Positions 1 through 64,000 of a stretch of 64,000 nt of DNA are shown piece by piece. The notes beneath the pieces are model-generated. The model saw only the letters and a program-made list of their open reading frames with translations. It was not told where the DNA came from and ran no database searches. The stretch covers positions 9,342 through 73,341 of the forward strand of contig JAKAQM010000001.1 in NCBI GenBank assembly GCA_021822565.1, written 5' to 3'. Made by a program: the position numbers and the translations under genes. Positions within the stretch are counted from its first letter, which is position 1. Every line of letters begins with the position of its first letter. This stretch comes from Actinomycetes bacterium. GTDB taxonomy: Bacteria; Actinomycetota; Acidimicrobiia; Acidimicrobiales; RAAP-2.

Positions 1-1200
1 GTCGCCGGCTTGGCGATTCGGCTCGGCTACAGCGCCCGCCAGGTCGAACGTCACCTCATGGCTGTAGTCGGTGCCGGACCGCTCGCGCTCGCCCGTGCCA
101 ACCGCGCCCAGACGGCGCGCCTGCTCATCGAGACGACCTCAATGACCTTCTCCGAGGTGGCGTTTGCCGCTGGTTTCTCGAGCATCCGCCAGTTCAACGA
201 CACGGCGCGCTCGGTGCTCGCCGGCACGCCGAGCGAGCTTCGCGCTCGGGCCGTCGGTCAGCGTGCCCGGGCCTCAGCGATCAGGCCACGAACCTCCGGC
301 GGCCTCGACTTCCGGCTTCCTTTCCGCAAGCCGTTCGTCCCGGGAAGCCTCTTCGGCCATTTGGCAGCCACCGCAGTGCCCGGGTGCGAGGAGGTTCGTG
401 ACGGCGCGTATCGCCGCACGCTGCGACTTCCCAACGGAGACGGCATCGTCGCACTCAGGCCGCGGGAGGGCCATGTGGCCTGCCGCCTGGTCCTCCACGA
501 CCTGCGCGACATTCCGACCGCGATCGCCAGGTGCCGCCGGCTCCTCGATCTGGACGCGGATCCCGAGGCGATCACCGACGTCCTTGGTGCCGACACGGCA
601 CTTGCTGGTCCGGTGGCCGAGGCTCCAGGGCGGCGAATCCCTCGCACCGTGGACGGGGCCGAGATGGCGCTGCGGGTCGTGCTCGGCCAGCAGGTCTCCA
701 TTGGTGCCGCTCGCACCCATGCGGCCCGCCTCGCCGAGCGATACGGCAGCATGATCGACGACCCGGCGGGCGGGCTGGACCGGGTCTTCCCTTCCCCTGG
801 ATCCCTTCTCGAGCTCGACCCGGAGGCGCTCGCCGTTCCCAAGGCACGCAGGGAAGCGTTCATCGCGTTGGCCACTGCGTTGGCGGAAGGCAGCATCGAG
901 CTCGGTGCCGGTGCCGACCAGGAGCGCGCTCGTCAGCAGCTGGCTGGGCTCGACGGCATCGGGTCATGGACGCTCGGGGTCATCGCCATGCGGGCGTTGG
1001 GTGACCCCGACGCCTTCCCGGCGACCGACGCGGGCGTGGTGAAGGGTGCCGCCGTGCTCGGCCTTCCTACGCGCCCAGCGGCGCTCGTGGCCCACAGCCG
1101 GCGGTGGCAGCCGTGGCGGTCCTACGCCGCGCAGTACCTGTGGGGCACCCAGGACCACCCGGTCAACCAGTGGCCGGCGAAGGAACCACGATGCGCCTGA
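1..1200 (+). CDS. alkA: Ada/AlkA-type fusion, 5' partial: AraC-type HTH + AlkA N-terminal domain + HhH-GPD DNA-3-methyladenine glycosylase II
   Basis: Frame stays open to the window edge. AraC HTH signature FSEVAFAAGFSSIRQFNDTARSV. C-terminal HhH-GPD region GIGSWTLGVIAMRALGDPDAFPATDAGV. The last codons and stop (TGA 1198-1200) overlap the start of the next gene (ATG 1191). Confidence 0.85.
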   Translation, partial: VAGLAIRLGYSARQVERHLMAVVGAGPLALARANRAQTARLLIETTSMTFSEVAFAAGFSSIRQFNDTARSVLAGTPSELRARAVGQRARASAIRPRTSGGLDFRLPFRKPFVPGSLFGHLAATAVPGCEEVRDGAYRRTLRLPNGDGIVALRPREGHVACRLVLHDLRDIPTAIARCRRLLDLDADPEAITDVLGADTALAGPVAEAPGRRIPRTVDGAEMALRVVLGQQVSIGAARTHAARLAERYGSMIDDPAGGLDRVFPSPGSLLELDPEALAVPKARREAFIALATALAEGSIELGAGADQERARQQLAGLDGIGSWTLGVIAMRALGDPDAFPATDAGVVKGAAVLGLPTRPAALVAHSRRWQPWRSYAAQYLWGTQDHPVNQWPAKEPRCA

Positions 1201-1817
1201 TCCGCTCTCGGACCGTCGACAGCCCTATCGGCCTGCTCACCTTGGCCGGCCACCGCGACGTGCTCACCAACCTGGTCATGGAAGGTGGAGCCCATCTCCC
1301 ACCGGACCGCACCCGGTGGGTAAGGGATGAGGAAGCCTTCTCCGATGCTGTCGCCCAGATCGAGGCGTACTTCGCCGGTGAGCGCGTCGGCTTCGACGTC
1401 GCTCTGCGCCCAGATGGCACGAGCTTCCAGCGACGAGTGTGGGATGCCCTGTCCGAGATCCCCTACGGCGAGACCTGCTCGTACGGCGAGATCGCCCGCC
1501 GTATCGGTCAACCTGGGGCGGCGCGGGCAGTCGGGATCGCGACCGGGCGCAACCCGATCCCCATCATCGTCCCCTGCCACCGGGTCATCGGGGCGAACGG
1601 CACCCTCACCGGGTATGCGGGAGGGCTGGAGACCAAGCGCGCCCTGCTCGACCTGGAGCAGGCTTTTTGCCCTGACCCACGACGTCCACGACCCGCAGTA
1701 ACGGTCGCGAACACCCTCGGGGGCTCGTCGCACGCGGCGCCACGGCGGGGCGAGCTCGAAGCCGACTCCATCGATGCGAGCTCGAGGCCGGTTCCATCGA
1801 TGGAGGGCCAGCCGTAG
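1191..1817 (+). CDS. ogt: methylated-DNA--protein-cysteine methyltransferase (O6-alkylguanine transferase)
   Basis: Active-site motif IIVPCHRVIGANGTLTGYAGG, preceded by SYGEIARRIG. ATG 1191 overlaps the alkA 3' end by 10 nt. The C-terminal ~45 aa are a low-complexity tail. Confidence 0.9.
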   Translation: MRLIRSRTVDSPIGLLTLAGHRDVLTNLVMEGGAHLPPDRTRWVRDEEAFSDAVAQIEAYFAGERVGFDVALRPDGTSFQRRVWDALSEIPYGETCSYGEIARRIGQPGAARAVGIATGRNPIPIIVPCHRVIGANGTLTGYAGGLETKRALLDLEQAFCPDPRRPRPAVTVANTLGGSSHAAPRRGELEADSIDASSRPVPSMEGQP

Positions 1818-2020
1818 CTCATGGCGGTGCAGAGAGTGATCACGGGCTTTCGCCAGGACGACGAGGGCAACTCTGGGTGGCGGAGCGGACTTGCGGGCAC
1901 GGCCGGGACGTCCCTCATCGCCGCTCCGCCCGCGGCTGGTGAGGGCTTCGGGTCGAGGCGGATGCGTCTCACGCCTGGATGTCTCGGTTTCCCGTCGTTC
2001 CCGGAGCGGCCTTCGCCGCG

Positions 2021-2051
2021 TTGACCCGCTCCCACGAATGTGTAGTAGATT
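2021..2051 (+). promoter_or_regulatory. candidate sigma70-type promoter of the cysteine-membrane/thioredoxin operon
   Basis: TTGACC at 2021-2026. TAGTAG follows at 2043-2048 (16-nt spacer) or TAGATT at 2046-2051 (19-nt spacer). The site lies in a local AT-richer patch about 70 nt upstream of ATG 2122. Confidence 0.35.
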
Positions 2052-2121
2052 GTCTCCGTTGGTGAGCGCACTCGGGGCGCCACCGAATGGATCAGGGCCC
2101 GGCGACGCGAAGGAGACTCTG

Positions 2122-2439
2122 ATGGCCGTTTCCCACGTGACACCCCCGGATGCCAGCCCACGCGCGGGCGGGCGTCCCCACGGGGAACCGAGCTCGAGCA
2201 CGCAGGCTCCCGACGAGAAGAGAGGTCCCGGTGCGGCCCTCCTGCTGCTCGTCCTGCCGGCACTGTGCTGCGGCGGCCCGTTGATCGCCGGTGCGCTGGC
2301 GGCCGCGAGCGCGGCGACCCTCGGCGTGGTGGGCGGCGTGGTCGGCGCGGTCCTCCTCGCGGTCGCCGTCGGGCTCTTGCTTCGGCGCCGACGAAGCGGT
2401 GCGTGCTGCGCACCGGCACAGAATGCGTGGCGCCCGTGA
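2122..2439 (+). CDS. small 2-TM membrane protein with two vicinal cysteine pairs (MerF-like architecture)
   Basis: AAGGAG at 2111-2116 precedes ATG 2122. Two hydrophobic helices. CC pair in helix 1 (LPALCCGGPLIAG) and CC pair in the C-terminal tail (RRRRSGACCAPAQ). Stop overlaps the next gene's GTG (GTGA at 2436-2439). Confidence 0.7.
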   Translation: MAVSHVTPPDASPRAGGRPHGEPSSSTQAPDEKRGPGAALLLLVLPALCCGGPLIAGALAAASAATLGVVGGVVGAVLLAVAVGLLLRRRRSGACCAPAQNAWRP

Positions 2440-3041
2440 GCACGACTACGAATGCACTCACCCGCCTGCGGGCGCCACGGGCGCTCGCCGAGGTGCTTGG
2501 CACGCCCGGGCGCGTCGGAGGCTTCCTGGTCGCCTCCGGCGTCGTGGCGTTCTTCTACACCCTGCTCCTGCCCTTCGACTACACCCAGCGCTTCGAGCTC
2601 GCCAACTGGGACTACCTGGACGCCTACCTGCTCACCTGGGCGATCGTGCTCGGTCTCGCGATGGGGCTCGTCGTGAGCGTCCAGGTCTACGCGATGCGCA
2701 GGATCGCCGCGGCCCGGGCCGCGAGCGGCGCGGCAGGCGGCGTGGCGTTCGTCGCGAGCCTGCTCCCGAGCTTTCTGTGCTGCACCCCGATCGTCCCCTC
2801 CGCGCTCGCCTTCGTCGGGGTGTCGGGGGTGGGCCTCTACACGACGACGGGCGCCCTGCAGCACTTCTTCGCTGTCCACCAGACCGAGTTCCTCTCGTCG
2901 AGCCTCGTGCTCCTCGCCCTCATGTGCTGGTGGGGGCTGCGCAAGGTGGCAGGCTCGCAGTGCTCCGCCGATGCGGCGTGCCCGAGCGGTGACGAAGCCT
3001 TGGCTCGAGGACCCGGGCGCAGGCAAGGAGCCCTTCGATGA
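2436..3041 (+). CDS. 4-TM membrane protein with an intramembrane CC pair and a C-terminal C-X5-C
   Basis: Four hydrophobic segments. SFLCCTPIVP lies in the third segment and GSQCSADAACPSG in the tail. GTGA overlap upstream and ATGA overlap (3038-3041) downstream. No named family recognised. Confidence 0.6.
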   Translation: MSTTTNALTRLRAPRALAEVLGTPGRVGGFLVASGVVAFFYTLLLPFDYTQRFELANWDYLDAYLLTWAIVLGLAMGLVVSVQVYAMRRIAAARAASGAAGGVAFVASLLPSFLCCTPIVPSALAFVGVSGVGLYTTTGALQHFFAVHQTEFLSSSLVLLALMCWWGLRKVAGSQCSADAACPSGDEALARGPGRRQGALR

Positions 3042-3703
3042 CCAGGGCTTCGACGCGCCAGCGCTCGGCACGCCCCACCGGGGCGGCCCGGCGCCGGGCC
3101 GAGGCCCAGCGGCGGCGGCGCAACCGGATCGCTCTGTGGACGAGCGTTGTCGGCATCCTCGGCCTCGCCGGCGTGGTCGTCGGCCTGCACCTCTCGGCGA
3201 CCTCGTCGGCCGGCGGCGCAGCGCCCGGCTCGTCGGGCACGTCTGGCGTGTCGCTTCCGGTCGGCACCAGCGCGCCCAACGGCGCCATCACCACCCTTGC
3301 CGGCGGGTCCGAGACCGTGGCGGGGCTGCGTGGCAAGCCCACGCTCATCTGGTTCGTGACGACGTGGTGCTCGTCGTGCGAGGCGGGCACCCAGGCGATG
3401 GCCCAGAACGTCGCCACGCTCGCCGCAGACGGCGTGCGGGTCGTCGAGGTCGAGAACTACGCCGACCTCGGCCAGTCGGGACCGCCCATGGGCACGTTCG
3501 CCAAGACCCTCGCCGGCAGCGCCTTCACGAACCCGGACTGGACCTTCGGCGAGGCGTCCTCGGCGCTCACCCACACCTACAACCCGAAGGCCTACCTCGA
3601 CATCTACTACCTCATCAGCGCCAAGGGGAAGATCACCTACGTGAACAGCTCGCCGGGATCCACGATGCCCGAGCTGCTCAGCGCCGCCAAGGCGCTCGCA
3701 TGA
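3038..3703 (+). CDS. membrane-anchored thioredoxin-fold protein (TlpA/ResA/redoxin-like), CXXC = WCSSC
   Basis: Basic N-terminus plus one TM helix (IALWTSVVGILGLAGVVVGL). GKPTLIWFVTTWCSSCEAG matches a redoxin active site. Confidence 0.8.
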   Translation: MTRASTRQRSARPTGAARRRAEAQRRRRNRIALWTSVVGILGLAGVVVGLHLSATSSAGGAAPGSSGTSGVSLPVGTSAPNGAITTLAGGSETVAGLRGKPTLIWFVTTWCSSCEAGTQAMAQNVATLAADGVRVVEVENYADLGQSGPPMGTFAKTLAGSAFTNPDWTFGEASSALTHTYNPKAYLDIYYLISAKGKITYVNSSPGSTMPELLSAAKALA

Positions 3704-4401
3704 GCGCCCACGGTGCCCACGAGCGGGCGCCCGAACCTCGGAGCCGCCGGCGCTGGGCCGTCGGGGCAGGTACGGTCCTCTTGGCCGCCGGCCTCGGCGC
3801 GTACGCGCTGGCGGGCAGCGGGGGCGGCACGGTGAGCGCCAAGGTCCAGCCCGTGGCCTCCGACCACCGTGCCAGTTCGGTTTCGACGTCGCCGTCCGCG
3901 CCGACGTCGACACCGGGGACACCGGCGGCCAACGGCACCTTCACGACGCCGTCGGGAACGACCGCGACGATCGCCTCGCTTCGCGGCCATCCGACCATGG
4001 TGTGGTTCGTGGCGGGGGGCTGTGCGAGCTGCGCGGCGAGCATCCCAGCGGTCGCTGCGCACTTCCACCAGCTGCGCGCTGCGGGGCTCCGGGTGCTCAC
4101 CCTGGGCCTCTACGGCGACTTCGCCGCGGGCGACAAGGGCGTCACCCAGCTGCTCACCTTCGGGCGGGAGGCGGCGTTCAACGAGCTGATCTCGCGCGCG
4201 GGCTGGGAGTGGGGGATGGCGTCGAAGTCGCTCAGCCTCGCCTACGACCCCGCCGGCATCCCCGATCTCTACGTGCTCATCGGGCCGACAGGGCACATCC
4301 GCTACCGCAACAGCGTGCCGGACTCGACGATGGGGGCCTTGATCGCCGCGGCTGATCGCCTCGGCACCCGCGTCCAGACCACGGCGGCCGAACGAGGGTG
4401 A
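3700..4401 (+). CDS. membrane-anchored thioredoxin-fold protein (TlpA/ResA-like), CXXC = GCASC
   Basis: ATGA overlap at 3700-3703. N-terminal TM helix (WAVGAGTVLLAAGLGAYAL). GHPTMVWFVAGGCASCAASIP active site. Apparent paralog of the preceding gene. Confidence 0.8.
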   Translation: MSAHGAHERAPEPRSRRRWAVGAGTVLLAAGLGAYALAGSGGGTVSAKVQPVASDHRASSVSTSPSAPTSTPGTPAANGTFTTPSGTTATIASLRGHPTMVWFVAGGCASCAASIPAVAAHFHQLRAAGLRVLTLGLYGDFAAGDKGVTQLLTFGREAAFNELISRAGWEWGMASKSLSLAYDPAGIPDLYVLIGPTGHIRYRNSVPDSTMGALIAAADRLGTRVQTTAAERG

Positions 4402-4587
4402 TGCTGGGCGGCTGAAGGCGTGCGTCGCGCTCGAGTCGAGTCGTGCCGTTCGAACCCCGCCGCGTTCACGGCGGCCTACGCGCTCCGAGGAGATGCGGCT
4501 GCCTTGCGACGTGACCCGCCGAGCGCAGCCATCGTCGAGGGATGCACGCCCGAGGCCGGTGACCGAACCGGATCCGCCCGGCCGTGC

Positions 4588-4791
4588 CTATCCGTCTTTG
4601 GAGGCTTCGAGCGATGCGGGTGCGGAACCGACGAGGCCGACGAGGTGAGCGAGGGTGTCGATCGCGTTGACCATGAGGTCGGTTTCGCTCACGACCACCA
4701 CGTTCGCCGGCACCGGTGTCGTGTCGTCGTCGGACCCCCTGGGAATGACGGTCGGGATTGGCCCCACTGTGATGGCCTGAACTGGCCCCAC
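4588..4791 (-). CDS. hypothetical small protein (67 aa), possibly a gene fragment
   Basis: This ORF has the genome-typical high G/C at third codon positions. It lies 51 nt downstream of the FUSC pseudogene on the same strand. No recognisable motif. Confidence 0.3.
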   Translation of the reverse strand: MGPVQAITVGPIPTVIPRGSDDDTTPVPANVVVVSETDLMVNAIDTLAHLVGLVGSAPASLEASKDG

Positions 4792-4842
4792 CCCCAGACA
4801 CGATGGGACTGCTCCGGGATGGCCCAGCCGGCTCCCGGAGGT

Positions 4843-6072
4843 TCAGGTCATCTCAATCGGCGTTGGCCAGCAGATCCCTCCTCGTGCCGGCGAGGGGGGA
4901 AGGTCGCGGCTGGACCCCCGAGACGCCTCGAGTGGCGGTGTCAGAGGCGTCCTCGGGCATGGTGGTGGCCTGGGCCTGGGGGGCTGGTCGCCGGCGGCGA
5001 CGGCGGTCAGCTGGGCGACGGAGCGGAGCTGGCCGGCGAGTGCCGTGAGGTCGTCGACGGCCTGGGCGGGCGTGACGCGGTTCTGTCGGTCGGCAGAGTG
5101 ACCGAGCGCTCGGAGGTGCTCGACGGTGGCGCGGAACCGTTCGCGGTCGTCGGGCGTGACGGCGACACTGCGAGCGTAGTGGAGGGCGCCAGCCACCTCG
5201 CTGAGCACGTTGGCGGAGGCCTCGATGGCGGCGTCGAGGCTGCGTGCGGCGTCGTGCGCCCAGCTCTGCGTGCTCGTCGGGGTGTCGAAGCTCGCGGTGC
5301 CGGTGAGCCGGGCCCGCGTCCGGGCGACGGCGGCCGCCTGTAGGCGGATCCGCTCGGCCTCGTCCGCCATCGCCTGGTACGCCGCGGCCGCAGCCTGGTC
5401 GCTCCAGGGCTGGGTCTCCATGAGGGCGGAGCGAAGCTCGTCGAGGGCACCGGTCTCGAAGAGGGCGGAGGGGTCGGCGACGAGCGAGCGGAGGTGGTCA
5501 GCCAGCCGGCGGTAGGCGGTGCTCGATGCTGCGCGTTCCACCGGGAAGCGTTGCAGGGGCCAGGTGAGCGGCACCAGCACGATCTGCACAACGGCGCCGC
5601 ACGGCGCCCAGAGCGCATTGAGCGCGGCCTGCTCGGGGGTGAAGGAGAACTGGGAGAACACGACCAAGCCGATGACCGCCTGGAGGCCGACCACGCTCGA
5701 CGCCTGTCCGAAGAGCACCGAGAACCCGGCGGCGACCCCTCAGGAGGCGGTGACGGCGATGTCGGGGCCTTCCACATGCCCCACGGTCGCCCCGACGAAG
5801 GCGGAGACGGCGAAAGCCACCCCCGCGAACGCCATGATCTTCATTCGGCTGCGGTAGGTGCCCTGCAACGACGCCATCCCCGCGGTGAGGGCACCGATCG
5901 CGCCTCCTACCCCGACCAGCAGGTGGCCGGAGAGGTCGCCGGCCAGAAGGGGGATGGCGATGCCGAGCGCGCATCGAGCCGCGGGAAGGAGCGCAAGCTG
6001 GGAGTGGTCCAGGTGGATGGCGTCGTGGACCGGGCGCGTCCAGGTGCCCACCCGTGGCGTCACCGGGCGCAC
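4843..6072 (-). pseudogene. FUSC/ArAE-family (fusaric-acid-resistance-like) membrane protein interrupted by one in-frame TGA
   Basis: ORFs 5740..6072 and 4843..5718 are in the same frame, with TGA at 5742..5740. The 7 codons between them (GVAAGFS) read through cleanly. N-part is TM-rich (ALGIAIPLLAGDL..GALTAGMASLQGTY). C-part is the long helical cytoplasmic region typical of this family. Confidence 0.6.
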
Positions 6073-6174
6073 CGAGCACGGCCCGGTGTCGTCGTCCCCA
6101 CGGTGGCGCTCCGACCTCGACGCGGGGGAGGCGCCGCCACTCGCCCGAAGCGGTCGTCTCTGGCCATCCAGAGC

Positions 6175-6690
6175 TCATCCACTTGGACGCTCCGGGTCGT
6201 GCCGGCTGCCGTCCTCGTCGTCGCCCCCGGAGCGGTCCCGGTCGAGCACGGCGAGGACCTTCTCGGCGGACGAGGTGACGGCGTCGAGCTCGCTCGGCGT
6301 GAGTGGGTCGATGAACAAGCGGCGCACCATCGCCGCATGCTGCGGTGCCGCCGCCTCGATCGCCTTGCGGCCCGTTTCGGTGGCCACGACGAACGCGCCG
6401 CGACGGTCGTCGCCGCAGTGCTCCTTGCTCACGAGCCCCCGATCCGCCATGCGGGCGACCTGATGGGAGACCCGGCTCTTCTCCCAGCCGAGGATCTCTG
6501 CGAGCTCGAACAGCCGGGCCCGGCCGTCGGGACGGTCGGAGAGCGCGACGAGCACCAGGAAGTCGGCGTAGGAGAGCTCCGAGGTCGCGGCCACATCGGC
6601 GGCCAGGCGGCCGGCGAGGCGAAGCTGCATGAACTGCAGCGTCCGCCACGCCCGCTCTTCTCGCTCGTCGAGCCATCGCACCTTGCCCAT
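6175..6690 (-). CDS. MarR family transcriptional regulator
   Basis: Winged-helix region DFLVLVALSDRPDGRARLFELAEILGWEKSRVSHQVARMADRGLV. Upstream of, and co-directional with, the FUSC gene. Confidence 0.85.
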   Translation of the reverse strand: MGKVRWLDEREERAWRTLQFMQLRLAGRLAADVAATSELSYADFLVLVALSDRPDGRARLFELAEILGWEKSRVSHQVARMADRGLVSKEHCGDDRRGAFVVATETGRKAIEAAAPQHAAMVRRLFIDPLTPSELDAVTSSAEKVLAVLDRDRSGGDDEDGSRHDPERPSG

Positions 6691-6720
6691 GCCCCTATCC
6701 TACCCGGGAATAGTTGACTC

Positions 6721-6739
6721 ATCACCCATGTTGGATGAT
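6721..6739. promoter_or_regulatory. imperfect palindrome, candidate MarR operator in the marR/yceI divergent region
   Basis: ATCACCCA-TGT-TGGATGAT, with arms complementary at 7 of 8 positions. It directly follows a TTGACT hexamer at 6714-6719. Confidence 0.35.
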
Positions 6740-6767
6740 CTGTCCACCACGTGAAGGGAGAGCCCCC

Positions 6768-7334
6768 ATGACCACGCCGACCGTCCCGGCCACACTCACC
6801 GGCAGCTACACCATCGATCCCGCCCACAGCCGGATCGGCTTCGTCGCCCGCCACGCCATGGTCACGAAGGTCCGGGGCTCGTTCGACGAGTTCGACGGCT
6901 CGGGCTACTTCGACGCCGCGAACCCGGCGAGCTCGAAGCTCGAGCTCACGATCAAGGCGACCAGCATCGACACCCGCAACGCCGACCGCGATGCCCACCT
7001 GCGCTCGAACGACTTCTTCGACATGGACACCTACCCGCAGATCACCTTCTCTTCGACGAGCGTCGAGCAGACCGACGATGTCCACTTCCGGGTCACCGGT
7101 GACCTGACCATCAAGGGGGTCACCCGCCCCGTCGTCGTCGACTTCGAGTACACCGGCAGCGCGGTGGACCCCTACGGCAACCAGCGGATCGGTTTCGAAG
7201 GAACGACGACGGTCAACCGCAAGGACTGGGGTGTCAACTGGAACGCGGCGCTCGAAGCCGGCGGCGTGCTCGTGAGCGAGAACGTCACCTTGGAGCTCGA
7301 GGTGTCCGCCATCCGCAGCGCCGACGCCGCCTGA
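6768..7334 (+). CDS. YceI family (polyisoprenoid-binding-like) protein
   Basis: YTIDPAHSRIGFVARHAMVTKVRGSF..TRNADRDAHLRSNDFFD are typical YceI motifs. GAAGGGAG lies 7 nt upstream of ATG 6768. Confidence 0.85.
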   Translation: MTTPTVPATLTGSYTIDPAHSRIGFVARHAMVTKVRGSFDEFDGSGYFDAANPASSKLELTIKATSIDTRNADRDAHLRSNDFFDMDTYPQITFSSTSVEQTDDVHFRVTGDLTIKGVTRPVVVDFEYTGSAVDPYGNQRIGFEGTTTVNRKDWGVNWNAALEAGGVLVSENVTLELEVSAIRSADAA

Positions 7335-7380
7335 GCAAGTCCCGAGCGCGTCTCGCTCGCGCCTGTCCGAAGGAATCCCG

Positions 7381-7848
7381 ATGCCCGTATCGCCGGTACG
7401 CCTCAACCACGCTGTGCTCTTCGTCTCTGACCTCGAGCGTTCGCTCCGCTTCTACCGTGACGTGTTCGCCATGGAGGTCATCGCCCGCGAGCCGCGCGCC
7501 AACGCCGCCTTCCTGCGACTGCCGCGCTCGGGCAATCACCACGACCTCGGGCTGTTCGGCGTCGGAACCGCGGGCGGCCCGAAACGGCGCGGCGCCATCG
7601 GCCTGTACCACCTGGCCTGGCAGCTCGACACCATCGACGAGCTGGCTGCCGCCCGCCAGACGCTCCTCGACGCCGGCGCCTATACCGGCGAGTCCAGCCA
7701 CGGGGCCACCAAGAGCATCTATGGTGCCGATCCCGACGGCAACGAGTTCGAGCTGTCAGACGACGTCGCTCACGGCATGTCTCCCGCGCTCACGACCGGG
7801 TCGAGGCACCACTCGGGGTGGTCCTGTTCGAGGCGTTGGAGCTGGTAG
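7381..7848 (+). CDS. VOC (glyoxalase/bleomycin resistance/extradiol dioxygenase) family protein
   Basis: LNHAVLFVSDLERSLRFYRDVFAMEV..SIYGADPDGNEFEL. The C-terminal ~30 aa overlap the prfC 3' end in convergent orientation. Confidence 0.8.
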   Translation: MPVSPVRLNHAVLFVSDLERSLRFYRDVFAMEVIAREPRANAAFLRLPRSGNHHDLGLFGVGTAGGPKRRGAIGLYHLAWQLDTIDELAAARQTLLDAGAYTGESSHGATKSIYGADPDGNEFELSDDVAHGMSPALTTGSRHHSGWSCSRRWSW

Positions 7849-9371
7849 GGGCTCTCGAAGAGGGCGAGCAGGGTCCCGTCGGCGCGAGCGAGCACCCTCG
7901 TGCCTCGCACCGCTCGCAGGTGCTCGGTGGTGCGTCGGTCGGTGCGGCGGGCCGCCCTGTAGGGGGCGGGGGCCAGGTTCACCTCGGCGCCGAACTCGTG
8001 GGCCAGGCGGTGAGCGAACACCTCGAACTGCATGGCGCCCACGGCGGCGAGCACGGGGACCTGGTCGCCGTCGAGATCGCGCAGCACCTGGACGACGCCC
8101 TCGCGTTCGAGCTGGGTGAGGCCTTTGTGGAACTGCTTGTGGCGCCCGGTGTCTCGAGGCCGGACCGAGGCGAACAGCTCCGGTGCGAACGTGGCGATCG
8201 GGGGGAAGGCCACGGGCTCGGCATCGTAGAGGGTGTCGCCGATCCGAAGTTCGCTCGCATTGACGAGACCGACGACATCGCCGGGATAAGCGACGTCGAT
8301 GGTGTCGCGTTCGGCACCGAAGACCGACGCTGCGTACTTGGTCGCGAAGGGCCGGCCGCTGGGTCCGTGCACCAGGATCATCCCGCGGGTGAAGCGTCCC
8401 GAGCACACCCGCACGAAGGCGACGTGGTCGCGATGGGCTGGGTCCATGTTGGCCTGGATCTTGAAGACGAACCCCGAGAACGGCGCGTCGAGCGGACGCT
8501 CGAAGCCCTGGTCATCAGGTCGGGGGGTCGCCGGCGGGGCGAGGTCCACCACGGCGTCGAGGAGGTGGCGGACCCCGAAGTTGGTGAGTGCCGACCCGAC
8601 GAACAGCGGGCTGGAGGAGCCGGCGAGGAACGACGCCGGGTCCAGCGTGGCGCCGACCTCGTCGAGCAGCGCGATCGCATCTCTTGCCTGGTGCCAGGCC
8701 TCGCCTTCCTCGGCGGCCGCTCGATCGGCGTCGAGGCGCTCCTCGGGTGCCGCCGTGGCGCCTCGGGCGGTGCGCATGTAACGGACGAAGCTGGCGTCGC
8801 GTCGGTCGATGACGCCGCGAAAGTCCCCGGGGATCCCCACCGGCCAGGTGACCGGCGTGGGGCGCAGCCCGATCTGCGCTTCGATCTCGTCCAAGAGCTC
8901 CAAGGGATCACGTCCGGGCCGGTCGTACTTGTTCAAGAAGGTGAGGACGGGAAGCGACCGGGCACGGCAGACCTCGAACAGCTTGAGGGTCTGGGCCTCC
9001 ACGCCCTTCGCGACGTCCAGCACCATGATCGCCGCATCGGCGGCCGCGAGGACCCGGTAGGTGTCCTCGGAGAAGTCCCGGTGTCCAGGCGTGTCCAACA
9101 GGTTCACCACGCGCCCGCGATAGGTGAACTGGAGCACCGTGGACGTGATCGAGATGCCCCGTTGCTGCTCCAAGGCCATCCAGTCCGAGGTCGCGCGGCG
9201 CCGTCCGGCTCGCGCCTTCACCGCGCCGGCTTCGACCACCGCGCCTGCGTAGAGGAGGAACTTCTCGGTCAGAGTGGTCTTGCCGGCGTCAGGGTGGCTG
9301 ATGATGGCGAAGGTGCGGCGGCGGGTGGCTTCAGCCTTGACGCTGGTGTCCGATGCGACGGCGAGGCTCAT
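7770..9371 (-). CDS. prfC: peptide chain release factor 3
   Basis: GTPase motifs AIISHPDAGKTTLTEK, DTPGHRDF, NKYDR. Matches RF3 over its full length. Confidence 0.9.
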   Translation of the reverse strand: MSLAVASDTSVKAEATRRRTFAIISHPDAGKTTLTEKFLLYAGAVVEAGAVKARAGRRRATSDWMALEQQRGISITSTVLQFTYRGRVVNLLDTPGHRDFSEDTYRVLAAADAAIMVLDVAKGVEAQTLKLFEVCRARSLPVLTFLNKYDRPGRDPLELLDEIEAQIGLRPTPVTWPVGIPGDFRGVIDRRDASFVRYMRTARGATAAPEERLDADRAAAEEGEAWHQARDAIALLDEVGATLDPASFLAGSSSPLFVGSALTNFGVRHLLDAVVDLAPPATPRPDDQGFERPLDAPFSGFVFKIQANMDPAHRDHVAFVRVCSGRFTRGMILVHGPSGRPFATKYAASVFGAERDTIDVAYPGDVVGLVNASELRIGDTLYDAEPVAFPPIATFAPELFASVRPRDTGRHKQFHKGLTQLEREGVVQVLRDLDGDQVPVLAAVGAMQFEVFAHRLAHEFGAEVNLAPAPYRAARRTDRRTTEHLRAVRGTRVLARADGTLLALFESPYQLQRLEQDHPEWCLDPVVSAGDMP

Positions 9372-9775
9372 CGTCGGACCGCCGGACGGTGGCGGCGAGC
9401 CTCTCGGCGCAGCATCTGGGCCATCGCCTGGGCGGCGTCGAGTTGCTCGCGCAGCGCCTCGCAGCGCTGCTCGGCGGTCACCGCGAAGAGCTCCAAGCGC
9501 TCGACCAGCTCCGAGTGCTCTTGGCCGCCAGCTTCCGCAGCCAGCCGCTCGCGAAGCTCCAGCAGCTCACGCATCTCCTCGAGCGAGAAGTCGAGCGGCT
9601 TCATCTGCTTCACGAGCCGCAGCCGGTCCACGTCGTCATCGGTGTAGAGGCGGAAACCCCCGGCGCTGCGCCCCGAGGGGGGTACCAACCCCACCTCCTC
9701 GTAGTGACGGATGGTCCGCAACGACAAGGAGACCGCTTCAGCCACTTCCCCGATCTGGTGCATGTCTTCGATCAC
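9368..9775 (-). CDS. MerR family transcriptional regulator
   Basis: HTH IGEVAEAVSLSLRTIRHYEEVGLV followed by a coiled-coil. Stop overlaps the prfC ATG (ATGA 9368-9371). Start is GTG 9775 or ATG 9763. Confidence 0.8.
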   Translation of the reverse strand: MIEDMHQIGEVAEAVSLSLRTIRHYEEVGLVPPSGRSAGGFRLYTDDDVDRLRLVKQMKPLDFSLEEMRELLELRERLAAEAGGQEHSELVERLELFAVTAEQRCEALREQLDAAQAMAQMLRREARRHRPAVRR

Positions 9776-9781
9776 GACGCC

Positions 9782-9803
9782 AGGGTACTGCTGAACATAC
9801 CCT
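9782..9803. promoter_or_regulatory. inverted repeat AGGGTA-N10-TACCCT upstream of the MerR-family gene
   Basis: Perfect 6-bp arms at 9782-9787 and 9798-9803, inside a locally AT-richer stretch directly 5' of the GTG at 9775. Confidence 0.35.
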
Positions 9804-9877
9804 CACGTAACAGTAGGTAAGCGTGCAAGCGATGTACCTGGCTGGTGACGTTGTCGAACCGGTCATGACGACGATCC

Positions 9878-9905
9878 GGCCCCTCGGCCCCTCGGCCCCT
9901 CGGCA
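9878..9905. repeat. 8-nt tandem repeat (CGGCCCCT)x3 plus CGGC
   Basis: Read directly: cggcccct cggcccct cggcccct cggc. Intergenic, between the MerR-family gene and yqhA. Confidence 0.9.
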
Positions 9906-10163
9906 CGTGGGCACCCTGGGGCGGGAGAACCTACGCTGCCGTCATGAATGAGCAGTTCGTGACGAAGACGCCGCCGTCGACCATCGGGACGGATGGCTCC
10001 GCAGCGGTCATTCACGATGCATTGCCGGAGAGGACGAACGGGCCCATGGTGTTGTCGGACCTCGCGTTGTCGCGAGATCACGCGGATTGCCCCGACTGAC
10101 GACGAGCTGATGGACGACGGGAGGCAGGGCGACCGTAGCTCCGGAAGTCGACGCGAAGCGACA

Positions 10164-10670
10164 ATGCGCAGCCCGATCCGGTTCCGCTTCGAGGAGGCGC
10201 TTGCCGCTTGCCGCTTCCTCGTGATCGCCCCCGTGGTTGTCCTCGCGCTCGCCGCGCTCGGCTCGTTCGCTTACGGCACCGACCTGTTCGTGCTGGCGGT
10301 GAATGACGTGGCTCGTGCCGCGCTGCCGGTCGGGAACAAGATCGGGCGGATCCTCGTGGTCATCGACCTGTTCTTGATCGGCGCCACGCTGTTGATCGCG
10401 AGCTTCGGCTTCTACGAGCTGTTCGTCGACCGTATCGCCGGTCGGACACACGTTCGGTTGCCGGATTGGCTCCAGATGCGCGACCTGAATGACTTGAAGG
10501 CACGGGTCATTTCGATGATCGTCCTCATCACCGCGGTCGACTTCGTCGAGGTCCTCGTCGACTCATCCGACGGGCTGTACATCTTGGAGCGAGGAGCCGG
10601 GGTGGCGCTGGTCATCGGAGCCCTCACTGCGTACGTTCGACTCAGTCACAGGATGCACAGCGACGACTGA
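10164..10670 (+). CDS. YqhA (UPF0114) family membrane protein
   Basis: TM pattern and motifs (RFLVIAPVVV, LVVIDLFLIGATLLIASFGFYELFV, LKARVISMIVLITAVDF) resemble E. coli YqhA as I recall it. ATG 10164 chosen. Confidence 0.7.
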   Translation: MRSPIRFRFEEALAACRFLVIAPVVVLALAALGSFAYGTDLFVLAVNDVARAALPVGNKIGRILVVIDLFLIGATLLIASFGFYELFVDRIAGRTHVRLPDWLQMRDLNDLKARVISMIVLITAVDFVEVLVDSSDGLYILERGAGVALVIGALTAYVRLSHRMHSDD

Positions 10671-10768
10671 GCGGAGTGCTCGTCGAGCCCGCTCCGGAGA
10701 CGGCGGGCGTGCGGCGGGGCGCGCTCACGATTTTCGGGTCAGCCCTGTCAGGAGCAACTTGCGGGCGT

Positions 10769-11791
10769 CTACCCGACGATGGTGCGCTCTGCCAGCACGA
10801 TGGGTCTCCCCCTGTCGACCTCGACCACGTGCACTCGGTCGCCCCCGGCTCGCCTGGCGCTGTCCATTGCTGACCACGCTTGGGCGAGGACGTCTTCAGG
10901 CCGCTTTCCGGGAAGACGCACGGTCGCCGCCCCGGCGCTCACGGTGATCCGGACCGGGCTGACGGCGGTCGGGACCTGCACCGGCACCGCGGCAGATGCG
11001 CGAAGCCCGACGGCTCTGCGCTGGGCCTCGGACGGACCGATGAGGTCCTCGAAGAGGATGGCGTACTCGTCGTCTCCTATCCGGGCGACGAGGTCACCGG
11101 GACGAACGCGCCCACGCAGGTGGGAGCCGACCTCGACGAGCACAGCGTCGCTGCCGGGGCGGCCGTACCGCGCGTGCACCGCAGCGAGATCGTCGATGCC
11201 GATGACGATGAGCGCGATCCCGTCTGGCTGACGAGACAACCGCGCGAGGGACAGCTCGAGTTGGTCGAGCAGAGCGGCACGGGTCCCCAACCCGGTGAGC
11301 GGGTCGCGTCGGGCGAGATCAGCGAGACGGTGGTGGAGGGACTCGAGCTCCGCGTCGCAATACTTCGCCAGCTCGATCAGGGCCGCCCTGCGGGTCTCGG
11401 ACACCGTGGTGGTCGCTGCGTGCAAGATCGTGGCGCCGACACCGAGCCGCTCCGCCTCTTCGGAGAGTATGCGGCTGACGACCTCGCTCCACCAGAAGCT
11501 GAGCTCGACGAGCGGCGTGACGCCGAGCCGCGTCACGTCCCTACGCCCCCCTGACGACCGACCCTGTGCCATGTGCGATGCCTTTCGCGGCTCCGCGTCC
11601 GCTGTCCGCAGCCAACGGACGATCGACTGCGTGGAGCGCGACATCTCGTGCCGGAGCGGGCCACCAGGGGAGAAGGCTCCCGCTGTGCTCACGTAACGGC
11701 TCTGGCACTCACGAAGGACCTCCTCGCAGCGTGCGGCGAGCGCCTCGCCCAGTGCGGCGTAGCCAGGGTCCCGCTTTCCGTCTGCTCTCAC
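10769..11791 (-). CDS. GGDEF-domain protein with degenerate active site (GDDEY) and an unknown N-terminal domain
   Basis: DPLTGLGTRAALLDQLE..GIDDLAAVHARYG..RPGDLVARIGDDEYAILF. GTG 11791 is chosen because the sequence upstream of it looks non-coding; alternative starts are 11644 and 11572. Confidence 0.7.
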   Translation of the reverse strand: MRADGKRDPGYAALGEALAARCEEVLRECQSRYVSTAGAFSPGGPLRHEMSRSTQSIVRWLRTADAEPRKASHMAQGRSSGGRRDVTRLGVTPLVELSFWWSEVVSRILSEEAERLGVGATILHAATTTVSETRRAALIELAKYCDAELESLHHRLADLARRDPLTGLGTRAALLDQLELSLARLSRQPDGIALIVIGIDDLAAVHARYGRPGSDAVLVEVGSHLRGRVRPGDLVARIGDDEYAILFEDLIGPSEAQRRAVGLRASAAVPVQVPTAVSPVRITVSAGAATVRLPGKRPEDVLAQAWSAMDSARRAGGDRVHVVEVDRGRPIVLAERTIVG

Positions 11792-11976
11792 GTGTCCGGC
11801 CCCTGTCCTTTCCGTGCCCGACGATGTATCGGCCTCCCGAGGGAATGCTTGAGCTCGGCGGCACGCGTGGGCTCTGTCAATATGGGAGCTGCGATGTCGA
11901 CATGGCTCGAGATGCGTGCGCGGAAGAGAAGCCGCCGCCCGCCCGTTCGGGGGCAGGGCCGCAGGCACCCGTGCCG

Positions 11977-13218
11977 ATGACGGCGCAGGTCGGCCTCGCA
12001 GACATCCAGAATGCCCGCGCCGCCGTGGAAGCGGTTGGAGCTCGGACGCCGGTGTTCGAGTCGCGCCTGCTCTCGGAGAGAACCGGCGCCCCCGTGTGGA
12101 TGAAAGCAGAGAACCTCCAGCGGACGGGCTCCTTCAAGGTCCGGGGGGTCGCGTCGAAGCTGGCCTCGATCGGCGACGGTGCGGAGGCGGGGATCGTCGC
12201 AGCGTCGGCTGGCAATCACGCCCAGGCGGTGGCCTTCGGTGCAAGGCAAAAGGGCCTGCCATGCCACGTCTTCATGCCGAGTGACGCTCCGATCGCCAAG
12301 GTCAGCGCGACCGAGTCCTATGGGGCGACGATCGAGCTCGGAGGTGAGTCGGTCGACGACTGCGTCACGATGGCCATGGCGCGGGCGGCTTCCACCGGCG
12401 AGATCTTCGTCCACCCATTCGACGATGCGGCGGTCATCGCGGGACAGGGCACCGTGGGTCTGGAGCTCGTCGAGCAGATCCCCGATCTCGCGCTCGTCGT
12501 CATCCCCCTCGGAGGCGGAGGCCTCGCCTCGGGGATGGCGGTCGCATTGCGAGCGTGCGTACCGAGCGCCAGGATCGTGGCTGTCCAGGCGGCGGTGTGC
12601 GCACCCTTCGCGGCTGCTCTCGGCGTCGGGCCGCCAGTCGGCGTCGGGCCGCCGGTCGCCGACGGGTCGCCGAATTCGCTCGCGGACGGCATCGTGGTCA
12701 AGCGACCAGGTGCGATCACGTTCCCGATCGTGCAGTCGCTCGTCGACGACGTCGTCGTCGTCGGGGAGGACGACATCGCGGAGGCGATGGTCCTGCTCTT
12801 GGAGCGCGCCAAGCTCGTGGTCGAGGGGGCAGGGGCGGTGGGAGCAGCAGCGTTGCTGTCTGGCGCCGTGGCAGCGCCTGCTCGGGGGGCGACCGCGCTG
12901 GTGCTGTCGGGTGGCAATGTGGACACCAATGTGCTCGCAACGGCGATCAGGCGCCATGAGACCAATGCAGGGCGCCGCCTCGTCGTGTTCGCTCGGCTGT
13001 CCGACCGGCCCGGCCATCTCGCTCGCATGCTCACCGTGATCGGTGAAGCAGGAGGTAACCTCCTCGAAGTGGACCACCTGAGGGAGGGCTACCGTCTGCA
13101 CGTGAGGGAGACCGGGGTGCAGCTCGTCATCGAGACGCGTGGGCAGCAGCATGCAAGAAGGGTGCTCGACGCGGTTCGCGACGCGGGGTACGACGTCCGT
13201 CCGGTGGACCAGGGGTAG
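11977..13218 (+). CDS. ilvA: threonine ammonia-lyase (threonine dehydratase) with C-terminal ACT-like domain
   Basis: PLP-lysine motif TGSFKVRGV, then GNHAQAVAF and LGGGGLASG. C-terminal regulatory domain RLVVFARLSDRPGHLARMLTVIGEAGGNLLEV. Confidence 0.85.
   Translation: MTAQVGLADIQNARAAVEAVGARTPVFESRLLSERTGAPVWMKAENLQRTGSFKVRGVASKLASIGDGAEAGIVAASAGNHAQAVAFGARQKGLPCHVFMPSDAPIAKVSATESYGATIELGGESVDDCVTMAMARAASTGEIFVHPFDDAAVIAGQGTVGLELVEQIPDLALVVIPLGGGGLASGMAVALRACVPSARIVAVQAAVCAPFAAALGVGPPVGVGPPVADGSPNSLADGIVVKRPGAITFPIVQSLVDDVVVVGEDDIAEAMVLLLERAKLVVEGAGAVGAAALLSGAVAAPARGATALVLSGGNVDTNVLATAIRRHETNAGRRLVVFARLSDRPGHLARMLTVIGEAGGNLLEVDHLREGYRLHVRETGVQLVIETRGQQHARRVLDAVRDAGYDVRPVDQG
12622..12657 (+). 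repeat. in-frame 18-nt tandem duplication inside ilvA
   Basis: ggcgtcgggccgccagtc / ggcgtcgggccgccggtc (1 mismatch), encoding GVGPPV GVGPPV. Confidence 0.9.
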
Positions 13219-13275
13219 GCGCGCTCACGGCGGTGAGGGGCGTCACCCTCCTTCCTGCGAGGGCCGCAGCAGGGT

Positions 13276-14634
13276 GTGAGGGGCGTGGAACGCGCCGCGC
13301 GGCGGCTCAGACGCGACTGCAGACGAGATGCGACGAGCGTGACGACAGAAGACCTGCCTGACGCCTCTGGATCGAGCGATCGGCGCTCAGTTCGTTGGCG
13401 CACCCGGAACGTCTGGGCCATCTCGCTCTCGGCCTTTTTCTCCGACACTGGGTACCAAGCGGTATGGGCCGGCTTTCCCCTGTTCCTGGTCCTGGAGCTG
13501 CATCAGCCGGTATGGGAGTTCGGTCTGGCGAGTGCCCTCGCGTATGGGGGTGGCACGTTGTTCGCGTGGCTGGGCGCCTTGCTCGGGGACCGGATCGGCC
13601 ACCGCAGGGTCGCCATCGGCGGCAACGCCTTGATCCCCTTGCTGTCGTTGTCGGCGCTCTGGGCGAACCCGGCGGTCGCGATCGGCCTGCTGTGCGCAGG
13701 GTGGTGGGCGCGTAACCTGCGCACCCCCTCTCGCAGGGTCATGCTGGTGGAGGCAGCGCCGGACGAAGCTGATCGGAGCTCGGTCTTCGGGTTCCTTCAT
13801 GCCCTTGACATCGGTGGTGGAGCGCTCGCGGGCGTCTACGTGCTCATCGCGGTCATCGAGCACGTCGCATTCAGCTGGATCTTCCTCGCCAGCGTGCTGC
13901 CGTTGGCCGCGGCGACCTTCTCGTTGACCCTGTGCAGCACCGGTCGTGCAGTGTCGACGCACGTGGAGCCGAGCGATCCTGCACCCAGCGATCCTGAACC
14001 CAGCGAGTCCAGGCGCACGCGGCTCCCCGGTGCCGCCCCACTGCTGGCTGCGTCTGCGCTGTTCGGCTTCACGTACTACAGCGTCGGCTTCCCGATCCTC
14101 ACGACGGCGCAGGGAAGCGGCGACAGGGCATTCGGCATCGGTGCGTTCCTGCTGTTCAATGCGGTGTCCGCGGCGACCGGGTACCTCATGGGCCCAAGGC
14201 TCGGGAGCGGGATCGCCGAGCGCTTCCGCGCGCTCGGTGCGTTCGGGTACCTGTTCGCGGTCGTCGGCGCCGTGCTGCTCGCAGTCGGCGCTGCAGCCCA
14301 CCTGACGGTTGGAGTGCTGCTGGTCGGTGTGGCGGCCCTGGGGTTCTCGCTCGGCGTCGTGACAACCGTCGAGCCCACGCTCATGTCCGTGCTCAGACCG
14401 GGCCGTGCGGCAGGGCGTGGCTTTGGGGCACTGGGTGCCGCGCGCAGCGCCGGGTTGTTCTTCGGGAACCTCATCATGGGGCTGTTGTACGCGCGTGGGG
14501 CCGGCTGGGCCTACGGCTATGCCGCCGTGATGGGGATCGCGGCCACGATCGTCGTGCTCGGTGCCATCCCGGCCGCTCGGCGGGCCGATGGGCGCGTGCG
14601 GAGCCAGGCAAGGATGGCCACCGACGAGCAGTAG
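13276..14634 (+). CDS. MFS transporter
   Basis: About 12 hydrophobic segments. MFS-like loop LGDRIGHRRV after TM2. Start codon uncertain (GTG 13276). Confidence 0.7.
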   Translation: MRGVERAARRLRRDCRRDATSVTTEDLPDASGSSDRRSVRWRTRNVWAISLSAFFSDTGYQAVWAGFPLFLVLELHQPVWEFGLASALAYGGGTLFAWLGALLGDRIGHRRVAIGGNALIPLLSLSALWANPAVAIGLLCAGWWARNLRTPSRRVMLVEAAPDEADRSSVFGFLHALDIGGGALAGVYVLIAVIEHVAFSWIFLASVLPLAAATFSLTLCSTGRAVSTHVEPSDPAPSDPEPSESRRTRLPGAAPLLAASALFGFTYYSVGFPILTTAQGSGDRAFGIGAFLLFNAVSAATGYLMGPRLGSGIAERFRALGAFGYLFAVVGAVLLAVGAAAHLTVGVLLVGVAALGFSLGVVTTVEPTLMSVLRPGRAAGRGFGALGAARSAGLFFGNLIMGLLYARGAGWAYGYAAVMGIAATIVVLGAIPAARRADGRVRSQARMATDEQ

Positions 14635-14788
14635 GGAAGGAGCCTTGGCTGCCGCCCGGGCATGGTGACGCGTCGGGTCGTCGCCATGGACGACGAGCTA
14701 TGGTCGTCGCCGTGGCCGAACAGGATCTCTCCCAGCGGCAAGATCGCCGGCTGCGCTCGATCGGTCGCATCGAGCTCGTCGCCGTCCG

Positions 14789-15130
14789 GTGAGCAGCCGC
14801 CTGCTGGCTGCTGACGTGGGTGCACTCCCGCTGGAAGTGCCCATTCCAGCGGGTAGCGAGGTCCTGGAGGGAGATCCCACCGCCCGTTACTCCACGATCA
14901 CCGAGCTGGGGAACGGCACCGAGGCGGGTGTCTGGGAGATGACCGCCGGTGGAGTCCGGGATGTGGAGAGCGACGAGATCTTCCTCGTCCTCTCCGGGGA
15001 TGCCACGTTGCGCTTCGATGACGGCGAGACCGTCGAGCTGCGCCCCGGCGTGCTCGTGAGGTTGCGCGCCGGTGACCGCACCGAATGGCGAGTCCGCGAC
15101 ACGCTGCGCAAGCTCTACGTCTCGCTCTGA
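14789..15130 (+). CDS. cupin domain protein (DUF861/EutQ-like small cupin)
   Basis: AGVWEMTAGGVRDVESDEIFLVLSGDATLRFDDGETVELRPGVLVRLRAGDRTEWRV is a typical single-cupin barrel. GTG start. Confidence 0.7.
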   Translation: MSSRLLAADVGALPLEVPIPAGSEVLEGDPTARYSTITELGNGTEAGVWEMTAGGVRDVESDEIFLVLSGDATLRFDDGETVELRPGVLVRLRAGDRTEWRVRDTLRKLYVSL

Positions 15131-15186
15131 GCTCTGGCCGTCGGCCAGTCACCTGGGAGCCAGAGGAACCACGCGTTCCACCTCTC

Positions 15187-16203
15187 CTACGGCTCTGCCT
15201 CGCGGTGCTCGAACGCGAGCTCGCGTTCGAGCTCGACCTGGTCGTCGAGGCAGAGGCGGGTCGCTGGCTCGGCGACGAGCCGATCGGTGTCGATCGGCCT
15301 TCCGCAGGCCTCGCAACGACCATAGGTGCCCGCTTCGAGGCGCTGCAGGGCCTGCTCCACTTCCGCGAGCTCGCCCTCGACCTGCTCGCGCAGGGACAGA
15401 TCGCGCTCTCGGACGAACGTCTCCGTGCCCAGATCGGCTGGATGCTGGTCGACCGCCGAAAGGGACGACAGATCCTCTTGCTCGTCCTCCCGCCTCAGCC
15501 CCTCGTGTTCGAACCCGTCCACGAGCCCCTCGAGGCGCGCGCGAGCGTCCTCGAGGAGGTGCCTGAAGCGCTCGACGTCGGGCATCTCCTCGGGTCCTTC
15601 TGGCGGAGACGGCAGCTCGGGGGATCCTTCGAGCGTGACCTGCTGGAAGAGCGGTCGCCCGAGGGCGGGGCGTTGCTCGTCCAAGGTCCTCTTCTCGGTC
15701 CCGCGCACGAGCGCGTCCTCGACGGCGTCGGGCTCGAATTCGTCGAGGGAGCTCCCCTCGTCGAGGAGGGCTTCGGAGAGCGGCTCCTCGTCGTGCAAGG
15801 AGAGGAGCTCGGCTGGCTCGCCCTCGTCCTCGAGGCGCTCTTCGAGCTCCTCGGGGTCCATCTCATCCGGGTTCTGGCCTGTCGGTGCGGGGGCAACGAT
15901 GGACTCGGCCTCGAGCGTCGCTGTCGCCTCGTCCTCGGCCGCCTCGATCTCGGAGGTCTCTGCGAGTGCGGGCGGGACCTCTTCGGTCCCGAGCTCGGCC
16001 TCGTCGAGGAGGGAGTGCTCGAGGTCGACCTGCTCGTGCAAGACCGATGCGGCGTCTTCGAGCGGCCCCTCGACCTCCCGGCTCCGTTCGTCTTCGTCGC
16101 CCCGAGCTCTTGGCTTCCTTTTCTCCTTCTCCGTCGGACTCTCCTTCAGCTTGCCGCGCGTGGCGTGCAGCGCGGCGTGCGGATCCTGTTCTCCACCCCC
16201 CAT
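15187..16203 (-). CDS. DksA/TraR-type zinc-finger protein with a ~220-aa highly acidic N-terminal extension
   Basis: C-terminus LEAGTYGRCEACGRPIDTDRLVAEPATRLCLDDQ matches the DksA/TraR C4 finger, except the last Cys position is Asp. A coiled-coil region precedes it. The N-terminal two thirds are E/D-rich low complexity. ATG 16203 has AGGGTG 7 nt upstream. Confidence 0.7.
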   Translation of the reverse strand: MGGGEQDPHAALHATRGKLKESPTEKEKRKPRARGDEDERSREVEGPLEDAASVLHEQVDLEHSLLDEAELGTEEVPPALAETSEIEAAEDEATATLEAESIVAPAPTGQNPDEMDPEELEERLEDEGEPAELLSLHDEEPLSEALLDEGSSLDEFEPDAVEDALVRGTEKRTLDEQRPALGRPLFQQVTLEGSPELPSPPEGPEEMPDVERFRHLLEDARARLEGLVDGFEHEGLRREDEQEDLSSLSAVDQHPADLGTETFVRERDLSLREQVEGELAEVEQALQRLEAGTYGRCEACGRPIDTDRLVAEPATRLCLDDQVELERELAFEHREAEP

Positions 16204-16265
16204 CGCTTGCACCCTGATCCGATCTTGCCGGGAGCGAAAGGGTCGATGGTCCCCAATATCGGGGT

Positions 16266-17060
16266 CTACGCGCCCGGCGTTCCAGCCTCCGGCGCCGCCT
16301 GCGGCCGGAAAGGTGATCCGACCACGTGGTCGTCGAGGTCGCAGGCTTCGATGACCGTTCCCCCGAAGGTCGCGCGCGCCTCGAGCACCGCGCGTGCCCC
16401 GGTGCCTGGGTACGCGACGTGGGTGAGCACCAGTGAACCGACGCCGGCGTTCGTCGCGATCTCGCCGGCTTCCCGAGCGTCGAGATGGAGGTGGGCGGGG
16501 CGGCTTCCGATCGGCACCGCCCACGTCGACTCGCAGAGGAAGAGGTCGGCCCCTGCTGCACAGCGGGCCAGCTCGGGGGTCGGTCCCGAGTCCGCGCTGT
16601 ATGCAAGCCGAACCCCTGTGGACTCCACCCGCATGGCCACGGTCTCCACGGGGTGATCGGCGGCGAACAGCGAGACGTCGAGGGGCCCGAGAGAGAGGCG
16701 GTCGCCGGCGTGGACCGTCTCGAACTGGCACACGTCGTGCAAGGCATCGTCACCGGGAAGCAGCGCTTCCATCACCTCGAGCACGTCCGGTGGTGCGTAG
16801 ACGGGCAAGCGCTCCTCGCGCTCGCCGTGGAAGCGCAGGAGGTGGTACAAGCCGACCAGGTCCGCCATGTGGTCGACGTGGCGGTGCGTGATGACGGCTG
16901 CGGCGATCGAGTCGACGCGCACTCGCTGCATGAGATTGGCCAGGGAGCCGTTGCCGCAGTCGACCAGCAGCCGGTACCCCTGGTCTTCGACCATGTAGGA
17001 GGAGCATGCTCGTCCTGGGGCGGGGTAGGAGCCGGCGCTGCCGAGCACGGTCAGGCGCAT
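16266..17060 (-). CDS. MBL-fold metallo-hydrolase
   Basis: MRLTVLGSAGSYP..VITHRHVDHMADL (HxHxDH motif). Confidence 0.8.
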   Translation of the reverse strand: MRLTVLGSAGSYPAPGRACSSYMVEDQGYRLLVDCGNGSLANLMQRVRVDSIAAAVITHRHVDHMADLVGLYHLLRFHGEREERLPVYAPPDVLEVMEALLPGDDALHDVCQFETVHAGDRLSLGPLDVSLFAADHPVETVAMRVESTGVRLAYSADSGPTPELARCAAGADLFLCESTWAVPIGSRPAHLHLDAREAGEIATNAGVGSLVLTHVAYPGTGARAVLEARATFGGTVIEACDLDDHVVGSPFRPQAAPEAGTPGA

Positions 17061-17127
17061 GGCACGCACCGCATTGCGCGTGAGCACAGAGGAACGAGCA
17101 GGTGCCCCGGAGCAGGCGTGGAGGGCA

Positions 17128-18051
17128 TCATCGACGTGGACGGCCTTCGCTACCCGCGGATTGGAGCAGGTCGAGGACGGCGGCCCAGCCGCCTGCGTCG
17201 GGCGAGTCGATGACGTGGGTCGCAACGGCGAGTGCCTCCTCGGCGCCGTCGCGCACCACGCACGCGACATGTGCGTGCTCGAGAAGGTCGACGTCGTTCT
17301 CGCCGTTGCCGACCGCGAGCACTCGCTGCTGGTCGATGCCGTGGATCTCGCAGAAGCGCTCGACCCCTTGCCATTTGGTCGCACCGAAGGGGTCCACGGT
17401 GAGCGCGGTCCCGCCGAAGAGCGCGTTGGAGTTGATGGTGCAATGTCCGTGCGGTGCCGCGCCGCGTGCTGCGTTCTCGAGCCTCTCGCGCGGACCGTAG
17501 GCGATGAACTGCTGGACCGGTTCACGCTGCACCAAGAGGTCGAGCGGGAACCGCAGCAGGCGTTCGCCGTAGAAGGCCTCCTGGGCGGCGAGCAGTGCAG
17601 CACCGGGCTCGGCGGCGGAGTCCGCCGACGGCGAGTCGACGTGGACGATGGGGGCGAGCTCCGACTCGCTGAGCGCCCTGAGGACGCCCAGGGCATCTGG
17701 GGGAGAGAAGGTGACGCGGTGGAAGACCGAGCCGTCGACCTCCAGGCAGACCGCTCCGTCGAGGGCGACGAGCGGGAGCTCGAGGTCGTTGCGCTCGAGC
17801 AGGCGGCGGGCGCTCCTCCAGGTGCGACCGGTCGCGGCGAGCACCGGAACGGCGCGCTCGCGCAGTGCCTCCAAGGCAATGATCGTCCGGTCGTGGACGA
17901 CGGTGCTCGAGCCCCACAGCGTGCCGTCGAGGTCGGTGACCACGAGGCTGACGTCCCCGACCAGGTCGCCGGCGCGCTCAGGGCGCTCGATCTCTCGAAG
18001 CTCCCAGCCCGTGGATCCCCGGCGGTGCCGGTCCGTCGTGCCGCGGGTCAT
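17128..18051 (-). CDS. HAD-superfamily (Cof-type) phosphatase/hydrolase
   Basis: Motif I VVTDLDGTLW and motif IV GNGENDVDLL. ATG overlaps the SDR stop (ATGA 18048-18051). Confidence 0.8.
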   Translation of the reverse strand: MTRGTTDRHRRGSTGWELREIERPERAGDLVGDVSLVVTDLDGTLWGSSTVVHDRTIIALEALRERAVPVLAATGRTWRSARRLLERNDLELPLVALDGAVCLEVDGSVFHRVTFSPPDALGVLRALSESELAPIVHVDSPSADSAAEPGAALLAAQEAFYGERLLRFPLDLLVQREPVQQFIAYGPRERLENAARGAAPHGHCTINSNALFGGTALTVDPFGATKWQGVERFCEIHGIDQQRVLAVGNGENDVDLLEHAHVACVVRDGAEEALAVATHVIDSPDAGGWAAVLDLLQSAGSEGRPRR

Positions 18052-18848
18052 GCGGGTGGTGTGTAACGTCCGTCGACGGCGGTCCAGCCTCCGTCGACCG
18101 TCAGCACGCTCCCCGTGACGAAGCTCGACGCGTCCGAGGCGAGGTAGACCACTGCTCCAGCCAGCTCCCAGGGCTGCGCCCATCGCTGCAACGCGGATTT
18201 CTCTGCGTATGCAGCGTGCCACTCGGGATCTGCGGCGATCTGGCGGGTGAGCGGGGTCTCGACGACACCCGGGGCGATGGCGTTGACGCGCACCCCGTGG
18301 GGGGCGAGCTCTGCCGCCGCGGTGCGCAGGAGCTGCACGAGCCCTGCCTTGGTCGCCGCGTAGACGCCCTGGCCAGGTTCGACCGTGAACGCCCGGATCG
18401 AGGAGAACCCGACGACGCTCCCACGTCCTCGAGAGGCCATCTGCCGGCCGAATGCACGCACGAGGTTGAACGACGCGCGCAAGTTCAGCTCCACGACGCG
18501 GTCGAACTCCTCGGTCGTGTAGTCGAGCAGTCGCTTGCGGACGTTGGTCGCAGGCGTGAAGACGAGCACGTCGTACGGTTCCAGGCGGCTTGCAGCTTCT
18601 TCGACCGCATCGGCATCGAGCACGTCGAGTACGTAGACGTCGGCGTCGTGCCCCTGGGCCATCCTGGCCGTCTCCGCGGCCCGATCTCCTGCGACGTCAG
18701 CGCAGACGACCGAAGCTCCGTGGGCGGCCAGCGCGAGCGACGCTTCCCGGCCGATTCCTCCTCCGGCGCCCACCACGACCGCGCGGCGACCGTCGAGGCG
18801 GAAGAGCGCCGGGTAGGGGGGCGCCGGAGGTGGCGCGGCGCTCGTCAC
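18048..18848 (-). CDS. SDR family oxidoreductase
   Basis: VVVGAGGGIG Rossmann motif, catalytic YAATKAG, NAIAPG. GTG overlaps the ALDH stop (GTGA 18845-18848). Confidence 0.85.
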   Translation of the reverse strand: MTSAAPPPAPPYPALFRLDGRRAVVVGAGGGIGREASLALAAHGASVVCADVAGDRAAETARMAQGHDADVYVLDVLDADAVEEAASRLEPYDVLVFTPATNVRKRLLDYTTEEFDRVVELNLRASFNLVRAFGRQMASRGRGSVVGFSSIRAFTVEPGQGVYAATKAGLVQLLRTAAAELAPHGVRVNAIAPGVVETPLTRQIAADPEWHAAYAEKSALQRWAQPWELAGAVVYLASDASSFVTGSVLTVDGGWTAVDGRYTPPA

Positions 18849-20311
18849 GACACCGAACCTGGGCGGATGACGGCCATCCGCGTCACGGTCAGCTCTTCGA
18901 TGGCGAAGCGCGGGCCTTCACGCCCCGTCCCCGAGTCCTTGACCCCGCCGTAGGGCATGTTGTCGGCGCGGAACCCGGGTACCTCGTTCACCACGACCCC
19001 ACCGACCTTGCACCGTCGAAGCGCGTCGAAGGCGATGGCCAGCGACGACGTGTAGATGCTCGCATGGAGCCCGTACCGGCTGCGGTTCAGCGTCTCGAAG
19101 CCTTCTTCGACCGAAGAGACCGAGCGCAGGCAGACGACCGGGCCGAAGACCTCTTCGCGCCACACGTCGCAGCTCTCGTCCACGTTCATGAGCACGGTCG
19201 GCGCGACCGTCCCCGCGCGCCCTTCTCCCCGGCAGAGCACCTGCGCGCCGTCGTGCACCGCCCGTTCGATCCACTGCTCGACGCGCGCTGCGGCTGCAGG
19301 CTCGATCAGCGACGACACCCGCGTCGCCTCGTCGCGCGGATCGCCGACGGTGACGTCCTTCATGGCGGTGGCGAGCCGCTCGGTGAAGGGCTCGACGACC
19401 TCCTCGAGGACGAGGACCCGTTGGACGGAGATGCATGCCTGTCCCGAGGCGTAGAAGCCACCCCGGACGACGGCGTCGGCGGCCGCGTCGAGGTCGGCGT
19501 CGCCGCAGACCAGGAGCGCCGAGCTCGACCCGAGCTCGAGCAGCGTCTTGGTCGGGGCGGCATCGCGTGCGATGCGATGGCCGACGGCTGCGGAGCCAGT
19601 GAAGGAGACGGCTCCGATCCGGCGGTCGGTGGTCAGGGCGGCCCCGACGTCGGCGCCACCGGTCACGACCTGCACCGATGCGGCGGAGCTGCCGGCATCG
19701 GTGAGGGCGCGACGCAGGATGTCGGCGAGCCACAGCGTCGCGAGCGGCGTCTGGGGGGCGGGCTTGCAGACCACAGGGCAGCCTGCGGCGAGCGAGGGAG
19801 CGACCTTGTGCGCGGCGAGCAGGAGCGGGTAGTTGAACCCGGTGATCCCGATCACGACACCGATCGGCACGCGGGTCCAGAAGCCGAAGAGCCCCTCGCC
19901 CGACGGGAGGAGGTCGAGCGGGACCGTCTCGCCGTGGATCCGCGCGACCTCCTCGGCGGCGGATTGCAGCGTGACGATGGCACGCGAGACCTCGGTGCGG
20001 CAGTCGACCAGCGGCTTTCCCGTCTCGAGCACGAGAAGGTCCTCGAATGCTTGCCGTGTGCGCGTGATGCGGGCCGCTGCCTCCGAGAGCACCGCGCGCC
20101 GCACGTGGGAGGGAAGGGCGGCGGTGGCCGCCTCGACATCCACCGCGGCGTCGAGCGCACGCTTGGCGTGAGGCACGGAACCCACCGGCGCTCGGGCGAC
20201 CACGGTCCCGTCGAAGGGGAAGATCACGGGCGCCGTCGGCGCCGAGACGTCCCATCCGTCTCCGATCGGGAGGCCCGGGGGGAACGGGAGCGAGCCGGTC
20301 GATGCGCTCAT
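18845..20311 (-). CDS. aldehyde dehydrogenase family protein
   Basis: FTGSAAVG, LELGSSSA, catalytic Cys in SGQACISVQR, and EEVFGPV. ATG overlaps the upstream peptidase stop (ATGA 20308-20311). Confidence 0.85.
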   Translation of the reverse strand: MSASTGSLPFPPGLPIGDGWDVSAPTAPVIFPFDGTVVARAPVGSVPHAKRALDAAVDVEAATAALPSHVRRAVLSEAAARITRTRQAFEDLLVLETGKPLVDCRTEVSRAIVTLQSAAEEVARIHGETVPLDLLPSGEGLFGFWTRVPIGVVIGITGFNYPLLLAAHKVAPSLAAGCPVVCKPAPQTPLATLWLADILRRALTDAGSSAASVQVVTGGADVGAALTTDRRIGAVSFTGSAAVGHRIARDAAPTKTLLELGSSSALLVCGDADLDAAADAVVRGGFYASGQACISVQRVLVLEEVVEPFTERLATAMKDVTVGDPRDEATRVSSLIEPAAAARVEQWIERAVHDGAQVLCRGEGRAGTVAPTVLMNVDESCDVWREEVFGPVVCLRSVSSVEEGFETLNRSRYGLHASIYTSSLAIAFDALRRCKVGGVVVNEVPGFRADNMPYGGVKDSGTGREGPRFAIEELTVTRMAVIRPGSVS

Positions 20312-21345
20312 GGTCCCTCCGTGTCGAGGTGGACGTCGCGATAGGCGGGCCACCGGCCGGCCTCGGTCTCGACCGAGTCGGCGTGCAGCATCGCGTGCAC
20401 GATCGATCGGGTGACGCAGTCCGCAGCGACCTCGAGGAGCGCGTAGAAGGACGCGAGGTCGACGTCACCCGTGCGCGAGCCGGTCGCCATCGCGAACACG
20501 GTGTCGCCGTCATAGGGGCTGTGCGCAGGGTGGATCGCACGCGCGAGCCCGTCGTGCGCCACGCCTGCCAGCTTGGCGCACTGCGCTTTCGTGAGCCCGA
20601 CGTCGGTCGCGACGACGCCGATCGTCGTGTTGAGCGTGCGTGGCGCCGGCCCACCCGCATCGCCCGTCGCGGCAGCCGGCCGCAGCGCGGCGAACTCTCC
20701 GGCGAGACCGAAGGGTGCGCCCAGGAGCGCCCCGGTCGCGGGATCGACGGTCGTGCCGTGCGAGTTCACCACCATCAGCGCTGCGACCGTCGAGCCGTCG
20801 TCCAGCACGCTGCTCGCAGAGCCCACGCCGCCCTTCAGACGGCCTGCGCACGCTCCAGTACCTGCGCCGACGCAGCCCTGGAGAGGTGCCAGGGGTGTGG
20901 TGGCGACCGCGGCCTGATAGGCCTCTCGGCCGACCTCTGGGGTGGGATGCTTCGCGAAGTCTCCGCCGCGGCCTAGGTCGAAGATCACGGCCGCCGGGAC
21001 GATCGGGACCACCTCGTGGGGGGCGTCGCCCACCGGGAAACCGATCCGCGCGTCGCCGAGTGCGCGGACCACACCGTCGACGGCGGCAAGCCCATAAGCG
21101 CTGCCACCGGTGAGCACGATCCCATGGACACGCTCGACCGTGTTGCGCGGGTCGAGAAGATCGGTCTCCCTCGTTCCCGGGGCACCGCCGCGGACGTCGA
21201 CGCCGCACGTCGCCCCTGCCGGGGGCGGGAGCACCACGGTCACCCCGCTCAGCCATCCGTGGTCGGTGCGCTGGGCGTGGCCGACTCGCACCCCCGCCAC
21301 GTCGCGCAGGTCGTTGTGCGTTCCCGCGTGGACCGGTACCGGCAC
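20308..21345 (-). CDS. P1 (DmpA/S58) family aminopeptidase
   Basis: GVRVGH..GVTVVL..VRGGAPGTRETDLL..LTGGSAYGL and TIGVVATD are typical of DmpA/BapA-like Ntn peptidases. Confidence 0.75.
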   Translation of the reverse strand: MPVPVHAGTHNDLRDVAGVRVGHAQRTDHGWLSGVTVVLPPPAGATCGVDVRGGAPGTRETDLLDPRNTVERVHGIVLTGGSAYGLAAVDGVVRALGDARIGFPVGDAPHEVVPIVPAAVIFDLGRGGDFAKHPTPEVGREAYQAAVATTPLAPLQGCVGAGTGACAGRLKGGVGSASSVLDDGSTVAALMVVNSHGTTVDPATGALLGAPFGLAGEFAALRPAAATGDAGGPAPRTLNTTIGVVATDVGLTKAQCAKLAGVAHDGLARAIHPAHSPYDGDTVFAMATGSRTGDVDLASFYALLEVAADCVTRSIVHAMLHADSVETEAGRWPAYRDVHLDTEGP

Positions 21346-21346
21346 C

Positions 21347-22555
21347 TCAGCGCTCCGTCAGGAACTGGCGCGCGGCACGCGCGTAGGTGCGTGCGTAGCG
21401 GGTGATCTCGCCGACGGTCACGAACTCGTCGACCTGATGGGCGATCCACTTCCCCCCGGGCCCGTAGACAGCGGTGGGGATCCGCAGGTCCCGGGTGAAG
21501 ATCGTGCCGTCAGTGGTGCCTGGCACCCCTCCGATGGTCGGCCGCGATCCCGTCTCGAGCTCGTGGGCATCGACCAGGCAGCGGACGACGGGGTCGTCCT
21601 CCGGCGTGTCGACCGGGGGACGGTCGTCGATGATCTCGAGCGCGGCCTGCGTCCCTTGCTTGCGTGCGATCTCGGCGAGCACACCGGCCAGCTCCTCGAC
21701 GAGCGAACGATGGTCGACGCCCGGAATCGTGCGAACGTCGACGTAGAGGCTCCCTGACGCAGGGATGACGTTCATCTGCTGGGCCGAGCCGGCCACGAGG
21801 GCGGTCGGGGTGAGGTACACGTCGCCGAGCCTGGGGTGGGTGCCGTGCGCGCCCTGGAGACGTGCCTGGACCCGGCGAAGGTGCTCGACGCACGACGCGA
21901 GGGCCGGCAGCGGGCTGCGTCCGCGCTCTGGCATGGCGCCGTGGGCCATGGCGCCGGTCACGTCGAGACGGAGCCTGATCGCACCCTTCGAGCTCGGGCA
22001 GACCTCGTCACCCTCGGGCTCGCAGACGATCATGCCTGTGACCGCGTCGAGCGCACCGGACGTGGCGGCATGCTTGGCGCCAGCCATCGCGCCCTCCTCG
22101 TCGACGAGGGCGCAGATCTTCACGCGGCCGGGGAACGGTCCGGCGAGCTCGAGGGCACGGGCGCCGTAGATCATCGCGGCGACGCCACCCTTCATGTCCG
22201 CGGCTCCCCGGCCGTAGAGGCGATCGCCCACGAGCTCGCCGCTGAAGGGGCTGACGGACCAGGCGGCCTCGTCTCCCGCGGCCACCACGTCGAGATGGCC
22301 CTCGAAGGCGAGCGTCCTTCCTGGCGAGTGCACGGGCAGGGTGGCGATGACATTGGGACGGCCGGGCGCGACCTCGGTCACCTCGACGCTCCAGCCGAAG
22401 CTCCGCATCCGGTCCTCGACCAGGCGCGCCGCGCAGCGTTCGTCCGTTCCACGTTCGGGGTCGTAGACCGAGCGACATCGCACGAGCTCCTGAGCGAGCT
22501 CGACCACCTCCTTCTCGGGCACCACGACGTCGTGGGCAGCGCCTTGGTCGAGCAC
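21347..22555 (-). CDS. M20 family metallopeptidase (ArgE/DapE/ACY1/CPG2-like)
   Basis: GHLDVV, GRGAADMKGG, DEEG, MAHGAMPERG. GTG 22555 is preceded by GGGAGG plus a duplicated SD-like repeat. Start is moderately uncertain. Confidence 0.8.
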   Translation of the reverse strand: MLDQGAAHDVVVPEKEVVELAQELVRCRSVYDPERGTDERCAARLVEDRMRSFGWSVEVTEVAPGRPNVIATLPVHSPGRTLAFEGHLDVVAAGDEAAWSVSPFSGELVGDRLYGRGAADMKGGVAAMIYGARALELAGPFPGRVKICALVDEEGAMAGAKHAATSGALDAVTGMIVCEPEGDEVCPSSKGAIRLRLDVTGAMAHGAMPERGRSPLPALASCVEHLRRVQARLQGAHGTHPRLGDVYLTPTALVAGSAQQMNVIPASGSLYVDVRTIPGVDHRSLVEELAGVLAEIARKQGTQAALEIIDDRPPVDTPEDDPVVRCLVDAHELETGSRPTIGGVPGTTDGTIFTRDLRIPTAVYGPGGKWIAHQVDEFVTVGEITRYARTYARAARQFLTER

Positions 22556-22563
22556 GTCCTCCC

Positions 22564-22589
22564 TTTCTTCCTCCGGTTTCTTCCTCCGG
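22564..22589. repeat. perfect 13-nt tandem repeat (tttcttcctccgg x2); on the minus strand two copies of CCGGAGGAAGAAA
   Basis: Read directly. Lies just upstream of the M20 start in the M20/GntR divergent region. Confidence 0.9.
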
Positions 22590-22671
22590 TGATGGTGGTC
22601 CGGCCAGTATGCTACGCAACACTCATCGACGACGTGCCGGCGTGCCGCCTCACGCCAAGGGGGCGAAACAG

Positions 22672-23526
22672 ATGACAGGGCAGGCGCGCAGTCACTCCCG
22701 GCGCGTGGACGGCTCCGGTCCGAAGCCGGGCTCGGCAACGCTCGAGGAACATGACGAACATGACGAGGTCAGTTTCCGACCGATCCGTCCCGTGCGCTCC
22801 TACGAGCGCATCGTCGAGCAGATCGAAGAGGCCATCGTCGAGGGTCGGCTCCGAGAGGGCGACTTCCTGCCGAGCGAGCGGGAGATGATGTCGCAGTTCT
22901 CGGTCAGCCGCTCGACGGTGCGTGAGGCGATGCGGGTGCTCGAGAGCAGTGGCCTCGTCAGGTCACGGCCCGGCAATCCGAACGGCGCGGAGGTGCTCGG
23001 TCTTTCGACCGTCGCGCTGCGCAAGACGGTCGACCGCCTGGTGACGGGGCGGCGGATCCGGCTGGTGCACCTCATCCACTTCCGCATGCTCATGGAGAGC
23101 TCGGCGAACATGCTCGCGGCGCGCCTGCGCACCTCCGAGGACCTCGCGGCGATGAAGGCGGCGCTCGAGGAGATGCGAGTGGCGATGCCCCGAGGTCACG
23201 AAGCCTTCTGCGCTGCCGACGTGCGCTTCCACGGGCTCGTGGCCCAGGTGAGCGGCAACGCGCTCATCCAGATGTTCAGCGAGGTGGTGCACGACGTGGT
23301 CCTCGGCATGATCTCCCCGGCGATCGCGGGATCGCAGCAGGGTGCCTCGATGATGGAGCTGAGCCTCCTCCACCACGCCGACGCGCTCGAGGCCATCCGC
23401 GCCAAAGACGCCCCGCGCGCGGGCCGCATCGCACGAGAGAACCTCTTCGAGCACTTCGGAGCTCTGCTACCCCCAGAGGACTGCACGGCGGTGAGGCTGC
23501 TCCTCGACGCCTGTGCGCATGGCTGA
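22672..23526 (+). CDS. GntR family (FadR/FCD subfamily) transcriptional regulator
   Basis: LPSEREMMSQFSVSRSTVREAMRVLESSGLV winged HTH plus a helical FCD-like C-domain. Divergent from the peptidase operon and upstream of ABC importer 1. Confidence 0.85.
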   Translation: MTGQARSHSRRVDGSGPKPGSATLEEHDEHDEVSFRPIRPVRSYERIVEQIEEAIVEGRLREGDFLPSEREMMSQFSVSRSTVREAMRVLESSGLVRSRPGNPNGAEVLGLSTVALRKTVDRLVTGRRIRLVHLIHFRMLMESSANMLAARLRTSEDLAAMKAALEEMRVAMPRGHEAFCAADVRFHGLVAQVSGNALIQMFSEVVHDVVLGMISPAIAGSQQGASMMELSLLHHADALEAIRAKDAPRAGRIARENLFEHFGALLPPEDCTAVRLLLDACAHG

Positions 23527-23532
23527 TTGTCC

Positions 23533-23576
23533 GACCAGGTCACTGAGTTGACATCGGCGACCAGCTCTTGTAGAAG
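23533..23576 (+). promoter_or_regulatory. candidate promoter and operator upstream of ABC importer 1
   Basis: Palindrome GACCAGGTC at 23533-23541, with a second CGACCAG at 23559-23565. TTGACA at 23548-23553, a 17-nt spacer, then TAGAAG at 23571-23576. AT-richer patch. Confidence 0.3.
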
Positions 23577-23649
23577 ATTACGAACGTGTGACGTTGCTGC
23601 TGGCAACTCACGAGTGTGCGTGCAGCGAGGGGCAGCGGGGAGGGAGCTC

Positions 23650-25239
23650 ATGGCGGAAAGAGGCAGTCGGCGCCGCGAGGCCCTGGGGCTGGTGGGCCGC
23701 CTCGGCGCCCTCCTGTGCGTCGGCGCGGCGGCGAGCCTTTGGGCGGCGTCGCCGGCGTCGGCCGCGACGAAGGCTGCCAACGACTCGAGCATCGTGATCG
23801 GCTCCTCGGTCGCGCCGCCGTCGCTCGATCCCACCTCGAACGCCGCCGCGGCGATCGACGAGGTGTTCGACTACAACGTCTACCAGCACCTCGCCCAGCT
23901 CTCGCCCAACGGGAAGATCGTGCCGACGCTCGCGTCCTCGTGGACCCTGTCGAAGACAGGCACGGTGTACACCTTCACGCTGCGACACGGCGTCACGTTC
24001 TCCAACGGCGACCCGCTCACCCCCTCTGACGTCGTCTACAGCATCGACAGGGTCATCGCCCCGGGGTCTCAGTACCCGTACAAGGACCTGTGGACAGGGC
24101 TCGTGAAGTCCGCCGTCGCGTCGGGGTCCGACAAGGTCGTCGTCACCCTCGCCCACCGTGACTGGGAGTGGCTCTACACGCTGGCTGCGTACAGCAACGG
24201 CGAGGTCCTCGACCCCTCCGCAGTCGCCAGCATCGGGACGCACCCGGTCGGGACCGGCCCCTTCGCCTTCACAGGGTACGTGCCGAACTACAGCGTGACC
24301 CTGGTCCGGAACCCTCGGTACTGGGGCCCCGCGCCGAAGGTCGCGAAGGTGGAGTTCCGCTACTTCTCGACACCGAACGCCGAGATCTCGGCCCTGCGGG
24401 GCGGGCAGATCGACATCATCGACAATCTGCCGGTCCCCCAGAGCGTCTCCTCGCTGCGGTCCGCGGGCTTCACCGTCGACATCGGCCCGACGAGCGGCAA
24501 GGTCCAGCTCACCTTGAACGACGCCTACGGGCCACTGAGGAAGCAGGCCGTTCGTCAGGCCATCTCCTACGCCCTGACAAAGAAGGCGATGGACCAGGCT
24601 GCGGAGGCGGGCTACGGGCGGATCATCGGCAGTGACTCGGTGCCCGGCGACCCGTACTTCTTGGCGAAGCTGGCACACCTCTACCCGCACAGCGTCGCGA
24701 AGGCGAAGAAGCTCCTCGCCAAGGCCGGCTACCCGCACGGCTTCTCGCTCGAGCTGGTGCTGCCGCCGTACCCCTACGCCAAGGCGGACGGCCCGGTCGT
24801 CGCGGCCGAGCTGAAGCAGATCGGGATCGATGTCACACTGTCCAACATCCAGTGGCCGTTGTGGCTCAGCAAGGTGTTCGAGGCCGGTGACTTCCAGTCG
24901 ACGATCATCGACCACGCAGAGGCACGAGACATCTCCAACTACACGAACCCGAAGTACTACTGGCACTATGCCGACACCAGAGAGGTCACAGCGCTGCTCA
25001 CCGAGGGGAACGAGGCGCCCACCCAGGCGCAGTGGGTGGCCGACTACGAGAAAGCGGAGACGCTGATCGCCCACCAGGCGGTGAACGTATGGTTCTTCAA
25101 CCTGCCAGAGATCACCGTGGCCAAGCGGGACATCGTCGGTCTTCCCCATGGGTCTCTCTCCGAGTCGTTCCAGCTCTCAGCCCTCCAGATCGGAGGCAAG
25201 CTGGGGGCGCAAGAGCGCCGTCTCGGCTTCACCTCCTGA
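23650..25239 (+). CDS. ABC transporter substrate-binding protein, family 5 (peptide/nickel/opine type)
   Basis: Signal-like N-terminus ending ASPASAA. Family-5 motifs LDPTSN..VYQHLAQL..LASSW..YTFTLRHGVTFSNGDPLT. GGGGAGGGAG upstream of ATG 23650. Confidence 0.85.
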   Translation: MAERGSRRREALGLVGRLGALLCVGAAASLWAASPASAATKAANDSSIVIGSSVAPPSLDPTSNAAAAIDEVFDYNVYQHLAQLSPNGKIVPTLASSWTLSKTGTVYTFTLRHGVTFSNGDPLTPSDVVYSIDRVIAPGSQYPYKDLWTGLVKSAVASGSDKVVVTLAHRDWEWLYTLAAYSNGEVLDPSAVASIGTHPVGTGPFAFTGYVPNYSVTLVRNPRYWGPAPKVAKVEFRYFSTPNAEISALRGGQIDIIDNLPVPQSVSSLRSAGFTVDIGPTSGKVQLTLNDAYGPLRKQAVRQAISYALTKKAMDQAAEAGYGRIIGSDSVPGDPYFLAKLAHLYPHSVAKAKKLLAKAGYPHGFSLELVLPPYPYAKADGPVVAAELKQIGIDVTLSNIQWPLWLSKVFEAGDFQSTIIDHAEARDISNYTNPKYYWHYADTREVTALLTEGNEAPTQAQWVADYEKAETLIAHQAVNVWFFNLPEITVAKRDIVGLPHGSLSESFQLSALQIGGKLGAQERRLGFTS

Positions 25240-25291
25240 CGCCCCAGGGGACCCTGACGCCCCGAGGAAGGCTCCACGGAAGGAGGAGGCG

Positions 25292-26236
25292 CTGACCCGG
25301 TACCTGCTGCGTCGAGTCGTCCTGCTCCTCGTGACGATGGCGGCCGCCTCGGTGATCGTGTTCGTCGTGCTGGCGATCTTGCCGGGCAAGCCCGCTGAGG
25401 TCATCCTGGGAACCCAGGCGACGCCGAGCGCGGTGCGCGAGCTCACCGACAAGCTCGGCCTCGACAAGCCGATCTGGCGCCAGTACGTCGACTGGGTCGG
25501 CGGCATCGTCTCTGGGCACCTCGGCACGTCGTACATCTCCGGCCAGCCGATCGCGGGCGAGCTCGGCAGCGCACTCGAGGTGACCGGGCCACTCGTCGGG
25601 CTGGGGCTGCTCGTCGGCTTGGTCGTCGCCGTGCCACTCGGCGTCTTCTCCGCGGTCAAATCTCGGAGCGCGAGCGGCGTAGTGGCGTCCGTCCTGAACC
25701 AGATCGGGATCGCCGTGCCGAGCTTCGTGCTCGGGATCCTGCTGATCGTCGTAGTGGGGGTGGAGCTCCGCCTTCTGCCCACTGGCGGCTTCACAGGCTG
25801 GTCGGACCCGACCGAGGCGATGCGATCCCTGCTGCTGCCTGCCGTGGCGCTGGGGGTCGTGGAGGGGGCGATCGTCGGTCGATACGTTCGCACCGCGGTG
25901 CTGGACGTGCTCTCCTCCGACTACCTGCGGACCGCGAGGGCGAAGGGTCTCACGCCGGGGAGAGCCCTCGTGCGCCACGGGCTCCGCAACGTCGCCGTGC
26001 CTGTGCTCACCGTGCTCGGTCTCGAGCTCGCGGGGCTCGTGGTGGGCGCAGTGATCATCGAGAATGTCTTCACCCTTCCGGGGATGGGGACCCTCCTCCT
26101 CCAATCGGTGGAGAACCGAGACCTGATCGTGGTCGAAGACATCGTCTTGCTGGTGGCCGCGGTAGTCCTCGTCGTCAACTTCGCGGTCGACATCGTGTAC
26201 CACTCCCTCGACCCACGAATCGCGCGCGAGCGATGA
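25292..26236 (+). CDS. ABC transporter permease (DppB/OppB-like)
   Basis: N-terminus (L)TRYLLRRVVLLLV and the EAA-type loop DYLRTARAKGLTPGRALVRHGLRN. The only start-like codon next to the strong SD GGAAGGAGGAGG is CTG 25292; the alternative is ATG 25148. Confidence 0.75.
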   Translation: MTRYLLRRVVLLLVTMAAASVIVFVVLAILPGKPAEVILGTQATPSAVRELTDKLGLDKPIWRQYVDWVGGIVSGHLGTSYISGQPIAGELGSALEVTGPLVGLGLLVGLVVAVPLGVFSAVKSRSASGVVASVLNQIGIAVPSFVLGILLIVVVGVELRLLPTGGFTGWSDPTEAMRSLLLPAVALGVVEGAIVGRYVRTAVLDVLSSDYLRTARAKGLTPGRALVRHGLRNVAVPVLTVLGLELAGLVVGAVIIENVFTLPGMGTLLLQSVENRDLIVVEDIVLLVAAVVLVVNFAVDIVYHSLDPRIARER

Positions 26237-27138
26237 GCATCCTGCCGGTGCGTCTCGACGCGGTCACAGGCGCCGAGCCCGTCCCCGATGAGGAGATCAC
26301 AGGTGAGCCGAGCCTGTGGCACCGCTGGCGCCACAGCCCCTCGGCGATCGTCGGGTCCGTGATCTCCGCAGGGGTGGTCGTGGTCGCGGTCGTCTCGTTG
26401 GTATGGACTCCCTACAGCCCCCTCGCCATCAACATGGCGGCCACCTTCGCCCGTCCGAGCGCGCAGCACCTTCTCGGCACCGACCAGTACGGCCGTGACG
26501 TCCTGAGCAGGCTCATGAGCGGTACGGACGCCACCTTGTATGCTGGCGTGGTCTCCGTCCTCGGGGCCGGTGCGATCGGCATCCCCGCGGGGCTCTACGC
26601 TGCCCAACGGGGCGGGCTGCCGGGCCAGCTGGTCCTGCGGCTGGCCGACCTGGTCTACGCCTTTCCGGCATTGCTCGTCGCCGTCGTGCTCGCCACCGAC
26701 TTCGGCGGATCGACGCTGACGGTCATGGGGGCTGTCGCCCTGGCCTTCGTCCCGGTCTTCGCCCGGGTCACCCGTAGCGGCGCGCTCGGGGTCCTGAGCC
26801 TGGACTACGTCACGGCGGCACGCGCCTGCGGCGTCTCGAGGACGAGGATCCTGCGCCGCCACGTCCTGCCGAACATCGCGCCGCTCGTCATCACCCAGAT
26901 GACCCTCCTGCTCTCCGTCGCGGTGCTTGCCGACGCCGCGCTCACCTACCTCGGGCTGGGCGCCCCACCCCCGGCTGCCTCGTGGGGCCTCATGCTCGAA
27001 GAGGCCCAGCGCTACATGGGGACAGATCCGCTGCTCGTGGTATGGCCCGCGGTGACGATCGCCCTGTGCGTGCTCGGCTTCAACCTCCTCGGGGACGGCT
27101 TGCGCGACGTGTTCGACCCGAGGCGGCGCGATCGCTGA
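26233..27138 (+). CDS. ABC transporter permease (DppC/OppC-like)
   Basis: HLLGTDQYGRDVLSRL and YVTAARACGVSRTRILRRHVLPN. ATGA overlap at 26233-26236. Confidence 0.85.
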   Translation: MSILPVRLDAVTGAEPVPDEEITGEPSLWHRWRHSPSAIVGSVISAGVVVVAVVSLVWTPYSPLAINMAATFARPSAQHLLGTDQYGRDVLSRLMSGTDATLYAGVVSVLGAGAIGIPAGLYAAQRGGLPGQLVLRLADLVYAFPALLVAVVLATDFGGSTLTVMGAVALAFVPVFARVTRSGALGVLSLDYVTAARACGVSRTRILRRHVLPNIAPLVITQMTLLLSVAVLADAALTYLGLGAPPPAASWGLMLEEAQRYMGTDPLLVVWPAVTIALCVLGFNLLGDGLRDVFDPRRRDR

Positions 27139-29066
27139 TGACCTTGCTCGATGTCGAGGACCTGGTCATCTCCTCAGCGGGCGCCCGCCTCGTGGACGGC
27201 ATCGACCTGTCGGTGCGCGCGGGTGAGCGCGTCGGGCTCATCGGGGAGTCCGGGAGCGGCAAGTCGCTGACCGCGCTCGGGGTGATGCAGCTGTTGCCAC
27301 GGGGCATCTCGTCTACGGGGAGCATCCGGTTCGAGGGCCGCGACCTTGCTCGAATCTCCGAACGGGCGCGCTCCAGCCTGAGGGGCAGGCGTGTCGCCAT
27401 GGTCTTCCAAGAGCCCATGTCGGCCCTCAACCCGCTCATGCGCGTGGGCAAGCAGATCGCCGAGAGCCTCACCATCCACAAGACCCTCTCGCGCGCCGAG
27501 GCGAAGGAGGAGGCCGCCCGCTTGCTCGCACGTGTGGAGATCCACGATCCCCGTGCGGTCCTTCGCGCCTACCCTCACGAGCTCTCCGGCGGCCAGCGCC
27601 AGCGGGTCGTCCTCGCGATGGCGATCGCCAACCATCCGGTGCTCCTCCTCGCCGACGAGCCGACGACCGCGCTCGACGTGACGGTCCAACACCGGGTGCT
27701 GCGGCTTCTCGACGGCTTGGTCCGTGCCGAGCAGATGGCGCTGCTCCTCATCAGTCACGATCTCGCTGTCGTCTCGGGCATCTGCGACCGAGTGATGGTG
27801 ATGTACGGCGGCCGGGTGGTGGAGCGCGCCACGGTCGGCCAGATCCTCGCGCACCCACGCCATCCCTACACTGCCGGCCTCGTCGCCACGAGCGCGTCGC
27901 TCGGCGGAGCACCGAGCGCTGCTTCCAGACGGCGCCAGCCGCTGCCGACCATCCCGGGAACCGCGCCGAGTGCCGCGGCGGCGAGCCGGATCACCGGCTG
28001 CCCGTTCCGCGCGCGATGCGGATGGGCGAGCCCGAGGTGCCTGGAGGAGCCTCGACTGGAAACGATCGTGGACGGGCACGACGTGGCCTGCTGGCATCCG
28101 CTGCCGGCACCCGCCGCCCCCCGTCGTGCGCGGGAGGCGAGCGGACTGGCTGGGCGTGCAGACGTCGCCCTCGGCCCTGGTCTCGCGCAGGCTGCGCCGC
28201 CCGTCACCTCGGATGGCGAGGGCGCCGCCCCGATCCTCGAGTGCCGGAAGCTCGTCAAGGTGTACCGCCCGGAGCTCGCACGCCAGGGCGGGGATCCGCC
28301 GGCGGCGCACATCCGTGCGCTCGACGGGGTCGATCTGGTCGTCCTCGAAGGAGACGTCCTCGGGATCGTCGGCGAATCCGGATCGGGGAAGTCCACCCTC
28401 GCACGCATCCTTCTCGCCCTCGACCGCCCGACGAGCGGGGAGGTGCGCTTCAGGGCCGCACGCATCGACGGTAGCCCCGAGCGCGCGCTGCGAGCGATGC
28501 GACGCGAGGTGCAGGTCGTCTTCCAGGACCCGTTGGGCTCGCTCGATCCGCGGATGCGCGTGCGCGACATCATCGCCGAGCCGTTGCACGCGCTCGGCGT
28601 CGAGGGCGACCATCGCCAGCGCGTCGCCGAACTGCGCGAGGCGGTGCGCCTGCCGCGCGACACGGGGCGGCGGTACCCGCACCAGCTGTCCGGCGGCCAG
28701 CGTCAACGCGTCGCGATCGCGCGGGCGCTGGCGCCGCGCCCCAAGGTGCTCGTCGCAGACGAAGCCGTGAGCGCGCTCGACGTCTCGGTGCGCGCACAGA
28801 TCCTCAACCTCCTCGGCGAGCTGATCGGTCGCTTCGCCCTCACGGTGGTGTTCATCTCGCACGACATGGCTGTCGTGCAACACCTGTGCAACCGGGTCGT
28901 CGTGCTCTACCGCGGCAAGGTCGTCGAGGAGGGCTTGGTCGAAGAGGTGCTCACCCGTCCCAAGAGCTCCTACACCCAGGGGCTGCTCGCCGCGATCCCC
29001 CGGCTCGGCAAGCACGTCGGCGACGATCGGTCGGCGACGGTGGGGGCAGCGCCGTCGCCGGATTGA
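27138..29066 (+). CDS. fused double ABC ATPase (DppD-DppF-like, two nucleotide-binding domains)
   Basis: Two Walker A motifs (GESGSGKS twice), two signature motifs (LSGGQRQR twice) and two Walker B motifs ([24 protein letters not shown]). ATG shares 1 nt with the upstream stop. Confidence 0.9.
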
Positions 29067-29204
29067 ACGCTCGCGGGCGGGCTCGGGTAGCCTCGGATGT
29101 ACCGCGTCCCGGCGGTCACCCAGCGCGTCGGCTGCCGGAGAGGGACCGGTGGTCGGAGCGGCAGTCCGTGATGGTCTCGGGCTCGTAGACAAGGGGGAAG
29201 CACG

Positions 29205-30584
29205 TTGAGCATGTACAAGGTCACCAACCCCGCGACCGGCGAGGTCGTCAAGGAATTCCCCACCGCGACCGACGAAGAGCTGACCGGGGTGCTCCAGCGG
29301 TCGCAGGCTGTGTACGACCCGTGGCGGGCCACCTCCCGGGAGGAGCGTGCCAAGATCCTGTCGGTCGTGTCCGAGCTCTACAAGGAGCGAGCCGAGCACC
29401 TGGCCTCGATCATCACGCGGGAGATGGGCAAGCCCACGCGCGAGGCGGTCGACGAGATCGAGTTCAGCGCGTCGATCTACGAGTACTACGCGAACGAGGG
29501 CCCGAAGCTGCTGGCGGACCGCCGGCTGGAGTCGCCGCAGCCTGGCGAAGCGTGGGTGCGCATGTCGCCGATCGGGCCGGTGCTCGGCATCATGCCGTGG
29601 AACTACCCCTACTACCAGGTGGCCCGCTTCTCGGCCCCCAACCTGGTGATCGGGAACACCGTCATCTTGAAGCACGCCCCTCAGTGCCCGGAGTCGGCGT
29701 TGGCGATGGAGGAGATCTTTCGCGACGCGGGGCTTCCCGACGACGTGTATGTCAACATCTTCGCCACGAACGAGCAGATCGCGGCGATGATCGCCGACCC
29801 CAGGGTGGTCGGGGTCTCGGTGACCGGCAGCGAGCGCGCCGGCGCCGCAGTTGCCGCCGTCGCAGGGCAGAACCTGAAGAAGGTGGTGCTCGAGCTCGGC
29901 GGCTCCGATCCCTACATCGTCTTGGACGCCGACGACCTTCCCGGCGTCGCCAGGCAGACGGTCGCGGCGCGCATGGAGAACGGCGGCCAGGCCTGTAACG
30001 CCGCGAAGCGGATGATCGTCATGGAGGACATCTACGACCAGTTCGTCTCCGAGTTCACCGAGGCGATGGCCGAGCAGGTACCCGGCGATCCGACCGACCC
30101 CGCTACGACCTTCGGTCCCTTGTCGTCGGAGCAGGCTGCAAGGAACCTCATGGCACAGATCGACGACGCCGTGGAGAAAGGCGCCACCGTGCACCTCGGC
30201 GGCGGCCGGATCGAGGGTCCGGGGGCGTTCGTGCAGGCGACCGTCCTCACCGATGTCACGCCGGAGATGCGCGCCTATCACGAAGAGCTCTTCGGCCCGG
30301 CCGCGGTGATCTACAAGGTGCGCAGCGTCGACGAAGCCGTCGCGCTCGCCAACGACACCCGCTACGGGCTCGGTGCGGCGGTCTTCGCCAAGGACGAGCA
30401 GCTGGCGCTCGAGGTCGCCGACCGGCTGGACACCGGCATGGTCTGGATCAACGAGGCCGAGGGGGGCGGTCCCGAGCTGCCCTTCGGCGGCACGAAGCGC
30501 TCCGGTGTGGGCCGGGAGCTCGGGCCGCTCGGCATCGAGGAGTTCGTCAACAAGAAGCTCATCCACATTCCACCGAAGAAGTGA
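29205..30584 (+). CDS. NAD(P)-dependent succinate-semialdehyde/aldehyde dehydrogenase
   Basis: NPATGE, MPWNYP, VTGSERAG, LELGGSDP, catalytic Cys in GQACNAAKR, EELFGPA. Start is TTG 29205 or ATG 29211. Confidence 0.85.
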   Translation: MSMYKVTNPATGEVVKEFPTATDEELTGVLQRSQAVYDPWRATSREERAKILSVVSELYKERAEHLASIITREMGKPTREAVDEIEFSASIYEYYANEGPKLLADRRLESPQPGEAWVRMSPIGPVLGIMPWNYPYYQVARFSAPNLVIGNTVILKHAPQCPESALAMEEIFRDAGLPDDVYVNIFATNEQIAAMIADPRVVGVSVTGSERAGAAVAAVAGQNLKKVVLELGGSDPYIVLDADDLPGVARQTVAARMENGGQACNAAKRMIVMEDIYDQFVSEFTEAMAEQVPGDPTDPATTFGPLSSEQAARNLMAQIDDAVEKGATVHLGGGRIEGPGAFVQATVLTDVTPEMRAYHEELFGPAAVIYKVRSVDEAVALANDTRYGLGAAVFAKDEQLALEVADRLDTGMVWINEAEGGGPELPFGGTKRSGVGRELGPLGIEEFVNKKLIHIPPKK

Positions 30585-30704
30585 GGTAGGGGCGGAGGAG
30601 GAGGCTTGCGCCGGAGGACGGGACCGCAGCGGTGACCGAGACCACCGCAGTGCCTCGTCGCGCGGCCCTGCGCGGGCCGGGGGCAGAGGCTGTGTATGGG
30701 CTCA

Positions 30705-30733
30705 GACCGGAGCTCCGCTGCGGAAGTCCGGTC
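30705..30733. terminator. candidate bidirectional hairpin between convergent genes
   Basis: GACCGGAGCTCCG-CTG-CGGAAGTCCGGTC: 13-nt arms with a 2-nt internal mismatch. Overlaps the amidohydrolase stop codon. No U-tract. Confidence 0.3.
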
Positions 30734-32405
30734 AGAGCACCCCGCGGTCGTGCACGATCTTCCCGTCGGCGAACGTGAGGTCCACTTCGACGAGCGCGAT
30801 CTCCGACGTCGGCACCGAGAACAGGTCGCGGTCGAGCACCACGAGGTCGGCCCGCTTGCCCGGCGTGATCGACCCCGTCTCCTGTTCGAGGTGGTTGAGG
30901 TAGGCAGAGCCTGCAGTGAAGGCCTCGATGGCCGTCTCGAGGTCCACGCGCTCGCTGGGGAGGAGCGGATCGGTGCCGCCTCCGTCAGCGCCTGCATGAG
31001 CATGGTCGGGGGGCACCGTCCGGTTCACCGCGACGTGGACCTCTTCGAGCACGTTGGGCGTGGAGACCGGCCAGTCGCTGCCGAAGCACAGGCGCGCACC
31101 GGCGCGGACGAGGCTTCCGAACGGGTACTGCCAGCTCGAGCGTTCCGGTCCGAGGAAGGGCAAGGTGAGTTCGACCATCTGGGGCTCGGCACATGCCCAC
31201 AGCGGCTGGCCGTTCGCGATCACGCCGACCTGGGCGAACCGAGAGATGTCGTCTGGGTGCACGACCTGGATGTGCGCGGCGCAGTGGCGGCGGTCCGATG
31301 TCCCGTTCGCCGCCCTGGCTGCCTCGGCTGCGTCGAGCACCTCTCTCACCGCTCGATCGCCGATCGCGTGGAAATGCGCCTGGAAGCCGTGCGCGTCCAC
31401 GAGCGTGACGTAGCTCGTGAGCTCCTCCGGGCTGAAGAAGCTCTTCCCGCAGTTGTGCGTTTCGTGGCCCGCGCGATCGAGGTAGGGGGTGAGCATCGCT
31501 GCGGTGAAGTTCTCGCAGATGCCGTCTTGCATGAACTTGACCGAGTCCGCGCGGAAGTGCGAGCCCTTCGAGGCCTGCTCGCGCCGGTCGAGCAGCGTCG
31601 AGATGAAGGTCTCGTCCGCACCCCTCGGCCACCACTGCGCGCCGACGACCTTTCCGGTGAGCAATCCGGCGCGGTCCAGTGCGAGGAACGCGTCGAAGCA
31701 GTCCCCCACGACGGGCGACTCGCCGACGATGGCCTCCTGCCAGGCGGTGATCCCGAAGCTGTGGAGGTAGCGCTGCCCCTCGAGGATGCCTGCGGCGATC
31801 TCCTCGGTCGTGAGCTCGGGGATATGGCGCCCGACGAGGTCGCTCGCTCCCTCTTGGAGCATGCCGACGGGTTCCCCTTTGGCGTCGCGCTCGATGCGGC
31901 CGTCGACGGGGTCGGGGGTGCGCGCGTCGATCCCCGCGCGTTCGAGGGCCACCGAATTGGCCCAAGCGCCGTGGTGGTCGCGGTTGAAGAGCAGCACGGG
32001 GCGGTCGGGGACGACGCGGTCGAGGTCCTCCTTGGTCGGCACCCCCCCCGGGAAGACGTCCATCGACCATCCCCCGCCGGTGATCCAGGCAGCATCAGGG
32101 TGGGCCTTGGCGTACCGGGCCACGGTGTCGAGGTACTCCTGGCGGCTGTGCGCCTCGGTGAGGTTGCAGCGGTTCCGCTCGATGCCGGCGCCCGATGCGT
32201 GGACGTGACCGTCTTGGAAGCCGGCGAGGACGGTCCTGCCTCCGAGGTCGATCGACTCGGCGTTCCCGCTGACGTGCTCGCGAACCGTCGCCTCGTCTCC
32301 CACGGCGAGGATCCGGCCGCCTCCGAGCGCGATCGCGCTCGCCCCGATGAGCGCGGGGTCGAGGGTGTGGACGACACCGTTGTGCAGGACCAGATCGGCG
32401 GTCAT
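30732..32405 (-). CDS. amidohydrolase-3 family metal-dependent hydrolase
   Basis: LVLHNGVVHTLD..GFQDGHVHASG..FHAIGDRAV..VVHPDD..FGSDWPV are typical of the large TIM-barrel amidohydrolase 3 family. Confidence 0.8.
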   Translation of the reverse strand: MTADLVLHNGVVHTLDPALIGASAIALGGGRILAVGDEATVREHVSGNAESIDLGGRTVLAGFQDGHVHASGAGIERNRCNLTEAHSRQEYLDTVARYAKAHPDAAWITGGGWSMDVFPGGVPTKEDLDRVVPDRPVLLFNRDHHGAWANSVALERAGIDARTPDPVDGRIERDAKGEPVGMLQEGASDLVGRHIPELTTEEIAAGILEGQRYLHSFGITAWQEAIVGESPVVGDCFDAFLALDRAGLLTGKVVGAQWWPRGADETFISTLLDRREQASKGSHFRADSVKFMQDGICENFTAAMLTPYLDRAGHETHNCGKSFFSPEELTSYVTLVDAHGFQAHFHAIGDRAVREVLDAAEAARAANGTSDRRHCAAHIQVVHPDDISRFAQVGVIANGQPLWACAEPQMVELTLPFLGPERSSWQYPFGSLVRAGARLCFGSDWPVSTPNVLEEVHVAVNRTVPPDHAHAGADGGGTDPLLPSERVDLETAIEAFTAGSAYLNHLEQETGSITPGKRADLVVLDRDLFSVPTSEIALVEVDLTFADGKIVHDRGVL

Positions 32406-32589
32406 CGGCTGCTTCCCTTCCTCGGTTCCTGGACGTCCGTGACGAGTTGCCGGGGTGGCCCCGGGTCCGTACGGCTACTGAGATCCGCGTGCACTCTCGC
32501 ATGCCGACGCCAGTCGGACAAGCGCACGATCCCCGTCCTTCGCAAGCGCCTGTGACGCTTCGTATGCTTGCAAGTAGGGTGAGCGATCA

Positions 32590-33978
32590 ATGCCATTGGA
32601 GAGCTCCATGATCAACGGATCGATCTCGTTCTGGTACCAAGAGACCGGCATTCCTCCGCTCCGACCGCCATTGCGCGAGACGCTGGACGCCGACGTGTGC
32701 ATCGTCGGAGGCGGGTTCACCGGGCTGTGGACGGCGTACTACCTCGCCTCAGCTCGGCCGGACCTGCGAATCGTGGTGCTGGAGAAGCGTTTCGCCGGCT
32801 TCGGCGCTTCCGGGCGCAACGGTGGATGGGTCACCGGTTCCGTTCCTGGACTGCGGAGCCGATACGCAGCTGACCGAGGCAGGGACGCAGTGGTCGCCAT
32901 GCAGCGGGCCATGAACCAGACCGTCGACGAGGTGATCTCGGTGTCCGGCGCCGAGGGCATCGATGCGGACGTCGCCAAGGGCGGCGTCTTGCACGTGGCT
33001 CGCAGCCCTGCCCAGCTCAGGCGTCTCCGTGACCAGCTGGCCGTGGAGGCGCAGTGGGGCAACACGGACGTCGTCGAGCTCTCGGCCGAAGAGGTCGCCG
33101 CCCGGATCCGGGTGGACGAGGCGCTCGGGGGGAGCTACAGCCCGCACTGTGCCACCGTCCAACCCGCGAAGCTCGCGCAGGGGCTCGCCCGCGCGGTCGA
33201 GGGCAAGGGCGTCACCGTCTACGAGGACACCCCGGTGCTCGAGCTACGGCCACACCGCGCCGTCACCCCTCGCGCCGACGTGAGGGCCCGCTGGGTCCTC
33301 CGAGCCACCGAGGGCTTCACGGCGAGCCTCGCAGGGCTCCGACGCCTGTGGCTGCCGATGAACTCGTCGATCATCGCCACCGAGCCGCTCTCCGAGGCGG
33401 AGTGGGCCCAGATCGGATGGGAGGGTCGAGAAGCGCTCGGCGACATGGCGCACGCCTACATGTACGTGCAGCGCACTGCGGGCGGCCGCATCGCCTTGGG
33501 TGGGCGCGGCGTCCCGTACCGGTACGGTTCCCGCACCGACGCCGACGGCAGCACCCCGCAGCGCACCGTCGGGTCCCTGCGCGAGATCCTCGCGGCGATG
33601 TTCCCCTCCCTCAGGGGGGCGCGTATCGACCACACCTGGTCGGGGGTCCTCGGAGTGCCACGTGACTGGTGCGCGACCGTTGGTCTCGATCGCGTCACCG
33701 GTCTTGGATGGGCCGGCGGCTACGTTGGCACCGGGGTTGCTGCGACGAACCTGGCGGGCCGCACGCTGCGGGACCTGGTCTTGGGGGAGGACAGCGAGCT
33801 CGTGCGCCTCCCGTGGGTCGACCGCCAGGTCCGCCGGTGGGAGCCCGAGCCGCTCCGCTGGCTCGGCGTGCATGCCATGTACGCGGCGTACCGGTACGCG
33901 GATGCCCGCGAGTCCCGCACCGCCGGCCCCACCTCCGGCGTGGCCACCGTCGCCGACCTGGTCTCAGGCCGGCGCTGA
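32590..33978 (+). CDS. FAD-dependent oxidoreductase (DAO family, gamma-glutamylputrescine-oxidase-like)
   Basis: DVCIVGGGFTGLWTAYYL dinucleotide fold and GASGRNGG. Paralogous to 39621..41093. Confidence 0.8.
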   Translation: MPLESSMINGSISFWYQETGIPPLRPPLRETLDADVCIVGGGFTGLWTAYYLASARPDLRIVVLEKRFAGFGASGRNGGWVTGSVPGLRSRYAADRGRDAVVAMQRAMNQTVDEVISVSGAEGIDADVAKGGVLHVARSPAQLRRLRDQLAVEAQWGNTDVVELSAEEVAARIRVDEALGGSYSPHCATVQPAKLAQGLARAVEGKGVTVYEDTPVLELRPHRAVTPRADVRARWVLRATEGFTASLAGLRRLWLPMNSSIIATEPLSEAEWAQIGWEGREALGDMAHAYMYVQRTAGGRIALGGRGVPYRYGSRTDADGSTPQRTVGSLREILAAMFPSLRGARIDHTWSGVLGVPRDWCATVGLDRVTGLGWAGGYVGTGVAATNLAGRTLRDLVLGEDSELVRLPWVDRQVRRWEPEPLRWLGVHAMYAAYRYADARESRTAGPTSGVATVADLVSGRR

Positions 33979-35418
33979 CCCGGGCTGCCGACCGCTGCCG
34001 ATCGACTCGGGCAGGCGGCGCCAGGCCCCGGTCGCGTCCTCGAAGGCCCGTGCGATCCCGAGGAGGCGAAGATCGCCCCGAGGCCGCCCGACGAGCTGCA
34101 ATCCGACCGGGAGGCCGTCGTCGGTGAAGCCGCACGGCACGGACACTGCTGGCAGCGTCGTCACGGTGACGAAGTACGAGCAGCGCATCCAGTCGAGGTA
34201 GGTGTGCTGGGCGACGCCGTCGATCTCCGTGACCCATGGGATCTCCACCGGGAACGGGGTCACCGGGCTGACCGGGCATGCGAGCACGTCGTAGCGGCTG
34301 AGCAGGCGCTGGACGCGGGCGTAGACCCCTTGGCGCAGCCTCTCTGCTCGCGAAAGGTCGTCGCCGCCGAGTGCGAAGCCGCGCTCGATCTCGTCGGCGA
34401 GGTCAGGCTTGAACGCGTCTGGGTGAGCCCGGTAGACCTCCCCCAGCTCGAAGGCCTGGTACCAGGCGCGCCACGTGCGGAACGCCTCGTCCGCACCCGC
34501 GAAGTCGGGCTCCACCTCGTCGACCTGCCAGCCCAGGGCGAGCATCGCCGAGCGACCGGCGCTTTCGAGAACGTGGGTGACGGACGTCGCCACCGGGAGC
34601 TCGCCGAGGTTCCGGCTCCACGCGACGCGCACCTCTGCGCGAGCGGCCTCCAACGGGGGAGCGAAGACCTCGCCGTCGACGGGGAGCGCGAAGGGCGTCC
34701 TCGGGTCGTCGCCTGCGAGGACGCTCAGCAGCAGCGCGACGTCCTCCACTCGGCGTCCCATCGGGCCGCTCACGTCGTAGGAGAACCCGGACGCTGTCGG
34801 CCATTTCGACACCAGGCCCGGCGTCGGGCGGAACCCCACGACGTTGCAGAAGCTGGCAGGGTTGCGGAGCGACCCGCCCAGGTCGGACCCGTCTGCGAGC
34901 GCCACCATGTGCGCGGCGAGCGCGGCGGCGGCGCCGCCGCTGCTGCCGCCCGCGGTCTTCGTGAGGTCGTAGGGATTGCGCGTCGCGCCGAAGAGCTGGT
35001 TGAAGGTCTGCGAGCCGGCGCCGAACTCGGGGGTGTTCGTCTTGCCGAGGGACACCGCTCCAGCGCCGGCCATTCTCTCGACGACTGCCGCGTCGCGGTC
35101 CGGCACGTTGCGCGAGAAGAGCGGGGAGCCATAGGTCGTCCTCACACCGTTCGTCTCGACGAGGTCTTTGTGGGCCACGGGGATCCCGTGCAGGGGTCCG
35201 ACCGGGCCGCTGCGGACGATCGCGTCGTCCAGCTCGCCGGCGCGCGCGGCGGCGCTCTCCGCGGTGAGGGTGACGACCGCGTTCACGGCGGCGTTGACGC
35301 GCTCGATCTGGTGGAGATGCGCCTGGAGCACCTCACGCGCGGAAACCTCTCGAGCTCTCAGGAGCTCGCGGAGCGCCGTGGCCGAGAGCGCCGTGAGCCC
35401 GGAATCCGAAGATGTCAG
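33964..35418 (-). CDS. amidase (amidase-signature family)
   Basis: GKTNTPEFG and GGSSGGAAAALAA signature. The conserved N-terminal helix GLTALSATALRELLRAREVSAREV is encoded upstream of the first canonical start (GTG 35331). CTG 35418 with AAGGGGGGA 6 nt upstream is proposed as the start. Confidence 0.8.
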   Translation of the reverse strand: MTSSDSGLTALSATALRELLRAREVSAREVLQAHLHQIERVNAAVNAVVTLTAESAAARAGELDDAIVRSGPVGPLHGIPVAHKDLVETNGVRTTYGSPLFSRNVPDRDAAVVERMAGAGAVSLGKTNTPEFGAGSQTFNQLFGATRNPYDLTKTAGGSSGGAAAALAAHMVALADGSDLGGSLRNPASFCNVVGFRPTPGLVSKWPTASGFSYDVSGPMGRRVEDVALLLSVLAGDDPRTPFALPVDGEVFAPPLEAARAEVRVAWSRNLGELPVATSVTHVLESAGRSAMLALGWQVDEVEPDFAGADEAFRTWRAWYQAFELGEVYRAHPDAFKPDLADEIERGFALGGDDLSRAERLRQGVYARVQRLLSRYDVLACPVSPVTPFPVEIPWVTEIDGVAQHTYLDWMRCSYFVTVTTLPAVSVPCGFTDDGLPVGLQLVGRPRGDLRLLGIARAFEDATGAWRRLPESIGSGRQPGSAPA

Positions 35419-35565
35419 CGACGATCCCCCCTTCGAGCTGTCGGAGCGCCCTCAGGGTAGCCCCCGCCACCTCTCGGCGCCCGGGCGAACCGCCGCCCCC
35501 TCCAGCAGGCAGGCGACATGGCGCACGTCGGTCTTCAGGGCGGCTCAGAAGGATTCCCGCGTGAC

Positions 35566-35595
35566 TTGACGTTCTCAAGGCGGAAACCGTAACCT
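35566..35595 (+). promoter_or_regulatory. candidate promoter of ABC importer 2
   Basis: TTGACG at 35566-35571, an 18-nt spacer, then TAACCT at 35590-35595. A 10-bp palindrome TGACGCGTCA follows at 35625-35634. Confidence 0.3.
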
Positions 35596-35660
35596 CGTTG
35601 CTGCACATGAGTCGAAAGACGGCGCATGACGCGTCACCGGACCTTCCGGGGGGAAGCACG

Positions 35661-37595
35661 TTGATGAGAGCTACGAGGCGTCGTGCCCCAGCTGATCCGG
35701 CCTTGCCGGCCCGGAGGCTGCTGCGGCACTGGGGAACCGCGATCGCAGGCGCCGCGCTGGTGGCAACGGCCTGCGGGGCAGGGCTCCTGGGCGAGCCGGT
35801 CGCTTCTGCGAGCGCGAAGGCGCACCACAGCGCCAGGGCGGCCGCATCCCCTCGAGCGGCCAAGAGCGCGAAGGCGGTGTCCGGCGGCGTGCCCGCCTAC
35901 GCCCTGGCGGTCGGGGAGATCTTCACATGGATCCTCCCCCTCGAGCCGACGACCGCCTACGAGGACTGGGACTCGAACATCGAGGGCGACATGTGGCTCC
36001 CGCTCTACTGGGCGGGGAAGGGCTCGAAGACCGGGATCGACGGCACCCAGTCGATCGGCAAGCCCCCCGTCTACTCGAACCACGACACGACCGTCACGGT
36101 GACGATGAAGACCAACTTCACGTGGTCGACAGGGGCGACCGTCACATCGAACGACGTCAAGTTCTTCTTCCAGCTGGTGGACGCCGGGAAGAAGACACTC
36201 GGCAACTACCTGCCCGGGCTCTTGCCGACAGACATCGCGAGCGTCACGTACCCGAACCCCACCACCTTCGTCCTGCACCTGAAGCATGCGTACAGCCCGA
36301 CATGGTTCACCGGGAACCAGCTGACGTGGATCTACCCGCTCCCGGTCCAGGCATGGGACAGGACGTCCGCGACATCCCCTGCGGGATCTGCGGCCTCCAC
36401 GCCAGCCGGGGCGAAGAAGGTCTTCACATTCCTCTTCAAGCAGGCCAAGGACCTCGGGACCTACGCCTCGAACCCGCTGTGGAAGACCGTCGACGGCCCC
36501 TTCGTGATCAGCGCCTACAACCCGGTGACCCACGAGGCGCAGTTCGCGACCAACTCGCACTACACCGGCCCGACAAAGCCTCGCATCGCCGGGTACAAGG
36601 TCTACAGCTTCACAACAGGCACCTCCGAGCTCGACGCGCTGCGCTCGGGCACCCTCACCTTCGGTTACATCCCCTTCGGCGACCTGAAGGAGATCTCCTA
36701 CTTCAAGAGCCACGGCTTCGCGATCAAGGCGTGGCCGGTCTTCTACAACGAGGTCGTCGAGCTCGGCTTCACCTCGAAGACATGGGGCCCGCTCGTCAAG
36801 CAGCTCTACATTCGCCAGGCGCTCCAGCACCTCATCACAGAGGGCCTCTACATCAAGCGCACCATGGACGGCTACGGCCTTCCCGACTACGGGACGGTCG
36901 CCGACTACCCGGGTTCCAAGTACGTGAGCCCGGGGATCAAGAAGGACCCGTACCCCTTCAGCCCGCAGCTGGCGGCGAAGCTGCTCGAGGCGCACGGCTG
37001 GGCGAAGGGCCCCGGCGGCGTCGACGTCTGCAAGCATCCCGGCACCGGCTCCTCGGACTGCGGCAAGGGCATCGCGAAGGGGAAGAAGCTCAGCTTCAAG
37101 TTCATGTACGCCACGGGGACAACAGCCTTCTTCGCCGAGGTGTCCGCGTTCCGTACGGCCGCCAAGTCGGCTGGGATCGCGGTCAGCCTGGACGGTCAGA
37201 CCGAGACAACCATGTTCTCCATCGGCGGCGTGTGCCCGAGCGCACCGCCGTGCAACTGGGGGCTCCTCGCCTACGCGGGCTTCATGTGGGACTACGGGCA
37301 GTACCAGCTCCTGCCCTCGGGGACAAACGAGTGGGGAAAGGGCAACTTCTGGGGCGGCGGCTACTACACACCCAAGGCCCAGAAGCTGCTCACAGCGGTG
37401 GACACCGACACCACCCCCGGCCTGAAGCCCCTCTACGCCGACGAGAACTACCTCTCGAAGAACCTCGCGTCGCTGTGGTGGCCGCTCGAGGACTACGAGG
37501 TCGTCGCGGTGAAGAAGACACTCTCGGGCTGGCAGCATCTGAACCCGTACGCGAACTATGTTCCCCAGACGTGGTACTTCACGAAGTCTGGCTAG
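35661..37595 (+). CDS. ABC transporter substrate-binding protein, family 5
   Basis: Long signal/anchor region, then a family-5 SBP fold (TVTVTMKTNFTWSTGATVTSNDVKFFF). Start is TTG 35661 or ATG 35664, after GGGGGAAG. Confidence 0.8.
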   Translation: MMRATRRRAPADPALPARRLLRHWGTAIAGAALVATACGAGLLGEPVASASAKAHHSARAAASPRAAKSAKAVSGGVPAYALAVGEIFTWILPLEPTTAYEDWDSNIEGDMWLPLYWAGKGSKTGIDGTQSIGKPPVYSNHDTTVTVTMKTNFTWSTGATVTSNDVKFFFQLVDAGKKTLGNYLPGLLPTDIASVTYPNPTTFVLHLKHAYSPTWFTGNQLTWIYPLPVQAWDRTSATSPAGSAASTPAGAKKVFTFLFKQAKDLGTYASNPLWKTVDGPFVISAYNPVTHEAQFATNSHYTGPTKPRIAGYKVYSFTTGTSELDALRSGTLTFGYIPFGDLKEISYFKSHGFAIKAWPVFYNEVVELGFTSKTWGPLVKQLYIRQALQHLITEGLYIKRTMDGYGLPDYGTVADYPGSKYVSPGIKKDPYPFSPQLAAKLLEAHGWAKGPGGVDVCKHPGTGSSDCGKGIAKGKKLSFKFMYATGTTAFFAEVSAFRTAAKSAGIAVSLDGQTETTMFSIGGVCPSAPPCNWGLLAYAGFMWDYGQYQLLPSGTNEWGKGNFWGGGYYTPKAQKLLTAVDTDTTPGLKPLYADENYLSKNLASLWWPLEDYEVVAVKKTLSGWQHLNPYANYVPQTWYFTKSG

Positions 37596-37644
37596 GCGAC
37601 CAGCAGTCAACGGTGGTCGAGCCATGGGGCGGTGGTAGAGAGAA

Positions 37645-38586
37645 GTGATCGGCTACATCATCCGGCGTCTGGGGCAGGCGATCATCGTCATGCTCCTCGT
37701 GAGCATGCTGATCTTCCTCATGCTCCATGCCCTGCCAGGCGGCCTGGTTCGTTCCCAGCTCGGTCCGAAGGCCAGCCGCTTCGCCGTCCATCAGCTCACC
37801 GTCGAGGAGGGCCTGACAAAGCCCCTTCCCGTGCAGTACGGGATCTGGCTGTCCCACGTCGTCCGCGGCAACCTGGGCTTCTCCTACAAGCAGAACACCC
37901 CTGTCGCCACGCTTCTCGGAGAGTACATCCCCCGCGACCTGATCCTGGGCGGCGCAGCCCTGCTCGTCGCCATCCTGGTGGCGATCCCGATCGGGATGGT
38001 CCAAGGGTCGCGGCGCAACTCGGCGGCCGACTACAGCTTCTCCGGGGTGCTCCTCGCCTTCTACTCCATGCCGTACTTCCTGATCGGCGTCATCGCCATC
38101 GTCGTGCTGAACATCTGGCTCGGCGTGCTGCCCTCCACGGCGGCGACATTCGGCCAGAACATCGGGACGGACGTGAAGGTGCTGGTCCTGCCGGTGATCT
38201 CCCTCGCACTGGCCAACATCGCCTACTTCAGCCGGTACCTTCGCAGCGCGGTGATCGACAACCTCCAGGAGGACTACGTGCGCACGGCGCGGGCGAAGGG
38301 GGCTCCGCGGGTGAGGATCCTCCTGCGGCACGTGCTGCGCAACTCGCTGCTCCCGTTCATCTCGGCGGTTGGCATCAGCCTGCCGCTGCTCGTGAGCGGG
38401 GCCCTCGTGATCGAAGTCCTGTTCGACTACCCTGGCATGGGCCTGCTCTTCTGGGACGCGCAGCAGCACCGGACATATCCGGTCCTCCTCGGCATCATCC
38501 TCGTCGTCAGCGCCGCGGTGGTGATCGGCAACCTCCTGGCTGACCTCGCGTACGCGGCCCTCGACCCGAGGATCCGCTATGAGTGA
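37645..38586 (+). CDS. ABC transporter permease (DppB-like)
   Basis: IGYIIRRLGQAIIVMLLVS and DYVRTARAKGAPRVRILLRHVLRN. GTG start. Confidence 0.85.
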   Translation: MIGYIIRRLGQAIIVMLLVSMLIFLMLHALPGGLVRSQLGPKASRFAVHQLTVEEGLTKPLPVQYGIWLSHVVRGNLGFSYKQNTPVATLLGEYIPRDLILGGAALLVAILVAIPIGMVQGSRRNSAADYSFSGVLLAFYSMPYFLIGVIAIVVLNIWLGVLPSTAATFGQNIGTDVKVLVLPVISLALANIAYFSRYLRSAVIDNLQEDYVRTARAKGAPRVRILLRHVLRNSLLPFISAVGISLPLLVSGALVIEVLFDYPGMGLLFWDAQQHRTYPVLLGIILVVSAAVVIGNLLADLAYAALDPRIRYE

Positions 38587-39577
38587 CGACACGAAGATCG
38601 ACGGCCCTGAGGCGATCCCGGCGCAGCTGGCGTCGTCGGCACCTGTCGAGGTGCCCGATCTCGAGGTCGGAGCTCCCGCCCGAGCCATCGAGGCTCCTCA
38701 CGGAGGCGAGAGCGGGACACCGCGCTGGACGCGGTTGCTCGAGAGCCTGCGCACCTTCACCGGGAACCGGCTCGCTCTCGTCGGCGCCATCTTCCTCGTG
38801 GCGGTCATCCTCTTCAGCTTCGTCGGGCCGCTCATCTACAAGACCAACCAGAGCGCCTCGACACTCCTGAACGCCAACCTCCCTCCGTCGAGCCAGTACC
38901 CGCTGGGCACCGGGCCGGAGGGCTACGACATGCTCGGGCGCCTCATGTTCGGAGGTCAGAGCACGCTCGAGGTCGGCCTCATCGTCGCGTTGATCGCGAC
39001 GGCGTTCGGGACCCTCTGGGGCTCCCTCGCCGGCTACTTGGGCGGCGTCATCGACGCGATCATGATGCGCATCGTCGACATGACCCTGTCGATCCCGTTC
39101 CTCTTCTTCGCGGTCCTGATCGCGACGCTGCTGACGCCCTCGCTCCCCCTCATCATCGTCGCGATCACCGCGGTGAGCTGGCCAGGGACGGCCAGGATCG
39201 TCCGAAGCGAAACCTTGTCGATCAAGACGCGCGACTACGTCACCGCTGCGTCGGGGTTCGGCAGCTGGCATCTGCGCCTCGTCGGGAGGCACATCCTGCC
39301 CAATTCGATCGGAGCGATCGTGGTGACAGCGACCCTGAAGGTCGCCACAGCGATCCTTCTGTTCGCGACGCTCGCCTTCCTCGGCCTCTCAGTGCCTCCA
39401 CCCGCGACGAGCTGGGGCGAGACACTCACGCTCGGCATCCACCACCTCTTCGACAGCTACTGGTGGGAGCTGTGGCTGCCCGCCGCGCTCATCACCCTCA
39501 CGGTCATCGCGGTGAGCGCGATCGGCGACGGCTTCTACGACGTCATCTCGAAGCGCCAGTCGGTCTCGTCGAAGTGA
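38579..39577 (+). CDS. ABC transporter permease (DppC-like)
   Basis: PLGTGPEGYDMLGRLM and YVTAASGFGSWHLRLVGRHILPN. 8-nt overlap with the previous gene. No ATPase gene follows. Confidence 0.85.
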   Translation: MSDDTKIDGPEAIPAQLASSAPVEVPDLEVGAPARAIEAPHGGESGTPRWTRLLESLRTFTGNRLALVGAIFLVAVILFSFVGPLIYKTNQSASTLLNANLPPSSQYPLGTGPEGYDMLGRLMFGGQSTLEVGLIVALIATAFGTLWGSLAGYLGGVIDAIMMRIVDMTLSIPFLFFAVLIATLLTPSLPLIIVAITAVSWPGTARIVRSETLSIKTRDYVTAASGFGSWHLRLVGRHILPNSIGAIVVTATLKVATAILLFATLAFLGLSVPPPATSWGETLTLGIHHLFDSYWWELWLPAALITLTVIAVSAIGDGFYDVISKRQSVSSK

Positions 39578-39620
39578 CGGCTGGGGCGCGCGGGGTGCTC
39601 GCCCTCTTGCTCGCAGGACG

Positions 39621-41093
39621 TCAGGAGGGGGGCATGACCGGCGTGAGCACCCGGGTGCGCCGCGCGGGGCGGTCCGAGCGGTCTTCGTAGCGATCCGCTG
39701 ACGCGAGCACCGCGACGATTGCCTTCGAGGCCAGGTAGCGCAGGGGCTCCGGCTCCCAGGACCGGGCGCGATGCCCGACCCAGGGCAGCCTTACGAGATC
39801 CGTGTCGCGACCGAGCACGAGGTCGGCCAGGGTCCGCCCCGAGATGTTCGCTGCGACGACGCCGTGGCCCGAGTAGCCGCCGGCCCATCCGAGACCCGTC
39901 ACGCGATCGTAGGTGACCGCCATGGACCAGTCCCGTGGCACCGCCAGCGGTCCTCCCCAGTGGTGGGTGATCGCGGCGCCCGATGCCGCGGGGAACTGAC
40001 GGCGGACCGTCTCTTCGAGACGCGCCCGGACCCCGGCGTCGCGTTCGGACGTCTCGCCGATCGGTTCGGAAAGCCGGTAGGGCGCCCCTCGGCCGCCGAT
40101 CGCGATGCGCCCGTCGACCGTGCGCTGGGCGTAGAAGAACAGGTGATGGCGGTCTCGGATCAACAGCCCGTCGTGCCATCCGATCTCTTCCCACACGCTG
40201 GCCGGCAATGGCTCGGTCGCGATCATCAGGCTGTAGAGGGGGAGGTAGCGCAATCGCTCGCCTGGCAGCTGCGTCGTATAGGACTCGGTCGCCCTGATGA
40301 CGTGGTCGGCGGCCACGACCCCTCCGCGGCAGCGGACCTCACCGCGTGCGATGCTGAGGGCTTCGGTGCGCTCGTAGATGGTCACACCGAGGCGCTCGCA
40401 GGCATCTGCCAGCCCTCGCGCCAGGCGTGCGGGGTCGACGCGGGCGCCGTGCGGAGAGAAGATGGCCAGTCGGCAGTCGGGCAGGTGCACGAGGTCGTCG
40501 ACGTCGGATCGCTCCAGCTGGCGCAGGTCCTCGGCGCCGATCCCGTGGATGCGCGCGATCTCGAGATCGGAGCGAAGGCGCGCGGCCTGAGGGTCGTTCG
40601 TCGCGATGGACAGCATCCCCGACTTCACGAAGCCGCAGTCGATGGACTCCTGTTCGACGACGTGGCCGATCTCGTCGACCGTCTGGTACGTGGTCCGCTC
40701 CGCGCGCACGACGGCGTCACGACCGGCGCGAGCCGCATAGACGTCCCAGCTCCCGGCGATCTTGGAGGAGACCCATCCACCGTTGCGCCCAGAGGGCCCG
40801 AAGCCCGCGATCTCCCGCTCCACGACCACGACCCTGGCGTCGGGCTGGAGACGCTTCAGGTAGTACGCGGTCCACAGCCCGGTGAAGCCCGCACCGACGA
40901 CCGCCACATCACAGGTGACGTCTCGGGAAAGGGCCGGCCGCGGACGCACGGGCTCGGGGACCATTTCCAGCCACAGGCTGCGGGCTCGGTAGCGTCGTTC
41001 GAGCTGTTCTGCGGGATCTGTGCCGGTGGCCATGAGCATCTGCTGAGAGGCGCCGGCACGGCCCGCCGGCGAACCGTCCGTTCTCGCCGTCAC
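39621..41093 (-). CDS. FAD-dependent oxidoreductase (DAO family), paralog of 32590..33978
   Basis: DVAVVGAGFTGLWTAYYL and GPSGRNGG. The C-terminal block VTGLGWAGGY..LVRLPWV..WEPEPLR is shared with the paralog. Start uncertain (GTG 41093, ATG 41039 or ATG 41033). Confidence 0.8.
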   Translation of the reverse strand: MTARTDGSPAGRAGASQQMLMATGTDPAEQLERRYRARSLWLEMVPEPVRPRPALSRDVTCDVAVVGAGFTGLWTAYYLKRLQPDARVVVVEREIAGFGPSGRNGGWVSSKIAGSWDVYAARAGRDAVVRAERTTYQTVDEIGHVVEQESIDCGFVKSGMLSIATNDPQAARLRSDLEIARIHGIGAEDLRQLERSDVDDLVHLPDCRLAIFSPHGARVDPARLARGLADACERLGVTIYERTEALSIARGEVRCRGGVVAADHVIRATESYTTQLPGERLRYLPLYSLMIATEPLPASVWEEIGWHDGLLIRDRHHLFFYAQRTVDGRIAIGGRGAPYRLSEPIGETSERDAGVRARLEETVRRQFPAASGAAITHHWGGPLAVPRDWSMAVTYDRVTGLGWAGGYSGHGVVAANISGRTLADLVLGRDTDLVRLPWVGHRARSWEPEPLRYLASKAIVAVLASADRYEDRSDRPARRTRVLTPVMPPS

Positions 41094-41165
41094 GCCGCTG
41101 CAACCCCCGAGCGACCAGCATGGTACTCGACGTGAGCGGTCCCCGGCGACCGCCGGCGGGTGCGT

Positions 41166-41429
41166 TCACGTCGGGCTCTGCCCGGGAAGCGTCGCGGACA
41201 CGAGGAACGAGACGCAGTCGTCGATCGTGAGCAGCCGCGGATAGTCGCGTTCGGGGATCTCGATCCCGGTGCGTTCGTGGAGACGGTCGACGAAGGCGAG
41301 AAAATCGAGCGAGTCGAGGCCGAGCGACTCCTGCAGGGTCGCGTCCGAGCTGACGTTGTCCAAGTCCGCGTCGGGTGCCACCTCGTGGAGCAGCGCCCGC
41401 ACGATCTGCCGTGCCTCCTCGCCGGTCAT
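41166..41429 (-). CDS. free-standing acyl/peptidyl carrier protein (phosphopantetheine attachment site)
   Basis: 87 aa with LQESLGLDSLDFLAFVDRL (DSL serine motif). ATG overlaps the stop of the upstream ORF (ATGA 41426-41429). Confidence 0.8.
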   Translation of the reverse strand: MTGEEARQIVRALLHEVAPDADLDNVSSDATLQESLGLDSLDFLAFVDRLHERTGIEIPERDYPRLLTIDDCVSFLVSATLPGQSPT

Positions 41430-43195
41430 CGCTCGGCGGTCCGTGGCGCAGGGCCTCGCGCAGCGTCCGTCTCGAGCGAACGGCGGTCGACCTGTCGGAG
41501 GATCGCCTCGGCCTCGGCCTCCGTGGCGCCGCGGGTGAGGCGCTCGGCTCGGACACTGGGGTCCGGGTCTCCGGGAGCGAGCTCGGCGAAGAGCGGCACG
41601 GACGCGTGGAGTCTCCGGTGCGCCTCGAGGAGCAGCCTCCCCGGCTCCCCCGGGACGGCATCGACGATGACGTCGGCCCCGCTCGCCAACGGGCACGGCG
41701 TGCCACCGAGCTCCGGGCACCCGGCCCATCCGCCCAACGGCGAGGGGCATCCCAGCACCTCTGCACCGGACCGGCGAAGAGCGTCGGACACCTCCCAGCT
41801 TCCCGAAGGCACCTCGACCAGCACCCGGAGCGCTGCGCGCGCCGGAGGCCAGGAAGGCACCCGTCCGACGGTGCCCACCGCCATGAGGATGGACACGGGG
41901 TGGTCGGCCATGTCGATGACGGCATACCCCCGGCGGCGCAGCATCGCGAGCATCGGCGCATTGGCCGCGAGCACGTCGGCTTCCAGGTTCGGGAACCAGT
42001 GGGCAGCGGCATCCTCGGCCAGCACGTCGAGCAGGTAAGGACCGAGCCACCCCCGCGCACCCCGAGTGACCGTGATCCCAAGCTCGGCATTGCCGTTCGT
42101 GAGCGGGGTGTACGTCGCCTCTGCCACCATCGTCTCCGCGGGGCCCGGGCGCTCCTCCTCGCTCGAGGGGGTGCACGAGCGTGAGGCGACCGTCGCCACC
42201 AGCCCCCCGCCGCCTCGGTGTGCGACGTCGGCCATCTGCATGATGAAGGGGTCCGCGGGCGGGCGAGTGCTGAAGAACCTCCGGTAGACGTCGTCCTCGT
42301 CGAGGCTCGCGTAGAGGGCGGCCAGCCGGGGGCCGTCGTCGGCGCGCATCGTGCGCACGGTCATCGTGCGACCGCCTGGTAGCGCGAGCTGTTGGAAGAC
42401 CCCGCCTGGCTTTGCCGATCGGGCCAGCACGACGCAGCCCCGCCCGCCCGGACATCCCCCGGTCCTCGGATGGGCCAGCGCGATCCGCACGAGCGCGGCT
42501 TCGAGGTCACGTAGATCGACGCCGGACAGTGCGGCGACCACTCCGAGCTGCTCGAGCGGGTCCTCCTGCGAGAGCAGCCCGAGGTGCTGCCCAGCCTGCA
42601 TCGCGCGCCGGTCGACGCTCGGACGTGCCCCCGGCCACACGCCTCGCAGCTCTCGAAGGAACAGCGAGACCGTGACGGGCCCCCATCCTGTGAGCTCGTC
42701 GAGGGCGGCCGCCAGGTCGTCGGGCTCCAGGAACCTCCTGCCGATCTCGCCCACCTCCCCGCCGTAACGCTCGGCGACTCGGCGGGCGAGGGCCTGAAGG
42801 CGGCTGGCAGTCCGGCCGTCGTAGCGTGCGTAGCCGGCCGAATCGAGCAGCGCGACGATCTCGCCCCACTCGTGTGCCTCCGCGTCGGTGATCCTGCGGA
42901 TCCCAGAGGCCTCGAGGACGGCGAACGCCCGCTCGGCCACCGCAGCAGCGATGCGCGTCCCGAAGAGCGTCGATGCGACGAACCAGCGCTCGACTTCTGG
43001 GTCTCCGGCGTCGACGTCGATGCCCATCTCCGACGAGTAGCGCCCCCCGGTCGTTTCGACGAGCACGCCTGCCAAGGTCGGCGCCACTGGGAGCCCGCTC
43101 GCCATCGGGGCGAGACCCCGTGCCTGCTCCTCGGACCCTCCCGGCCTCGCGGCCTCCGCTGCGCGCGGGATGCCGGTGCGGGCCTTTCGTGTCAT
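41426..43195 (-). CDS. 589-aa ORF: N-terminal HhH (EndoIII/HhH-GPD-like) domain + Pat-type GNAT acetyltransferase domain + ~150-aa Cys-containing C-terminal domain
   Basis: HhH-like LDELTGWGPVTVSLFLRELRG. GNAT block RTMRADDGPRLAALYASLDEDDVYRRFFS..LGITVTRGARGWLGPYLL resembles Pat-family GNAT domains. No stop codon between the two modules. Internal ATG at 42364. ATG 43195 overlaps the acs stop (ATGA). Confidence 0.65.
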   Translation of the reverse strand: MTRKARTGIPRAAEAARPGGSEEQARGLAPMASGLPVAPTLAGVLVETTGGRYSSEMGIDVDAGDPEVERWFVASTLFGTRIAAAVAERAFAVLEASGIRRITDAEAHEWGEIVALLDSAGYARYDGRTASRLQALARRVAERYGGEVGEIGRRFLEPDDLAAALDELTGWGPVTVSLFLRELRGVWPGARPSVDRRAMQAGQHLGLLSQEDPLEQLGVVAALSGVDLRDLEAALVRIALAHPRTGGCPGGRGCVVLARSAKPGGVFQQLALPGGRTMTVRTMRADDGPRLAALYASLDEDDVYRRFFSTRPPADPFIMQMADVAHRGGGGLVATVASRSCTPSSEEERPGPAETMVAEATYTPLTNGNAELGITVTRGARGWLGPYLLDVLAEDAAAHWFPNLEADVLAANAPMLAMLRRRGYAVIDMADHPVSILMAVGTVGRVPSWPPARAALRVLVEVPSGSWEVSDALRRSGAEVLGCPSPLGGWAGCPELGGTPCPLASGADVIVDAVPGEPGRLLLEAHRRLHASVPLFAELAPGDPDPSVRAERLTRGATEAEAEAILRQVDRRSLETDAARGPAPRTAER

Positions 43196-44949
43196 GGCCC
43201 GTCCTCGGTCGTCGACATGTCGCCTCGAGGACGGCCGAGCTCGCGCGACCTGAGCAGGCGCCGCATGACCTTGCCGCTCGAGGTATGGGGGAGATGCTGG
43301 TCGAAGGCGATCTCGCGTGGGGCCATGGTCGCGCCGAGCCGCTTGCGAGCGAAGCCCAGCAGGTCGAGCCGGAGGTCGTCTCCGGCTTCGTAGCCGGGCC
43401 TGACGGAGACGAACGCCTTCACGATCTCTCCTGCCACTGGGTCGGGGACCCCGATCACCCCAGCCTCGGCCACTCCGGGGTGCTCCATCAGCACCGACTC
43501 CACTTCGAACGGGCCGATGAGGTGACCTGCGGACTCGATGACGTCGTCGGACCTGCCGACGAACCAGAAGTAGCCTTCCGCGTCGCGCCGTGCCAGGTCG
43601 CCGGTCAGGTACCAGCCCCCGGAGAAGCAGGCTTGGTAGCGCTCGTCGCCGCCGAGATAGCCGCGGAACATCGACGGCCAGCTCGGCCGAATCGCGAGCT
43701 CGCCGTCGAGCCCCGCCTCCGCTTCTACGGCGGTGCCGTCGGGGTCGAGGAGGACGTGACCCTGGTCGTCGCGGGCGAGCACGGTGGCGTCGACACCAGG
43801 GTGCGGGCGCCCCATCGAGCCGGGGCGGATGTCCATGCACGCGTAGTTGGCGACCATGATCGCGCCGGTTTCGGTCTGCCACCAGGTGTCGTGCGCGGGG
43901 ACGCCCAGCGCGTCGCTCGACCACACGACGACGTCGGGACCGAGCGGCTCTCCGACGGTGGCGACGAAGCGCAGTCGGCTCAGGTCGTGGTCTCGAGCCA
44001 TCTCGGACCCCGCCGCCATGAGCATGCGGAGCGCGGTGGGCGACGTGTACCAGACGGTGACACCTTCGGACTCAAGCACGCCGTACCAGCGTTCGGCGTC
44101 GAACCCTCCTTCGTGGACGACGGAGGTCACGCCGTGGGCGAGTGGGGCGACGATCCCGTAGCTCGTGCCCGTGACCCAGCCCGGGTCCGCCGTGCACCAG
44201 TACACGTCATCGGGGTGCAGGTCGAGGGCGATCCGGCCGGTGGCGTGGTGGGAGACGATCGCATCGTGCACGTGGAGCGCGCCCTTGGGGGGTCCGGTGG
44301 TGCCACTCGTGAAGTGGAGGAGCGCGAGGTCCTCCGGGTCGGTGTGCCCGATCACGTAGCTGTCGGGCGCCGCCTCGAGCAGGAGCGCCATGTCGAGCGT
44401 CCCCGGGATCTCCGTCGCCGTCTCCCGGCGAGGCGCTGACGCCGGTGTCGAGGTCGTCGCGAGCAGCACGTGGCGGAGCTCGGGGAGCAACGTGCGGATC
44501 GGTGCCACACGATGGCGATAGAGGTCCGGGGTCGTGACGAGCACCCGTGCGCCGCCGAGCGCCAGGCGCTCGCGAATGGGCTCCGGGCCGAACGCCTCGA
44601 ACAGCGGGGACACCACGCAACGGTGCTTGAGCGCGCCGATCACGGACACGTACAGCCACCACGTGCGGGGCATGAGGACGAACACCCGGTCGGAGCGGGT
44701 GACGCCGAGGCGGTCGAGCGCGTTGGCGAACTGACTGGAGCGTCGTGCGAGCTCCCCGTAGGTGAGGTCCGTGCGCGCACCGTGGCGAGGAAGGCAGCGC
44801 AGCGCCACGTGCGAACGGTGCCCACCCGCTGCGTGGCGATCCACCATCTCGTGCGCGATGTTCAGCCCCCGACCATTGGGGAGCCCGTCGAGAGATCTGC
44901 GAGCTTCGTCCCAGCTGAACCGTGCGCGCTCGGTCGCGTAGTCGGTCAT
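43192..44949 (-). CDS. AMP-forming acyl-CoA/acetyl-CoA synthetase (AcsA-like adenylate-forming enzyme)
   Basis: LHFTSGTTGPPKG (A3), YWCTADPGWVTG, WQTETG, YLTGDLARRDAEGYFWFVGRSDD (A8), and the A10 lysine in TSSGKVMRR. Confidence 0.85.
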   Translation of the reverse strand: MTDYATERARFSWDEARRSLDGLPNGRGLNIAHEMVDRHAAGGHRSHVALRCLPRHGARTDLTYGELARRSSQFANALDRLGVTRSDRVFVLMPRTWWLYVSVIGALKHRCVVSPLFEAFGPEPIRERLALGGARVLVTTPDLYRHRVAPIRTLLPELRHVLLATTSTPASAPRRETATEIPGTLDMALLLEAAPDSYVIGHTDPEDLALLHFTSGTTGPPKGALHVHDAIVSHHATGRIALDLHPDDVYWCTADPGWVTGTSYGIVAPLAHGVTSVVHEGGFDAERWYGVLESEGVTVWYTSPTALRMLMAAGSEMARDHDLSRLRFVATVGEPLGPDVVVWSSDALGVPAHDTWWQTETGAIMVANYACMDIRPGSMGRPHPGVDATVLARDDQGHVLLDPDGTAVEAEAGLDGELAIRPSWPSMFRGYLGGDERYQACFSGGWYLTGDLARRDAEGYFWFVGRSDDVIESAGHLIGPFEVESVLMEHPGVAEAGVIGVPDPVAGEIVKAFVSVRPGYEAGDDLRLDLLGFARKRLGATMAPREIAFDQHLPHTSSGKVMRRLLRSRELGRPRGDMSTTEDGP

Positions 44950-45260
44950 GTTGGGCACGCAAGCGTTGTCCCAGCGGAGCTTTCGGATCGTCGCAAACCG
45001 CGCCACCCCGGCCCCTGTTCTCTCCGGGCGCCGCGAAGGCGCCCTTGCATCCGGTCCGCACACTCCCCGCCAGCTTGTGCCGAGGACGAGTGGATATCCA
45101 GGGCCCAACGTCCCGTCCAGCCCACGGGGCGCTGCACGGCGACCCGGCGACGAGCCGGCTGGGCGGCCATGGGGACGAGGGCCGCTTGACCGCTTGGCCG
45201 CGGCCGTGAACGGGCACTTGGCCTCTACTGCCCCTGGGTCGACGCGCGCAATCTCGGAAC

Positions 45261-45722
45261 GTGGGCACGTCGAACCGAGCCGAGAAGGCCGCGTCGGCTG
45301 GCGCGGCTCGCTCGGGGCACCGTCAGCTCCCCCACACCGCCGATCGGGTGCTGGAGGCGTGGGGCCCAGACCGCGCCACGTGCCTCTCGGAGGCGCTGCT
45401 CGCGCTCGTCGAGATCTTCGCCGAGGTGCCGGACCAGGCGACCGCCGACGTGCTGGCGCTCGGGGCCCCCGCAGGTGGTGCGCAGGACGTGCTCGTGTCG
45501 CTGCTCGAAGAGGTGATCTACGTGGTCGACGCGCTCGGCGTCGTGCCGGTCCGCTTTCACCTTGCCGAGGCGGAGGACGGCAGCCTCGCGGGGGACATGG
45601 AGGTGGTGCCCACGAGCGACGTCGAGCTCGTGGGACCGGTGCCCAAGGGGGTCTCGTACCACGCCTTGGAGATCGCTCCGTCGGACGGAGGATGGCGATG
45701 CCGCGTGCTCGTGGACGTGTGA
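45261..45722 (+). CDS. archease
   Basis: LPHTADRVLEAWGP N-terminal motif and C-terminal KGVSYHALEI. GTG is the only in-frame start. Confidence 0.8.
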   Translation: MGTSNRAEKAASAGAARSGHRQLPHTADRVLEAWGPDRATCLSEALLALVEIFAEVPDQATADVLALGAPAGGAQDVLVSLLEEVIYVVDALGVVPVRFHLAEAEDGSLAGDMEVVPTSDVELVGPVPKGVSYHALEIAPSDGGWRCRVLVDV

Positions 45723-45738
45723 GCCGGCCCGCAGCGGC

Positions 45739-46365
45739 TCAAGCCGGCTTGGTCGCGGTGCCGAGGTAGAGGTACCCGAAGGGCCGAAGCGCCAGCGGCC
45801 CGGGCAGCTGGAGGTTCCGGAGCTTGCCGGGGGCGAAGCCGGCTTCTGCCACGAGCCGGTCGATCGGGCGATCGAGCTGGCAGCCAGCGGCGATGCGGCC
45901 CTGCAGCGGGTTGAGCCGGCGCTGCCAGCGGGCCACCGATGCACAAGGCGCGAGCCCGTGCTCCAAGAAGGTGAAGGTCCCTCCGGGGCGGAGGACCCGG
46001 AGCAGCTCCGCCAGCGCGGTGCCGGGATCGGGGATCGTGCACAGCGTGAAGGTCGAGACCGCGGCGTCGACCGACGAGCTCTCGACGGAGAGCCCCTGGG
46101 CGTCGGCGCCGACGAGCTCGACCGGGACAGGGGAAGCGGCGATCCGCTTGGCGGCCAGCCGGGCGGCGACTTCCGAGGGCTCGACGGCGAGCACCCTGCG
46201 CACCTCGGGCGGGTAGAAGGCGAGGTTCGACCCGGAGCCGAAGCCGACCTCGACCACGTCGCCGCGCAACCCGCCGACCGTCTCCTCCCGTAGACGGCGG
46301 ATCTCGGCCGTGTCGAGCAGGAGGTCGGTCGCCCGGGGGACGACCTCATCCCTCCAGATGCCCAT
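45739..46365 (-). CDS. class I SAM-dependent methyltransferase
   Basis: VVEVGFGSGSN (motif I), VDAAVSTF, LRVLRPGGTFTFLEH. The start lies 20 nt inside the LysR 3' end. Confidence 0.8.
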   Translation of the reverse strand: MGIWRDEVVPRATDLLLDTAEIRRLREETVGGLRGDVVEVGFGSGSNLAFYPPEVRRVLAVEPSEVAARLAAKRIAASPVPVELVGADAQGLSVESSSVDAAVSTFTLCTIPDPGTALAELLRVLRPGGTFTFLEHGLAPCASVARWQRRLNPLQGRIAAGCQLDRPIDRLVAEAGFAPGKLRNLQLPGPLALRPFGYLYLGTATKPA

Positions 46366-47344
46366 GGCGAGATCTTCGCGGGGATTCCTCGCGGGCTGCC
46401 CGCGGGGAGCCCGAGGAACGCGCGCGGGAGACGGCCGAGCCAGCGCCCTCCGCCAGCGTGACGAGGTGTGCCCAGAAGGCATCGAGCGCGGGCGAGTGGG
46501 ACGCCGGCCGGCGCAGGGCGGAGAGGGTGCGCCTCAGGGCGGGTCGTTCGGTGGCCAGCCGGCACAGGCGGCCGGCGTCGAGGTCGTCGCCGATCGCCGC
46601 GAGGGGTAAGACCGCGAATCCCAGCCCGGCGAGCACGGCCGCGCGTACCGCGTCGACCTGGCCGAGCTCGAGGACCGGCCCTGCGCGGTAGGCGGGGCCG
46701 AGCAGCTCGGCCGCGAGCGCCTCGGTGCCCGAGCCCCCCTCGCGCGCGAGGTAGCGGTGGGCGGCCAGTTCGGCCGCAAGCACGGTGCCGCGTCGGGCGA
46801 GCGGGTGCCCGGCGGACGCCACGACCACGAGCTCGTCGGTCCCGACCCCCCGCTCCTCGAGCCCGTCGTGTGTGTCCGGGCCCTCCACCAGTGCGCAGTC
46901 GACCTTGGCCTCGCGCAAGAGGCCGATCGCCTCACGGGTGTTCACCGTCCGGACGCGCAGACCCACCCCCGGGTGACGGTCGAGGAAGCCGGCCACCCAC
47001 GCCGGCACGCGGTAGATCCCGATGGTGTTGCTGGCGGCAATGGTGAGCTCGCCTTCGAGGAGCCCAGCTCTGGCAGCGGCGGCCTCCTCGAGCGAACGCA
47101 AGGCGGCGAGCGCGGAGGACACGGCAGGGAGCAGGGCTCGACCGTCGGCGGTGAGGCGCACGCCTCGACCGACGCGCTCGAACACCGCCAGCCCGAGCTT
47201 GCGTTCGAGCGCTTTCAGCTGGTGGCTCACCGCGGGCTGGGTCAGGCCCAGCGCGCTGGCCGCCCTGGTGACGTGCTGGTGCTCGGCGACGACCGCGAAC
47301 GTCCGGAGCTGCTCGACGGTGAGCGAGCTGGAGGGAGCTCGCAA
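46346..47344 (-). CDS. LysR family transcriptional regulator
   Basis: LTVEQLRTFAVVAEHQHVTRAASALGLTQPAVSHQLKALE. TTG 47344 is preferred over ATG 47383 because the 13 intervening codons have third positions that are mostly A/T, unlike every other gene in the window. Confidence 0.8.
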   Translation of the reverse strand: MRAPSSSLTVEQLRTFAVVAEHQHVTRAASALGLTQPAVSHQLKALERKLGLAVFERVGRGVRLTADGRALLPAVSSALAALRSLEEAAAARAGLLEGELTIAASNTIGIYRVPAWVAGFLDRHPGVGLRVRTVNTREAIGLLREAKVDCALVEGPDTHDGLEERGVGTDELVVVASAGHPLARRGTVLAAELAAHRYLAREGGSGTEALAAELLGPAYRAGPVLELGQVDAVRAAVLAGLGFAVLPLAAIGDDLDAGRLCRLATERPALRRTLSALRRPASHSPALDAFWAHLVTLAEGAGSAVSRARSSGSPRAAREESPRRSRHGHLEG

Positions 47345-47381
47345 GTATTCATGAAGTTCCGTAATGGTAATAATAGAATAC
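47345..47381. promoter_or_regulatory. dyad symmetry in an AT-rich island, candidate LysR binding site
   Basis: GTATTC (47345-47350) ... GAATAC (47376-47381), 25 nt apart. Nested 8-bp palindrome TTCATGAA at 47348-47355 and GTAAT-G-GTAAT direct repeat. Confidence 0.3.
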
Positions 47382-47387
47382 ATTCCT

Positions 47388-47416
47388 TTGACGCGGGGCA
47401 ACTTCCTCTTTAGGTT
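47388..47416 (+). promoter_or_regulatory. candidate promoter giving a leaderless transcript for the Mo-oxidoreductase operon
   Basis: TTGACG at 47388-47393, a 17-nt spacer, then TAGGTT at 47411-47416. The GTG start at 47423 lies 7 nt after the -10 and has no SD upstream. Confidence 0.45.
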
Positions 47417-47422
47417 GTCCGA

Positions 47423-48943
47423 GTGCTCGACGTCGCCTCCCCCCCCCGATGGGTGAAGGTCCTCGACCAGACCCGGTGCATCGGGTGCCATGCCTGCACC
47501 ACGGCGTGCAAGTCCGAGAACGAGGTGCCGATCGGGGTCACGCGCACCTACGTGAAGTCGGTGGACGTCGGTACGTTCCCCAACGCCCGCCGCGCCTTCC
47601 AGGTCACTCGGTGCAACCAGTGCGAGGATCCGCCCTGCGTCGAGGCCTGCCCGACGGGGGCCATGTACCGCCGGCCCGACGGCATCGTCGACTTCGACAA
47701 GCGGGTCTGCATCGGGTGCAAGGCCTGCATGGCCGCGTGCCCCTACGACGCCATCTTCATCAATCCCGACGACCACTCGGCTGAGAAGTGCAACTTCTGC
47801 GCCCATAGGCTGGACCTGGGCCTCGAGCCCGCCTGCGTGGTGGTCTGCCCTGTGGAGGCCATCTCCGTCGGGGACCTCTCCGACCCGACGTCCAAGGTCG
47901 CCAAGCTCGTGCAGCGGTCGCCGGTGGCCGTGCGCCGGCCGGAGAAGGAGACCCGTCCGGGGGTCTTCTACCGGGGTGCGGACGGTGCCACGCTGGATCC
48001 GCTGGCTGCTGCCCGACCGACGGGAGGGATCTACGCCTGGGCCGGGCAAGGACCGCCAGGAGCACGTCGCGTCGCAGCCGGTGACCCGCGCGGGCACAAT
48101 TCTTCGGCCGCTGCGATCATCTCCTACGACGTGCCCCACAAGGCCCCCTGGGACTGGCGGGTGAGCCTCTACACCTGGACCAAGGGCATCTCCGCCGGCG
48201 CCTACCTCGCACCCCTCGTTCTCGTGCTGGCCGGTCGGCTGGCGTGGTCGAGCGCCCTGTTCCGCTGGGCGGGGCCGGCGGTCGCGCTGGCCATGCTGGC
48301 GACCACCGGTGCGATCCTCGTGTGGGACCTCGAGCACCCGACGCGGGTGTGGATGCTCTTCGCCCGCCCGCAGTGGCGCAGCTGGCTCGTGCGCGGCGGG
48401 GTGATCATCTCCGCGTACGGGGCTGCCCTTGTCGCCGCGTTGGGCGCCTCGGCGTCGGGGTCGGTCGGGGCAGAGCAGGTGGTGGCGGGCTTCTGCCTCC
48501 CCCTGGCCGCCCTTGCCGCCGGGTACACCGCCTACCTGTTCGCCCAGGCCCGCGGGCGGGACCTCTGGCAGAGCCAGTTGCTCGCGCCGCACCTGCTGGC
48601 GCAGTCGCTCATGGTGGGCGCGGCCGCGCTCTACCTCGTGGGCACCTCGATCGGGACGACGGGTGTCGGGCTCGCCGACCTGCTCGCAGCGACGGCAGCG
48701 CTCCATCTCTTCATGGTGGCGGGTGAGGCCATGCCCAGACACCCGACCGCCCACACCCATATGGCTGTCGCGGAGATGGTGCACGGGCGCTTCGCGGCGT
48801 ACTTCTGGGTCGGGCTCGCGCTCTCGGCCGTCGCAGTCTTCTCCCCGTGGATCGGACCCGTCGGAGCCGTGGCGGCGCTGGTCGGGATCGCAGCCCACAA
48901 GCACGCCTACGTCCAGGCCGGACAGGCGGTGCCGCTCGCATGA
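47423..48943 (+). CDS. fusion of a 4x[4Fe-4S] ferredoxin subunit (PsrB/NrfC/DmsB-like) with an NrfD/PsrC-like integral membrane quinol-interacting subunit
   Basis: Four Cys clusters (CIGCHACTTAC, CNQCEDPPCVEACP, CIGCKACMAACP, CNFCAHR..CVVVCP), then about 270 aa of multi-TM sequence. No N-terminal signal peptide visible. Confidence 0.8.
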   Translation: MLDVASPPRWVKVLDQTRCIGCHACTTACKSENEVPIGVTRTYVKSVDVGTFPNARRAFQVTRCNQCEDPPCVEACPTGAMYRRPDGIVDFDKRVCIGCKACMAACPYDAIFINPDDHSAEKCNFCAHRLDLGLEPACVVVCPVEAISVGDLSDPTSKVAKLVQRSPVAVRRPEKETRPGVFYRGADGATLDPLAAARPTGGIYAWAGQGPPGARRVAAGDPRGHNSSAAAIISYDVPHKAPWDWRVSLYTWTKGISAGAYLAPLVLVLAGRLAWSSALFRWAGPAVALAMLATTGAILVWDLEHPTRVWMLFARPQWRSWLVRGGVIISAYGAALVAALGASASGSVGAEQVVAGFCLPLAALAAGYTAYLFAQARGRDLWQSQLLAPHLLAQSLMVGAAALYLVGTSIGTTGVGLADLLAATAALHLFMVAGEAMPRHPTAHTHMAVAEMVHGRFAAYFWVGLALSAVAVFSPWIGPVGAVAALVGIAAHKHAYVQAGQAVPLA

Positions 48944-51900
48944 GCGCCCCGATGCGCGCCGCCCGCTTCGTGCGCTGGGCCCAACGTGACGGCGGGAACC
49001 GCCAGGCTGATCTCGACCGCATGGAGGCCGCGCTCCGAACTGCCCGCACTGCTGGCGCGGCCGGCGAGGGCTCTGGCGGTGGGGCCCACTACGCAGGCCC
49101 GAGCGGTGGCCACCTCGCCGCCTTCCCGCCGCCGGAGCGATGGGACGACTGGGTGGAGCTGGACTCGCGGTCGTGGCCCGAGCGGTCCGAGCGCCACTAC
49201 CTCCTCGTCCCCACCACGTGCTTCAACTGCGAGTCGGCGTGCGGGCTGCTCGCCTACGTCGACCGGGACACGCTCACCATCCGCAAGCTCGAGGGCAATC
49301 CCGAGCACCCCGGCTCGCGCGGGCGCAACTGCGCCAAGGGACCCGCGACGATCAACCAGGTGACCGACCCCGACCGGGTGCTGTACCCGCTCCGGCGGGT
49401 CGGCGCCAGGGGCGGGGGTGGATGGGAGCGGGTGTCGTGGGACGAGGTGCTCGACGACCTCGCGGGACGGATCCGCCGGGCGATCGAAGAGGATCGCCGC
49501 AACGAGATCATGGTCCACATCGGGCGGCCCGGAGAGGACGGCTTCACCGAGCGGGTGCTGGCCAGCTGGGGGGTCGACGGTCACAACTCGCACACGAACA
49601 TCTGCTCGAGCGGAGGGCGCACCGGCTACCAGTTCTGGATGGGGATCGACCGCCCGAGCCCCGACCACGCCAACGCGAAGGTGATCTACCTCATCAGCTC
49701 GCACCTGGAGACGGGCCACTACTTCAACCCCCACGCCCAACGGATCATCGAAGCGCGGGCGAAGGGGGCGAAGGTGATCGTGGTCGACACCCGGCTCTCC
49801 AACACGGCCACCCACGCCGACTACTGGCTCGCCCCGCAGCCGGGAAGCGAGGCAGCCATCAACCTCGCCATCTGCCGCCACCTGCTCATGACCGGGGCCT
49901 ACGACGCCGACTTCGTCCGCCGGTGGTGGAACTGGGAGGAGTACCTGACGGCCTGCCGTCCGGAGCTGCCGGTGACGTTCGAGGCCTTCGAGCAGGCGTT
50001 GCGCGAAGAGTACGCGGGGTTCACCTTCGAGCTCGCGGCGCAGGAATCGGGGATCGACGCGGCCACGCTCAGGGAGGTGGCAGACGTCGTGGCTGCGGCG
50101 GGGCATCGGTTCTCCGCGCACAACTGGCGGTCCGCGGCTGCCGGCAACCTCGGCGGCTGGCAGGTCAGCCGGACGATCTTCATGATCTCCGCCCTCCTCG
50201 GTGCGGTGGCCTGCGAAGGCGGCACGTTCCCCAACGCCTGGAACAAGTTCGTGCCCCGGCCGATCCACGTGCCCCCGCACCCCGACGTCTGGAACGAGCT
50301 GACCTGGCCGGTCGAGTACCCGCTCGCCCAGAACGAGCTGTCCTTCCTCCTGCCCCAGTTCCTGAAAGACGGGCGCGGGACGCTCGACGTGTACTTCACG
50401 CGTGTCTACAACCCGGTGTGGACCAATCCCGATGGGATGTCCTGGGTCGAGGTGCTGACCGACGAGTCGCTCGTGGGCTGCCACGTGGCGCTGACGCCGA
50501 CGTGGAACGAGACCGCCTACTTCGCCGACTACATCCTGCCGGTGGGGCTCTCCCCGGAGCGCCACGACACCCATTCCTACGAGCAGTACGACGGCCAGTG
50601 GATCGGCTTCCGACAGCCGGTCCTGCGCGAGGCCCGGCGCCGGCTGGGCCAGCCGCTCGACGACACCCGCGACGCCAACCCTGGGGAGGTGTGGGAGGAG
50701 AACGAGCTGTGGATCGAGCTGTCGTGGCGCATCGACCCAGACGGCGCCCTCGGGATCCGCCAGTACTACGAGTCGAAGGCCCGCCCCGGCACGAAGCTGA
50801 GCGTCGAGGAGTACTACGGCTGGATGTTCACCCACTCGGTGCCCGGGCTGCCCGATGCCGCCGCCGCAGAGGGGCTGGCGCCGCTCGACTACATGCGCCG
50901 GCACGGCGCGTTCGAGATCGCCCGCGATGTCGGGGCGCGTCACGAGGAGGCGGTGCCCGACGAGGAGCTCGTCGACGTCGCGGTCGAAGGCTTCGGACGC
51001 GTCTTCTCCGCAGCGCCGGTGCAGCCTCCGACCAACATGGCGCCGACGGCCGCGCCGCCGCCGGACCCGGATGGCAGGCGGCCGGTCGGGGTCGTCGTCG
51101 ACGGCGAGACGGTCGTGCGCCGCGGCTTCCCGACGCCCTCGGGACGCCTCGAGTTCTATTCGTCGACGCTCGCCCGATGGGGTTGGCCCGAGCACGCGTT
51201 GCCCGGCTACATCCGCAGCCACGTCCACCCGTCCGTGCTCGAGCCGGACGAGCTGGTGCTCATCTCGACCTTCCGGCTTCCCACCCACATCCACACCCGG
51301 TCCGCCAACGCCAAGTGGCTCGACGAGCTGGCCCACACCAATCCTCTCTGGGTCCACCCCGCCGATGCCGCTCGGCTCGGCGCCGGGGACCCGGGTGACG
51401 GACCTGCCGCGGACCGTCGGCCGCTCATGACCGGCGACCTCGTGCGGGTCGAGACCGCGATCGGCCATTTCGTCGCCAAGGCGTGGGTCACCGAGGGCAT
51501 CCGGCCCGGGATCGTGGCCTGCAGCCACCACATGGGCCGTTGGAAGCCCGAGGGCCAGGGCGGCGGCCAGGGTCAAGTCATGTCGTCGGTCTCGTTGCAC
51601 CACGAGGGGGAGAGCTGGTCGATGCATGTCCAGCGCGGTCCTCACCCGTACGCGTCGGCGGACCCGGACACGGCCAGGATGTGGTGGACCGAGATCGGCG
51701 TCCACCAGAACCTGACGTTTCCCGTCCATCCGGACCCCATCTCGGGCATGCACTGCTGGCACCAGGCGGTCAGGGTGCGCCGGGCCCAGCCCGGCGACGC
51801 CGTCGGCGACGTCGTCGTCGACACCGCCAAGGCGCGTGCCGTCTACGTCGAGTGGCTGGCGATGACCCGGAGCGCCGCGGAGGTCTCCCCCGACGACACC

Positions 51901-51975
51901 CGCCGTCCCAGCTGGCTCATGCGCCCGCTCAAGCCCTCCGCCTCGGCGTTCACGCTCGCCGTGCCGGTCCCTTGA
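48940..51975 (+). CDS. molybdopterin (bis-MGD) oxidoreductase catalytic subunit, Psr/Phs/Ttr/Arr-like; substrate unknown
   Basis: N-terminal FS0 motif CFNCESACGLLAY..GRNCAKG, then HTNICSSGGRTG and large MGD-binding domains. ATGA overlap at 48940-48943. About 95-aa N-terminal extension without an RRxFLK twin-arginine motif. Confidence 0.85.
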   Translation: MSAPMRAARFVRWAQRDGGNRQADLDRMEAALRTARTAGAAGEGSGGGAHYAGPSGGHLAAFPPPERWDDWVELDSRSWPERSERHYLLVPTTCFNCESACGLLAYVDRDTLTIRKLEGNPEHPGSRGRNCAKGPATINQVTDPDRVLYPLRRVGARGGGGWERVSWDEVLDDLAGRIRRAIEEDRRNEIMVHIGRPGEDGFTERVLASWGVDGHNSHTNICSSGGRTGYQFWMGIDRPSPDHANAKVIYLISSHLETGHYFNPHAQRIIEARAKGAKVIVVDTRLSNTATHADYWLAPQPGSEAAINLAICRHLLMTGAYDADFVRRWWNWEEYLTACRPELPVTFEAFEQALREEYAGFTFELAAQESGIDAATLREVADVVAAAGHRFSAHNWRSAAAGNLGGWQVSRTIFMISALLGAVACEGGTFPNAWNKFVPRPIHVPPHPDVWNELTWPVEYPLAQNELSFLLPQFLKDGRGTLDVYFTRVYNPVWTNPDGMSWVEVLTDESLVGCHVALTPTWNETAYFADYILPVGLSPERHDTHSYEQYDGQWIGFRQPVLREARRRLGQPLDDTRDANPGEVWEENELWIELSWRIDPDGALGIRQYYESKARPGTKLSVEEYYGWMFTHSVPGLPDAAAAEGLAPLDYMRRHGAFEIARDVGARHEEAVPDEELVDVAVEGFGRVFSAAPVQPPTNMAPTAAPPPDPDGRRPVGVVVDGETVVRRGFPTPSGRLEFYSSTLARWGWPEHALPGYIRSHVHPSVLEPDELVLISTFRLPTHIHTRSANAKWLDELAHTNPLWVHPADAARLGAGDPGDGPAADRRPLMTGDLVRVETAIGHFVAKAWVTEGIRPGIVACSHHMGRWKPEGQGGGQGQVMSSVSLHHEGESWSMHVQRGPHPYASADPDTARMWWTEIGVHQNLTFPVHPDPISGMHCWHQAVRVRRAQPGDAVGDVVVDTAKARAVYVEWLAMTRSAAEVSPDDTRRPSWLMRPLKPSASAFTLAVPVP

Positions 51976-51988
51976 TCGGCAGCGCCGG

Positions 51989-52888
51989 TTGATCGGCAAC
52001 GGTCCGTTGGTCGGCACCGTCACCGTCACTCGTCCTGAGCTGGCCCGGACCCTCGCCGCCTCCGTCAGGTCCCCGCTGGACGTCGAAGCCTGCCGACTCC
52101 TCGGGTTGCCGGCACCGCCCGGCGTGGCCGTGCACACCGGGGTCTTCGTGCTCGAGACCCACCCGTATGCCTCTGTCCACCTCGGCGCCGAGGGCATGAT
52201 CGGCGGGGACGCCGGCGACAGGGTCGCCGGGTTCTGGCGAGCGCTGGGGATGGTGCCGCCGCCCGAAGCCGACCATCTCGGGACGCTCCTCGATCTCTAC
52301 GCTCGGCTGGGGGACGAGGAGCTCGCCCTCTCGCGCGCCGATCGACGGCGGGCAGCGGTCGCGAGCGCCCGAGGCGCGCTGCTCTGGGAGCACCTCGCTC
52401 CCTGGGTGCCGGTGTACCTCGCCACCGTGGACCGGGTGGGGGACGGCTTCCATGCCGCATGGGCCAGCCTCGCGGCCGGCGTCGTCTCGGCGGAGGCCGA
52501 CGCGCTGGCACCGCGCGCGGAGCTCCCGACCGCGCTCGTGGTCGCGCCGCCCCCGCTCACCGTGGCCTCCCGCCGCGAGCTGGTCGACGCGGTGCTCGCC
52601 CCGGTGCGCAGCGGTGTGGTGGTCACGCAGGCTGACCTCAGCCGGGCCGGGCGGGACCTCGGGCTGGGGGTGCGGCGAGGTGAACGTCGTTTCGCGCTCG
52701 AGGGGCTGCTCGACCAGGATCCCGCCGCCGTGCTCGCCTGGCTGGCTGCGCTGGCCGCGGAATGGTCTGACCTCCATCGCCACTGGCACTGCGGCGCACT
52801 GGAGCCCGTGGGGCGTTGGTGGGCGGCGCGGGCGCGTGCGTCCGCGGCGGCCCTTGGCGCCGCTGCGCACGCTCCTGTCTCTGGGTGA
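51989..52888 (+). CDS. TorD/DmsD/NarJ-family redox-enzyme maturation chaperone-like protein
   Basis: PYASVHLGAEGMIGGDAGDRVAGFWRALGMVPPPEADHLGTLLDLYARL resembles the core of the TorD family. TTG start is uncertain. Confidence 0.6.
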   Translation: MIGNGPLVGTVTVTRPELARTLAASVRSPLDVEACRLLGLPAPPGVAVHTGVFVLETHPYASVHLGAEGMIGGDAGDRVAGFWRALGMVPPPEADHLGTLLDLYARLGDEELALSRADRRRAAVASARGALLWEHLAPWVPVYLATVDRVGDGFHAAWASLAAGVVSAEADALAPRAELPTALVVAPPPLTVASRRELVDAVLAPVRSGVVVTQADLSRAGRDLGLGVRRGERRFALEGLLDQDPAAVLAWLAALAAEWSDLHRHWHCGALEPVGRWWAARARASAAALGAAAHAPVSG

Positions 52889-53006
52889 TCCCGATCCGAG
52901 TCCCTGCCGTTAACGTGAGGGAGAGCTCGGCCGATCGAGCTCGAGCCGCTGCCGGGTAGCTGCCCCGGCCGACCGCGTGACGGCGGCACGGGGAGGACGG
53001 TGAAGG

Positions 53007-54404
53007 ATGCGAAGGATCTGGGAGGCGATCGTGCCGAGGTGGGCAGATCGCAACCTGCGGGTGATCCTCGCCGCCCGGGTCGGCATGAGCCTCGGGCGGG
53101 CGATCGCGTCCGTCGTCACCGCGCTCTACCTGGCGGCCATCGGGTTCTCTGCGATCGAGATCGGCGTGCTCTTCGTCGCGGTGACGGTGGCGTCGGCGCT
53201 GATGAGCGCCGGTATCGGCCTGTTCGCCGACCGCTGGGGGCGCAAGCCGTTCCTCGTCGTGGTCCCGCTGATCGCCGCCGGCGCAGCCGTCGTCTACGCG
53301 GAGCTCAGGGTCACGGCGCTCTTGTTCGTCGCCGGCGCGCTCGGTTCCTTCGGTCGGGGCGCCGGCGCTGGTGCGGGGAACATCGGTCCCTACCAGCCGG
53401 CGGAGTCCGCGCTGGTCGCCGACAGCGTGTCAGGTGATCGGCGGGCGGTCGCCTTTGGCCGGATCGCGTTCGCCTCGTCGCTCGGCGCCCTCGTCGGAGG
53501 TCTGGCGGCCGAGGTCGTCCGCACGACCCACCACATGACCGCGGCGGAAGCGACTGCCGCGTACCGTCCGGCGTTCCTCATCGCTGCTGCCCTGGCAGTC
53601 GTGGCCGGGTTGCTCGCCCTGTTGCTCCACGAGCCGTCACGGCCGCCGAAGGAGACCGCCGCGGGTCGTCGTCCGCGGTTCCAATGGCCCCGGCAGTCCT
53701 GGCCGGCACTGTGGCGGTTCTGGGTGACCAACGGGACCAACGGGGCGGCGATCGGCTTGTTCGGGCCGTTCGTGAGCTACTGGCTGTACCGCCGCTACGG
53801 GGCGACTCCGGGGACCATCGGCGTGCTGTTCGCCGTCGTCAACCTGGGCTCGCTGGTCTCCGCCCTCGTCGCGGCCCGCGTCGCCCGCCGGATCGGGACG
53901 GTGCGGGCCATCGTCGTGGTGCGGGCGGTCGGCGGCGCGCTGCTCGTGCCGATGGTGCTGGCTCCCGCGTTCTGGATCGCGGGCGTGATCTACTTCGTAC
54001 GGATGCTGGTGCAGCGGGTCGGCCTGCCCCTGCGCCAGTCGTTCACCCAGGACATGGCCCATCCCGAGGAACGGGCAAGCGTCGCGGCGCTCTCCAACTT
54101 GCCGGCGCAGGCGACGATGGCCGCCGGCCAGGCGGCGGCCGGCTACCTGTTCGACGAGGTCAGCCTGGCAGCGCCGTTCGAGCTGGCGGGACTGCTCCAG
54201 ATCGTGAACGCCCTGGTGTACGGCCTGCTGTTCTCCCTGCGCCCGCCCCGGCGGGCGCAAGCGGCCCAGCAGGGGGGCAACGAGGCCGCTCCTGTGCTCG
54301 TTCCGATGGCAACCTCGACGAGCGCCGGGCCGGCGCCGGTGGAGAGCGGGCGGACGGGCGCCGGCCTCCCCGGGCCCCCAGCGAATCCTCCCGCCGGACC
54401 ATGA
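53007..54404 (+). CDS. MFS transporter
   Basis: About 12 TM segments and an MFS loop FADRWGRKP. GGAGGACGGTGAAGG precedes ATG 53007. Confidence 0.75.
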   Translation: MRRIWEAIVPRWADRNLRVILAARVGMSLGRAIASVVTALYLAAIGFSAIEIGVLFVAVTVASALMSAGIGLFADRWGRKPFLVVVPLIAAGAAVVYAELRVTALLFVAGALGSFGRGAGAGAGNIGPYQPAESALVADSVSGDRRAVAFGRIAFASSLGALVGGLAAEVVRTTHHMTAAEATAAYRPAFLIAAALAVVAGLLALLLHEPSRPPKETAAGRRPRFQWPRQSWPALWRFWVTNGTNGAAIGLFGPFVSYWLYRRYGATPGTIGVLFAVVNLGSLVSALVAARVARRIGTVRAIVVVRAVGGALLVPMVLAPAFWIAGVIYFVRMLVQRVGLPLRQSFTQDMAHPEERASVAALSNLPAQATMAAGQAAAGYLFDEVSLAAPFELAGLLQIVNALVYGLLFSLRPPRRAQAAQQGGNEAAPVLVPMATSTSAGPAPVESGRTGAGLPGPPANPPAGP

Positions 54405-56218
54405 CGGCGCGCTCCGCGTCGAACGGCTGATCCGAGCCGCAGCTGGGGGCACGCCGGGCGGGCGTCCACTCGGCTGTGGGCGTCCCACCCGTGACCGTTG
54501 CCGCGTCGCCATGCTGGGAGGGAGACGAAGCCCGTTCCATCGGGAAGCACGAAGTTCGGGTTCGGGGACGCGGCCATCTTCTCGTACTCGTTGCAGTCGA
54601 CGACGGCGACGGACCCGCGCAGCGGCTGGCGATCGACCTCGACGAGAGGGTTGAGGTGGTCGTGCCCTCCGAGACCCCTGATGACGTTGTCCCAGACGAC
54701 CACTGTGCGCCAGCGGCCTCCGAGATCGATCACGGGCGCGGCCTGCGGCGAGCGCGCCCCGTAGAACTGGCTCTCGTTCGCGAAGACGTTGCCGGTCGCG
54801 TAGACGTCGGCGATGGTGCTCATGGCGCCGAAGGCGTCGACGTAGAAGGCGTCGAACGCATGACCGGCGACCGAGGACCTCCCGGGGATCCCTGGGGGGT
54901 TCGCTCCGTTGCTCGGGTCGCCCAGCGAGGTGCCCGGACCGTCGAGCACCGTGTTGTGGGTCACGAGCAGGTGGTTGGTTGTGTGCCTCGGCGTCTCGAC
55001 GTCGAGGGAGATCCCCTGGTCGGTGTTCCACACCGTGTTGTGGTCGATCCAGATGTAGGCCCCGCCGTCGTCGTAGATGCCGCCGGCGTTCTCCGCCTGG
55101 GGGGTGCACGCCGATCCGCTCCACCTCCCATAGGCGCGGTTCGACCACGTGTCGACGTTCGCCACCACGTCGTCCGACACGATGCCGTGGCGCGCCTGGC
55201 CGGTTCCTGTTTCCCAGCCGATGGTGTCGATGCCGATGTTGTCGGTGTCGTAGACGCGGTCGGCCGAGACGAGGAAGTCGGTGACGTCCCCGTCCACTGC
55301 GACGGTCTCGCTCTGCCCGGTCCGGGTGTGCGCGACCGTGTCGCCTTCGATGACGACGTGCTGGAGGGCGCCCTCGGAGCCGTCGCCGTAGGAGAGGACC
55401 GCGATCCCGTAGGCGCCGACGTCGGGATTGCCGCACTCGCGCTTCGAGCGGTCCATCGCGTCCGCCGAGTTGACGACGTCGCGCACCGTGTCGTCGAGGA
55501 GGTAGATCCCGCTGCACGCGTGGTCGCCATGGAGGAAGCAGGCCGAGGTGTGGCCGGCGTCGTGGCGGACCTCGACGAGGATCCCCGCGGGGGTGAATGT
55601 GGGGCCGGTCGAGCGGTAGCCGCTGATCGTGAGCCCCTCCACTGCGACATCGCGCGAGCCTGTGATGCTCACCGCGCCGGTATCGCTTCGTGTGTGGTCG
55701 AACGGGCTCACGTCCCGAGGGTGCGCGGCACCCAGGCGGAGCCAGGCCGGCCGACCCGGCGCGGCGGCGATCGTGAGCAGTGCAGTCGAGTACTTCCCCC
55801 ACACGTGGATGGGGCCCCGGAACGTCCCCGCGAGGCAGAGGACCTCGGGCGCCCGCATCCGGTTCTCCACGTTGGCGATGGCGGCGTCGACCGTTGTGGC
55901 GGTGGCGCCGGCAGCAGAGTCGAAGATGCGGCTGCAGCGTGGCCGCGCGCCGAACGCGCTCCCGTCCGGCGTGGCGGCATCGGGGATCAGGCCGTCGCCG
56001 TCGGCCGGCACTGCCCCGCGGGGCTCGATCGGGAAATCCGACGGGGTCACCGGCGGCTGCAGCGGGCGGCGGGCGGGCTCGGCCGCCGCAGGCGCGACGC
56101 CGGCCGCCGCGCCCAGCACGGCCAGCACGGCCAAGACGGCGAGCACGGTCGAGGCGACCAAGGGGCGGAGCACGCAGCCGGCGGCCGTGCCCGGCGCGAC
56201 GCGGCGCGCCCTGGTCAC
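54143..56218 (-). CDS. secreted right-handed parallel beta-helix repeat protein (polysaccharide lyase/hydrolase-like)
   Basis: Signal peptide (VLAVLAVLAVLGAAAGVAPAAA). Repetitive beta-helix-like segments (VAVEGLTISG, VVIEGDTVAH, IWIDHNTVWN, LLVTHNTVLDG). The last ~85 codons overlap the convergent MFS gene and may not be functional sequence. Confidence 0.65.
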   Translation of the reverse strand: MTRARRVAPGTAAGCVLRPLVASTVLAVLAVLAVLGAAAGVAPAAAEPARRPLQPPVTPSDFPIEPRGAVPADGDGLIPDAATPDGSAFGARPRCSRIFDSAAGATATTVDAAIANVENRMRAPEVLCLAGTFRGPIHVWGKYSTALLTIAAAPGRPAWLRLGAAHPRDVSPFDHTRSDTGAVSITGSRDVAVEGLTISGYRSTGPTFTPAGILVEVRHDAGHTSACFLHGDHACSGIYLLDDTVRDVVNSADAMDRSKRECGNPDVGAYGIAVLSYGDGSEGALQHVVIEGDTVAHTRTGQSETVAVDGDVTDFLVSADRVYDTDNIGIDTIGWETGTGQARHGIVSDDVVANVDTWSNRAYGRWSGSACTPQAENAGGIYDDGGAYIWIDHNTVWNTDQGISLDVETPRHTTNHLLVTHNTVLDGPGTSLGDPSNGANPPGIPGRSSVAGHAFDAFYVDAFGAMSTIADVYATGNVFANESQFYGARSPQAAPVIDLGGRWRTVVVWDNVIRGLGGHDHLNPLVEVDRQPLRGSVAVVDCNEYEKMAASPNPNFVLPDGTGFVSLPAWRRGNGHGWDAHSRVDARPACPQLRLGSAVRRGARRHGPAGGFAGGPGRPAPVRPLSTGAGPALVEVAIGTSTGAASLPPCWAACARRGGRRENSRPYTRAFTIWSSPASSNGAARLTSSNR
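56114..56149. repeat. imperfect 9-nt tandem repeat x4 (cagcacggc-like) encoding the LAV repeats of the signal-peptide core
   Basis: Read directly: cagcacggc cagcacggc caagacggc gagcacggt. Confidence 0.85.
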
Positions 56219-56270
56219 GGGAGCTGGCGGTCGCGGGCTCCGGTCCCGCAGGGGCTTTCCAGGCGCTCGG

Positions 56271-57023
56271 TCATCGGTAGGGGTTCACGCCGAGCAGTTG
56301 GTCGACCGTGGTGAACCCGAAGCCGCGGGCGGAGAGGTCGGCGACGACGAGCTCGACCGCGGCCACGGTGGCCGAGCGGTCCCCCCCCTTTGCTTCGATG
56401 CCATCGTGGAAGATGAGCACGCTGCCCGGTCGTGCCTTGGCCACCGCTCGCCGGGCGATGCGCTCGGGGGAGGGTTGGAGCACCTCGAGGACGTGGGCGA
56501 ACTCGCCTGAGACGAGCTGCAGCGACTGCTCGCGCGCGACGCCGAACAGTCCCGGCGTGCGCAGCAGCCACGGCGGCCGGAAGAGGACGGGCCGGAGCCC
56601 GAGGTGCCGGCTGAACGCGGCCTCGGCTCGGCGCACCTCGTCTCGCAGCACCTCGCGGCCGACGCAGCGGTCGAGCCGGTGGGAGTAGCCGTGGCTGCCG
56701 AGCACGTGCCCGTCCGAAGCGAGGCGACGGGCGGTGTCGGGGTGTCGTTCCACGCAGGCACCGACGGCGAAGAAGGTGGCGCGGGCCCCAGACGCGTCGA
56801 GGGCGTCGGCGATCTGGGAGGTGTAGGGCTCGTTGGGCCCGTCGTCGAACGTCAGCGCGACCACGCGCTCGGTCGTCGCGAACCGGTACGGGAACGGCCC
56901 GAGCAGCTGGGAGTACGGGGACATGAACGCCCAATAGGACGCCGCCGCGATCCCGACGGATGCGGGCACGAGCTCACGGGACCCGAGCCGCCGCCGGCCA
57001 ACTCCCCGAGCCCTGCCGGGCAT
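56271..57023 (-). CDS. polysaccharide deacetylase (NodB homology, CE4)
   Basis: LTFDDGPNEPYT (motif 1), GSHGYSH (motif 2), LFRPPW (motif 3). ATG shares 1 nt with the GT2 stop. Confidence 0.85.
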   Translation of the reverse strand: MPGRARGVGRRRLGSRELVPASVGIAAASYWAFMSPYSQLLGPFPYRFATTERVVALTFDDGPNEPYTSQIADALDASGARATFFAVGACVERHPDTARRLASDGHVLGSHGYSHRLDRCVGREVLRDEVRRAEAAFSRHLGLRPVLFRPPWLLRTPGLFGVAREQSLQLVSGEFAHVLEVLQPSPERIARRAVAKARPGSVLIFHDGIEAKGGDRSATVAAVELVVADLSARGFGFTTVDQLLGVNPYR

Positions 57024-57898
57024 CAGATCAGACCGACCACGTAGACGCCGGTCCGGAACAGCACGAAGCCGAGGGCCAGCATCGTGGAGGTGAAGAGCAC
57101 GCGGCCGACCCACAGCACGACCGAGCGCGACCGGACGTCGTGGCGGAACGCGGGTGCGGTGCCGAGCAGCGGGCGCCCGCTGACCCGGTTCAGCCAGTAG
57201 GCGAGCAGGTAGTAGACGAAGAAGGTGACGACGAGGTTGTAGGCGAGGCCCTGGTTCAGGCGGCGAGGGGAGGTGTACGTGGGGTTGTGCCGGTCGAAGA
57301 GCACCGATCCCTGTCGCTGGAGCCTACGGAGCAGGTCGAGCTCGTCGCCGCCCTGGGTCATCTGGGTGTTGTAGCCGGGCCACGCAGAGCGCCGGAACGC
57401 AAGGTTCGTCGCCGTGACGTAGAGGACCCGTCCGGTCAGCTGCCGGACGAGGGAGACGGCGCCGAACAGGACGCGTGGGTACGCCGCGGCCCACGAAGGG
57501 CTGCCCGCGGCGAAGCGGCAGGGTCCCGCGACAGCGACGCAGGACGGGTGCTCTTGCATCGCACGGTCGATCTGGGACAGCCAGCCCGGATCGAAGACGG
57601 TGTCTGCATCGGTGGACACGACGATCTCGCCCTGAGCGATCTCCGTGCCCCGCTGGCGGGCCCAGCAGACGCCAGGGCGGGCTTCGTGGACGACCACTGC
57701 CCCCAGAGAGCGGGCGATCGCCGCCGTCCGGTCGGTGCTGTTGTTGTCGACGACGATCACCTCGACCTCGCCGGCGAAGTCCTGCCGGGCGAGGGACCGC
57801 AGGCAGTCCGCCAGGTACCGCTCCTCGTTCAGCGCGGGGATGACGATGCTGAACCGCGGCCGCGCCACTGTTCGTGTCGCACGCCCATCCTCGTCCAT
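57023..57898 (-). CDS. family 2 glycosyltransferase with C-terminal TM helices
   Basis: FSIVIPALNEERYL, VIVVDNNSTDRT, TDADT (DxD). Hydrophobic C-terminus. ATG 57898 has GAGGAG 7 nt upstream; alternative start ATG 57928. Confidence 0.8.
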   Translation of the reverse strand: MDEDGRATRTVARPRFSIVIPALNEERYLADCLRSLARQDFAGEVEVIVVDNNSTDRTAAIARSLGAVVVHEARPGVCWARQRGTEIAQGEIVVSTDADTVFDPGWLSQIDRAMQEHPSCVAVAGPCRFAAGSPSWAAAYPRVLFGAVSLVRQLTGRVLYVTATNLAFRRSAWPGYNTQMTQGGDELDLLRRLQRQGSVLFDRHNPTYTSPRRLNQGLAYNLVVTFFVYYLLAYWLNRVSGRPLLGTAPAFRHDVRSRSVVLWVGRVLFTSTMLALGFVLFRTGVYVVGLI

Positions 57899-58118
57899 CA
57901 GCGTCTCCTCGTCCCGACCCACCTCCATGCCGGCACTGCCGAGCCGGTACCGTAGCGTCTTGGCACCCCCTGGCGAGCGCGGGTGGCCGACTGGCGGCCG
58001 AAGAGCTCGAGCGCCGCGCAGGAGCCCGCCATAAGCGCAGGTTAGAGGCGTATCAGCAGTTCCCCGCTTCACGACCTGTGCCAGCAGGCGGACACTGGCA
58101 CCGGAAGGGAGGTGCCGA

Positions 58119-59231
58119 GTGCCGGCCGTTCACGAAATGGAGGATGAGGGTCCGCGGGTCGAGGTCGACGGCAGTGGTGCCGTCGCATCGGCGCTCCCTG
58201 GAGCGATCCCGTGGGGGAGGATGGTCGGCGGCGCTTCGGCGCTGCTTCCAGGAGTCGTGGTCACCGCGGCGATCGCGCTGGTCGCAACGCTGCTCGGCGG
58301 CCTCGTTCCCGTCGTAGGCGCCCCGGTGATCGCGATCCTCTGCGGGATCGCGATCTCCCTGGTCAAAAGACCCTCGGCGCGTCTTCTGCCGGGGATCTCC
58401 TTCACCGCGAAGAAGGTGCTCCAGGGGTCGATCGTCGTGCTCGGTTTCGGGCTCTCGCTCGGCGAGGTCCTCTCCACCGGCGCGGGCTCCCTGCCGGTGC
58501 TCGTCGGGACCCTCGTCGCCGCCCTGGCAATGGCCTGGTTGGCTGGGCGCCTGCTCCGCCTCCCTGCTGATCTGCGCGCCTTGATCGGTGTGGGAACCGC
58601 GATCTGCGGCGCGTCCGCGATTGCCGCCACCGATGCGGTCATCTCCGCGGACGAGGCCGACGTGAGCTACGCGATCGCCACCATCTTCACGTTCAACGTC
58701 GTCGCCGTGCTGCTCTATCCGTTCATCGGCCACGCGTTCGGGTTCTCCCAGCGCACCTTCGGGCTGTGGGCCGGCACCGCCATCAACGACCTGTCCTCGG
58801 TCGTCGCCGCCTCCACCACGTACGGCCACACCGCCGCGGCGTACGGGGTGATCGTGAAGCTCACCCGCACGCTCGCGATCATCCCGATCAGCCTGGTCCT
58901 GGCTGCGCTCAGGGGCTGGCGCAGCGAAGCGCCGCTCGACGCGTCATCTGGGAGACGGATCGATTTTCGCCGTGTCCTGCCGCTCTTCATCGTCGTGTTC
59001 GTGGGCGCCGTCGCCGCCAACACGGTCGGCCTGGTGCCTGCCGGCTGGCACCACCCGATGTCGGACCTGTCGATCTGGATGATCACTGCGGCACTCGGGG
59101 CGATCGGGCTGTCGACCGATGTGGGCCACATTCGTCGAGCCGGCGTCCGGCCCCTCGTGCTCGGTGCGATCCTCTGGCTCACGGTCGGGCTGGCGAGCCT
59201 TGGGTTGCAAGCGTTGACGGGCAGGCTGTGA
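58119..59231 (+). CDS. yeiH: YeiH/UPF0324 family putative sulfate exporter-type membrane protein
   Basis: GIGTAICGASAIAA and GLWAGTAINDLSSVVAA are typical YeiH motifs. GGAAGGGAGG lies 6 nt upstream of GTG 58119. Confidence 0.8.
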   Translation: MPAVHEMEDEGPRVEVDGSGAVASALPGAIPWGRMVGGASALLPGVVVTAAIALVATLLGGLVPVVGAPVIAILCGIAISLVKRPSARLLPGISFTAKKVLQGSIVVLGFGLSLGEVLSTGAGSLPVLVGTLVAALAMAWLAGRLLRLPADLRALIGVGTAICGASAIAATDAVISADEADVSYAIATIFTFNVVAVLLYPFIGHAFGFSQRTFGLWAGTAINDLSSVVAASTTYGHTAAAYGVIVKLTRTLAIIPISLVLAALRGWRSEAPLDASSGRRIDFRRVLPLFIVVFVGAVAANTVGLVPAGWHHPMSDLSIWMITAALGAIGLSTDVGHIRRAGVRPLVLGAILWLTVGLASLGLQALTGRL

Positions 59232-59281
59232 CGTGGTGGCTGGAGCGTCGGCGGTGAGCGGCCAGGCTCTAAGGTCGCCTC

Positions 59282-60196
59282 GTGCCGCTCCCCGAGCCGT
59301 ACCCCGACCTGCCCTCGCTCGATCTGCTGGTCAGTGTCGGAGAGCTGGGGTCCATCAGCGCCGCAGCGGCCGCGCACGGCGTCTCCCAGCCCGCAGCCAG
59401 CATGCGGCTCCGCGCACTCGAGCGACTGCTGCGGGTCCCCTTGCTGGATCGCTCGACCAGGGGAGCCCGGCTCACCCCCGCGGGCATGGCCACCGCGGAA
59501 TGGGCTGCGGCTGTGCTCGGCGACATGCGCACCCTGCTCGCCGGCACGGCCGCCCTGCGCAGGGATCGCCACTCCCAGCTTCGCCTGGCTGCGAGCCTCA
59601 CCGTCGCCGAGTACCTCCTGCCACACTGGCTGCATCGGCTCTCGGCGGAGCTCCCGGGCGCCAGGATCTCGCTCGAGATGGGCAACACCGTTCACGTCGC
59701 CGGGCTGGTTGCCCGCGGGAAGGCAGATCTCGGGTTCATCGAAGGCCCCCGACCGCCTGGGCGCCTTCGGTCCAGGGGACTGCTCGCAGACAGGCTGGTG
59801 GTGGTGGTCGCAGCCGGGCACCCCTGGAGTCGGCGTCGCCGGCCCGTCACCGCCAGCCAGCTGGCCAGCACGCCGTTGGTGCTTCGTGAGCCGGGGTCCG
59901 GCACGAGAGAGGTGCTGACCGATGCGCTCGCGGCGCACGGCCTCGGCGTCACGGCGGCCATGGAGCTCGGCTCGACGACCGCGATCAAGGCGGCGGTGAT
60001 GAGTGGGGCTGCACCTGCGGTGGTGTCGGCGCTCGCGGTCCGGGCCGAGCTGAGGGATGGGGACCTCGTCGCGATCAGCTGCAGGGACCTCAGGCTCGAG
60101 CGGACGATCCGGGCGATCTGGGCGACGAGCCATCCGCCCACCTCCGTCACCTCTCGGCTTCTCGGGATCGCCGCACGGGCGGAGGATTCGGACTGA
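59282..60196 (+). CDS. LysR family transcriptional regulator (YeiE-like by context)
   Basis: LDLLVSVGELGSISAAAAAHGVSQPAASMRLRALE HTH plus a LysR substrate-binding domain. Confidence 0.8.
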   Translation: MPLPEPYPDLPSLDLLVSVGELGSISAAAAAHGVSQPAASMRLRALERLLRVPLLDRSTRGARLTPAGMATAEWAAAVLGDMRTLLAGTAALRRDRHSQLRLAASLTVAEYLLPHWLHRLSAELPGARISLEMGNTVHVAGLVARGKADLGFIEGPRPPGRLRSRGLLADRLVVVVAAGHPWSRRRRPVTASQLASTPLVLREPGSGTREVLTDALAAHGLGVTAAMELGSTTAIKAAVMSGAAPAVVSALAVRAELRDGDLVAISCRDLRLERTIRAIWATSHPPTSVTSRLLGIAARAEDSD

Positions 60197-60536
60197 GCGC
60201 ATCGTCTCGTCCGTGCGTGTCTCGTCCGTGCGCTTCGAACCGGTACAGCGGGTTGAGCAGCACGAGAAGCCCGTGCTGGTCCACCACCGTCCCCTGGACC
60301 GTCACGGTCGTGCCGGTCGAGATCCCCGGAACTCGGGTACGCCCGAGCCAGCGCAGGGTGATCGTGCCCGTGCCGTCGTCGAGCAGCGCGTCGCAGGAAG
60401 GAGCGGCGTTCCGTTCCTGCACTTTGCGCACCGAGCCCGAGAGGATCGCTCGCTCCCGCGGCACTGCGTCGGCGACCACGCGGGCGACCGGCCTTCCACC
60501 CCATTCGAAGGTTCCCTCGGGGAGCCACGAGGTCAC
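60147..60536 (-). CDS. OB-fold nucleic-acid-binding-domain protein (actinobacterial family usually found next to K+ uptake genes)
   Basis: LLDDGTGTITLRWLGRTRVPGISTGTTVTVQGTVVDQHGLLVLLNPLYRF matches the conserved core of this family as I recall it. GTG overlaps the kdpC stop (GTGA 60533-60536). Confidence 0.7.
   Translation of the reverse strand: MTSWLPEGTFEWGGRPVARVVADAVPRERAILSGSVRKVQERNAAPSCDALLDDGTGTITLRWLGRTRVPGISTGTTVTVQGTVVDQHGLLVLLNPLYRFEAHGRDTHGRDDALSPNPPPVRRSREAER
60204..60233. repeat. 15-nt tandem repeat x2 (gtctcgtccgtgcgt / gtctcgtccgtgcgc)
   Basis: Read directly. Encodes HGRDT/HGRDD in the OB-fold protein tail, just past the convergent LysR stop. Confidence 0.9.
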
Positions 60537-61108
60537 CGGAGCCTCGCCAGTGCCTCGTTCAGCTGCAGGACGTTCACGACGGAGGAGCCGAGGAAGCCCA
60601 GTTCGGGTCCGTGCGTCTCGTGGGCGATGAGCGAGCGGAGCCGAGTGGGCGGGATCCCCGTGGCCTTGGCCACCATCGGGACCTGGACCAACGCGTCCTG
60701 GGGCGTGATGTCGGGGTCGAGGCCGCTCCCCGAGGTGGTCACGAGGTCGGTCGTCGGGTCGACACCGACCCTGTGCCAGGCGATGACCAGGGCGTGCACC
60801 TCTGTGCGCAGCACCTTCGAGCGCGGCCCCAGGTTGGCGGCACCCGAGAAGCCCGGCTTGCCGTTCGCCACCAGCGGGTCGTCGGCGTCGGGCCGGCCGT
60901 GGAACCACTGCGGGTCGAGGATCTTGGAGGTCGAGTAGCCGTTCCAGTTCTGCCCGATGATCGCGGAGCCGTTCTTCGTGATCGACCCGTTCGCCTGGAA
61001 CGGGAAGAGCGCTTGGGCGACCCCGGTGCCCACGAGCCCGTAGACGAAGCCCAGGACGACGGTGAGCACCAATGCGAGCAGGAGCGAGCGGCGCAGGTAG
61101 GTGAGCAT
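60533..61108 (-). CDS. kdpC: potassium-transporting ATPase subunit C
   Basis: N-terminal TM helix, then FPFQANGS, NLGP, SGSGLDPDITP. Confidence 0.9.
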   Translation of the reverse strand: MLTYLRRSLLLALVLTVVLGFVYGLVGTGVAQALFPFQANGSITKNGSAIIGQNWNGYSTSKILDPQWFHGRPDADDPLVANGKPGFSGAANLGPRSKVLRTEVHALVIAWHRVGVDPTTDLVTTSGSGLDPDITPQDALVQVPMVAKATGIPPTRLRSLIAHETHGPELGFLGSSVVNVLQLNEALARLR

Positions 61109-61116
61109 GTCGGCCT

Positions 61117-63194
<2,078 letters not shown>

Positions 63195-63198
<4 letters not shown>

Positions 63199-64000
63199 GG
63201 GACCGCGCTCCAGTGGGCGATCCCGCCCGGGAGGTCCGCGGCGACCACGTGGGCGACCGCTGCGAGGTGGGCGAGCGACACGCCGAAGAACCTGCCGTGG
63301 GAGAGCTGCTCGACGATCGGACCGAGCGCCACCGCCGGGAAGAAGGTGAGCCCGCCCACGATGAGGATCACCGCGATCAAGAGCCCGACGAACATCGTGT
63401 TGTCGGTGCGGAACGTGCCCGCCGACTCCGGCACCACCTTCTTCGCCGCGAGCGTCCCCGCCAGGGCGAGGGTCGGCACGATGACGGCGAAGCGCCCCAT
63501 GAGCATGGCGATCCCGCCGGTCACGTTGTAGAACGCGTGGTTGCCTGTCAGACCGGCGAACGCCGAGCCGTTGTTGTTGGTCTGGGAGGTGAAGGCGTAG
63601 AGGATCTCGGTGAAGCCGTGCGGTCCGGCATTGAGGGGGCCCGCCCGCCCCGCGTGGATGGACACGGCGATCCCGGTGAGCACGAGGACGGTGATCGGCA
63701 TGACGAGGATGCCGAGGCCCGCGAGCTTCACCTCCCTCGCCTGGATCTTCTTTCCGAGGTACTCGGGCGTTCGCCCGATCATCAGGCCGCCGATGAAGAC
63801 CGCCAAGATCGCGAAGAGCAGGATCGTGTACAGGCCGCTCCCCACTCCACCCGGGCTGACCTCACCGAGCATCATGCCGGTCAAGAGCCCGAACCCGCCC
63901 ATCGGGTTGTAGGAGTCGTTCGATCCGTCGACCGAACCGGTGGAGGTCTGGGTCGAGGCGACGTCGTAGAGGGCGGACTGGGTGTCGCCGAAGCGCACCT
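63195..64000 (-). CDS. kdpA: potassium-transporting ATPase subunit A, 5' part outside the window
   Basis: The C-terminal KdpA sequence ([33 protein letters not shown]) continues to the window edge. ATGA overlap with kdpB at 63195-63198. Confidence 0.9.

What the first reader, a model, noticed from the sequence alone, without database searches (positions are those of the whole stretch)
2021..4401. Four-gene vicinal-cysteine membrane / thioredoxin-fold module with a MerF-like protein but no mer, ccs or dsbD genes
Seen in sequence:
- A ~105-aa protein has two hydrophobic helices. It has a CC pair inside helix 1 (LPALCCGGPL) and a second CC pair in the basic C-terminal tail (SGACCAPAQ).
- A 201-aa 4-TM protein has an intramembrane CC (SFLCCTPIVP) and a C-X5-C tail.
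- Two N-terminally anchored thioredoxin-fold paralogs follow, with WCSSC and GCASC active sites.
- All four genes are chained by GTGA/ATGA start-stop overlaps behind one promoter-like site.
Established knowledge, from memory: MerF is a 2-TM mercury transporter with exactly this layout of two vicinal Cys pairs (CC..P in TM1, ACC.P near the C-terminus). TlpA/ResA-type thioredoxins normally receive electrons from CcdA/DsbD.
Here there is no merA, merP or adjacent merR, and no ccdA/dsbD or ccsAB/resBC.
Inference: either a dedicated soft-metal (Hg/Cu/Cd/As-type) handling unit, or a transmembrane thiol relay in which CC-pair membrane proteins replace CcdA as electron conduit for extracytoplasmic thioredoxins. 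I do not know of this combination being characterised.
Basis: partly seen in the sequence, partly recalled or inferred. Interest (0 to 1): 0.7.

Follow-up and report, generated by a model that had tools for sequence, protein, structure and literature searches.

The report
Stray mercury-uptake module with new parts
These four genes are a stand-alone copy of a cysteine-based membrane and thioredoxin-fold module that, in related bacteria, sits inside mercury-resistance gene clusters in place of the usual mercury transport genes, so it is most likely an undescribed variant of the mercury uptake machinery.

Summary
Four translationally coupled genes lie at 2122-4401:
- A: 2-TM, two CC pairs.
- B: 4-TM, intramembrane CC plus a C-X5-C tail.
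- C and D: membrane-anchored thioredoxin-fold proteins with WCSSC and GCASC.

Every cysteine motif is conserved in orthologs.

The window has no mer genes, but the module is not independent of mer. Of 45 genome loci holding B, 19 have a bona fide merA within 3.7 kb. Of the 24 loci with at least 5 kb on both sides, 13 do. In several loci the order is merR / merA-A-B-C. Three diverged B lineages (24-38% identity) also show merA-B-Trx or merA-Trx-B. MerB and ArsR-type mer regulators recur, and no known mer transporter is present.

A is homologous to the "MerT" of Mycobacterium marinum pMM23 and has the MerF layout. B has no Pfam, NCBIfam or PDB match.

Most likely this is an Hg(II) capture and import relay: Trx CxxC, then membrane CC, then cytoplasmic Cys. 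Here it is stripped of merA and of its usual BlaI/BlaR-like regulators, but it keeps their operator and is under purifying selection.

A reductive thiol relay is not excluded. I rate it a new variant of a known kind.

The parts
2021..2051 (+). Promoter/operator block: TTGACC (-35-like), then CTCCCAC-GAATGT-GTAGTAG, then ATT. It is a degenerate copy of a dyad (TACTAC-N6-GTAGTA, containing TACA-N4-TGTA) that overlaps the -10 region.
   Evidence: It aligns column for column with the region upstream of gene A in the 20 loci aligned. The core pattern AC-N3-T-N2-GTAGTA occurs exactly once per locus, in the window and in 32 of the 50 fetched loci, and always at this position where the module is on the + strand. 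BlaI/MecI/CopY-family repressors bind TACAxxTGTA-type dyads (PMC5772342). It does not pass the generic sigma-70 scan.
2122..2439 (+). Gene A: a 105-aa 2-TM protein. It has CC(49,50)-GGP in TM1 and a basic stretch followed by CC(95,96)-AP in the C-terminal tail. It has the MerF layout and is homologous to the actinobacterial 'MerT'.
   Evidence: Sequence. No Pfam or NCBIfam family. Cysteines conserved. hhalign against pMM23 MerT: 97.5%, E 5.7e-12. Against MerF: 48.8%, E 1.8e-4. An A-like ORF lies upstream of B in 39 of 43 assessable loci.
2436..3041 (+). Gene B: a 201-aa 4-TM protein of an unnamed family. It has CC(115,116)-TP in TM3 and C176-X5-C182 just after TM4. The outer loops are conserved (LLPFDYTQRFELANW, TTGxLQHFFAVHQ).
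   Evidence: 261 homologs, none with a Pfam domain, and the only source name is 'hypothetical protein'. Invariant residues. AF2 model: pLDDT 74, pTM 0.64, helices 24-44, 63-95, 100-126 and 149-178. No PDB fold match. Only 184 clusters at 50% identity among 1.84 billion representatives. Weak profile similarity of TM3-TM4 to A (75%) and to MerT (28%).
3038..3703 (+). Gene C: a 221-aa, N-terminally anchored thioredoxin-fold protein with WCSSC. The position that holds the canonical Pro in paralog D (GIPD) is Leu here (YLD).
   Evidence: Pfam AhpC-TSA and Redoxin, weak. Best PDB sequence hit is M. tuberculosis MPT53/DsbE, E 2e-7. WC[S/D/T]SC in 40 of 40 orthologs. A C-type gene accompanies B wherever the contig allows. 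It directly follows B except in L040 (opposite strand, upstream) and L030 (best match to D). The same motif is found next to diverged B homologs. The YLD motif matched in 35 of 40 orthologs.
3700..4401 (+). Gene D: a 233-aa paralog of C (about 40% identity), N-terminally anchored, thioredoxin fold, GCASC. It retains the canonical GIPD cis-Pro motif.
   Evidence: Pfam AhpC-TSA and Redoxin, weak. [G/S]C-x-x-C in 33 of 33 orthologs. Paralogy. GIPD motif.

Best explanation
The module is the metal-capture and membrane-transfer part of an Acidimicrobiia-type mercury resistance (mer) system. In this genome it is a stand-alone copy between ogt and the prfC region.

Proposed mechanism (inferred by analogy with MerP, MerT and MerA):
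1. Outside the membrane, the anchored thioredoxin-fold proteins C and/or D bind Hg(II) between the two thiols of their CxxC motifs. This is the role MerP plays in Gram-negative bacteria.
2. Hg(II) is handed to the vicinal cysteine pair inside the membrane in B (TM3) and/or A (TM1).
3. It moves on by ligand exchange to the cytoplasmic cysteines: C176-X5-C182 of B and the CC tail of A.
4. From there it goes to the C-terminal CC, or the NmerA domain, of mercuric reductase.

A and B probably work as a complex, because natural A-B fusions exist.

In most genomes the operon is repressed through a conserved dyad on its promoter. The likely repressor is the BlaI-like protein encoded just upstream, together with a cysteine-bearing BlaR1-like membrane protease.

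This window keeps the operator but has no regulator, no merA and no arsR within 64 kb. MerA and the repressor must therefore act from elsewhere in the genome, or the copy is expressed without them.

Shown: gene structure, conservation, homology of A, and genomic linkage to merA/merB/merR/arsR.
Inferred: metal specificity, direction of transfer, and the roles of C versus D.
For: (1) Linkage to merA.
- MerA scores 562-586 bits against TIGR02053 (cut-off 454) and ends in ...LSCCAA.
- It lies within 3.7 kb of B in 19 of 45 species-representative genome loci, and in 13 of the 24 loci with at least 5 kb on both sides.
- L025, L037, L039, L043 and L044 read merR(MerR family, three Cys) / merA-A-B-C(-D), with A starting right after merA.

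(2) The link holds in diverged lineages.
- L062-L064 (B 38% identical): merA-B-Trx(WCSSC).
- L065 (30%): arsR-merA-B-x-Trx(WCSSC).
- L060 (24%): merA-Trx(WCGSC)-B.

(3) Other mer components.
- merB is present in five loci.
- The ArsR next to the module is 51% identical to the regulator of the M. marinum pMM23 mer operon.
- No MerP, Tn21-type MerT, MerC, MerE or MerH is found in any of 50 loci. The only pMM23 'MerT' match is the A-like ORF itself (L045). The module therefore occupies the transporter slot.

(4) Homology and layout.
- A against pMM23 'MerT': hhalign 97.5%. A has the MerF layout with both CC pairs aligned.
- B reproduces the MerT logic of a membrane CC plus a cytoplasmic C-X5-C. 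The canonical relay is MerP C33/C36, then MerT C24/C25, then C76/C82, then MerA C558/C559 (PMC5715351).
- TM3-TM4 of B aligns with A at 75% probability.

(5) The CxxC dipeptides (SS, AS) lack the Pro or Gly typical of redox-active TlpA, ResA and DsbE. From my own knowledge, they resemble HMA-type metal sites. In C, the position that holds the canonical Pro in paralog D (GIPD) is Leu. That Pro is thought to prevent metal binding by the CxxC (PMC2757866, citing Su et al. 2007).

(6) A-B fusion proteins exist (P0190, P0304).

(7) The stand-alone copy is maintained.
- The same site is occupied in a related MAG (L006).
- dN/dS is 0.30-0.45 for A-D, against 0.37 for Ogt.
- The reading frames are intact and overlapping, and the promoter/operator is conserved.

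(8) MAGs with two copies, only one of which is next to merA (JAKAQW: L011 and L024), make a merA acting in trans plausible.
Against: - No merA, merB, arsR, Hg-type merR or BlaI/BlaR gene lies in the 64-kb window. From established knowledge of merT/merP, an Hg(II) importer without a reductase should make cells hypersensitive.
- About half of the well-flanked loci have no merA within 10 kb.
- A and B match no Mer family model. Similarity to MerF (49%) and to MerT (20-28%) is below what proves homology. B is not MerH or MerC.
- C and D are, by sequence, nearest to extracytoplasmic thiol-disulfide oxidoreductases (MPT53/DsbE, ResA). D keeps the cis-Pro.
- The replacement of that Pro in C is not universal: L057 and L065 have Pro.
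- The most frequent partner of the module is a BlaI/BlaR-like pair (28 of 45 loci), not merA. This could point to a broader envelope or thiol stress function.
- Nothing here measures metal binding or transport.
Confidence: 0.65

Rival explanations
1. Reductive thiol relay. B (with A) carries reducing equivalents across the membrane, from a cytoplasmic thiol reductant through C176/C182 to CC115/116. It then passes them to the CxxC of the extracytoplasmic thioredoxin-fold proteins C and D. Those proteins keep or restore reduced thiols outside the cell under Hg, metal or oxidant stress. This would be a CcdA/DsbD-independent analogue of the CcdA-to-ResA/TlpA pathway.
For: - C and D are nearest by sequence to MPT53/DsbE, ResA, DsbE and TlpA, and D keeps the cis-Pro motif GIPD.
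- B is paired with a Trx-fold gene in the 45 genome loci wherever the contig allows, and in 5 of the 6 diverged contexts examined (L059 is too short to tell). This includes contexts with no merA in the sequence held (L057, L061).
- The order cytoplasmic Cys pair, membrane Cys pair, external CxxC fits electron flow outward as well as Hg flow inward.
- A MerA paralog without the C-terminal CC (PNDR449) sits between the regulators and A in several loci and could be an electron donor.
- Regulation by a BlaR1-like membrane protease with four conserved Cys suggests envelope or thiol stress sensing.
- The module exists without merA, as in the window and L008.
Against: - Neither A nor B matches the DsbD/CcdA models. 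B has 4 TM and a vicinal CC, not two separate Cys in repeated PCxxP helices. From established knowledge, vicinal disulfides are strained and are unusual redox relays, while vicinal thiols are a hallmark of Hg carriers such as MerT, MerC, MerF and the MerA C-terminus.
- The CxxC dipeptides SS and AS lack Pro.
- A is homologous to a mer-operon protein.
- The link to merA is tight and phylogenetically wide.
- This reading does not explain why these mer clusters lack every known Hg transporter.
Confidence: 0.15
2. The same kind of thiol-based capture and import or sequestration unit, but for another soft metal (Cu(I), Ag(I), Cd(II), Au) or with broad specificity. Mercury clusters would be only one of its genomic homes. 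The stand-alone copy in this window would serve general metal homeostasis in a metal-rich acidic habitat.
For: - Most loci come from MAGs whose isolate names suggest mine-drainage or sediment series, and from acidophile genera (Aciditerrimonas, Ferrimicrobium).
- The BlaI-like repressor is distantly related to CopY (TIGR02698, 32.8 bits, far below its cut-off).
- An HMA-domain protein lies downstream in L062.
- The ArsR next to the module hits CmtR (Cd/Pb) models weakly.
- About half of the loci have no merA nearby.
- One source names a C homolog 'SCO1/SenC family'.
Against: - The recurrent enzymatic partners are MerA and MerB, which are mercury-specific.
- No copper ATPase, CopZ, multicopper oxidase or cad/ars gene recurred in the contexts inspected.
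- The BlaI-like protein has no Cys, so it is not a CopY-type metal sensor.
- C and D lack the Sco CxxxC + His motif.
Confidence: 0.1
3. In this genome the four genes are a decaying leftover of a mer island that lost merA and its regulators, and they no longer have a function.
For: - merA, arsR and BlaI/BlaR are absent from 64 kb.
- The left half of the operator dyad is degenerate in the window (CTCCCAC instead of CTACTAC).
- This configuration is rare. Of the 24 well-flanked loci, only 2 lack all partners.
Against: - All four frames are intact with coupled start/stop overlaps.
- All conserved cysteines are present.
- dN/dS against the syntenic L006 copy is 0.30-0.45, like the neighbouring ogt.
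- The same bare arrangement at the same chromosomal site is kept in a second MAG whose flanking proteins are 77-93% identical.
Confidence: 0.05

Closest known systems
MerF (2-TM mercuric ion transporter of pMER327/419; PDB 2M67/2MOZ)
   Same: Protein A has the same layout: two TM helices, a vicinal CC followed by Pro in TM1, then a basic stretch and a second vicinal CC-x-P in the cytoplasmic tail. hhalign aligns both CC pairs.
   Different: - A matches no Pfam or NCBIfam MerF model.
- The profile similarity is only 48.8% probability.
- A carries a roughly 37-aa N-terminal extension.
- MerF works with MerP, not with thioredoxin-fold proteins.
Actinobacterial 'MerT' of Mycobacterium marinum pMM23 (WP_012296232), encoded next to an ArsR-type regulator and merA-merH-merB
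   Same: It is homologous to A over the CC-containing hairpin and the basic stretch (hhalign 97.5%, E 5.7e-12; BLASTP 39% over 54 aa). Both sit in mer clusters with an ArsR-family regulator. The two ArsR proteins are 51% identical.
   Different: - The pMM23 protein has a single Cys after TM2 and a longer tail.
- It has no B, C or D partner.
- I know of no transport assay for it.
MerP-MerT relay of Tn501/Tn21
   Same: The logic is the same: an external CxxC protein, a vicinal CC inside the membrane, a cytoplasmic C-X5-C (MerT C76/C82; B C176/C182), then MerA (PMC5715351).
   Different: - B has four TM helices, with the CC in TM3 rather than TM1. Its profile similarity to MerT is only 28%.
- The external partner has a membrane-anchored thioredoxin fold instead of the soluble HMA fold of MerP.
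- There are two paralogous external proteins and two membrane proteins.
MerC and MerH (4-TM mercury transporters)
   Same: Both have four TM helices and a cysteine pair essential for Hg transport (PMC3466566).
   Different: hhalign finds no similarity between the B profile and MerH (0.1%) or MerC (1.6%). The CC lies in a different helix.
CcdA/DsbD with ResA/TlpA/CcmG/DsbE (transmembrane reductive pathway)
   Same: Both pair a membrane protein carrying essential cysteines with N-terminally anchored extracytoplasmic thioredoxin-fold CxxC proteins. C and D hit the ResA, DsbE and TlpA models and MPT53.
   Different: - All scores are far below the family cut-offs.
- A and B do not match DsbD/CcdA.
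- A and B have vicinal rather than separated Cys.
- The CxxC motifs have no Pro.
- There is no cytochrome c maturation context. The context is mer.
BlaI/BlaR1 (MecI/MecR1, CopY) repressor and membrane-protease signalling
   Same: In 28 of 45 loci the module is preceded by a Penicillinase_R repressor and an HExxH membrane protease. The module promoter carries a TACA...TGTA-type dyad.
   Different: - The protease has no penicillin-binding sensor domain and has four conserved Cys.
- The half-sites are spaced 4 rather than 2 apart.
- The window itself has only the operator.

Membership tests
MerF (Pfam PF11431 Transport_MerF) - for protein A | Match to the family profile | tested here: not met
   No MerF hit in Pfam or NCBIfam at E up to 1. 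phmmer and a profile search against the PDB did not recover the MerF chains. Those chains carry Cys-to-Ser changes.
MerF - for protein A | Two TM helices, a vicinal CC in TM1 and a second vicinal CC in the cytoplasmic C-terminal tail | tested here: met
   Hydropathy and sequence. The CCGGP motif is invariant and the tail CC is at least 90% conserved. hhalign aligns both pairs with MerF, but at only 48.8% probability.
MerF / MerT-type transporters - for A and B | Cysteine-dependent Hg(II) uptake | not testable with these tools
   This needs uptake, hypersensitivity or volatilisation assays with Cys mutants.
Actinobacterial 2-TM 'MerT' (M. marinum pMM23 type) - for protein A | Sequence homology over the CC hairpin | tested here: met
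   hhalign 97.5%, E 5.7e-12. BLASTP 39% over 54 aa, E 2e-6. tblastn of pMM23 MerT hits the A-like ORF of L045.
MerT (Pfam PF02411) - for protein B | Match to the family profile; three TM helices with CC in TM1 and a cytoplasmic C-X5-C | tested here: not met
   B gets no Pfam hit. Only 2 of 44 family members hit MerT, at E 0.0047 and below the cut-off. hhalign gives 27.9%. B has four TM helices with the CC in TM3. The C-X5-C spacing is shared.
MerH / MerC - for protein B | Sequence homology | tested here: not met
   hhalign gives 0.1% against MerH and 1.6% against MerC.
MerP (HMA fold) - for C and D | A soluble ferredoxin-like HMA domain with GMTCxxC | tested here: not met
   C and D have a thioredoxin fold (AhpC-TSA/Redoxin) and are membrane-anchored. 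tblastn with MerP finds nothing in the window or the loci. Only the external CxxC is shared.
TlpA/ResA/DsbE thiol-disulfide oxidoreductases - for C and D | Score above the family cut-off; a CxPC-type active site; a cis-Pro loop | tested here: not met
   The best NCBIfam scores are 29 bits (ResA, cut-off 170) and 23 bits (DsbE, cut-off 123). The active sites are CSSC and CASC. The cis-Pro position is Leu in C and Pro in D. Fold-level membership in the thioredoxin superfamily is met.
CcdA/DsbD - for A and B | Match to the DsbD or DsbD_2 profiles; six or more TM helices with one Cys in each of two repeated helices | tested here: not met
   No such hit at E up to 1. B has four TM helices and A has two, with vicinal Cys.
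mer operon (system level) | Co-location with merA and a Hg-responsive regulator | tested here: not met
   For the window itself there is none in 64 kb. For the gene family the feature is met. merA lies within 3.7 kb in 19 of 45 loci, and in 13 of the 24 well-flanked ones. MerR- or ArsR-type regulators and merB are also present in those loci.

The most novel reading that the evidence does not exclude
B, together with A, is a previously unrecognised kind of transmembrane thiol conduit. It works with dedicated extracytoplasmic thioredoxin-fold partners. It can run independently of MerA as an envelope thiol-protection or Hg-sequestration system. It is switched on by a BlaR1-like membrane protease that senses thiol-reactive stress through its own conserved cysteines. 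The stand-alone copy in this window would then be a functional unit in its own right, not a mer leftover.
Probability: 0.15. Interest if true: 0.8.

Novelty: new variant of a known kind. Interest (0 to 1): 0.55.

Why it matters
Surveys of mer operons list MerP, T, C, E, F, G and H as the binding and transport functions (PMC3466566, PMC8261052).

The mer clusters found here in Acidimicrobiia, Conexibacter, Dormibacterota and more distant lineages carry none of these in recognisable form. Instead they carry a conserved pair: a 4-TM CC protein with no family assignment, and a WCSSC thioredoxin-fold protein. Usually a MerF-like protein and a second thioredoxin-fold paralog are present too.

If confirmed, this would:
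- add a new transporter family and a thioredoxin-fold substitute for MerP to mercury biology;
- explain how these bacteria, which lack any recognised Hg transporter in these clusters, deliver Hg(II) to MerA;
- correct the generic 'redoxin/TlpA' and 'hypothetical' annotations of several hundred proteins;
- improve metagenomic inference of mercury cycling in mine-drainage and soil communities;
- point to a BlaI/BlaR-type proteolytic switch as a regulator of metal-handling genes.

For this window in particular, the copy lacks merA. It therefore raises a testable question: what does an Hg importer do on its own?

Tried and rejected
- **MerH homology of B.** Rejected (hhalign 0.1%).
- **MerC homology of B.** Rejected (1.6%).
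- **B in plasmids.** tblastn at E up to 10 found nothing.
- **Structure match for B.** The best Foldseek E-value against the PDB was 1.9, so there is no match. Profile searches of A and B against PDB sequences gave only chance TM hits.
- **A riboswitch or attenuator in the 5' leader (2050-2127).** Folding z-score -0.45. No Rfam family reached its gathering score in 1-10000.
- **Generic sigma-70 promoter and intrinsic terminator scan of 1700-4900.** Nothing found.
- **The 550-aa ORF at 11566-13218.** I first suspected merA from its length. By reading its translation it looks like a threonine dehydratase (not checked against a profile). tblastn with MerA does not hit the window.
- **The window's MerR-family gene (9368-9775).** It has one Cys, lies below all metal-MerR cut-offs, and is syntenic with prfC in L006. 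I do not take it for the module's regulator.
- **Fetching the window's own contig through P0001.** Not on record.
- **Schué et al. 2009 (MerH).** Not held.
- **The argument that C has lost the cis-Pro.** I weakened it after finding Pro at that position in two distant homologs.

Full report
**1. What is in the window**

The region lies in about 70-75% G+C DNA. It holds four co-directional genes that overlap by GTGA, ATGA and ATGA.

- **A (2122-2439, 105 aa).** It has a polar N-terminus and two hydrophobic helices. C49C50 lies in ...VLPALCCGGPLIAG..., and after RRRR comes a second pair, GAC95C96AP.
- **B (2436-3041, 201 aa).** Some public gene calls use an upstream GTG at 2403 and give 212 aa. 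An AlphaFold2 model (pLDDT 74, pTM 0.64) shows helices 24-44, 63-95, 100-126 (broken at T117-P118) and 149-178. C115C116 sits in SFLCCTPIVP, and C176-X5-C182 follows the last helix. By the positive-inside rule both termini are cytoplasmic. This puts the tail cysteines inside the cell (inference).
- **C (3038-3703, 221 aa) and D (3700-4401, 233 aa).** They are paralogs, about 40% identical. Each has a basic N-terminus, one anchor helix, a Ser/Gly/Thr-rich linker and a thioredoxin-fold domain. The active sites are WCSSC and GCASC.

Pfam and NCBIfam give nothing for A and B. For C and D they give only weak AhpC-TSA/Redoxin and ResA/DsbE/TlpA hits, far below the cut-offs.

The neighbours are as follows:
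- an Ada/AlkA-type gene and ogt upstream;
- two unassigned minus-strand ORFs, MarR, YceI, a glyoxalase-family gene, prfC and a one-Cys MerR-family gene downstream.

prfC was recognised by reading its translation. No profile scan was run on it.

**2.

- B has 261 relatives in the 5.8-billion-protein set. None carries a Pfam domain, and the only source name is 'hypothetical protein'.
- A full HMMER pass over 1.84 billion representatives finds only 184 clusters.
- CC115/116, C176 and C182 are invariant among 35 homologs.
- CC is the only invariant pair among 44 members down to 21% identity. Those members usually also have one or two Cys, often CC, right after TM4.
- In A, CCGGP is invariant and the tail CC is at least 90% conserved.
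- WC[S/D/T]SC occurs in 40 of 40 distinct C orthologs. [G/S]C-x-x-C occurs in 33 of 33 D orthologs.

**3. Genomic context elsewhere changes the interpretation**

A scan of one genome per GTDB species gave 45 loci. They come from:
- Acidimicrobiales, Acidimicrobiaceae and 'Actinomycetes' MAGs;
- Aciditerrimonas ferrireducens JCM 15389 and a Ferrimicrobium MAG;
- Conexibacter sp. S30A1;
- Candidatus Dormiibacterota.

tblastn with reference proteins gave these counts:

| Feature | Count |
|---|---|
| A-like CC ORF directly upstream of B | 39 of 43 assessable loci |
| C-type gene with B | all loci where the contig allows; directly downstream of B except L040 (opposite strand, upstream) and L030 (best match to D) |
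| D | usually next after C |
| BlaI-like repressor plus M48/BlaR1-like protease upstream | 28 of 45 |
| ArsR-family gene nearby | 15 of 45 |
| MerA within 10 kb (never more than 3.7 kb from B) | 19 of 45; 13 of the 24 loci with at least 5 kb on both sides |
| At least one of merA, arsR or blaI | 22 of those 24 |

The MerA proteins are genuine.
- They score 562-586 bits against TIGR02053 (cut-off 454).
- They have the CxxxxC active site and a ...LSCCAA C-terminus. Some have an NmerA domain.

In L025/L026, L037, L039, L043 and L044 the order is merR (MerR family, three Cys) divergent from merA-A-B-C(-D). A begins immediately after merA. In Conexibacter it is merA / arsR-D-B-C-blaI-M48.

merB is present in five loci. 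No MerP, Tn21 MerT, MerC, MerE or MerH is detectable in any of the 50 loci searched. The only pMM23 'MerT' match is the A-like ORF of L045.

The ArsR is 51% identical to the regulator of the M. marinum pMM23 mer operon.

The link persists in diverged branches of the B family:
- merA-B-Trx(WFVTTWCSSC) in L062-L064 (B 38% identical);
- arsR-merA-B-x-Trx(WCSSC) in L065 (30%);
- merA-Trx(WCGSC)-B in L060 (24%);
- Trx(WCSSC)-B-MMPL in L057, and Trx(FCSSC)-B next to an HxlR gene in L061. Neither of these two short contigs holds merA in the sequence recovered.

One protein in the collection joins the N-terminus of MerA to the C-terminus of B (P0246).

MerA is a single gene present in a minority of genomes. 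Finding it within 4 kb in about half of the loci, and in independent lineages, cannot be coincidence (inference).

**4. Homology of the parts**

- The A profile matches the 'MerT' of pMM23 at 97.5% probability (E 5.7e-12).
- A aligns with MerF over both CC pairs at 48.8%. I checked my MerF sequence against PDB 2M67.
- The A profile matches Tn21 MerT at only 20%.
- B is not MerH or MerC.
- B's TM3-TM4 hairpin plus basic stretch aligns with the A family (75%, E 2.6e-5) and weakly with TM1-TM2 of MerT (28%).
- Two distant B members touch Pfam MerT at E 0.005.
- B has no fold match in the PDB.

B therefore looks like two extra N-terminal helices followed by a MerF/MerT-like cysteine hairpin. This is suggested, not proven.

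Natural A-B fusions (P0190, P0304) indicate that the two work together.

**5. Mechanism**

The accepted model for Tn501/Tn21 runs as follows: MerP C33/C36, then MerT C24/C25 in TM1, then MerT C76/C82 on the cytoplasmic face, then MerA C558/C559 (PMC5715351).

The module offers the same stations:
- an external CxxC (C, D);
- an intramembrane CC (B, A);
- cytoplasmic C-X5-C (B) and CC (A).

In most related loci MerA has its C-terminal CC close by.

The CxxC dipeptides SS and AS lack the Pro or Gly of redox-active relatives. From my own knowledge they resemble HMA metal sites.

In C, the residue at the position that holds the canonical Pro in its paralog D (GIPD) is Leu. The YLD motif matched in 35 of 40 orthologs. 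That Pro is more conserved than the CxxC across the fold and is thought to prevent metal binding (PMC2757866). This is only weak support, because two distant homologs keep Pro.

I therefore favour Hg(II) capture and inward hand-off (confidence 0.65).

The same architecture could carry electrons outward. That is the main rival (0.15). It is favoured by four points:
- the DsbE/ResA-like affinities of C and D;
- the near-constant B-Trx pairing, which holds even in contexts with no merA in the sequence held;
- a MerA paralog without the C-terminal CC in some loci;
- the nature of the regulators.

**6. Regulation**

Upstream of A, in the window and in 32 of the 50 fetched loci, there is one conserved block. 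It reads TTGACnCG-CTCyyAC-GAATrTGTAGTAG. In diverged loci it is a clean dyad, for example CTACTAC-AGTTAC-GTAGTAG or TACA-AATT-TGTA. The block occurs once per locus.

BlaI/MecI/CopY repressors bind TACAxxTGTA dyads (PMC5772342). The dyad is present in loci that have BlaI but no ArsR. It is absent from the ArsR-B-C-D variants (L029, L038). The BlaI-like protein is therefore the likely binder (inference).

Its partner protease has HExxH and four near-invariant Cys.

The window keeps the block at 2021-2051, with a degenerate left half-site. It encodes neither protein within 64 kb.

**7. The copy in this window**

It is a stripped version. Within 64 kb there is no merA, merB, arsR, blaI or M48.

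A related MAG (L006) has the same arrangement, Ada/AlkA-ogt-[A-B-C-D]-prfC-merR-family. It lacks the roughly 3.4-kb MarR/YceI/glyoxalase stretch.

Between the two copies, dN/dS is 0.32 (A), 0.30 (B), 0.30 (C) and 0.45 (D). For comparison it is 0.37 for ogt and 0.13 for prfC. The genes are therefore maintained.

Some MAGs carry two module copies, only one of them next to merA (L011 and L024). A merA elsewhere in this genome is therefore plausible but unverified.

**8. Comparison with what is known, and novelty**

The function class, mer transport and binding, is known. Protein A belongs with an annotated but (to my knowledge) untested actinobacterial MerT-like group.

Three things are not described in the mer surveys I could read (PMC3466566, PMC8261052) or in five literature searches:
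- the B family;
- the use of thioredoxin-fold CxxC proteins in the MerP position;
- the BlaI/BlaR-type control.

Public annotation calls C 'redoxin domain-containing', 'TlpA family' or 'thiol-disulfide isomerase'.

A conceptually similar proposal exists for the unrelated SAO system. There, CC/CU-rich membrane proteins and a thioredoxin-like protein are proposed to traffic a mercury-like metal species (bioRxiv 10.1101/2022.07.06.499078).

**9. Verdict**

The soft-metal reading is right. The independence from mer is wrong at the family level.
- It is a new variant of a known kind.
- Interest is 0.55.

Noticed in passing
L001:5587-6953 and the equivalent genes in 28 of 45 genome loci; not in the window: A BlaI-like repressor with no Cys is paired with an M48/BlaR1-like membrane protease. 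The protease has no sensor domain, has HExxH, and has four near-invariant Cys (positions 53, 72, 293 and 308 in L001). The pair immediately precedes the module. It could be a thiol- or Hg-responsive proteolytic switch.
   Followed up: partly
L003:6095-7441 (minus strand); also L011, L024, L033; frameshifted in L012 and L036: A 449-aa MerA paralog, 36% identical to MerA, lies between the protease gene and gene A. It has the CxxxxC redox site but no C-terminal CC pair. Its role is unknown. It is decayed in two loci.
   Followed up: partly
Proteins P0190, P0304, P0226, P0246 (from the representative search): P0190 and P0304 are natural in-frame A-B fusions. P0226 is a B homolog with a low-complexity insert of about 300 aa in its second loop. 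P0246 joins NmerA and the FAD-binding start of MerA to the C-terminal half of B. P0246 may be a deletion or an assembly chimera.
   Followed up: no
L062:1359-3961 and L065:7618-8127: Extra cysteine proteins travel with diverged merA-B-Trx operons. L062 has a 185-aa membrane protein with GYTCCAMTVP and a 149-aa HMA-domain protein. L065 has a 169-aa anchored protein with CLGC and a C-terminal GCSC.
   Followed up: no
window 4420-7848: This stretch holds two unassigned minus-strand ORFs (4843-5718 and 5740-6072, no Pfam hit, possibly one gene split by a frameshift). It also holds MarR (6175-6690), YceI (6714-7334) and a glyoxalase-family gene (7381-7848). The whole stretch is missing from the otherwise syntenic locus L006, so it is an indel between close relatives.
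   Followed up: partly
window 2436-3041 versus L006:3157-3759: Synonymous divergence of B between the two syntenic copies is 0.16. That is clearly lower than for A, C, D, ogt and prfC (0.28-0.50). Possible causes are extra constraint on the B coding DNA, or recent exchange of this gene.
   Followed up: no
L054:2738-3931 and L056:602-1428: A tyrosine integrase gene lies a few kb from the module in L054, and IS21 IstB fragments lie a few kb from it in L056. This suggests the mer-type island that carries the module is mobile.
   Followed up: no
window 10-1817: The AraC-HTH/AlkA_N/HhH-GPD fusion gene (Ada/AlkA type) runs to 1200, and the ogt gene to 1817. The window starts inside or just before the first gene. 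Its N-terminal Ada methyl-acceptor part, if there is one, is therefore not visible.
   Followed up: no

Follow-up and report, generated by a model that had tools for sequence, protein, structure and literature searches.

An AcsA-type ligase, a Pat-like acetyltransferase and an acyl carrier protein in a putative trimmed copy of an Acidimicrobiia gene module

We analyzed a 64,000-nucleotide stretch of contig JAKAQM010000001.1 (assembly GCA_021822565.1) from an Acidimicrobiia bacterium, referred to below as the window, in which an AMP-forming ligase, a 589-aa protein with a GNAT domain, an acyl carrier protein (ACP) and an FAD oxidoreductase are encoded one after another. With a probability of roughly 55%, we consider this operon to be a trimmed, lineage-specific copy of an Acidimicrobiia acetyl-unit module that combines an Acs/Pat switch with an ACP and to which the oxidoreductase does not belong. 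Overall, the operon would combine an Acs/Pat switch of known kind but new architecture with a conserved ACP that the switch leaves unexplained.

Organization of the operon

A frame plot and the list of open reading frames confirmed four consecutive minus-strand genes (Table 1), which are bounded by opposite-strand genes for an archease (45210-45722, plus strand) and an Opp-type permease (38579-39577, plus strand). Direct reading showed that ATGA overlaps join the ligase gene to that of the 589-aa protein (43195-43192) and the latter to the ACP gene (41429-41426), and that 72 nt separate the ACP stop codon (41166-41168) from the GTG start of the oxidoreductase gene at 41093. The four genes, both overlaps and the 72-nt gap had been described in an earlier note on the same DNA and were found as described, and the note had likewise been right about the AcsA-like ligase with its intact A10 lysine (TSSGKVMRR, Lys560), the DSL phosphopantetheine site of the carrier protein, the DAO family of the FAD enzyme and the lack of PKS, NRPS and FAS genes nearby. 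Its ligase start at ATG 44949 gives way to the more probable GTG 45006, because the 19 intervening residues are homologous to the N-termini of orthologues and a close relative (L003) is called at 603 aa; ligase residues are nonetheless numbered here from ATG 44949 (585 aa). In the intergenic region before the operon, we looked for a sigma-70-like site, a terminator and an Rfam match and found none, a result that is uninformative at 70% GC.

Table 1. Features of the operon (positions in the window)
Feature	Position	Strand	Basis or remark
Intergenic spacer separating the operon from the divergent archease gene; presumed promoter region	45007..45209		Frame plot
AMP-forming acetate-CoA ligase, Bacillus AcsA type (predicted)	43192..45006	-	PF00501 and PF13193; NCBIfam NF003313
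Codon of Lys560, A10 catalytic lysine, motif P-HTSS-G-K (PX4GK)	43270..43272	-	Computed position; aligns with B. subtilis AcsA K549
589-aa three-domain protein, 'hypothetical protein' MDA8074962.1	41426..43195	-	Translational coupling to both neighbors, ligase (upstream) and ACP (downstream)
N-terminal all-helical domain, putative distant HhH-GPD/endonuclease III-like (about residues 40-260)	42416..43078	-	Profile and fold matches
Predicted Pat-type GNAT domain (about residues 265-440)	41876..42403	-	Profile against PDB; Foldseek
C-terminal receiver/flavodoxin-like domain (about residues 455-580)	41456..41833	-	AF2 model, pLDDT 88.5
87-aa acyl carrier protein, 'ACP2' clade, probable duplicate of the E2-linked ACP	41166..41429	-	PF00550; tree
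Codon of Ser40, phosphopantetheine attachment site in LDSLDF	41310..41312	-	Computed position
DAO-family FAD oxidoreductase, co-directional, 72 nt after the ACP	39621..41093	-	PF01266

The ligase

The ligase matched NCBIfam NF003313 at 828 bits (cut-off 729), and B. subtilis AcsA (9G79) was its top PDB match (E = 2.5e-160). In the alignment of the two, WCTADPGWVTGT, TWWQTETG and LPHTSSGK560 were matched, with Lys560 lying opposite K549. The enzyme has retained the Trp of the acetate pocket, the Arg that binds CoA and the lysine of the PX4GK motif, and Arg535, which is kept in 7 of 7 aligned family ligases, aligns with R584 of S. enterica Acs, which we take, after Reger et al. 2007, to be the CoA-(phosphate-)binding Arg. 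As judged from these residues and the family match, the enzyme is an acetate-CoA ligase at the equivalog level, with an acetate-sized pocket and an intact CoA-phosphate-binding Arg. A 13-residue insertion, absent from B. subtilis AcsA, is common to the family ligases and lies between their motifs A5 and A6. Lys560 is the predicted acetylation site; in B. subtilis, K549 of AcsA is acetylated by AcuA (PMC11910552).

The 589-aa protein

A Pfam search with the 589-aa protein returned nothing, even at E = 10, and its score with the NCBIfam Pat model, 16 bits, is below the cut-off of 460. In profile searches against the PDB, the best matches of the GNAT domain were S. solfataricus PAT (1.7e-18), S. 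lividans PatA (1.8e-16), E. coli PatZ (7e-15), M. tuberculosis Rv0998 (1e-14) and MsPat (1.7e-14), and non-Pat GNATs reached 1e-6 or weaker, with the single exception of 4j3g, a Brucella ribosomal-protein-alanine N-acetyltransferase (3e-13). Foldseek also ranked Rv0998, the S. lividans PatA-Acs complex and PatZ at the top. Profile and fold thus place the domain among lysine acetyltransferases of the Pat/PatZ/Rv0998 group, for which the PX4GK catalytic lysine of such ligases is the classic substrate. The invariant Glu359 lies in VAEATY (357-362). At the acetyl-CoA pyrophosphate loop, RGWLGP (381-386) replaces Q/RxxGxG/A with one residue deleted and, because this loop is non-canonical, the donor may be other than acetyl-CoA.

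The earlier note had called the protein an HhH and Pat-like GNAT fusion. The GNAT part stood, by profile and fold; the HhH-GPD label for the N-terminal domain was recovered weakly, at E values of about 1e-4, and neither part has a Pfam match. The matches were NCBIfam TIGR03252 (E = 1e-4), PDB endonuclease III by profile (E = 2e-4), 8a5g by Foldseek (E = 4e-5) and E. coli Nth by hhalign (probability 49%, E = 1.7e-4). In this domain, LTGWGP lies at 168-173 and CPGGxxC at 248-254, Asp195 is conserved, and the catalytic Lys of Nth is replaced with Val. Proteins of about 240 aa that consist of this domain alone form a family of their own. The C-terminal domain contains invariant Cys483, Cys493, Cys501 and His526 and gave weak Foldseek matches to B12-binding and CheY-receiver domains (E = 1e-3 to 1e-2, TM about 0.55-0.6); we regard it as a putative metal- or redox-sensing domain. 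It is well established that Pat-type acetyltransferases can carry fused sensor domains; those described as regulatory in the literature are of the ACT, cAMP-binding, NADP+-binding and NDP-forming-ACS-like types (PMC6456759).

Conservation and origin of the operon

For synteny, we compared 33 genome loci from Acidimicrobiales in which the GNAT gene is flanked by 7 kb or more on each side. The ligase gene was present in 28 of these, E1/E2 genes in 27-30, the ACP gene in 28 and the DAO gene in none, so that of the four-gene synteny that the earlier note had proposed to test the ligase, GNAT and ACP part holds and the DAO part does not. In about 28 of the 33 loci, the GNAT gene adjoins genes for AcsA, PDH-E1alpha, E1beta, E2 and ACP, and the full module of the Acidimicrobiia relatives consists of the GNAT gene beside AcsA-PDH E1alpha-E1beta-E2-ACP, in co-directional, divergent and convergent arrangements. 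The ligase-GNAT-ACP linkage, recurring in several gene orders, exceeds chance. E1alpha and E1beta of the relatives pass curated pyruvate dehydrogenase models. One locus (L002) has the order Lig-E1a-E1b-E2-ACP1-fusion-ACP2, from which removal of E1a through ACP1 yields the order of the window. Gene order thus marks the ligase-GNAT-ACP operon, which lacks the PDH genes, as derived by deletion from a larger conserved module, and not as the minimal stand-alone pathway that the earlier note had seen in it. A second deletion derivative (L010/L012) has kept GNAT and ACP. Apart from one MAG labelled Acidobacteriota, all of the 54 loci found with the GNAT query belong to one order and, because all evidence for the GNAT linkage therefore comes from nearly one order, the synteny may be partly inherited rather than selected. 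The related operons sit among genes for USP, HSP20, CBS and WS/DGAT (triacylglycerol synthase) proteins.

The ACP matched PF00550 at 36 bits and fell under the AcpP equivalog cut-offs; its serine and the IPERDYP motif are invariant in 53 of 53 aligned family members. In the relatives, the ACP start overlaps the stop of PDH E2 (about 28 loci), which makes E2 the commonest ACP partner, and the tree indicates that the window ACP derives from a duplication of this E2-coupled ACP. The duplicate, ACP2, lies directly 3' of the gene for the GNAT fusion protein in three lineages, in which that protein shares 56-64% identity with its counterpart in the window; in one of these lineages (L001/L008), the GNAT-ACP pair has been relocated away from the ligase-PDH operon. 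In the window, the duplicate is intact, ATGA-coupled and 64-70% identical to ACP2 orthologues despite the loss of E2. In-frame ACP-GNAT fusions occur rarely, in both orders (P0043, P0102 and P0111), each known from one short metagenomic contig in which a frameshift artefact is possible, and a homologue search with P0111 found no further fused proteins. Because of the GNAT-adjacent duplicate in three diverged lineages and these rare fusions, we consider the ACP-GNAT link to be real. The retained duplicate, the fusions and the atypical CoA-pyrophosphate loop hint that the GNAT may use acyl-ACP.

The DAO gene, by comparison, adjoins the module only in the window's own lineage and is absent from all 33 fully flanked related loci. 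Its best NCBIfam match, TIGR03329, scored 202 bits against a cut-off of 633, and a 47% identical paralogue lies at 32578-33978 within a peptide/amide catabolic island. The DAO gene is thus outside the conserved module and functionally part of the neighboring peptide/amide uptake and catabolism genes, contrary to the earlier note, which had made the FAD oxidase a member of the system. It is probably co-transcribed with the ACP gene in the window's lineage, because the two are co-directional and only 72 nt apart.

Comparison with known systems

AcsA/AcuA of B. subtilis and Acs/Pat of Salmonella, S. lividans and Mycobacterium (Rv0998) resemble the operon in ligase type (NF003313, 9G79 as top match) and PX4GK catalytic lysine; here a neighboring gene encodes the GNAT, whose domain is nearest to the Pat group, and the putative sensor domains added to the acetyltransferase are a further likeness to Acs/Pat. 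However, the flanking domains here, an HhH-GPD-like N-domain and a Cys3 receiver-like C-domain, are new, the donor P-loop is atypical, the operon has no deacetylase gene, and the genetically coupled dedicated ACP has no counterpart among the described Acs/Pat systems.

In QncN/QncL/QncM and SclQ1-4, an E1/E2-like complex puts a C2 unit on a dedicated ACP (PMC6335953). The full module of the relatives likewise has thiamine-dependent E1alpha/beta and lipoyl-E2 followed by a small ACP overlapping the E2 stop, and by analogy this order suggests the delivery of a C2 unit to the ACP. Unlike in those systems, E1alpha/E1beta of the relatives pass pyruvate dehydrogenase models, the genes that follow do not encode an NRPS or PKS, and an Acs and a Pat-like GNAT belong to the module, from which E1 and E2 have been lost in the window.

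In mycobacterial mbt-2, the acyl-AMP ligase FadD33/MbtM, which is itself under Pat acetylation control, loads the ACP MbtL for N-acyl transfer by the GNAT MbtK, and an FAD enzyme, FadE14, is also present. The four protein classes are those of the earlier note, but the ligase here is of the acetate-CoA type and not a FAAL, the GNAT is Pat-like and not MbtK-like, and the FAD enzyme is of the DAO family and not conserved with the module. CurA-type PKS loading modules pair or fuse a GNAT_L with an ACP_L that ends up acetyl-loaded, as GNAT and ACP are paired or fused here; however, no specific GNAT_L similarity, adaptor domain or downstream ketosynthase was detected, and the genes here stand alone in a primary-metabolism context.

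Proposed role and alternatives

In the mechanism that we favor, the GNAT would acetylate Lys560 and thereby turn the ligase off, a product feedback comparable to Acs/Pat and AcsA/AcuA, and the HhH-GPD-like and Cys3 receiver-like domains would act as sensor or targeting modules. The acetyl group would ride on the phosphopantetheine arm of the ACP, which would contact the GNAT as acetyl donor or acceptor; as a protein without lysine, the ACP is itself excluded as a target of lysine acetylation. The regulator-target reading raised in the earlier note is the best supported one for ligase and GNAT, although their adjacency is equally expected for two steps of one pathway, and the carrier protein is, as the note had pointed out, a conserved member that this reading does not account for. 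We think it unlikely that the operon is a plain Acs/Pat pair, whose ACP serves PDH E2 in the full ancestral operon, or an unlinked process, and is here a deletion leftover next to the GNAT gene by accident. E2 is indeed the commonest ACP partner, overlapping in about 28 loci, Thermoleophilia-type contigs (L061, L063 and L064) have the operon without an adjacent GNAT, and the ACP-GNAT fusions are rare singletons. However, an accidental leftover fits poorly with a duplicate placed directly after the GNAT gene in three diverged lineages and relocated with it in L001/L008, with its conservation and ATGA coupling in the window after E2 was lost, and with the retention of both genes in L010/L012.

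It is rather improbable that the GNAT is, as in CurA, an acetyl-CoA:holo-ACP S-acetyltransferase or a malonyl-ACP decarboxylase instead of a protein acetyltransferase, with AcsA and PDH supplying acetyl-CoA and acetyl-ACP priming lipid synthesis, possibly in dormancy. The GNAT-ACP adjacency and fusions, the atypical donor loop, the USP, HSP20, CBS and WS/DGAT genes around related operons and the GNAT_L-ACP_L precedent would all agree with such a role, but lysine acetyltransferases are the nearest relatives of the GNAT by profile and fold alike, PKS GNAT_L is absent from the best 50 fold matches and from the profile matches, no ketosynthase or other ACP-using enzyme was found in any of the loci, and a ligase with a PX4GK lysine is a textbook Pat substrate. 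Very little weight falls on the pathway of the earlier note, in which the ligase charges the ACP with an acyl or aminoacyl group in the manner of FAAL/AasS, the GNAT passes this group to a small molecule and the DAO enzyme oxidizes the product, a scheme that resembles mbt-2. Although the four genes are co-directional and closely spaced, the ACP linkage is conserved and the family ligases have the A5-A6 insertion, the ligase scores above the equivalog cut-off for acetate-CoA ligases and has both the Trp of the acetate pocket and the CoA-binding Arg, which argues against a FAAL/AasS-type enzyme. The GNAT resembles protein acetyltransferases, with MbtK not among the fold and profile matches listed; the DAO gene is missing from all related loci outside the window's lineage and has its paralogue in the catabolic island; and the FAD enzyme is of the amine-oxidase type rather than an acyl-ACP dehydrogenase.

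Organization and conservation of the operon

Four successive minus-strand genes, encoding an AMP-forming ligase, a 589-aa GNAT protein, a small carrier protein (ACP), and a DAO-family oxidoreductase, were supported by a third-position G + C frame plot and the ORF table (G + C of the window, ~70%). An earlier note described two ATGA overlaps and a gap of 72 nt that separates the ACP and DAO genes; all of these were read directly in the sequence. The ligase probably starts at a GTG at 45006 rather than at the ATG at 44949, because the stretch of 19 codons preceding that ATG has homologous counterparts at the N-terminus of every orthologue; ligase residues are numbered here from the ATG. Scans for regulatory RNAs, promoters, and terminators found none.

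Features of the window and of related loci (L-numbers denote related genomic loci; positions without an L-number refer to the window)
Feature	Position	Strand	Remarks
Ligase	43192-44949 (from ATG)	-	Pfam AMP-binding and AMP-binding_C
589-aa protein	41426-43195	-	ORF table, frame plot
ACP, 87 aa	41166-41429	-	Pfam PP-binding
DAO-family protein, 490 aa	39621-41093	-	Pfam DAO
Opp-type permease	38579-39577	+	Convergent boundary of the four-gene run
Archease gene	45210-45722	+	Divergent boundary of the four-gene run
DAO paralogue	32578-33978		47% identical to DAO
Peptide/amide uptake and catabolism region	18845-39577		S58 and M20 peptidases, two aldehyde dehydrogenases, amidase, amidohydrolase, DAO paralogue; two SBP_bac_5 and permease sets
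Molybdopterin oxidoreductase cluster	47423-54404	+	Next four rows
Fused 4Fe-4S ferredoxin/NrfD membrane protein	47423-48943	+	
Molybdopterin subunit, 1042 aa	48847-51975	+	
NarJ-like chaperone	51989-52888	+	
MFS transporter	53004-54404	+	
713-aa ORF	54143-56284	-	Coding-like G + C bias; no Pfam match at E <= 1e-5
AcsA-PDH-ACP operon	L013 11128-16626; L002 1225-6768; L061 2975-8261; L063 2672-8267; L064 3005-8261		
Archease-RtcB pair beside GNAT gene	L001 5788-7709; L016 7336-9203; L024 5313-7180; L025 532-2447		RtcB, RNA ligase

A genome scan with one genome per species returned 54 GNAT loci, all from MAGs labelled Acidimicrobiia or Actinomycetes/Actinomycetota except for one labelled Acidobacteriota. 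The proteins of the window and of the related locus L002 were mapped onto these loci, and genes were counted at the 33 loci where the GNAT gene has flanks of 7 kb or more on each side. Among the four genes that had been proposed to form one system, the orthologous ligase and the ACP accompanied the GNAT gene (28/33 each), but DAO did not (0/33). Genes for E1alpha (27/33), E1beta (30/33), and E2 (28/33) also lay near it. In these relatives, E1alpha (442 bits; cut-off, 394) and E1beta (415 bits; cut-off, 321) scored above the cut-offs of the curated pyruvate dehydrogenase (PDH) models, and the PDH-like E2 has a lipoyl lysine and a DHRxxDG motif. The GNAT gene was usually followed by AcsA-E1alpha-E1beta-E2-ACP, in which the start of the ACP gene overlaps the stop of the E2 gene; other loci had a divergent or convergent arrangement or GNAT as the last gene.

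The 64-kb window contains no E1 or E2 genes. At the loci L002 and L001/L008, which carry a fusion protein like that of the window (56-64% identical), a second ACP gene directly follows the fusion gene. Since the order at L002 is ligase-E1alpha-E1beta-E2-ACP1-fusion-ACP2, removal of E1alpha through ACP1 gives exactly the gene order of the window. L010/L012 represent a second deletion derivative, in which GNAT and ACP alone are kept. The AcsA-PDH-ACP operon was also found without an adjoining GNAT gene on Solirubrobacteraceae and other contigs, and operons of an AcsA-type ligase, E1alpha, E1beta, E2, and a small ACP are spread across Acidimicrobiia and Thermoleophilia-type contigs.

The AMP-forming ligase

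The ligase scored 828 bits on the NCBIfam equivalog model NF003313 'acetate--CoA ligase' (PRK04319; cut-off, 729) and its L002 orthologue 889 bits, and its best-scoring NCBIfam models were all acetate or short-chain CoA ligases. The acetate-pocket motifs TWWQTETG (355-362) and WCTADPGWVTGT are present and are kept in all ligases of the family; in S. enterica Acs, the corresponding residues W414 (WWQTETG) and V310/T311 (the Val-Thr of GWVTG) limit the pocket to acetate. Arg535, the same residue in 7/7 family ligases aligned, presumably occupies the position of R584 of S. enterica Acs, which binds the 3'-phosphate of CoA, and its conservation suggests that the ligase binds CoA. The closest solved relative was 9G79 (E = 2.5e-160), which is B. 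subtilis AcsA (PMC11910552). The TSGTTGPPKG, WWQTETG, GRSDDVI, and SGK560 segments aligned with this enzyme without gaps, and LPHTSSGK560, which contains a PX4GK lysine (P554-HTSS-G-K560), aligned with K549, the lysine acetylated by AcuA (PMC11910552).

Its sequence marks the enzyme as an ordinary Bacillus AcsA-type acetate-CoA ligase. The description of the ligase in the earlier note as AcsA-like with an intact A10 lysine therefore stands (NF003313, K560), but its alternative, a FAAL/AasS-type enzyme that loads the ACP, was rejected in view of the family scores and the pocket motifs. The pocket, which the earlier note had proposed to compare with those of other ligases, has motifs of the acetate type, and no FAAL-like features were found in the ligase. 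The sole insertion relative to AcsA, 13 residues between ANL motifs A5 and A6 (residues ~395-410), is common to all operon-linked ligases (window, L001, L002, L052, L061, L063, and L064) and absent from the AcsA of B. subtilis and Chloroflexota.

The 589-aa Pat-like GNAT protein

The 589-aa protein is labelled 'hypothetical' by NCBI (MDA8074962.1) and had no Pfam match at E = 0.01 or even at E = 10, so that its domains had to be traced with family profiles and a structure model. Full-length homologues formed 18 clusters. A search of 1.84 billion representatives revealed that its two halves are separate families, one of stand-alone N-domain proteins (~240 aa) and the other of 'GNAT + C-domain' proteins (~310 aa), with 353 representatives jointly at E <= 1e-30.

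Against the PDB, the profile of the GNAT + C-domain family matched S. solfataricus PAT (1.7e-18), S. lividans PatA (1.8e-16), E. coli PatZ (7e-15), M. tuberculosis Rv0998 (1e-14), and M. smegmatis Pat (1.7e-14); other GNATs were at 1e-6 or worse, except for 4j3g, a Brucella ribosomal-protein-alanine N-acetyltransferase (3e-13). Foldseek on an AF2 model of the protein (pLDDT 72) ranked 4avb, 4u5y, 4nxy, and 9it0, all of the Pat group, on top. Because both searches put the same Pat-type proteins first, the GNAT domain is genuinely Pat-like, as had been proposed from sequence. The protein scored 16 bits on NCBIfam NF058543, below the cut-off of 460, and some of its relatives matched PF13302 or PF00583 weakly. 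The single departure from the Pat canon is the acetyl-CoA pyrophosphate loop, an invariant, non-canonical RGWLGP that is one residue shorter than RTLGIG of SsPAT and QGRGVA of SlPatA (canon, Q/R-x-x-G-x-G/A). The adjoining ligase with its PX4GK lysine is a cognate-type ANL partner for the GNAT, and this adjacency recurs in 28 of the 33 loci.

For the N-domain, which the earlier note labelled HhH, the HhH-GPD signals were weak but concordant (TIGR03252, 1e-4; endonuclease III profile, 2e-4; Foldseek 8a5g, 4e-5; hhalign probability, 49%; PF00730 on the homologue P0069, 1e-3), although PF00730 did not match the window protein itself. An LTGWGP hairpin is present, and Asp195 is retained after the Gly/Pro loop. 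The catalytic K120 of Nth aligns to Val, and there are two Cys only (CPGGxxC), whereas endonuclease III has the Cys4 iron-sulfur loop C-x6-C-x2-C-x5-C. Members of the N-domain family occur, besides, in fusions with a different GNAT in reverse order (PF13302-type first, ~430-460 aa), with DUF2267, and with an M54 archaemetzincin peptidase; the reverse-order and other fusions comprise P0031, P0032, P0035 (L006 8001-9281), P0030, and P0063, and the reverse-order ones include a Streptosporangiaceae protein. The family behaves like a promiscuous accessory module, attached again and again to acetyltransferases.

The C-domain modelled alone (pLDDT 88.5) had a receiver/flavodoxin-like fold, and it carries invariant Cys483, Cys493, Cys501, and His526. 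A more specific fold was not assigned, since only generic receiver, flavodoxin, and B12-domain matches were obtained (E ~1e-3 or weaker). Known partner domains of Pat GNATs are ACT, cAMP-binding, NADP+-binding, and NDP-forming-ACS-like domains, and the combination of an HhH-GPD-like domain, a Pat GNAT, and a Cys3 receiver-like domain is not among the classified Pat architectures (PMC6456759; PMC6434083).

The carrier protein

The ACP scored 36.4 bits on PF00550 (cut-off, 20.8), and its phosphopantetheine serine, Ser40 (D-S-L), is invariant in 53/53 members of the alignment, which bears out the earlier assignment as a free carrier protein with a DSL site; the 'IPERDYP' partner surface is conserved in the same alignment. 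On the AcpP models TIGR00517 and NF002148 it reached 34-37 bits (cut-offs, 66-71), and it is a dedicated carrier distinct from the AcpP of fatty acid synthesis. A neighbour-joining tree placed it in the clade of the GNAT-adjacent copy (ACP2), sister to the E2-linked copy (ACP1) of the same genomes. The window ACP has no lysine and is thus excluded as a lysine-acetylation substrate, so that any interaction would be through its phosphopantetheine arm or surface.

By gene order, the commonest partner of the ACP is E2. C2 units are loaded onto an ACP by an E1/E2 pair in the systems QncN/L/M and SclQ (PMC6335953), and the ACP beside E2 in relatives recalls this arrangement, with E1alpha/E1beta that match PDH models and an E2 with a lipoyl lysine; the window differs in lacking both E1 and E2. 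The terminal ACP suggests that E2 of the PDH operon may deliver acetyl to the carrier protein. A literature search found nothing relevant on an Acs-PDH-ACP operon or on acetate-ACP ligases. The ACP is also linked to the GNAT gene: three diverged lineages have the ACP2 copy directly after it, including one in which the GNAT-ACP pair has moved from the ligase operon. Three in-frame ACP-GNAT fusions were found in both orders (P0043, P0102, and P0111), to which we give modest weight, as each occurs once, on a short contig, and no others were found by a search with P0111.

The DAO-family oxidoreductase

DAO scored 195 bits on PF01266, and its closest specific model, TIGR03329, gave 202 bits, below the cut-off of 633. 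It was found only in the window's own lineage (L003-L005 and L007, 88-93% identical); near related operons, the one further DAO (L061/L062) shares 32% identity and lies 3 kb away on the opposite strand. It adjoins a region with peptidases, aldehyde dehydrogenases, an amidase, an amidohydrolase, and two Opp-type uptake systems, and most plausibly belongs with these peptide/amide catabolism genes. From its absence from all 33 fully flanked loci, together with the paralogue and the catabolic region next door, we conclude that the FAD oxidase does not belong to the system in which it had been placed: it is a neighbour of the module that is perhaps co-transcribed with the operon in this lineage.

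Proposed function and alternatives

Acetyl-CoA synthetase, modified on a lysine, is the textbook example of acetylation as a means of metabolic control in bacteria. From the protein identities and the conserved linkage, we infer, with a probability of roughly 0.55, an Acs/Pat switch. The ligase would activate acetate, and the Pat-like GNAT would acetylate Lys560, shutting the ligase off. The two extra domains of the GNAT protein may supply sensing or targeting, and the ACP would carry acetyl and exchange it with the GNAT, and in relatives also with E2 or the ligase, in one direction or the other. A plain Acs/Pat pair with the ACP as a relic is unlikely; the position of ACP2, the L010/L012 derivative, and the three fusions suggest that the ACP is tied to the GNAT. 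The same ties would suit a GNAT that loads the ACP or acts as a decarboxylase, in the manner of the GNAT-ACP units of PKSs, a reading that we regard as quite improbable beside the Pat-type matches. An mbt-2-like cassette would require different proteins, as the top GNAT matches are Pat-type and not MbtK-like, and the FAD enzyme is of the DAO family, not an ACAD, and is absent from related loci. The earlier pathway, in which the ligase loads the ACP, the GNAT transfers the group, and DAO oxidizes it, retains the ligase-GNAT-ACP linkage; given the acetate-type ligase and the absence of DAO from the module, we consider it very improbable.

Beyond the acetylation switch, we tentatively raise a broader and rather doubtful scheme in which Acidimicrobiia and Thermoleophilia would use the dedicated ACP, alongside CoA, as a second 'acetyl currency'. 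The phosphopantetheine arm of the ACP would receive acetyl from pyruvate through PDH E2 and from acetate through the AcsA-type ligase; the GNAT, with its modified donor loop, would read acetyl-ACP instead of acetyl-CoA and acetylate the ligase or other targets under the control of the Cys3 redox- or metal-sensing domain; and gene islands of the dormancy or hypoxia type would be the setting in which the entire module is used.

The Acs/Pat logic is already known, but the acetyltransferase architecture and its conserved coupling to PDH and a dedicated ACP were not found in the literature searched. The locus thus adds an HhH-GPD-like, Pat GNAT, and Cys3 receiver-like architecture that was so far annotated as a hypothetical protein and, in a whole order of uncultured Actinomycetota, a putative acetylation switch genetically tied to pyruvate dehydrogenase and a dedicated carrier protein. 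If the ACP is an acetyl donor or acceptor, this would be the first protein-acetylation circuit linked to a carrier protein and would connect central carbon flux to acyl-carrier chemistry in a new way; otherwise, the gain in annotation remains (an ordinary Acs, a Pat-type acetyltransferase, and an unrelated DAO).

Surrounding genes

The operon and related GNAT and N-domain genes sit among genes for universal stress proteins, HSP20, DUF2267, a CBS-M50 peptidase, and baeRF, and the same flanks hold WS/DGAT (triacylglycerol synthase), a CtpF-like P-type ATPase, a phosphoribosyltransferase, and NiFe hydrogenase (L061, L063, L064, L065, L006, and L001). We take this gene set to resemble the mycobacterial DosR dormancy regulon. 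Archease and RtcB genes lie as a pair beside the GNAT gene at four loci; the window keeps archease alone, divergent from the operon, with no RtcB in the whole 64 kb. A LysR regulator and a methyltransferase gene separate the operon from the molybdopterin cluster. Near a stand-alone N-domain gene and a GNAT gene, ORFs at L016 9283-9837 (-) and L022 6112-6663 (-) and 8128-9477 (+) have N-termini that resemble, by eye, isochorismatase/nicotinamidase and nicotinate phosphoribosyltransferase; these candidate NAD salvage genes, if true, would suit a sirtuin-linked acetylation theme.

Follow-up and report, generated by a model that had tools for sequence, protein, structure and literature searches.

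The three-gene operon analyzed here, carried on a 64,000-nucleotide stretch of an Actinomycetes bacterium contig (the window), may encode a cytoplasmic sulfite:menaquinone oxidoreductase complex together with its chaperone, with a function like that of SoeABC in a separate lineage; we regard the chances of this proposal as evenly balanced. Gene neighborhood and co-occurrence among genomes make sulfite the most likely substrate, and oxidation of sulfite to sulfate is the most likely reaction because relatives of the operon almost always accompany genes that detoxify sulfide or persulfide. The sequence points to a catalytic subunit that stays in the cytoplasm, with Mo-bisPGD held on Cys222 and an FS0 cluster, and that docks onto the ferredoxin part of gene 1 with its four clusters. 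A flexible linker (~50 residues) tethers this part to the NrfD anchor, whose eight helices are inserted upside-down relative to PsrC. In the proposed mechanism, electrons would pass from the substrate through Mo, FS0, and four [4Fe-4S] clusters to menaquinone at the anchor, while a NarJ/TorD-like protein would hold the apo-enzyme by its N-terminal helix pending cofactor insertion, as NarJ does for NarG. By converting sulfite to sulfate, the complex would clear the cytoplasmic sulfite made by persulfide dioxygenase (PDO) during sulfide and persulfide detoxification and would feed two electrons into the respiratory chain. The sulfite/sulfate couple, at about -516 mV, easily reduces menaquinone. 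The features of the locus are given in Table 1.

Table 1. Features of the operon and its immediate surroundings in the window.
Feature	Position	Strand	Basis or remark
LysR-family regulator, 333 aa	46346..47347	-	Pfam HTH_1 (E 3e-22), LysR_substrate (E 5e-46)
AT-rich divergent intergenic region, LysR start to gene 1 GTG	47348..47422		Sequence read
Operon, genes 1 to 3	47423-52888	+	All three genes found where the sequence-only reading had placed them
Gene 1, electron-transfer and membrane-anchor fusion, 506 aa	47423..48943	+	GTG start
Gene 1, PsrB-like four-[4Fe-4S] ferredoxin	residues 9-187		
Gene 1, flexible linker, ~50 residues	residues 193-242		Disordered in AlphaFold model
Gene 1, eight-helix NrfD/PsrC-type quinone-interacting anchor	residues 243-506		
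Gene 2, Mo-bisPGD catalytic subunit, 1011 aa	48940..51975	+	ATG at 48940, ATGA overlap with gene 1 stop
Gene 2, N-terminal extension, residues 1-62	48940..49125	+	No Tat motif, no hydrophobic region
Gene 2, FS0 [4Fe-4S] motif C94-x2-C97-x3-C101 ... C131	49219..49332	+	Pfam Molybdop_Fe4S4
Gene 2, Cys222 codon (HNSHTNICSSGGR), predicted Mo ligand	49603..49605	+	Alignment with PsrA, ArrA
Gene 3, NarJ/TorD/DmsD-family maturation chaperone, 299 aa	51989..52888	+	TTG start uncertain
MFS transporter	53007..54404	+	Pfam MFS_1; 3' of operon

The sequence-only reading had described gene 1 as a four-cluster ferredoxin fused to an NrfD domain without a signal peptide, and this description was borne out by Pfam (Fer4_11, E 8e-24; NrfD over residues 240 to 497, E 7e-12), by 16 cysteines in four groups of the CxxCxxCxxxC type, and by an AlphaFold model (pTM 0.80) in which the single chain matches both 2vpw_B (TM 0.87, 49% identity) and 2vpw_C (TM 0.72). 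A sequence search also recovered the PsrB chain 2vpw_B (E 3e-52), and among NCBIfam models the ferredoxin domain matched TtrB best; the NrfD domain alone had no PDB match by sequence, but the fold search does reach PsrC. Since only 18 residues precede the first cysteine, the protein has no signal peptide. The fusion is kept as a single full-length match in 66 of the best 80 named-species loci. Gene 2, correctly read as an ATGA-coupled protein of 1011 aa with an FS0 motif and no Tat motif, matches the Pfam families Molybdop_Fe4S4, Molybdopterin, and Molydop_binding. Its Cys222 aligns with the cysteine of Thermus thermophilus PsrA (SLCTA) and of Shewanella ArrA (SVCAE), which we take to be the Mo ligand of those enzymes, and Cys222 is therefore the predicted ligand here. 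Among NCBIfam models, PhsA (NF012032) scored 174 bits against a cut-off of 694, TtrA 86 bits against 1750, and narG 23 bits, and similarity to the DmsA/YnfE and ArrA models was weak. The nearest solved or curated relatives are polysulfide and thiosulfate reductases.

Gene 3 had been likened to TorD, DmsD, and NarJ, in agreement with its match to Pfam Nitrate_red_del (PF02613) at 41.5 bits, above the gathering cut-off of 22.2 (E 1.7e-10). It shares 40 to 45% identity with its positional counterparts in three other loci (L004 to L006), and a chaperone gene lies directly 3' of the structural genes in 46 of the best 80 named loci. Within the N-terminal extension of gene 2, the family motif L..L..RV.AAR...EARGETFY is represented by the helix LDRMEAALRTAR. 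We compared motif and chaperone gene across 23 related loci, and the motif was present in 12 of the 12 with the gene versus 0 of the 11 without it, the latter being those with a readable upstream frame. This exact co-occurrence supports action of the chaperone on the extension, which is probably a chaperone-binding remnant. The link is limited to one subclade and thus may reflect a single event.

The proposal of a cytoplasm-facing, quinone-linked Mo enzyme was supported by the lack of Tat signals and by the membrane topology, with motifs read by eye and topology taken from hydropathy, AlphaFold helices, and Lys/Arg counts. An RRxFLK motif followed by a hydrophobic region was absent from the N terminus of gene 2, a Tat motif was likewise absent from eight homologue N termini and from the upstream frames of 23 related loci, and none of the family members examined had a Tat signal on the soluble modules of either protein. 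In 28 fused proteins, the ferredoxin-side loops carry 6 to 16 Lys+Arg per ~80 residues versus 0 to 3 per ~25 on the far side, whereas four separate NrfD subunits of Tat-type relatives carry 2 to 4 (one 9) versus 3 (one 8), so that their loop density is reversed or flat compared with that of the fused proteins. By the positive-inside rule, a statistical predictor, this flipped bias supports an orientation toward the cytoplasm. Both termini of PsrC lie on the PsrB side (PMC8076601), and direct fusion of B to C is therefore geometrically natural. Three close relatives in the same clade, P0129, P0152, and P0189, are Tat-exported and show the form that the motif takes in this clade, which would favor a periplasm-facing enzyme that uses an unrecognized signal or partner protein. 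Such an arrangement is nevertheless very improbable, given the missing motif and hydrophobic region on both proteins of the members examined, the flipped loop charges, the lack of a small Tat-bearing partner gene in the operon, and the need for a folded N-terminal four-cluster domain, placed before eight helices, to cross the membrane.

The operon is an intact member of a highly conserved family, with 56 to 79% identity across phyla. At least 595 species from many phyla carry it, as do about 10% of the Actinomycetota sampled (301 genomes). Cultured carriers are Rhodococcus jostii RHA1, Thermomicrobium roseum, Ferrimicrobium acidiphilum, and Natrinema. The layout, which had been called atypical, is standard for this family, and the premise that such operons are usually ordered A-B-C does not hold for this branch, whose Tat-bearing relatives are B-C-A. 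The ttrBCA and srdBCA operons have the same order. The B-C-A order and the B-C fusion are the family norm, inherited from B-C-A ancestors, and the operon is therefore no oddity.

In a tree of catalytic subunits (35 sequences, 868 columns), the family and three Tat-bearing representatives formed one clade (SH-aLRT 100) that was nested within Tat-type B-C-A relatives (support 97). Outside it lay Proteus TtrA, PhsA from an E. coli plasmid, and the SoeA-like proteins, a separate clade with support of 100 whose members were picked by architecture, subunit sizes, and a neighboring sat gene and do not include the published Allochromatium vinosum protein. AU tests rejected joint clades of the family with the SoeA-like proteins (p 1e-12) and with TtrA (p 8e-4). 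Orthology with SoeA was rejected once gammaproteobacterial SoeABC-like operons had been found, placed in the tree, and subjected to the AU test. Plasmid-borne SoeA candidates from Phaeobacter, Thioclava, and Agrobacterium, and from Methylophaga, Bradyrhizobium, and Caballeronia, were discarded as unrelated soluble or truncated Mo enzymes. The literature searched yielded no characterized enzyme of the same architecture. The lineage would have originated from Tat-exported B-C-A enzymes that lost the signal, inverted the anchor, and fused B with C.

Genes for PDO/MBL-rhodanese, SQR-like, TusA, or DsrE proteins lie within ~8 kb of the operon in 20 of 28 loci, often in the same operon. The Aciditerrimonas operon has PDO-rhodanese and SQR-like neighbors, and plasmid pRHL3 of R. 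jostii RHA1 carries the order DsrE-TusA-BC-A-Mrp between MBL and ArsR genes. Among the best 80 loci of named species, drawn from many phyla and read with 2.5 kb of flank, a PDO-type gene was present in 24 and TusA and/or DsrE in 10 (TusA 10, DsrE 9). PDO-rhodanese was encoded in 29 of the 30 carriers among the 301 Actinomycetota genomes, the present one included, versus 79 of 271 non-carriers (Fisher p 1.7e-13, with counts uncorrected for shared ancestry). The window copy is itself flanked by archease, methyltransferase, and MFS genes, with no sulfur genes within ~10 kb, which counts against the sulfite reading; the sulfur genes of this genome are dispersed, and PDO-rhodanese, SQR-like, DsrE, and TusA genes all lie elsewhere than the operon. 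The substrate had been called unknown, but neighborhood and co-occurrence implicate sulfite or a closely related sulfur species. Direct sulfite oxidases (SUOX, SorAB, SoeABC) are reported to be scarce among heterotrophs that carry SQR and PDO (PMC12345210).

Two points weigh against free sulfite: given the TusA and DsrE genes in these operons, the enzyme could instead act on carrier-bound sulfane sulfur or on thiosulfate, and PDO-rhodanese fusions are expected to turn much of the sulfite into thiosulfate. The same inward-facing complex might thus oxidize or reduce another sulfur substrate at the expense of the quinone pool, namely thiosulfate, polysulfide, or sulfane sulfur or thiosulfonate delivered by TusA/DsrE, an explanation that we consider rather unlikely. 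DsrE and TusA genes stand directly before or after the structural genes in several lineages (L013, L068, L074, L086, and L087), YeeE-type sulfur transporter genes adjoin the operon of a Myxococcota contig (two of them, together with PDO-rhodanese), and the nearest solved and curated relatives, as noted, reduce polysulfide and thiosulfate. However, loci with PDO among the best 80 named mostly lack TusA or DsrE, with SQR and PDO alongside, reduction of polysulfide or thiosulfate would be a futile cycle, and by established potentials the conversion of thiosulfate to tetrathionate cannot easily reduce menaquinone.

Were the sulfur neighborhood incidental to the LysR-controlled window copy, the operon could encode a quinol-dependent reductase of the cytoplasm whose role is to detoxify an S- or N-oxide or some unrelated oxyanion (selenate, tellurate, arsenate, chlorate, or nitrate). 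The absence of sulfur neighbors from the window copy, its own LysR and MFS genes, the ease with which members of this superfamily switch substrate, and the weak DmsA/YnfE and ArrA similarity would all fit, yet we judge this improbable in view of the 72 to 79% identity of the window protein to copies within sulfur clusters, the conservation across phyla, which argues for a single function, and the PDO-rhodanese genes of the carriers. A formate:quinone oxidoreductase is less credible still. The formate dehydrogenase signature is a Sec or Cys ligand followed by His, whereas Cys222 is followed by Ser, and the formate dehydrogenase models of NCBIfam gave 95 to 125 bits against cut-offs of 666 to 814, below even the PhsA score; formate dehydrogenase was rejected on this ligand motif and these scores. 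In addition, the tree puts the family within the Psr/Phs-type radiation, and no formate-related neighbors were seen among the loci examined. The idea derives from Calisto and Pereira, who tentatively proposed "FqoABC" for an uncharacterized NrfD group of Actinobacteria, Chlorobi, and Crenarchaeota (PMC8076601); that group occurs in 7% of Actinobacteria, near the 10% of the present family, and a Tat-bearing Sulfolobales relative exists, but the two are matched by description only.

The closest functional model for the proposed sulfite oxidation is SoeABC (A. vinosum, Aquifex aeolicus, Ruegeria pomeroyi; EC 1.8.5.6), a membrane-bound Mo-bisPGD enzyme without a Tat signal, for which an inverted anchor and a cytoplasm-facing active site are predicted (PMC8076601). 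Both lack signal peptides and have inward-facing catalytic and FeS modules (predicted here by sequence), and they share a catalytic subunit of about 960 to 1000 residues, a genetic link to cytoplasmic sulfur oxidation, and the same proposed reaction and direction (here from gene context). They are not orthologous, however: gammaproteobacterial A-B-C SoeA-like proteins show ~30% identity over only ~250 residues, and SoeABC has three separate subunits ordered A-B-C where the present family has a BC fusion before A. In one SoeA-like example (L059; 966, 243, and 325 aa, adjoining an ATP sulfurylase gene), the anchor falls into Pfam DmsC instead of NrfD. PSRLC3 of green sulfur bacteria is likewise signal-less with a fused PsrB/PsrC-like subunit; it is encoded by two genes (PMC5473276) and is described in the literature as an inferred sulfite-oxidizing system, so that by description it resembles our family in architecture and proposed role. 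No Chlorobi locus was among the best 80 of the contig search, and if the green-sulfur-bacterial complexes are SoeABC, as a review passage paraphrasing Dahl 2013 treats them, PSRLC3 would belong to a different lineage from the present one.

For both polypeptides, the closest solved or curated relatives are found in PsrABC of T. thermophilus (PDB 2VPW) and PhsABC, which share the Cys ligand, FS0 cluster, and four-cluster PsrB fold. T. thermophilus PsrC also has an eight-helix NrfD-type anchor; for the PhsABC encoded on an E. coli plasmid, the annotation of the anchor is a cytochrome b subunit. Unlike the present family, Psr and Phs are Tat-exported and periplasm-facing, have separate subunits ordered A-B-C, and have a catalytic subunit ~250 residues shorter than gene 2. 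TtrBCA and SrdBCA share with the family the gene order and a catalytic subunit of ~1000 residues but are Tat-exported with separate B and C, and Proteus TtrA, as noted, lies outside the clade. NarGHJI offers the precedent of a Mo enzyme that faces the cytoplasm and has an N-terminal remnant to which a chaperone of the NarJ family, the Pfam family of gene 3, binds, although its catalytic subunit is unrelated at family level and it has an Asp ligand and the heme b anchor NarI, not NrfD.

Heterotrophic bacteria commonly oxidize sulfide by way of SQR and persulfide dioxygenase, a route that ends in toxic sulfite. More broadly, we tentatively propose, at somewhat less than even confidence, that the family with fused BC and A is a hitherto unrecognized, separate sulfite (or sulfite/sulfane-sulfur):menaquinone oxidoreductase that came to face the cytoplasm independently of SoeABC, from a Tat-exported B-C-A ancestor. 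Through it, for the most part, aerobic heterotrophs of soil and water (Actinomycetota, Acidobacteriota, Gemmatimonadota, Chloroflexota, and haloarchaea) would complete this oxidation to sulfate, a step missed by standard annotation. If so, the family would fill the sulfite-oxidase gap, and it would alter the reading of sulfur-cycle gene surveys because current annotations give its members only the generic names "molybdopterin-dependent oxidoreductase" or "anaerobic selenocysteine-containing dehydrogenase." It would also be a second, independent complex iron-sulfur molybdoenzyme that faces the cytoplasm with an inverted NrfD anchor, which bears on how such anchors couple to the proton gradient.

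Around the operon, an MFS homologue was adjacent in 0 of 107 other loci examined, and membership of the MFS gene in the operon unit is doubtful. The intergenic region between LysR and gene 1 presumably contains both promoters and the LysR operator; a scan for promoter and terminator consensus sequences gave nothing useful, with no promoter-like match to a simple sigma-70 consensus in this region. LysR homologues with 32 to 37% identity adjoin the operon in L005, L080 to L083, L089, and L093, and this recurrence in other lineages makes LysR a plausible local regulator of the operon, as had been proposed.

The three genes recognized in the sequence-only reading, and the LysR gene divergent from them, lie in DNA with a G+C content of approximately 71%. 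The gene 1 protein contains Pfam Fer4_11 and related four-iron domains (residues 9 to 151), with four cluster-binding groups and 16 cysteines in all, and an NrfD domain (residues 240 to 497). Its first 190 residues were matched by PsrB of Thermus thermophilus (E value, 3e-52), and its best curated match was TtrB, at a score far under the cutoff. The gene 1 stop codon and the gene 2 ATG overlap as ATGA (48940 to 48943). The FS0 cysteines of the gene 2 protein are C94, C97, C101, and C131, and Cys222 (HNSHTNICSS) is the predicted Mo ligand, being aligned with the cysteine of the corresponding motif in PsrA and ArrA, which we take to be the Mo ligand of those enzymes. The gene calls, domains, and motifs therefore bear out the original description of the operon.

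Features of the molybdoenzyme operon and its flanks (coordinates are those of the window)
Feature	Coordinates	Strand	Basis
Gene 1, fused ferredoxin-anchor subunit, 506 aa, GTG start	47423-48943	+	Pfam
Gene 2, catalytic subunit, 1011 aa	ATG at 48940	+	Molybdop_Fe4S4, Molybdopterin, Molydop_binding (Pfam)
Gene 3, NarJ/TorD family	51989-52888	+	Above Pfam threshold
LysR gene, divergent from operon	46346-47347	-	Pfam
MFS transporter gene, 3' of operon	53007-54404		

The gene 2 stop codon and the TTG start of gene 3 lie within repeated TTGATCGGCA-like words (51972 to 52018), and the true start of gene 3 is uncertain. Where gene calls are available for homologous loci (three cases), the chaperone and Mo genes share 4 nucleotides, an overlap that the window does not have. 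The MFS transporter has a 54%-identical paralogue on another contig of the genome (C210:5460-6665), and the MFS gene beside the operon was not conserved in any other locus examined.

The enzyme had been proposed to face the cytoplasm. In gene 1, 18 residues precede the first cluster cysteine, and gene 2 encodes a hydrophilic 62-residue extension followed by a conserved PPxERWDDW motif. A twin-arginine motif with a hydrophobic stretch was not found in eight homologues from several actinobacterial orders, in four aligned fusion proteins, or in the upstream frames of 23 related loci; exported members of the same clade carry a textbook Tat signal, such as MAMHRRTFLKAAALTSGAAAAVVG in the representative protein P0129. 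Hydropathy and an AlphaFold model that drew on 35 sequences (pTM, 0.80; pLDDT of >90 for most of the membrane region) place eight helices in the gene 1 protein after a disordered linker (residues 193 to 242), and this single chain matched both PsrB (TM, 0.87) and PsrC (TM, 0.72) of 2VPW. Both termini of PsrC are on the PsrB-docking side (PMC8076601), and therefore a fusion of the B C terminus to the C N terminus is a natural one. Among 28 fused proteins, the ferredoxin-side loops contained 6 to 16 Lys plus Arg per approximately 80 residues and the far-side loops 0 to 3 per approximately 25, whereas in the same alignment columns the density was reversed or flat in four separate NrfD subunits of Tat-type relatives. 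By the positive-inside rule, this bias predicts that the ferredoxin domain, and the catalytic subunit with it, is cytoplasmic and that the anchor has the opposite orientation to PsrC. The missing export signal and a loop-charge bias opposite to that of the Tat-type relatives thus argue for the proposed orientation.

Homologues of this enzyme are widespread. A search of 5.8 billion proteins returned at least 8000 candidates, the best 120 of which were 71 to 93% identical, and of 301 Actinomycetota genomes sampled evenly, 30 contained a match at an E value of ≤1e-100 that was 56 to 72% identical to the window protein. With one genome scanned per species, hits numbered at least 595; identity was 62 to 74% in the best 80, which included, from the Actinomycetota, a Mycobacterium sp., Micromonospora, Trebonia, and Ferrimicrobium acidiphilum and, from other phyla, members of the Acidobacteriota, Gemmatimonadota, Chloroflexota, Dormiibacterota, Binatia, and Planctomycetota. 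Plasmid records added Thermomicrobium roseum, Rhodococcus jostii RHA1, and several haloarchaea. At the named loci of those best 80 of at least 595 hits, the fused gene was matched in one piece and at full length immediately upstream in 66/80 and a chaperone gene followed the catalytic gene in 46/80. In Tat-bearing relatives, exemplified by a metagenomic contig, Azoarcus pAZKH, and Sulfurovum, B and C are separate genes and the order is again B, C, A, chaperone; ttrBCA and srdBCA have the same B-C-A order. The gene order is therefore inherited; the premise that such operons usually run A-B-C fails for this branch, and the layout first described as atypical is the norm of the family. Operons of the nrfD-hybA-bisC type with TorD/DmsD-like genes in Gram-positive bacteria were catalogued by Bay et al. 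in 2015 (PMC4464133), and we found no characterized family member in the searchable literature. The family is extraordinary and unstudied; this operon is one of its ordinary members.

Our first suspicion was an actinobacterial SoeABC, a sulfite:quinone oxidoreductase. A SoeA-like set, recognized by architecture rather than from published SoeA proteins, was drawn from 201 genomes belonging to the same class as a Sedimenticola metagenome-assembled genome (MAG); approximately 35 of these contained a 960- to 1000-aa frame matching only query residues 90 to 335, at approximately 30% identity. Comparison locus L059, which adjoins an ATP sulfurylase gene, encodes a signal-less A subunit of 966 aa (start, MFEKSVAKAP...TTCYMCACRCG), a four-cluster ferredoxin B of 243 aa, and a C of 325 aa that matches Pfam DmsC, not NrfD; these sizes and their order are presumably those of published SoeABC. 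The placement of the catalytic subunit called for by the sequence-only reading was obtained from a maximum-likelihood tree of 35 sequences and 868 columns, in which the signal-less family and three Tat-bearing representatives formed one clade (SH-aLRT, 100) inside the Tat-type B-C-A relatives (support, 97). Six SoeA-like sequences, Proteus TtrA (which passes the curated cutoff), and a plasmid PhsA all fell outside this clade. AU tests rejected a joint clade of the family with the SoeA-like sequences (p 1e-12) or with TtrA (p 8e-4) and were compatible with the signal-less form having arisen once (p 0.27). On the tree and the AU test against the SoeA-like sequences, an actinobacterial SoeABC is rejected. 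An NrfD group of Actinobacteria, Chlorobi, and Crenarchaeota was tentatively labeled "Fqo" (formate:quinone oxidoreductase) by Calisto and Pereira (PMC8076601); a formate dehydrogenase is unlikely here, because Ser follows Cys222 and formate dehydrogenase models score low.

The PLSDB record that supplied the genuine TtrA (NZ_OL790812.1; loci L064 and L067) is a 4.09-Mb Proteus mirabilis "plasmid" that is evidently a chromosome. Representatives P0217 and P0286, from Sulfolobales MAGs, correspond to a Tat-bearing 1277-aa Sulfolobaceae protein 43% identical to the window's catalytic subunit, and therefore the archaeal part of the clade comprises exported proteins as well as the signal-less haloarchaeal ones. 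A PhnD/SsuA-like periplasmic binding protein gene adjoins Tat-exported proteobacterial B-C-A relatives in Azoarcus sp. KH32C pAZKH (L016, 242 to 3925) and in the Sedimenticola MAG (L024, 3345 to 4217). The Azoarcus locus additionally encodes a histidine kinase and a sigma-54 regulator alongside, an arrangement reminiscent of the AioXSR/ArxXSR oxyanion sensors.

We analyzed 28 loci by tblastn (the window, seven named loci, and twenty from the Actinomycetota sample). Genes for persulfide dioxygenase (PDO)/rhodanese-type metallo-beta-lactamase (MBL) fold proteins, sulfide:quinone reductase (SQR)-like proteins, TusA, or DsrE lay within approximately 8 kb in 20/28, often codirectional with and abutting the operon, and ArsR-type regulators were frequent. 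On Rhodococcus jostii RHA1 pRHL3 the order is DsrE-TusA-fusion-Mo subunit-Mrp (structural genes RHA1_RS43840 and RHA1_RS43835), with three MBL genes, two ArsR genes, and one thioredoxin gene around it; a Myxococcota contig carries PDO-rhodanese, two YeeE-type genes, fusion, and Mo subunit; and in Aciditerrimonas the operon adjoins PDO-rhodanese and SQR-like genes, behind LysR and WhiB genes. Within 2.5-kb flanks, a PDO-type gene was present in 24, and TusA and/or DsrE in 10 (TusA in 10, DsrE in 9), of the best 80 of at least 595 hits. In the Actinomycetota sample, PDO-rhodanese was found in 29/30 carriers versus 79/271 noncarriers (Fisher p 1.7e-13, kinship ignored). In the window's genome, genes for PDO-rhodanese, SQR-like proteins, DsrE, TusA, and ArsR lie on contigs other than that of the operon.

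PDO releases sulfite in the cytoplasm, and sulfite is a reductant strong enough for menaquinone reduction. A recent survey notes few direct sulfite oxidases where sqr and pdo are abundant (PMC12345210). The most economical reading, whose chances we put at about even, is that the enzyme would be a cytoplasmic sulfite:menaquinone oxidoreductase, working like SoeABC but belonging to a different lineage. A possible counterpart is PSRLC3 of green sulfur bacteria, described in the literature as a two-gene complex inferred to oxidize sulfite (PMC5473276). Because the cytoplasmic face would host both half-reactions, sulfite oxidation and quinone reduction, no redox loop would be expected, and any energy gain would come downstream. 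The earlier interpretation is thus supported and sharpened, with sulfite now the substrate candidate from gene context.

Gene 3, which had been likened to TorD/DmsD/NarJ chaperones, reached the Pfam threshold. All 12 loci with a chaperone gene encode an N-terminal helix motif, L..L..RV.AAR...EARGETFYPGPSR.HLA.F, ahead of PPKERWDDW; the window version is a diverged LDRMEAALRTAR with a Gly-rich insert. At the 11 readable loci that lack the chaperone gene, the N terminus is shorter and of another sequence, and several of these loci encode an Mrp/NBP35 ATPase instead. This co-occurrence fits a NarJ/NarG-like remnant-signal interaction, and because the 12 loci form one subclade it may represent a single evolutionary event.

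In other lineages Mrp/NBP35 directly follows the Mo subunit; in the window's genome, a homologue lies approximately 2 kb from the best SQR-like gene, which is 56% identical to that of Aciditerrimonas (C225:26363-30886). On the operon's own contig, an MBL-fold gene (C59:76073-77119) whose product is 36% identical to a 381-aa MBL protein of the pRHL3 sulfur island lies approximately 15 kb downstream of the operon and 2.7 kb past the window end. An archease gene without rtcB lies approximately 1.6 kb upstream of the operon (45261 to 45722), and in Thermomicrobium roseum an archease-RtcB pair lies approximately 2 kb downstream of the orthologous operon (L014, 12961 to 14879); this proximity in two phyla is probably a coincidence.
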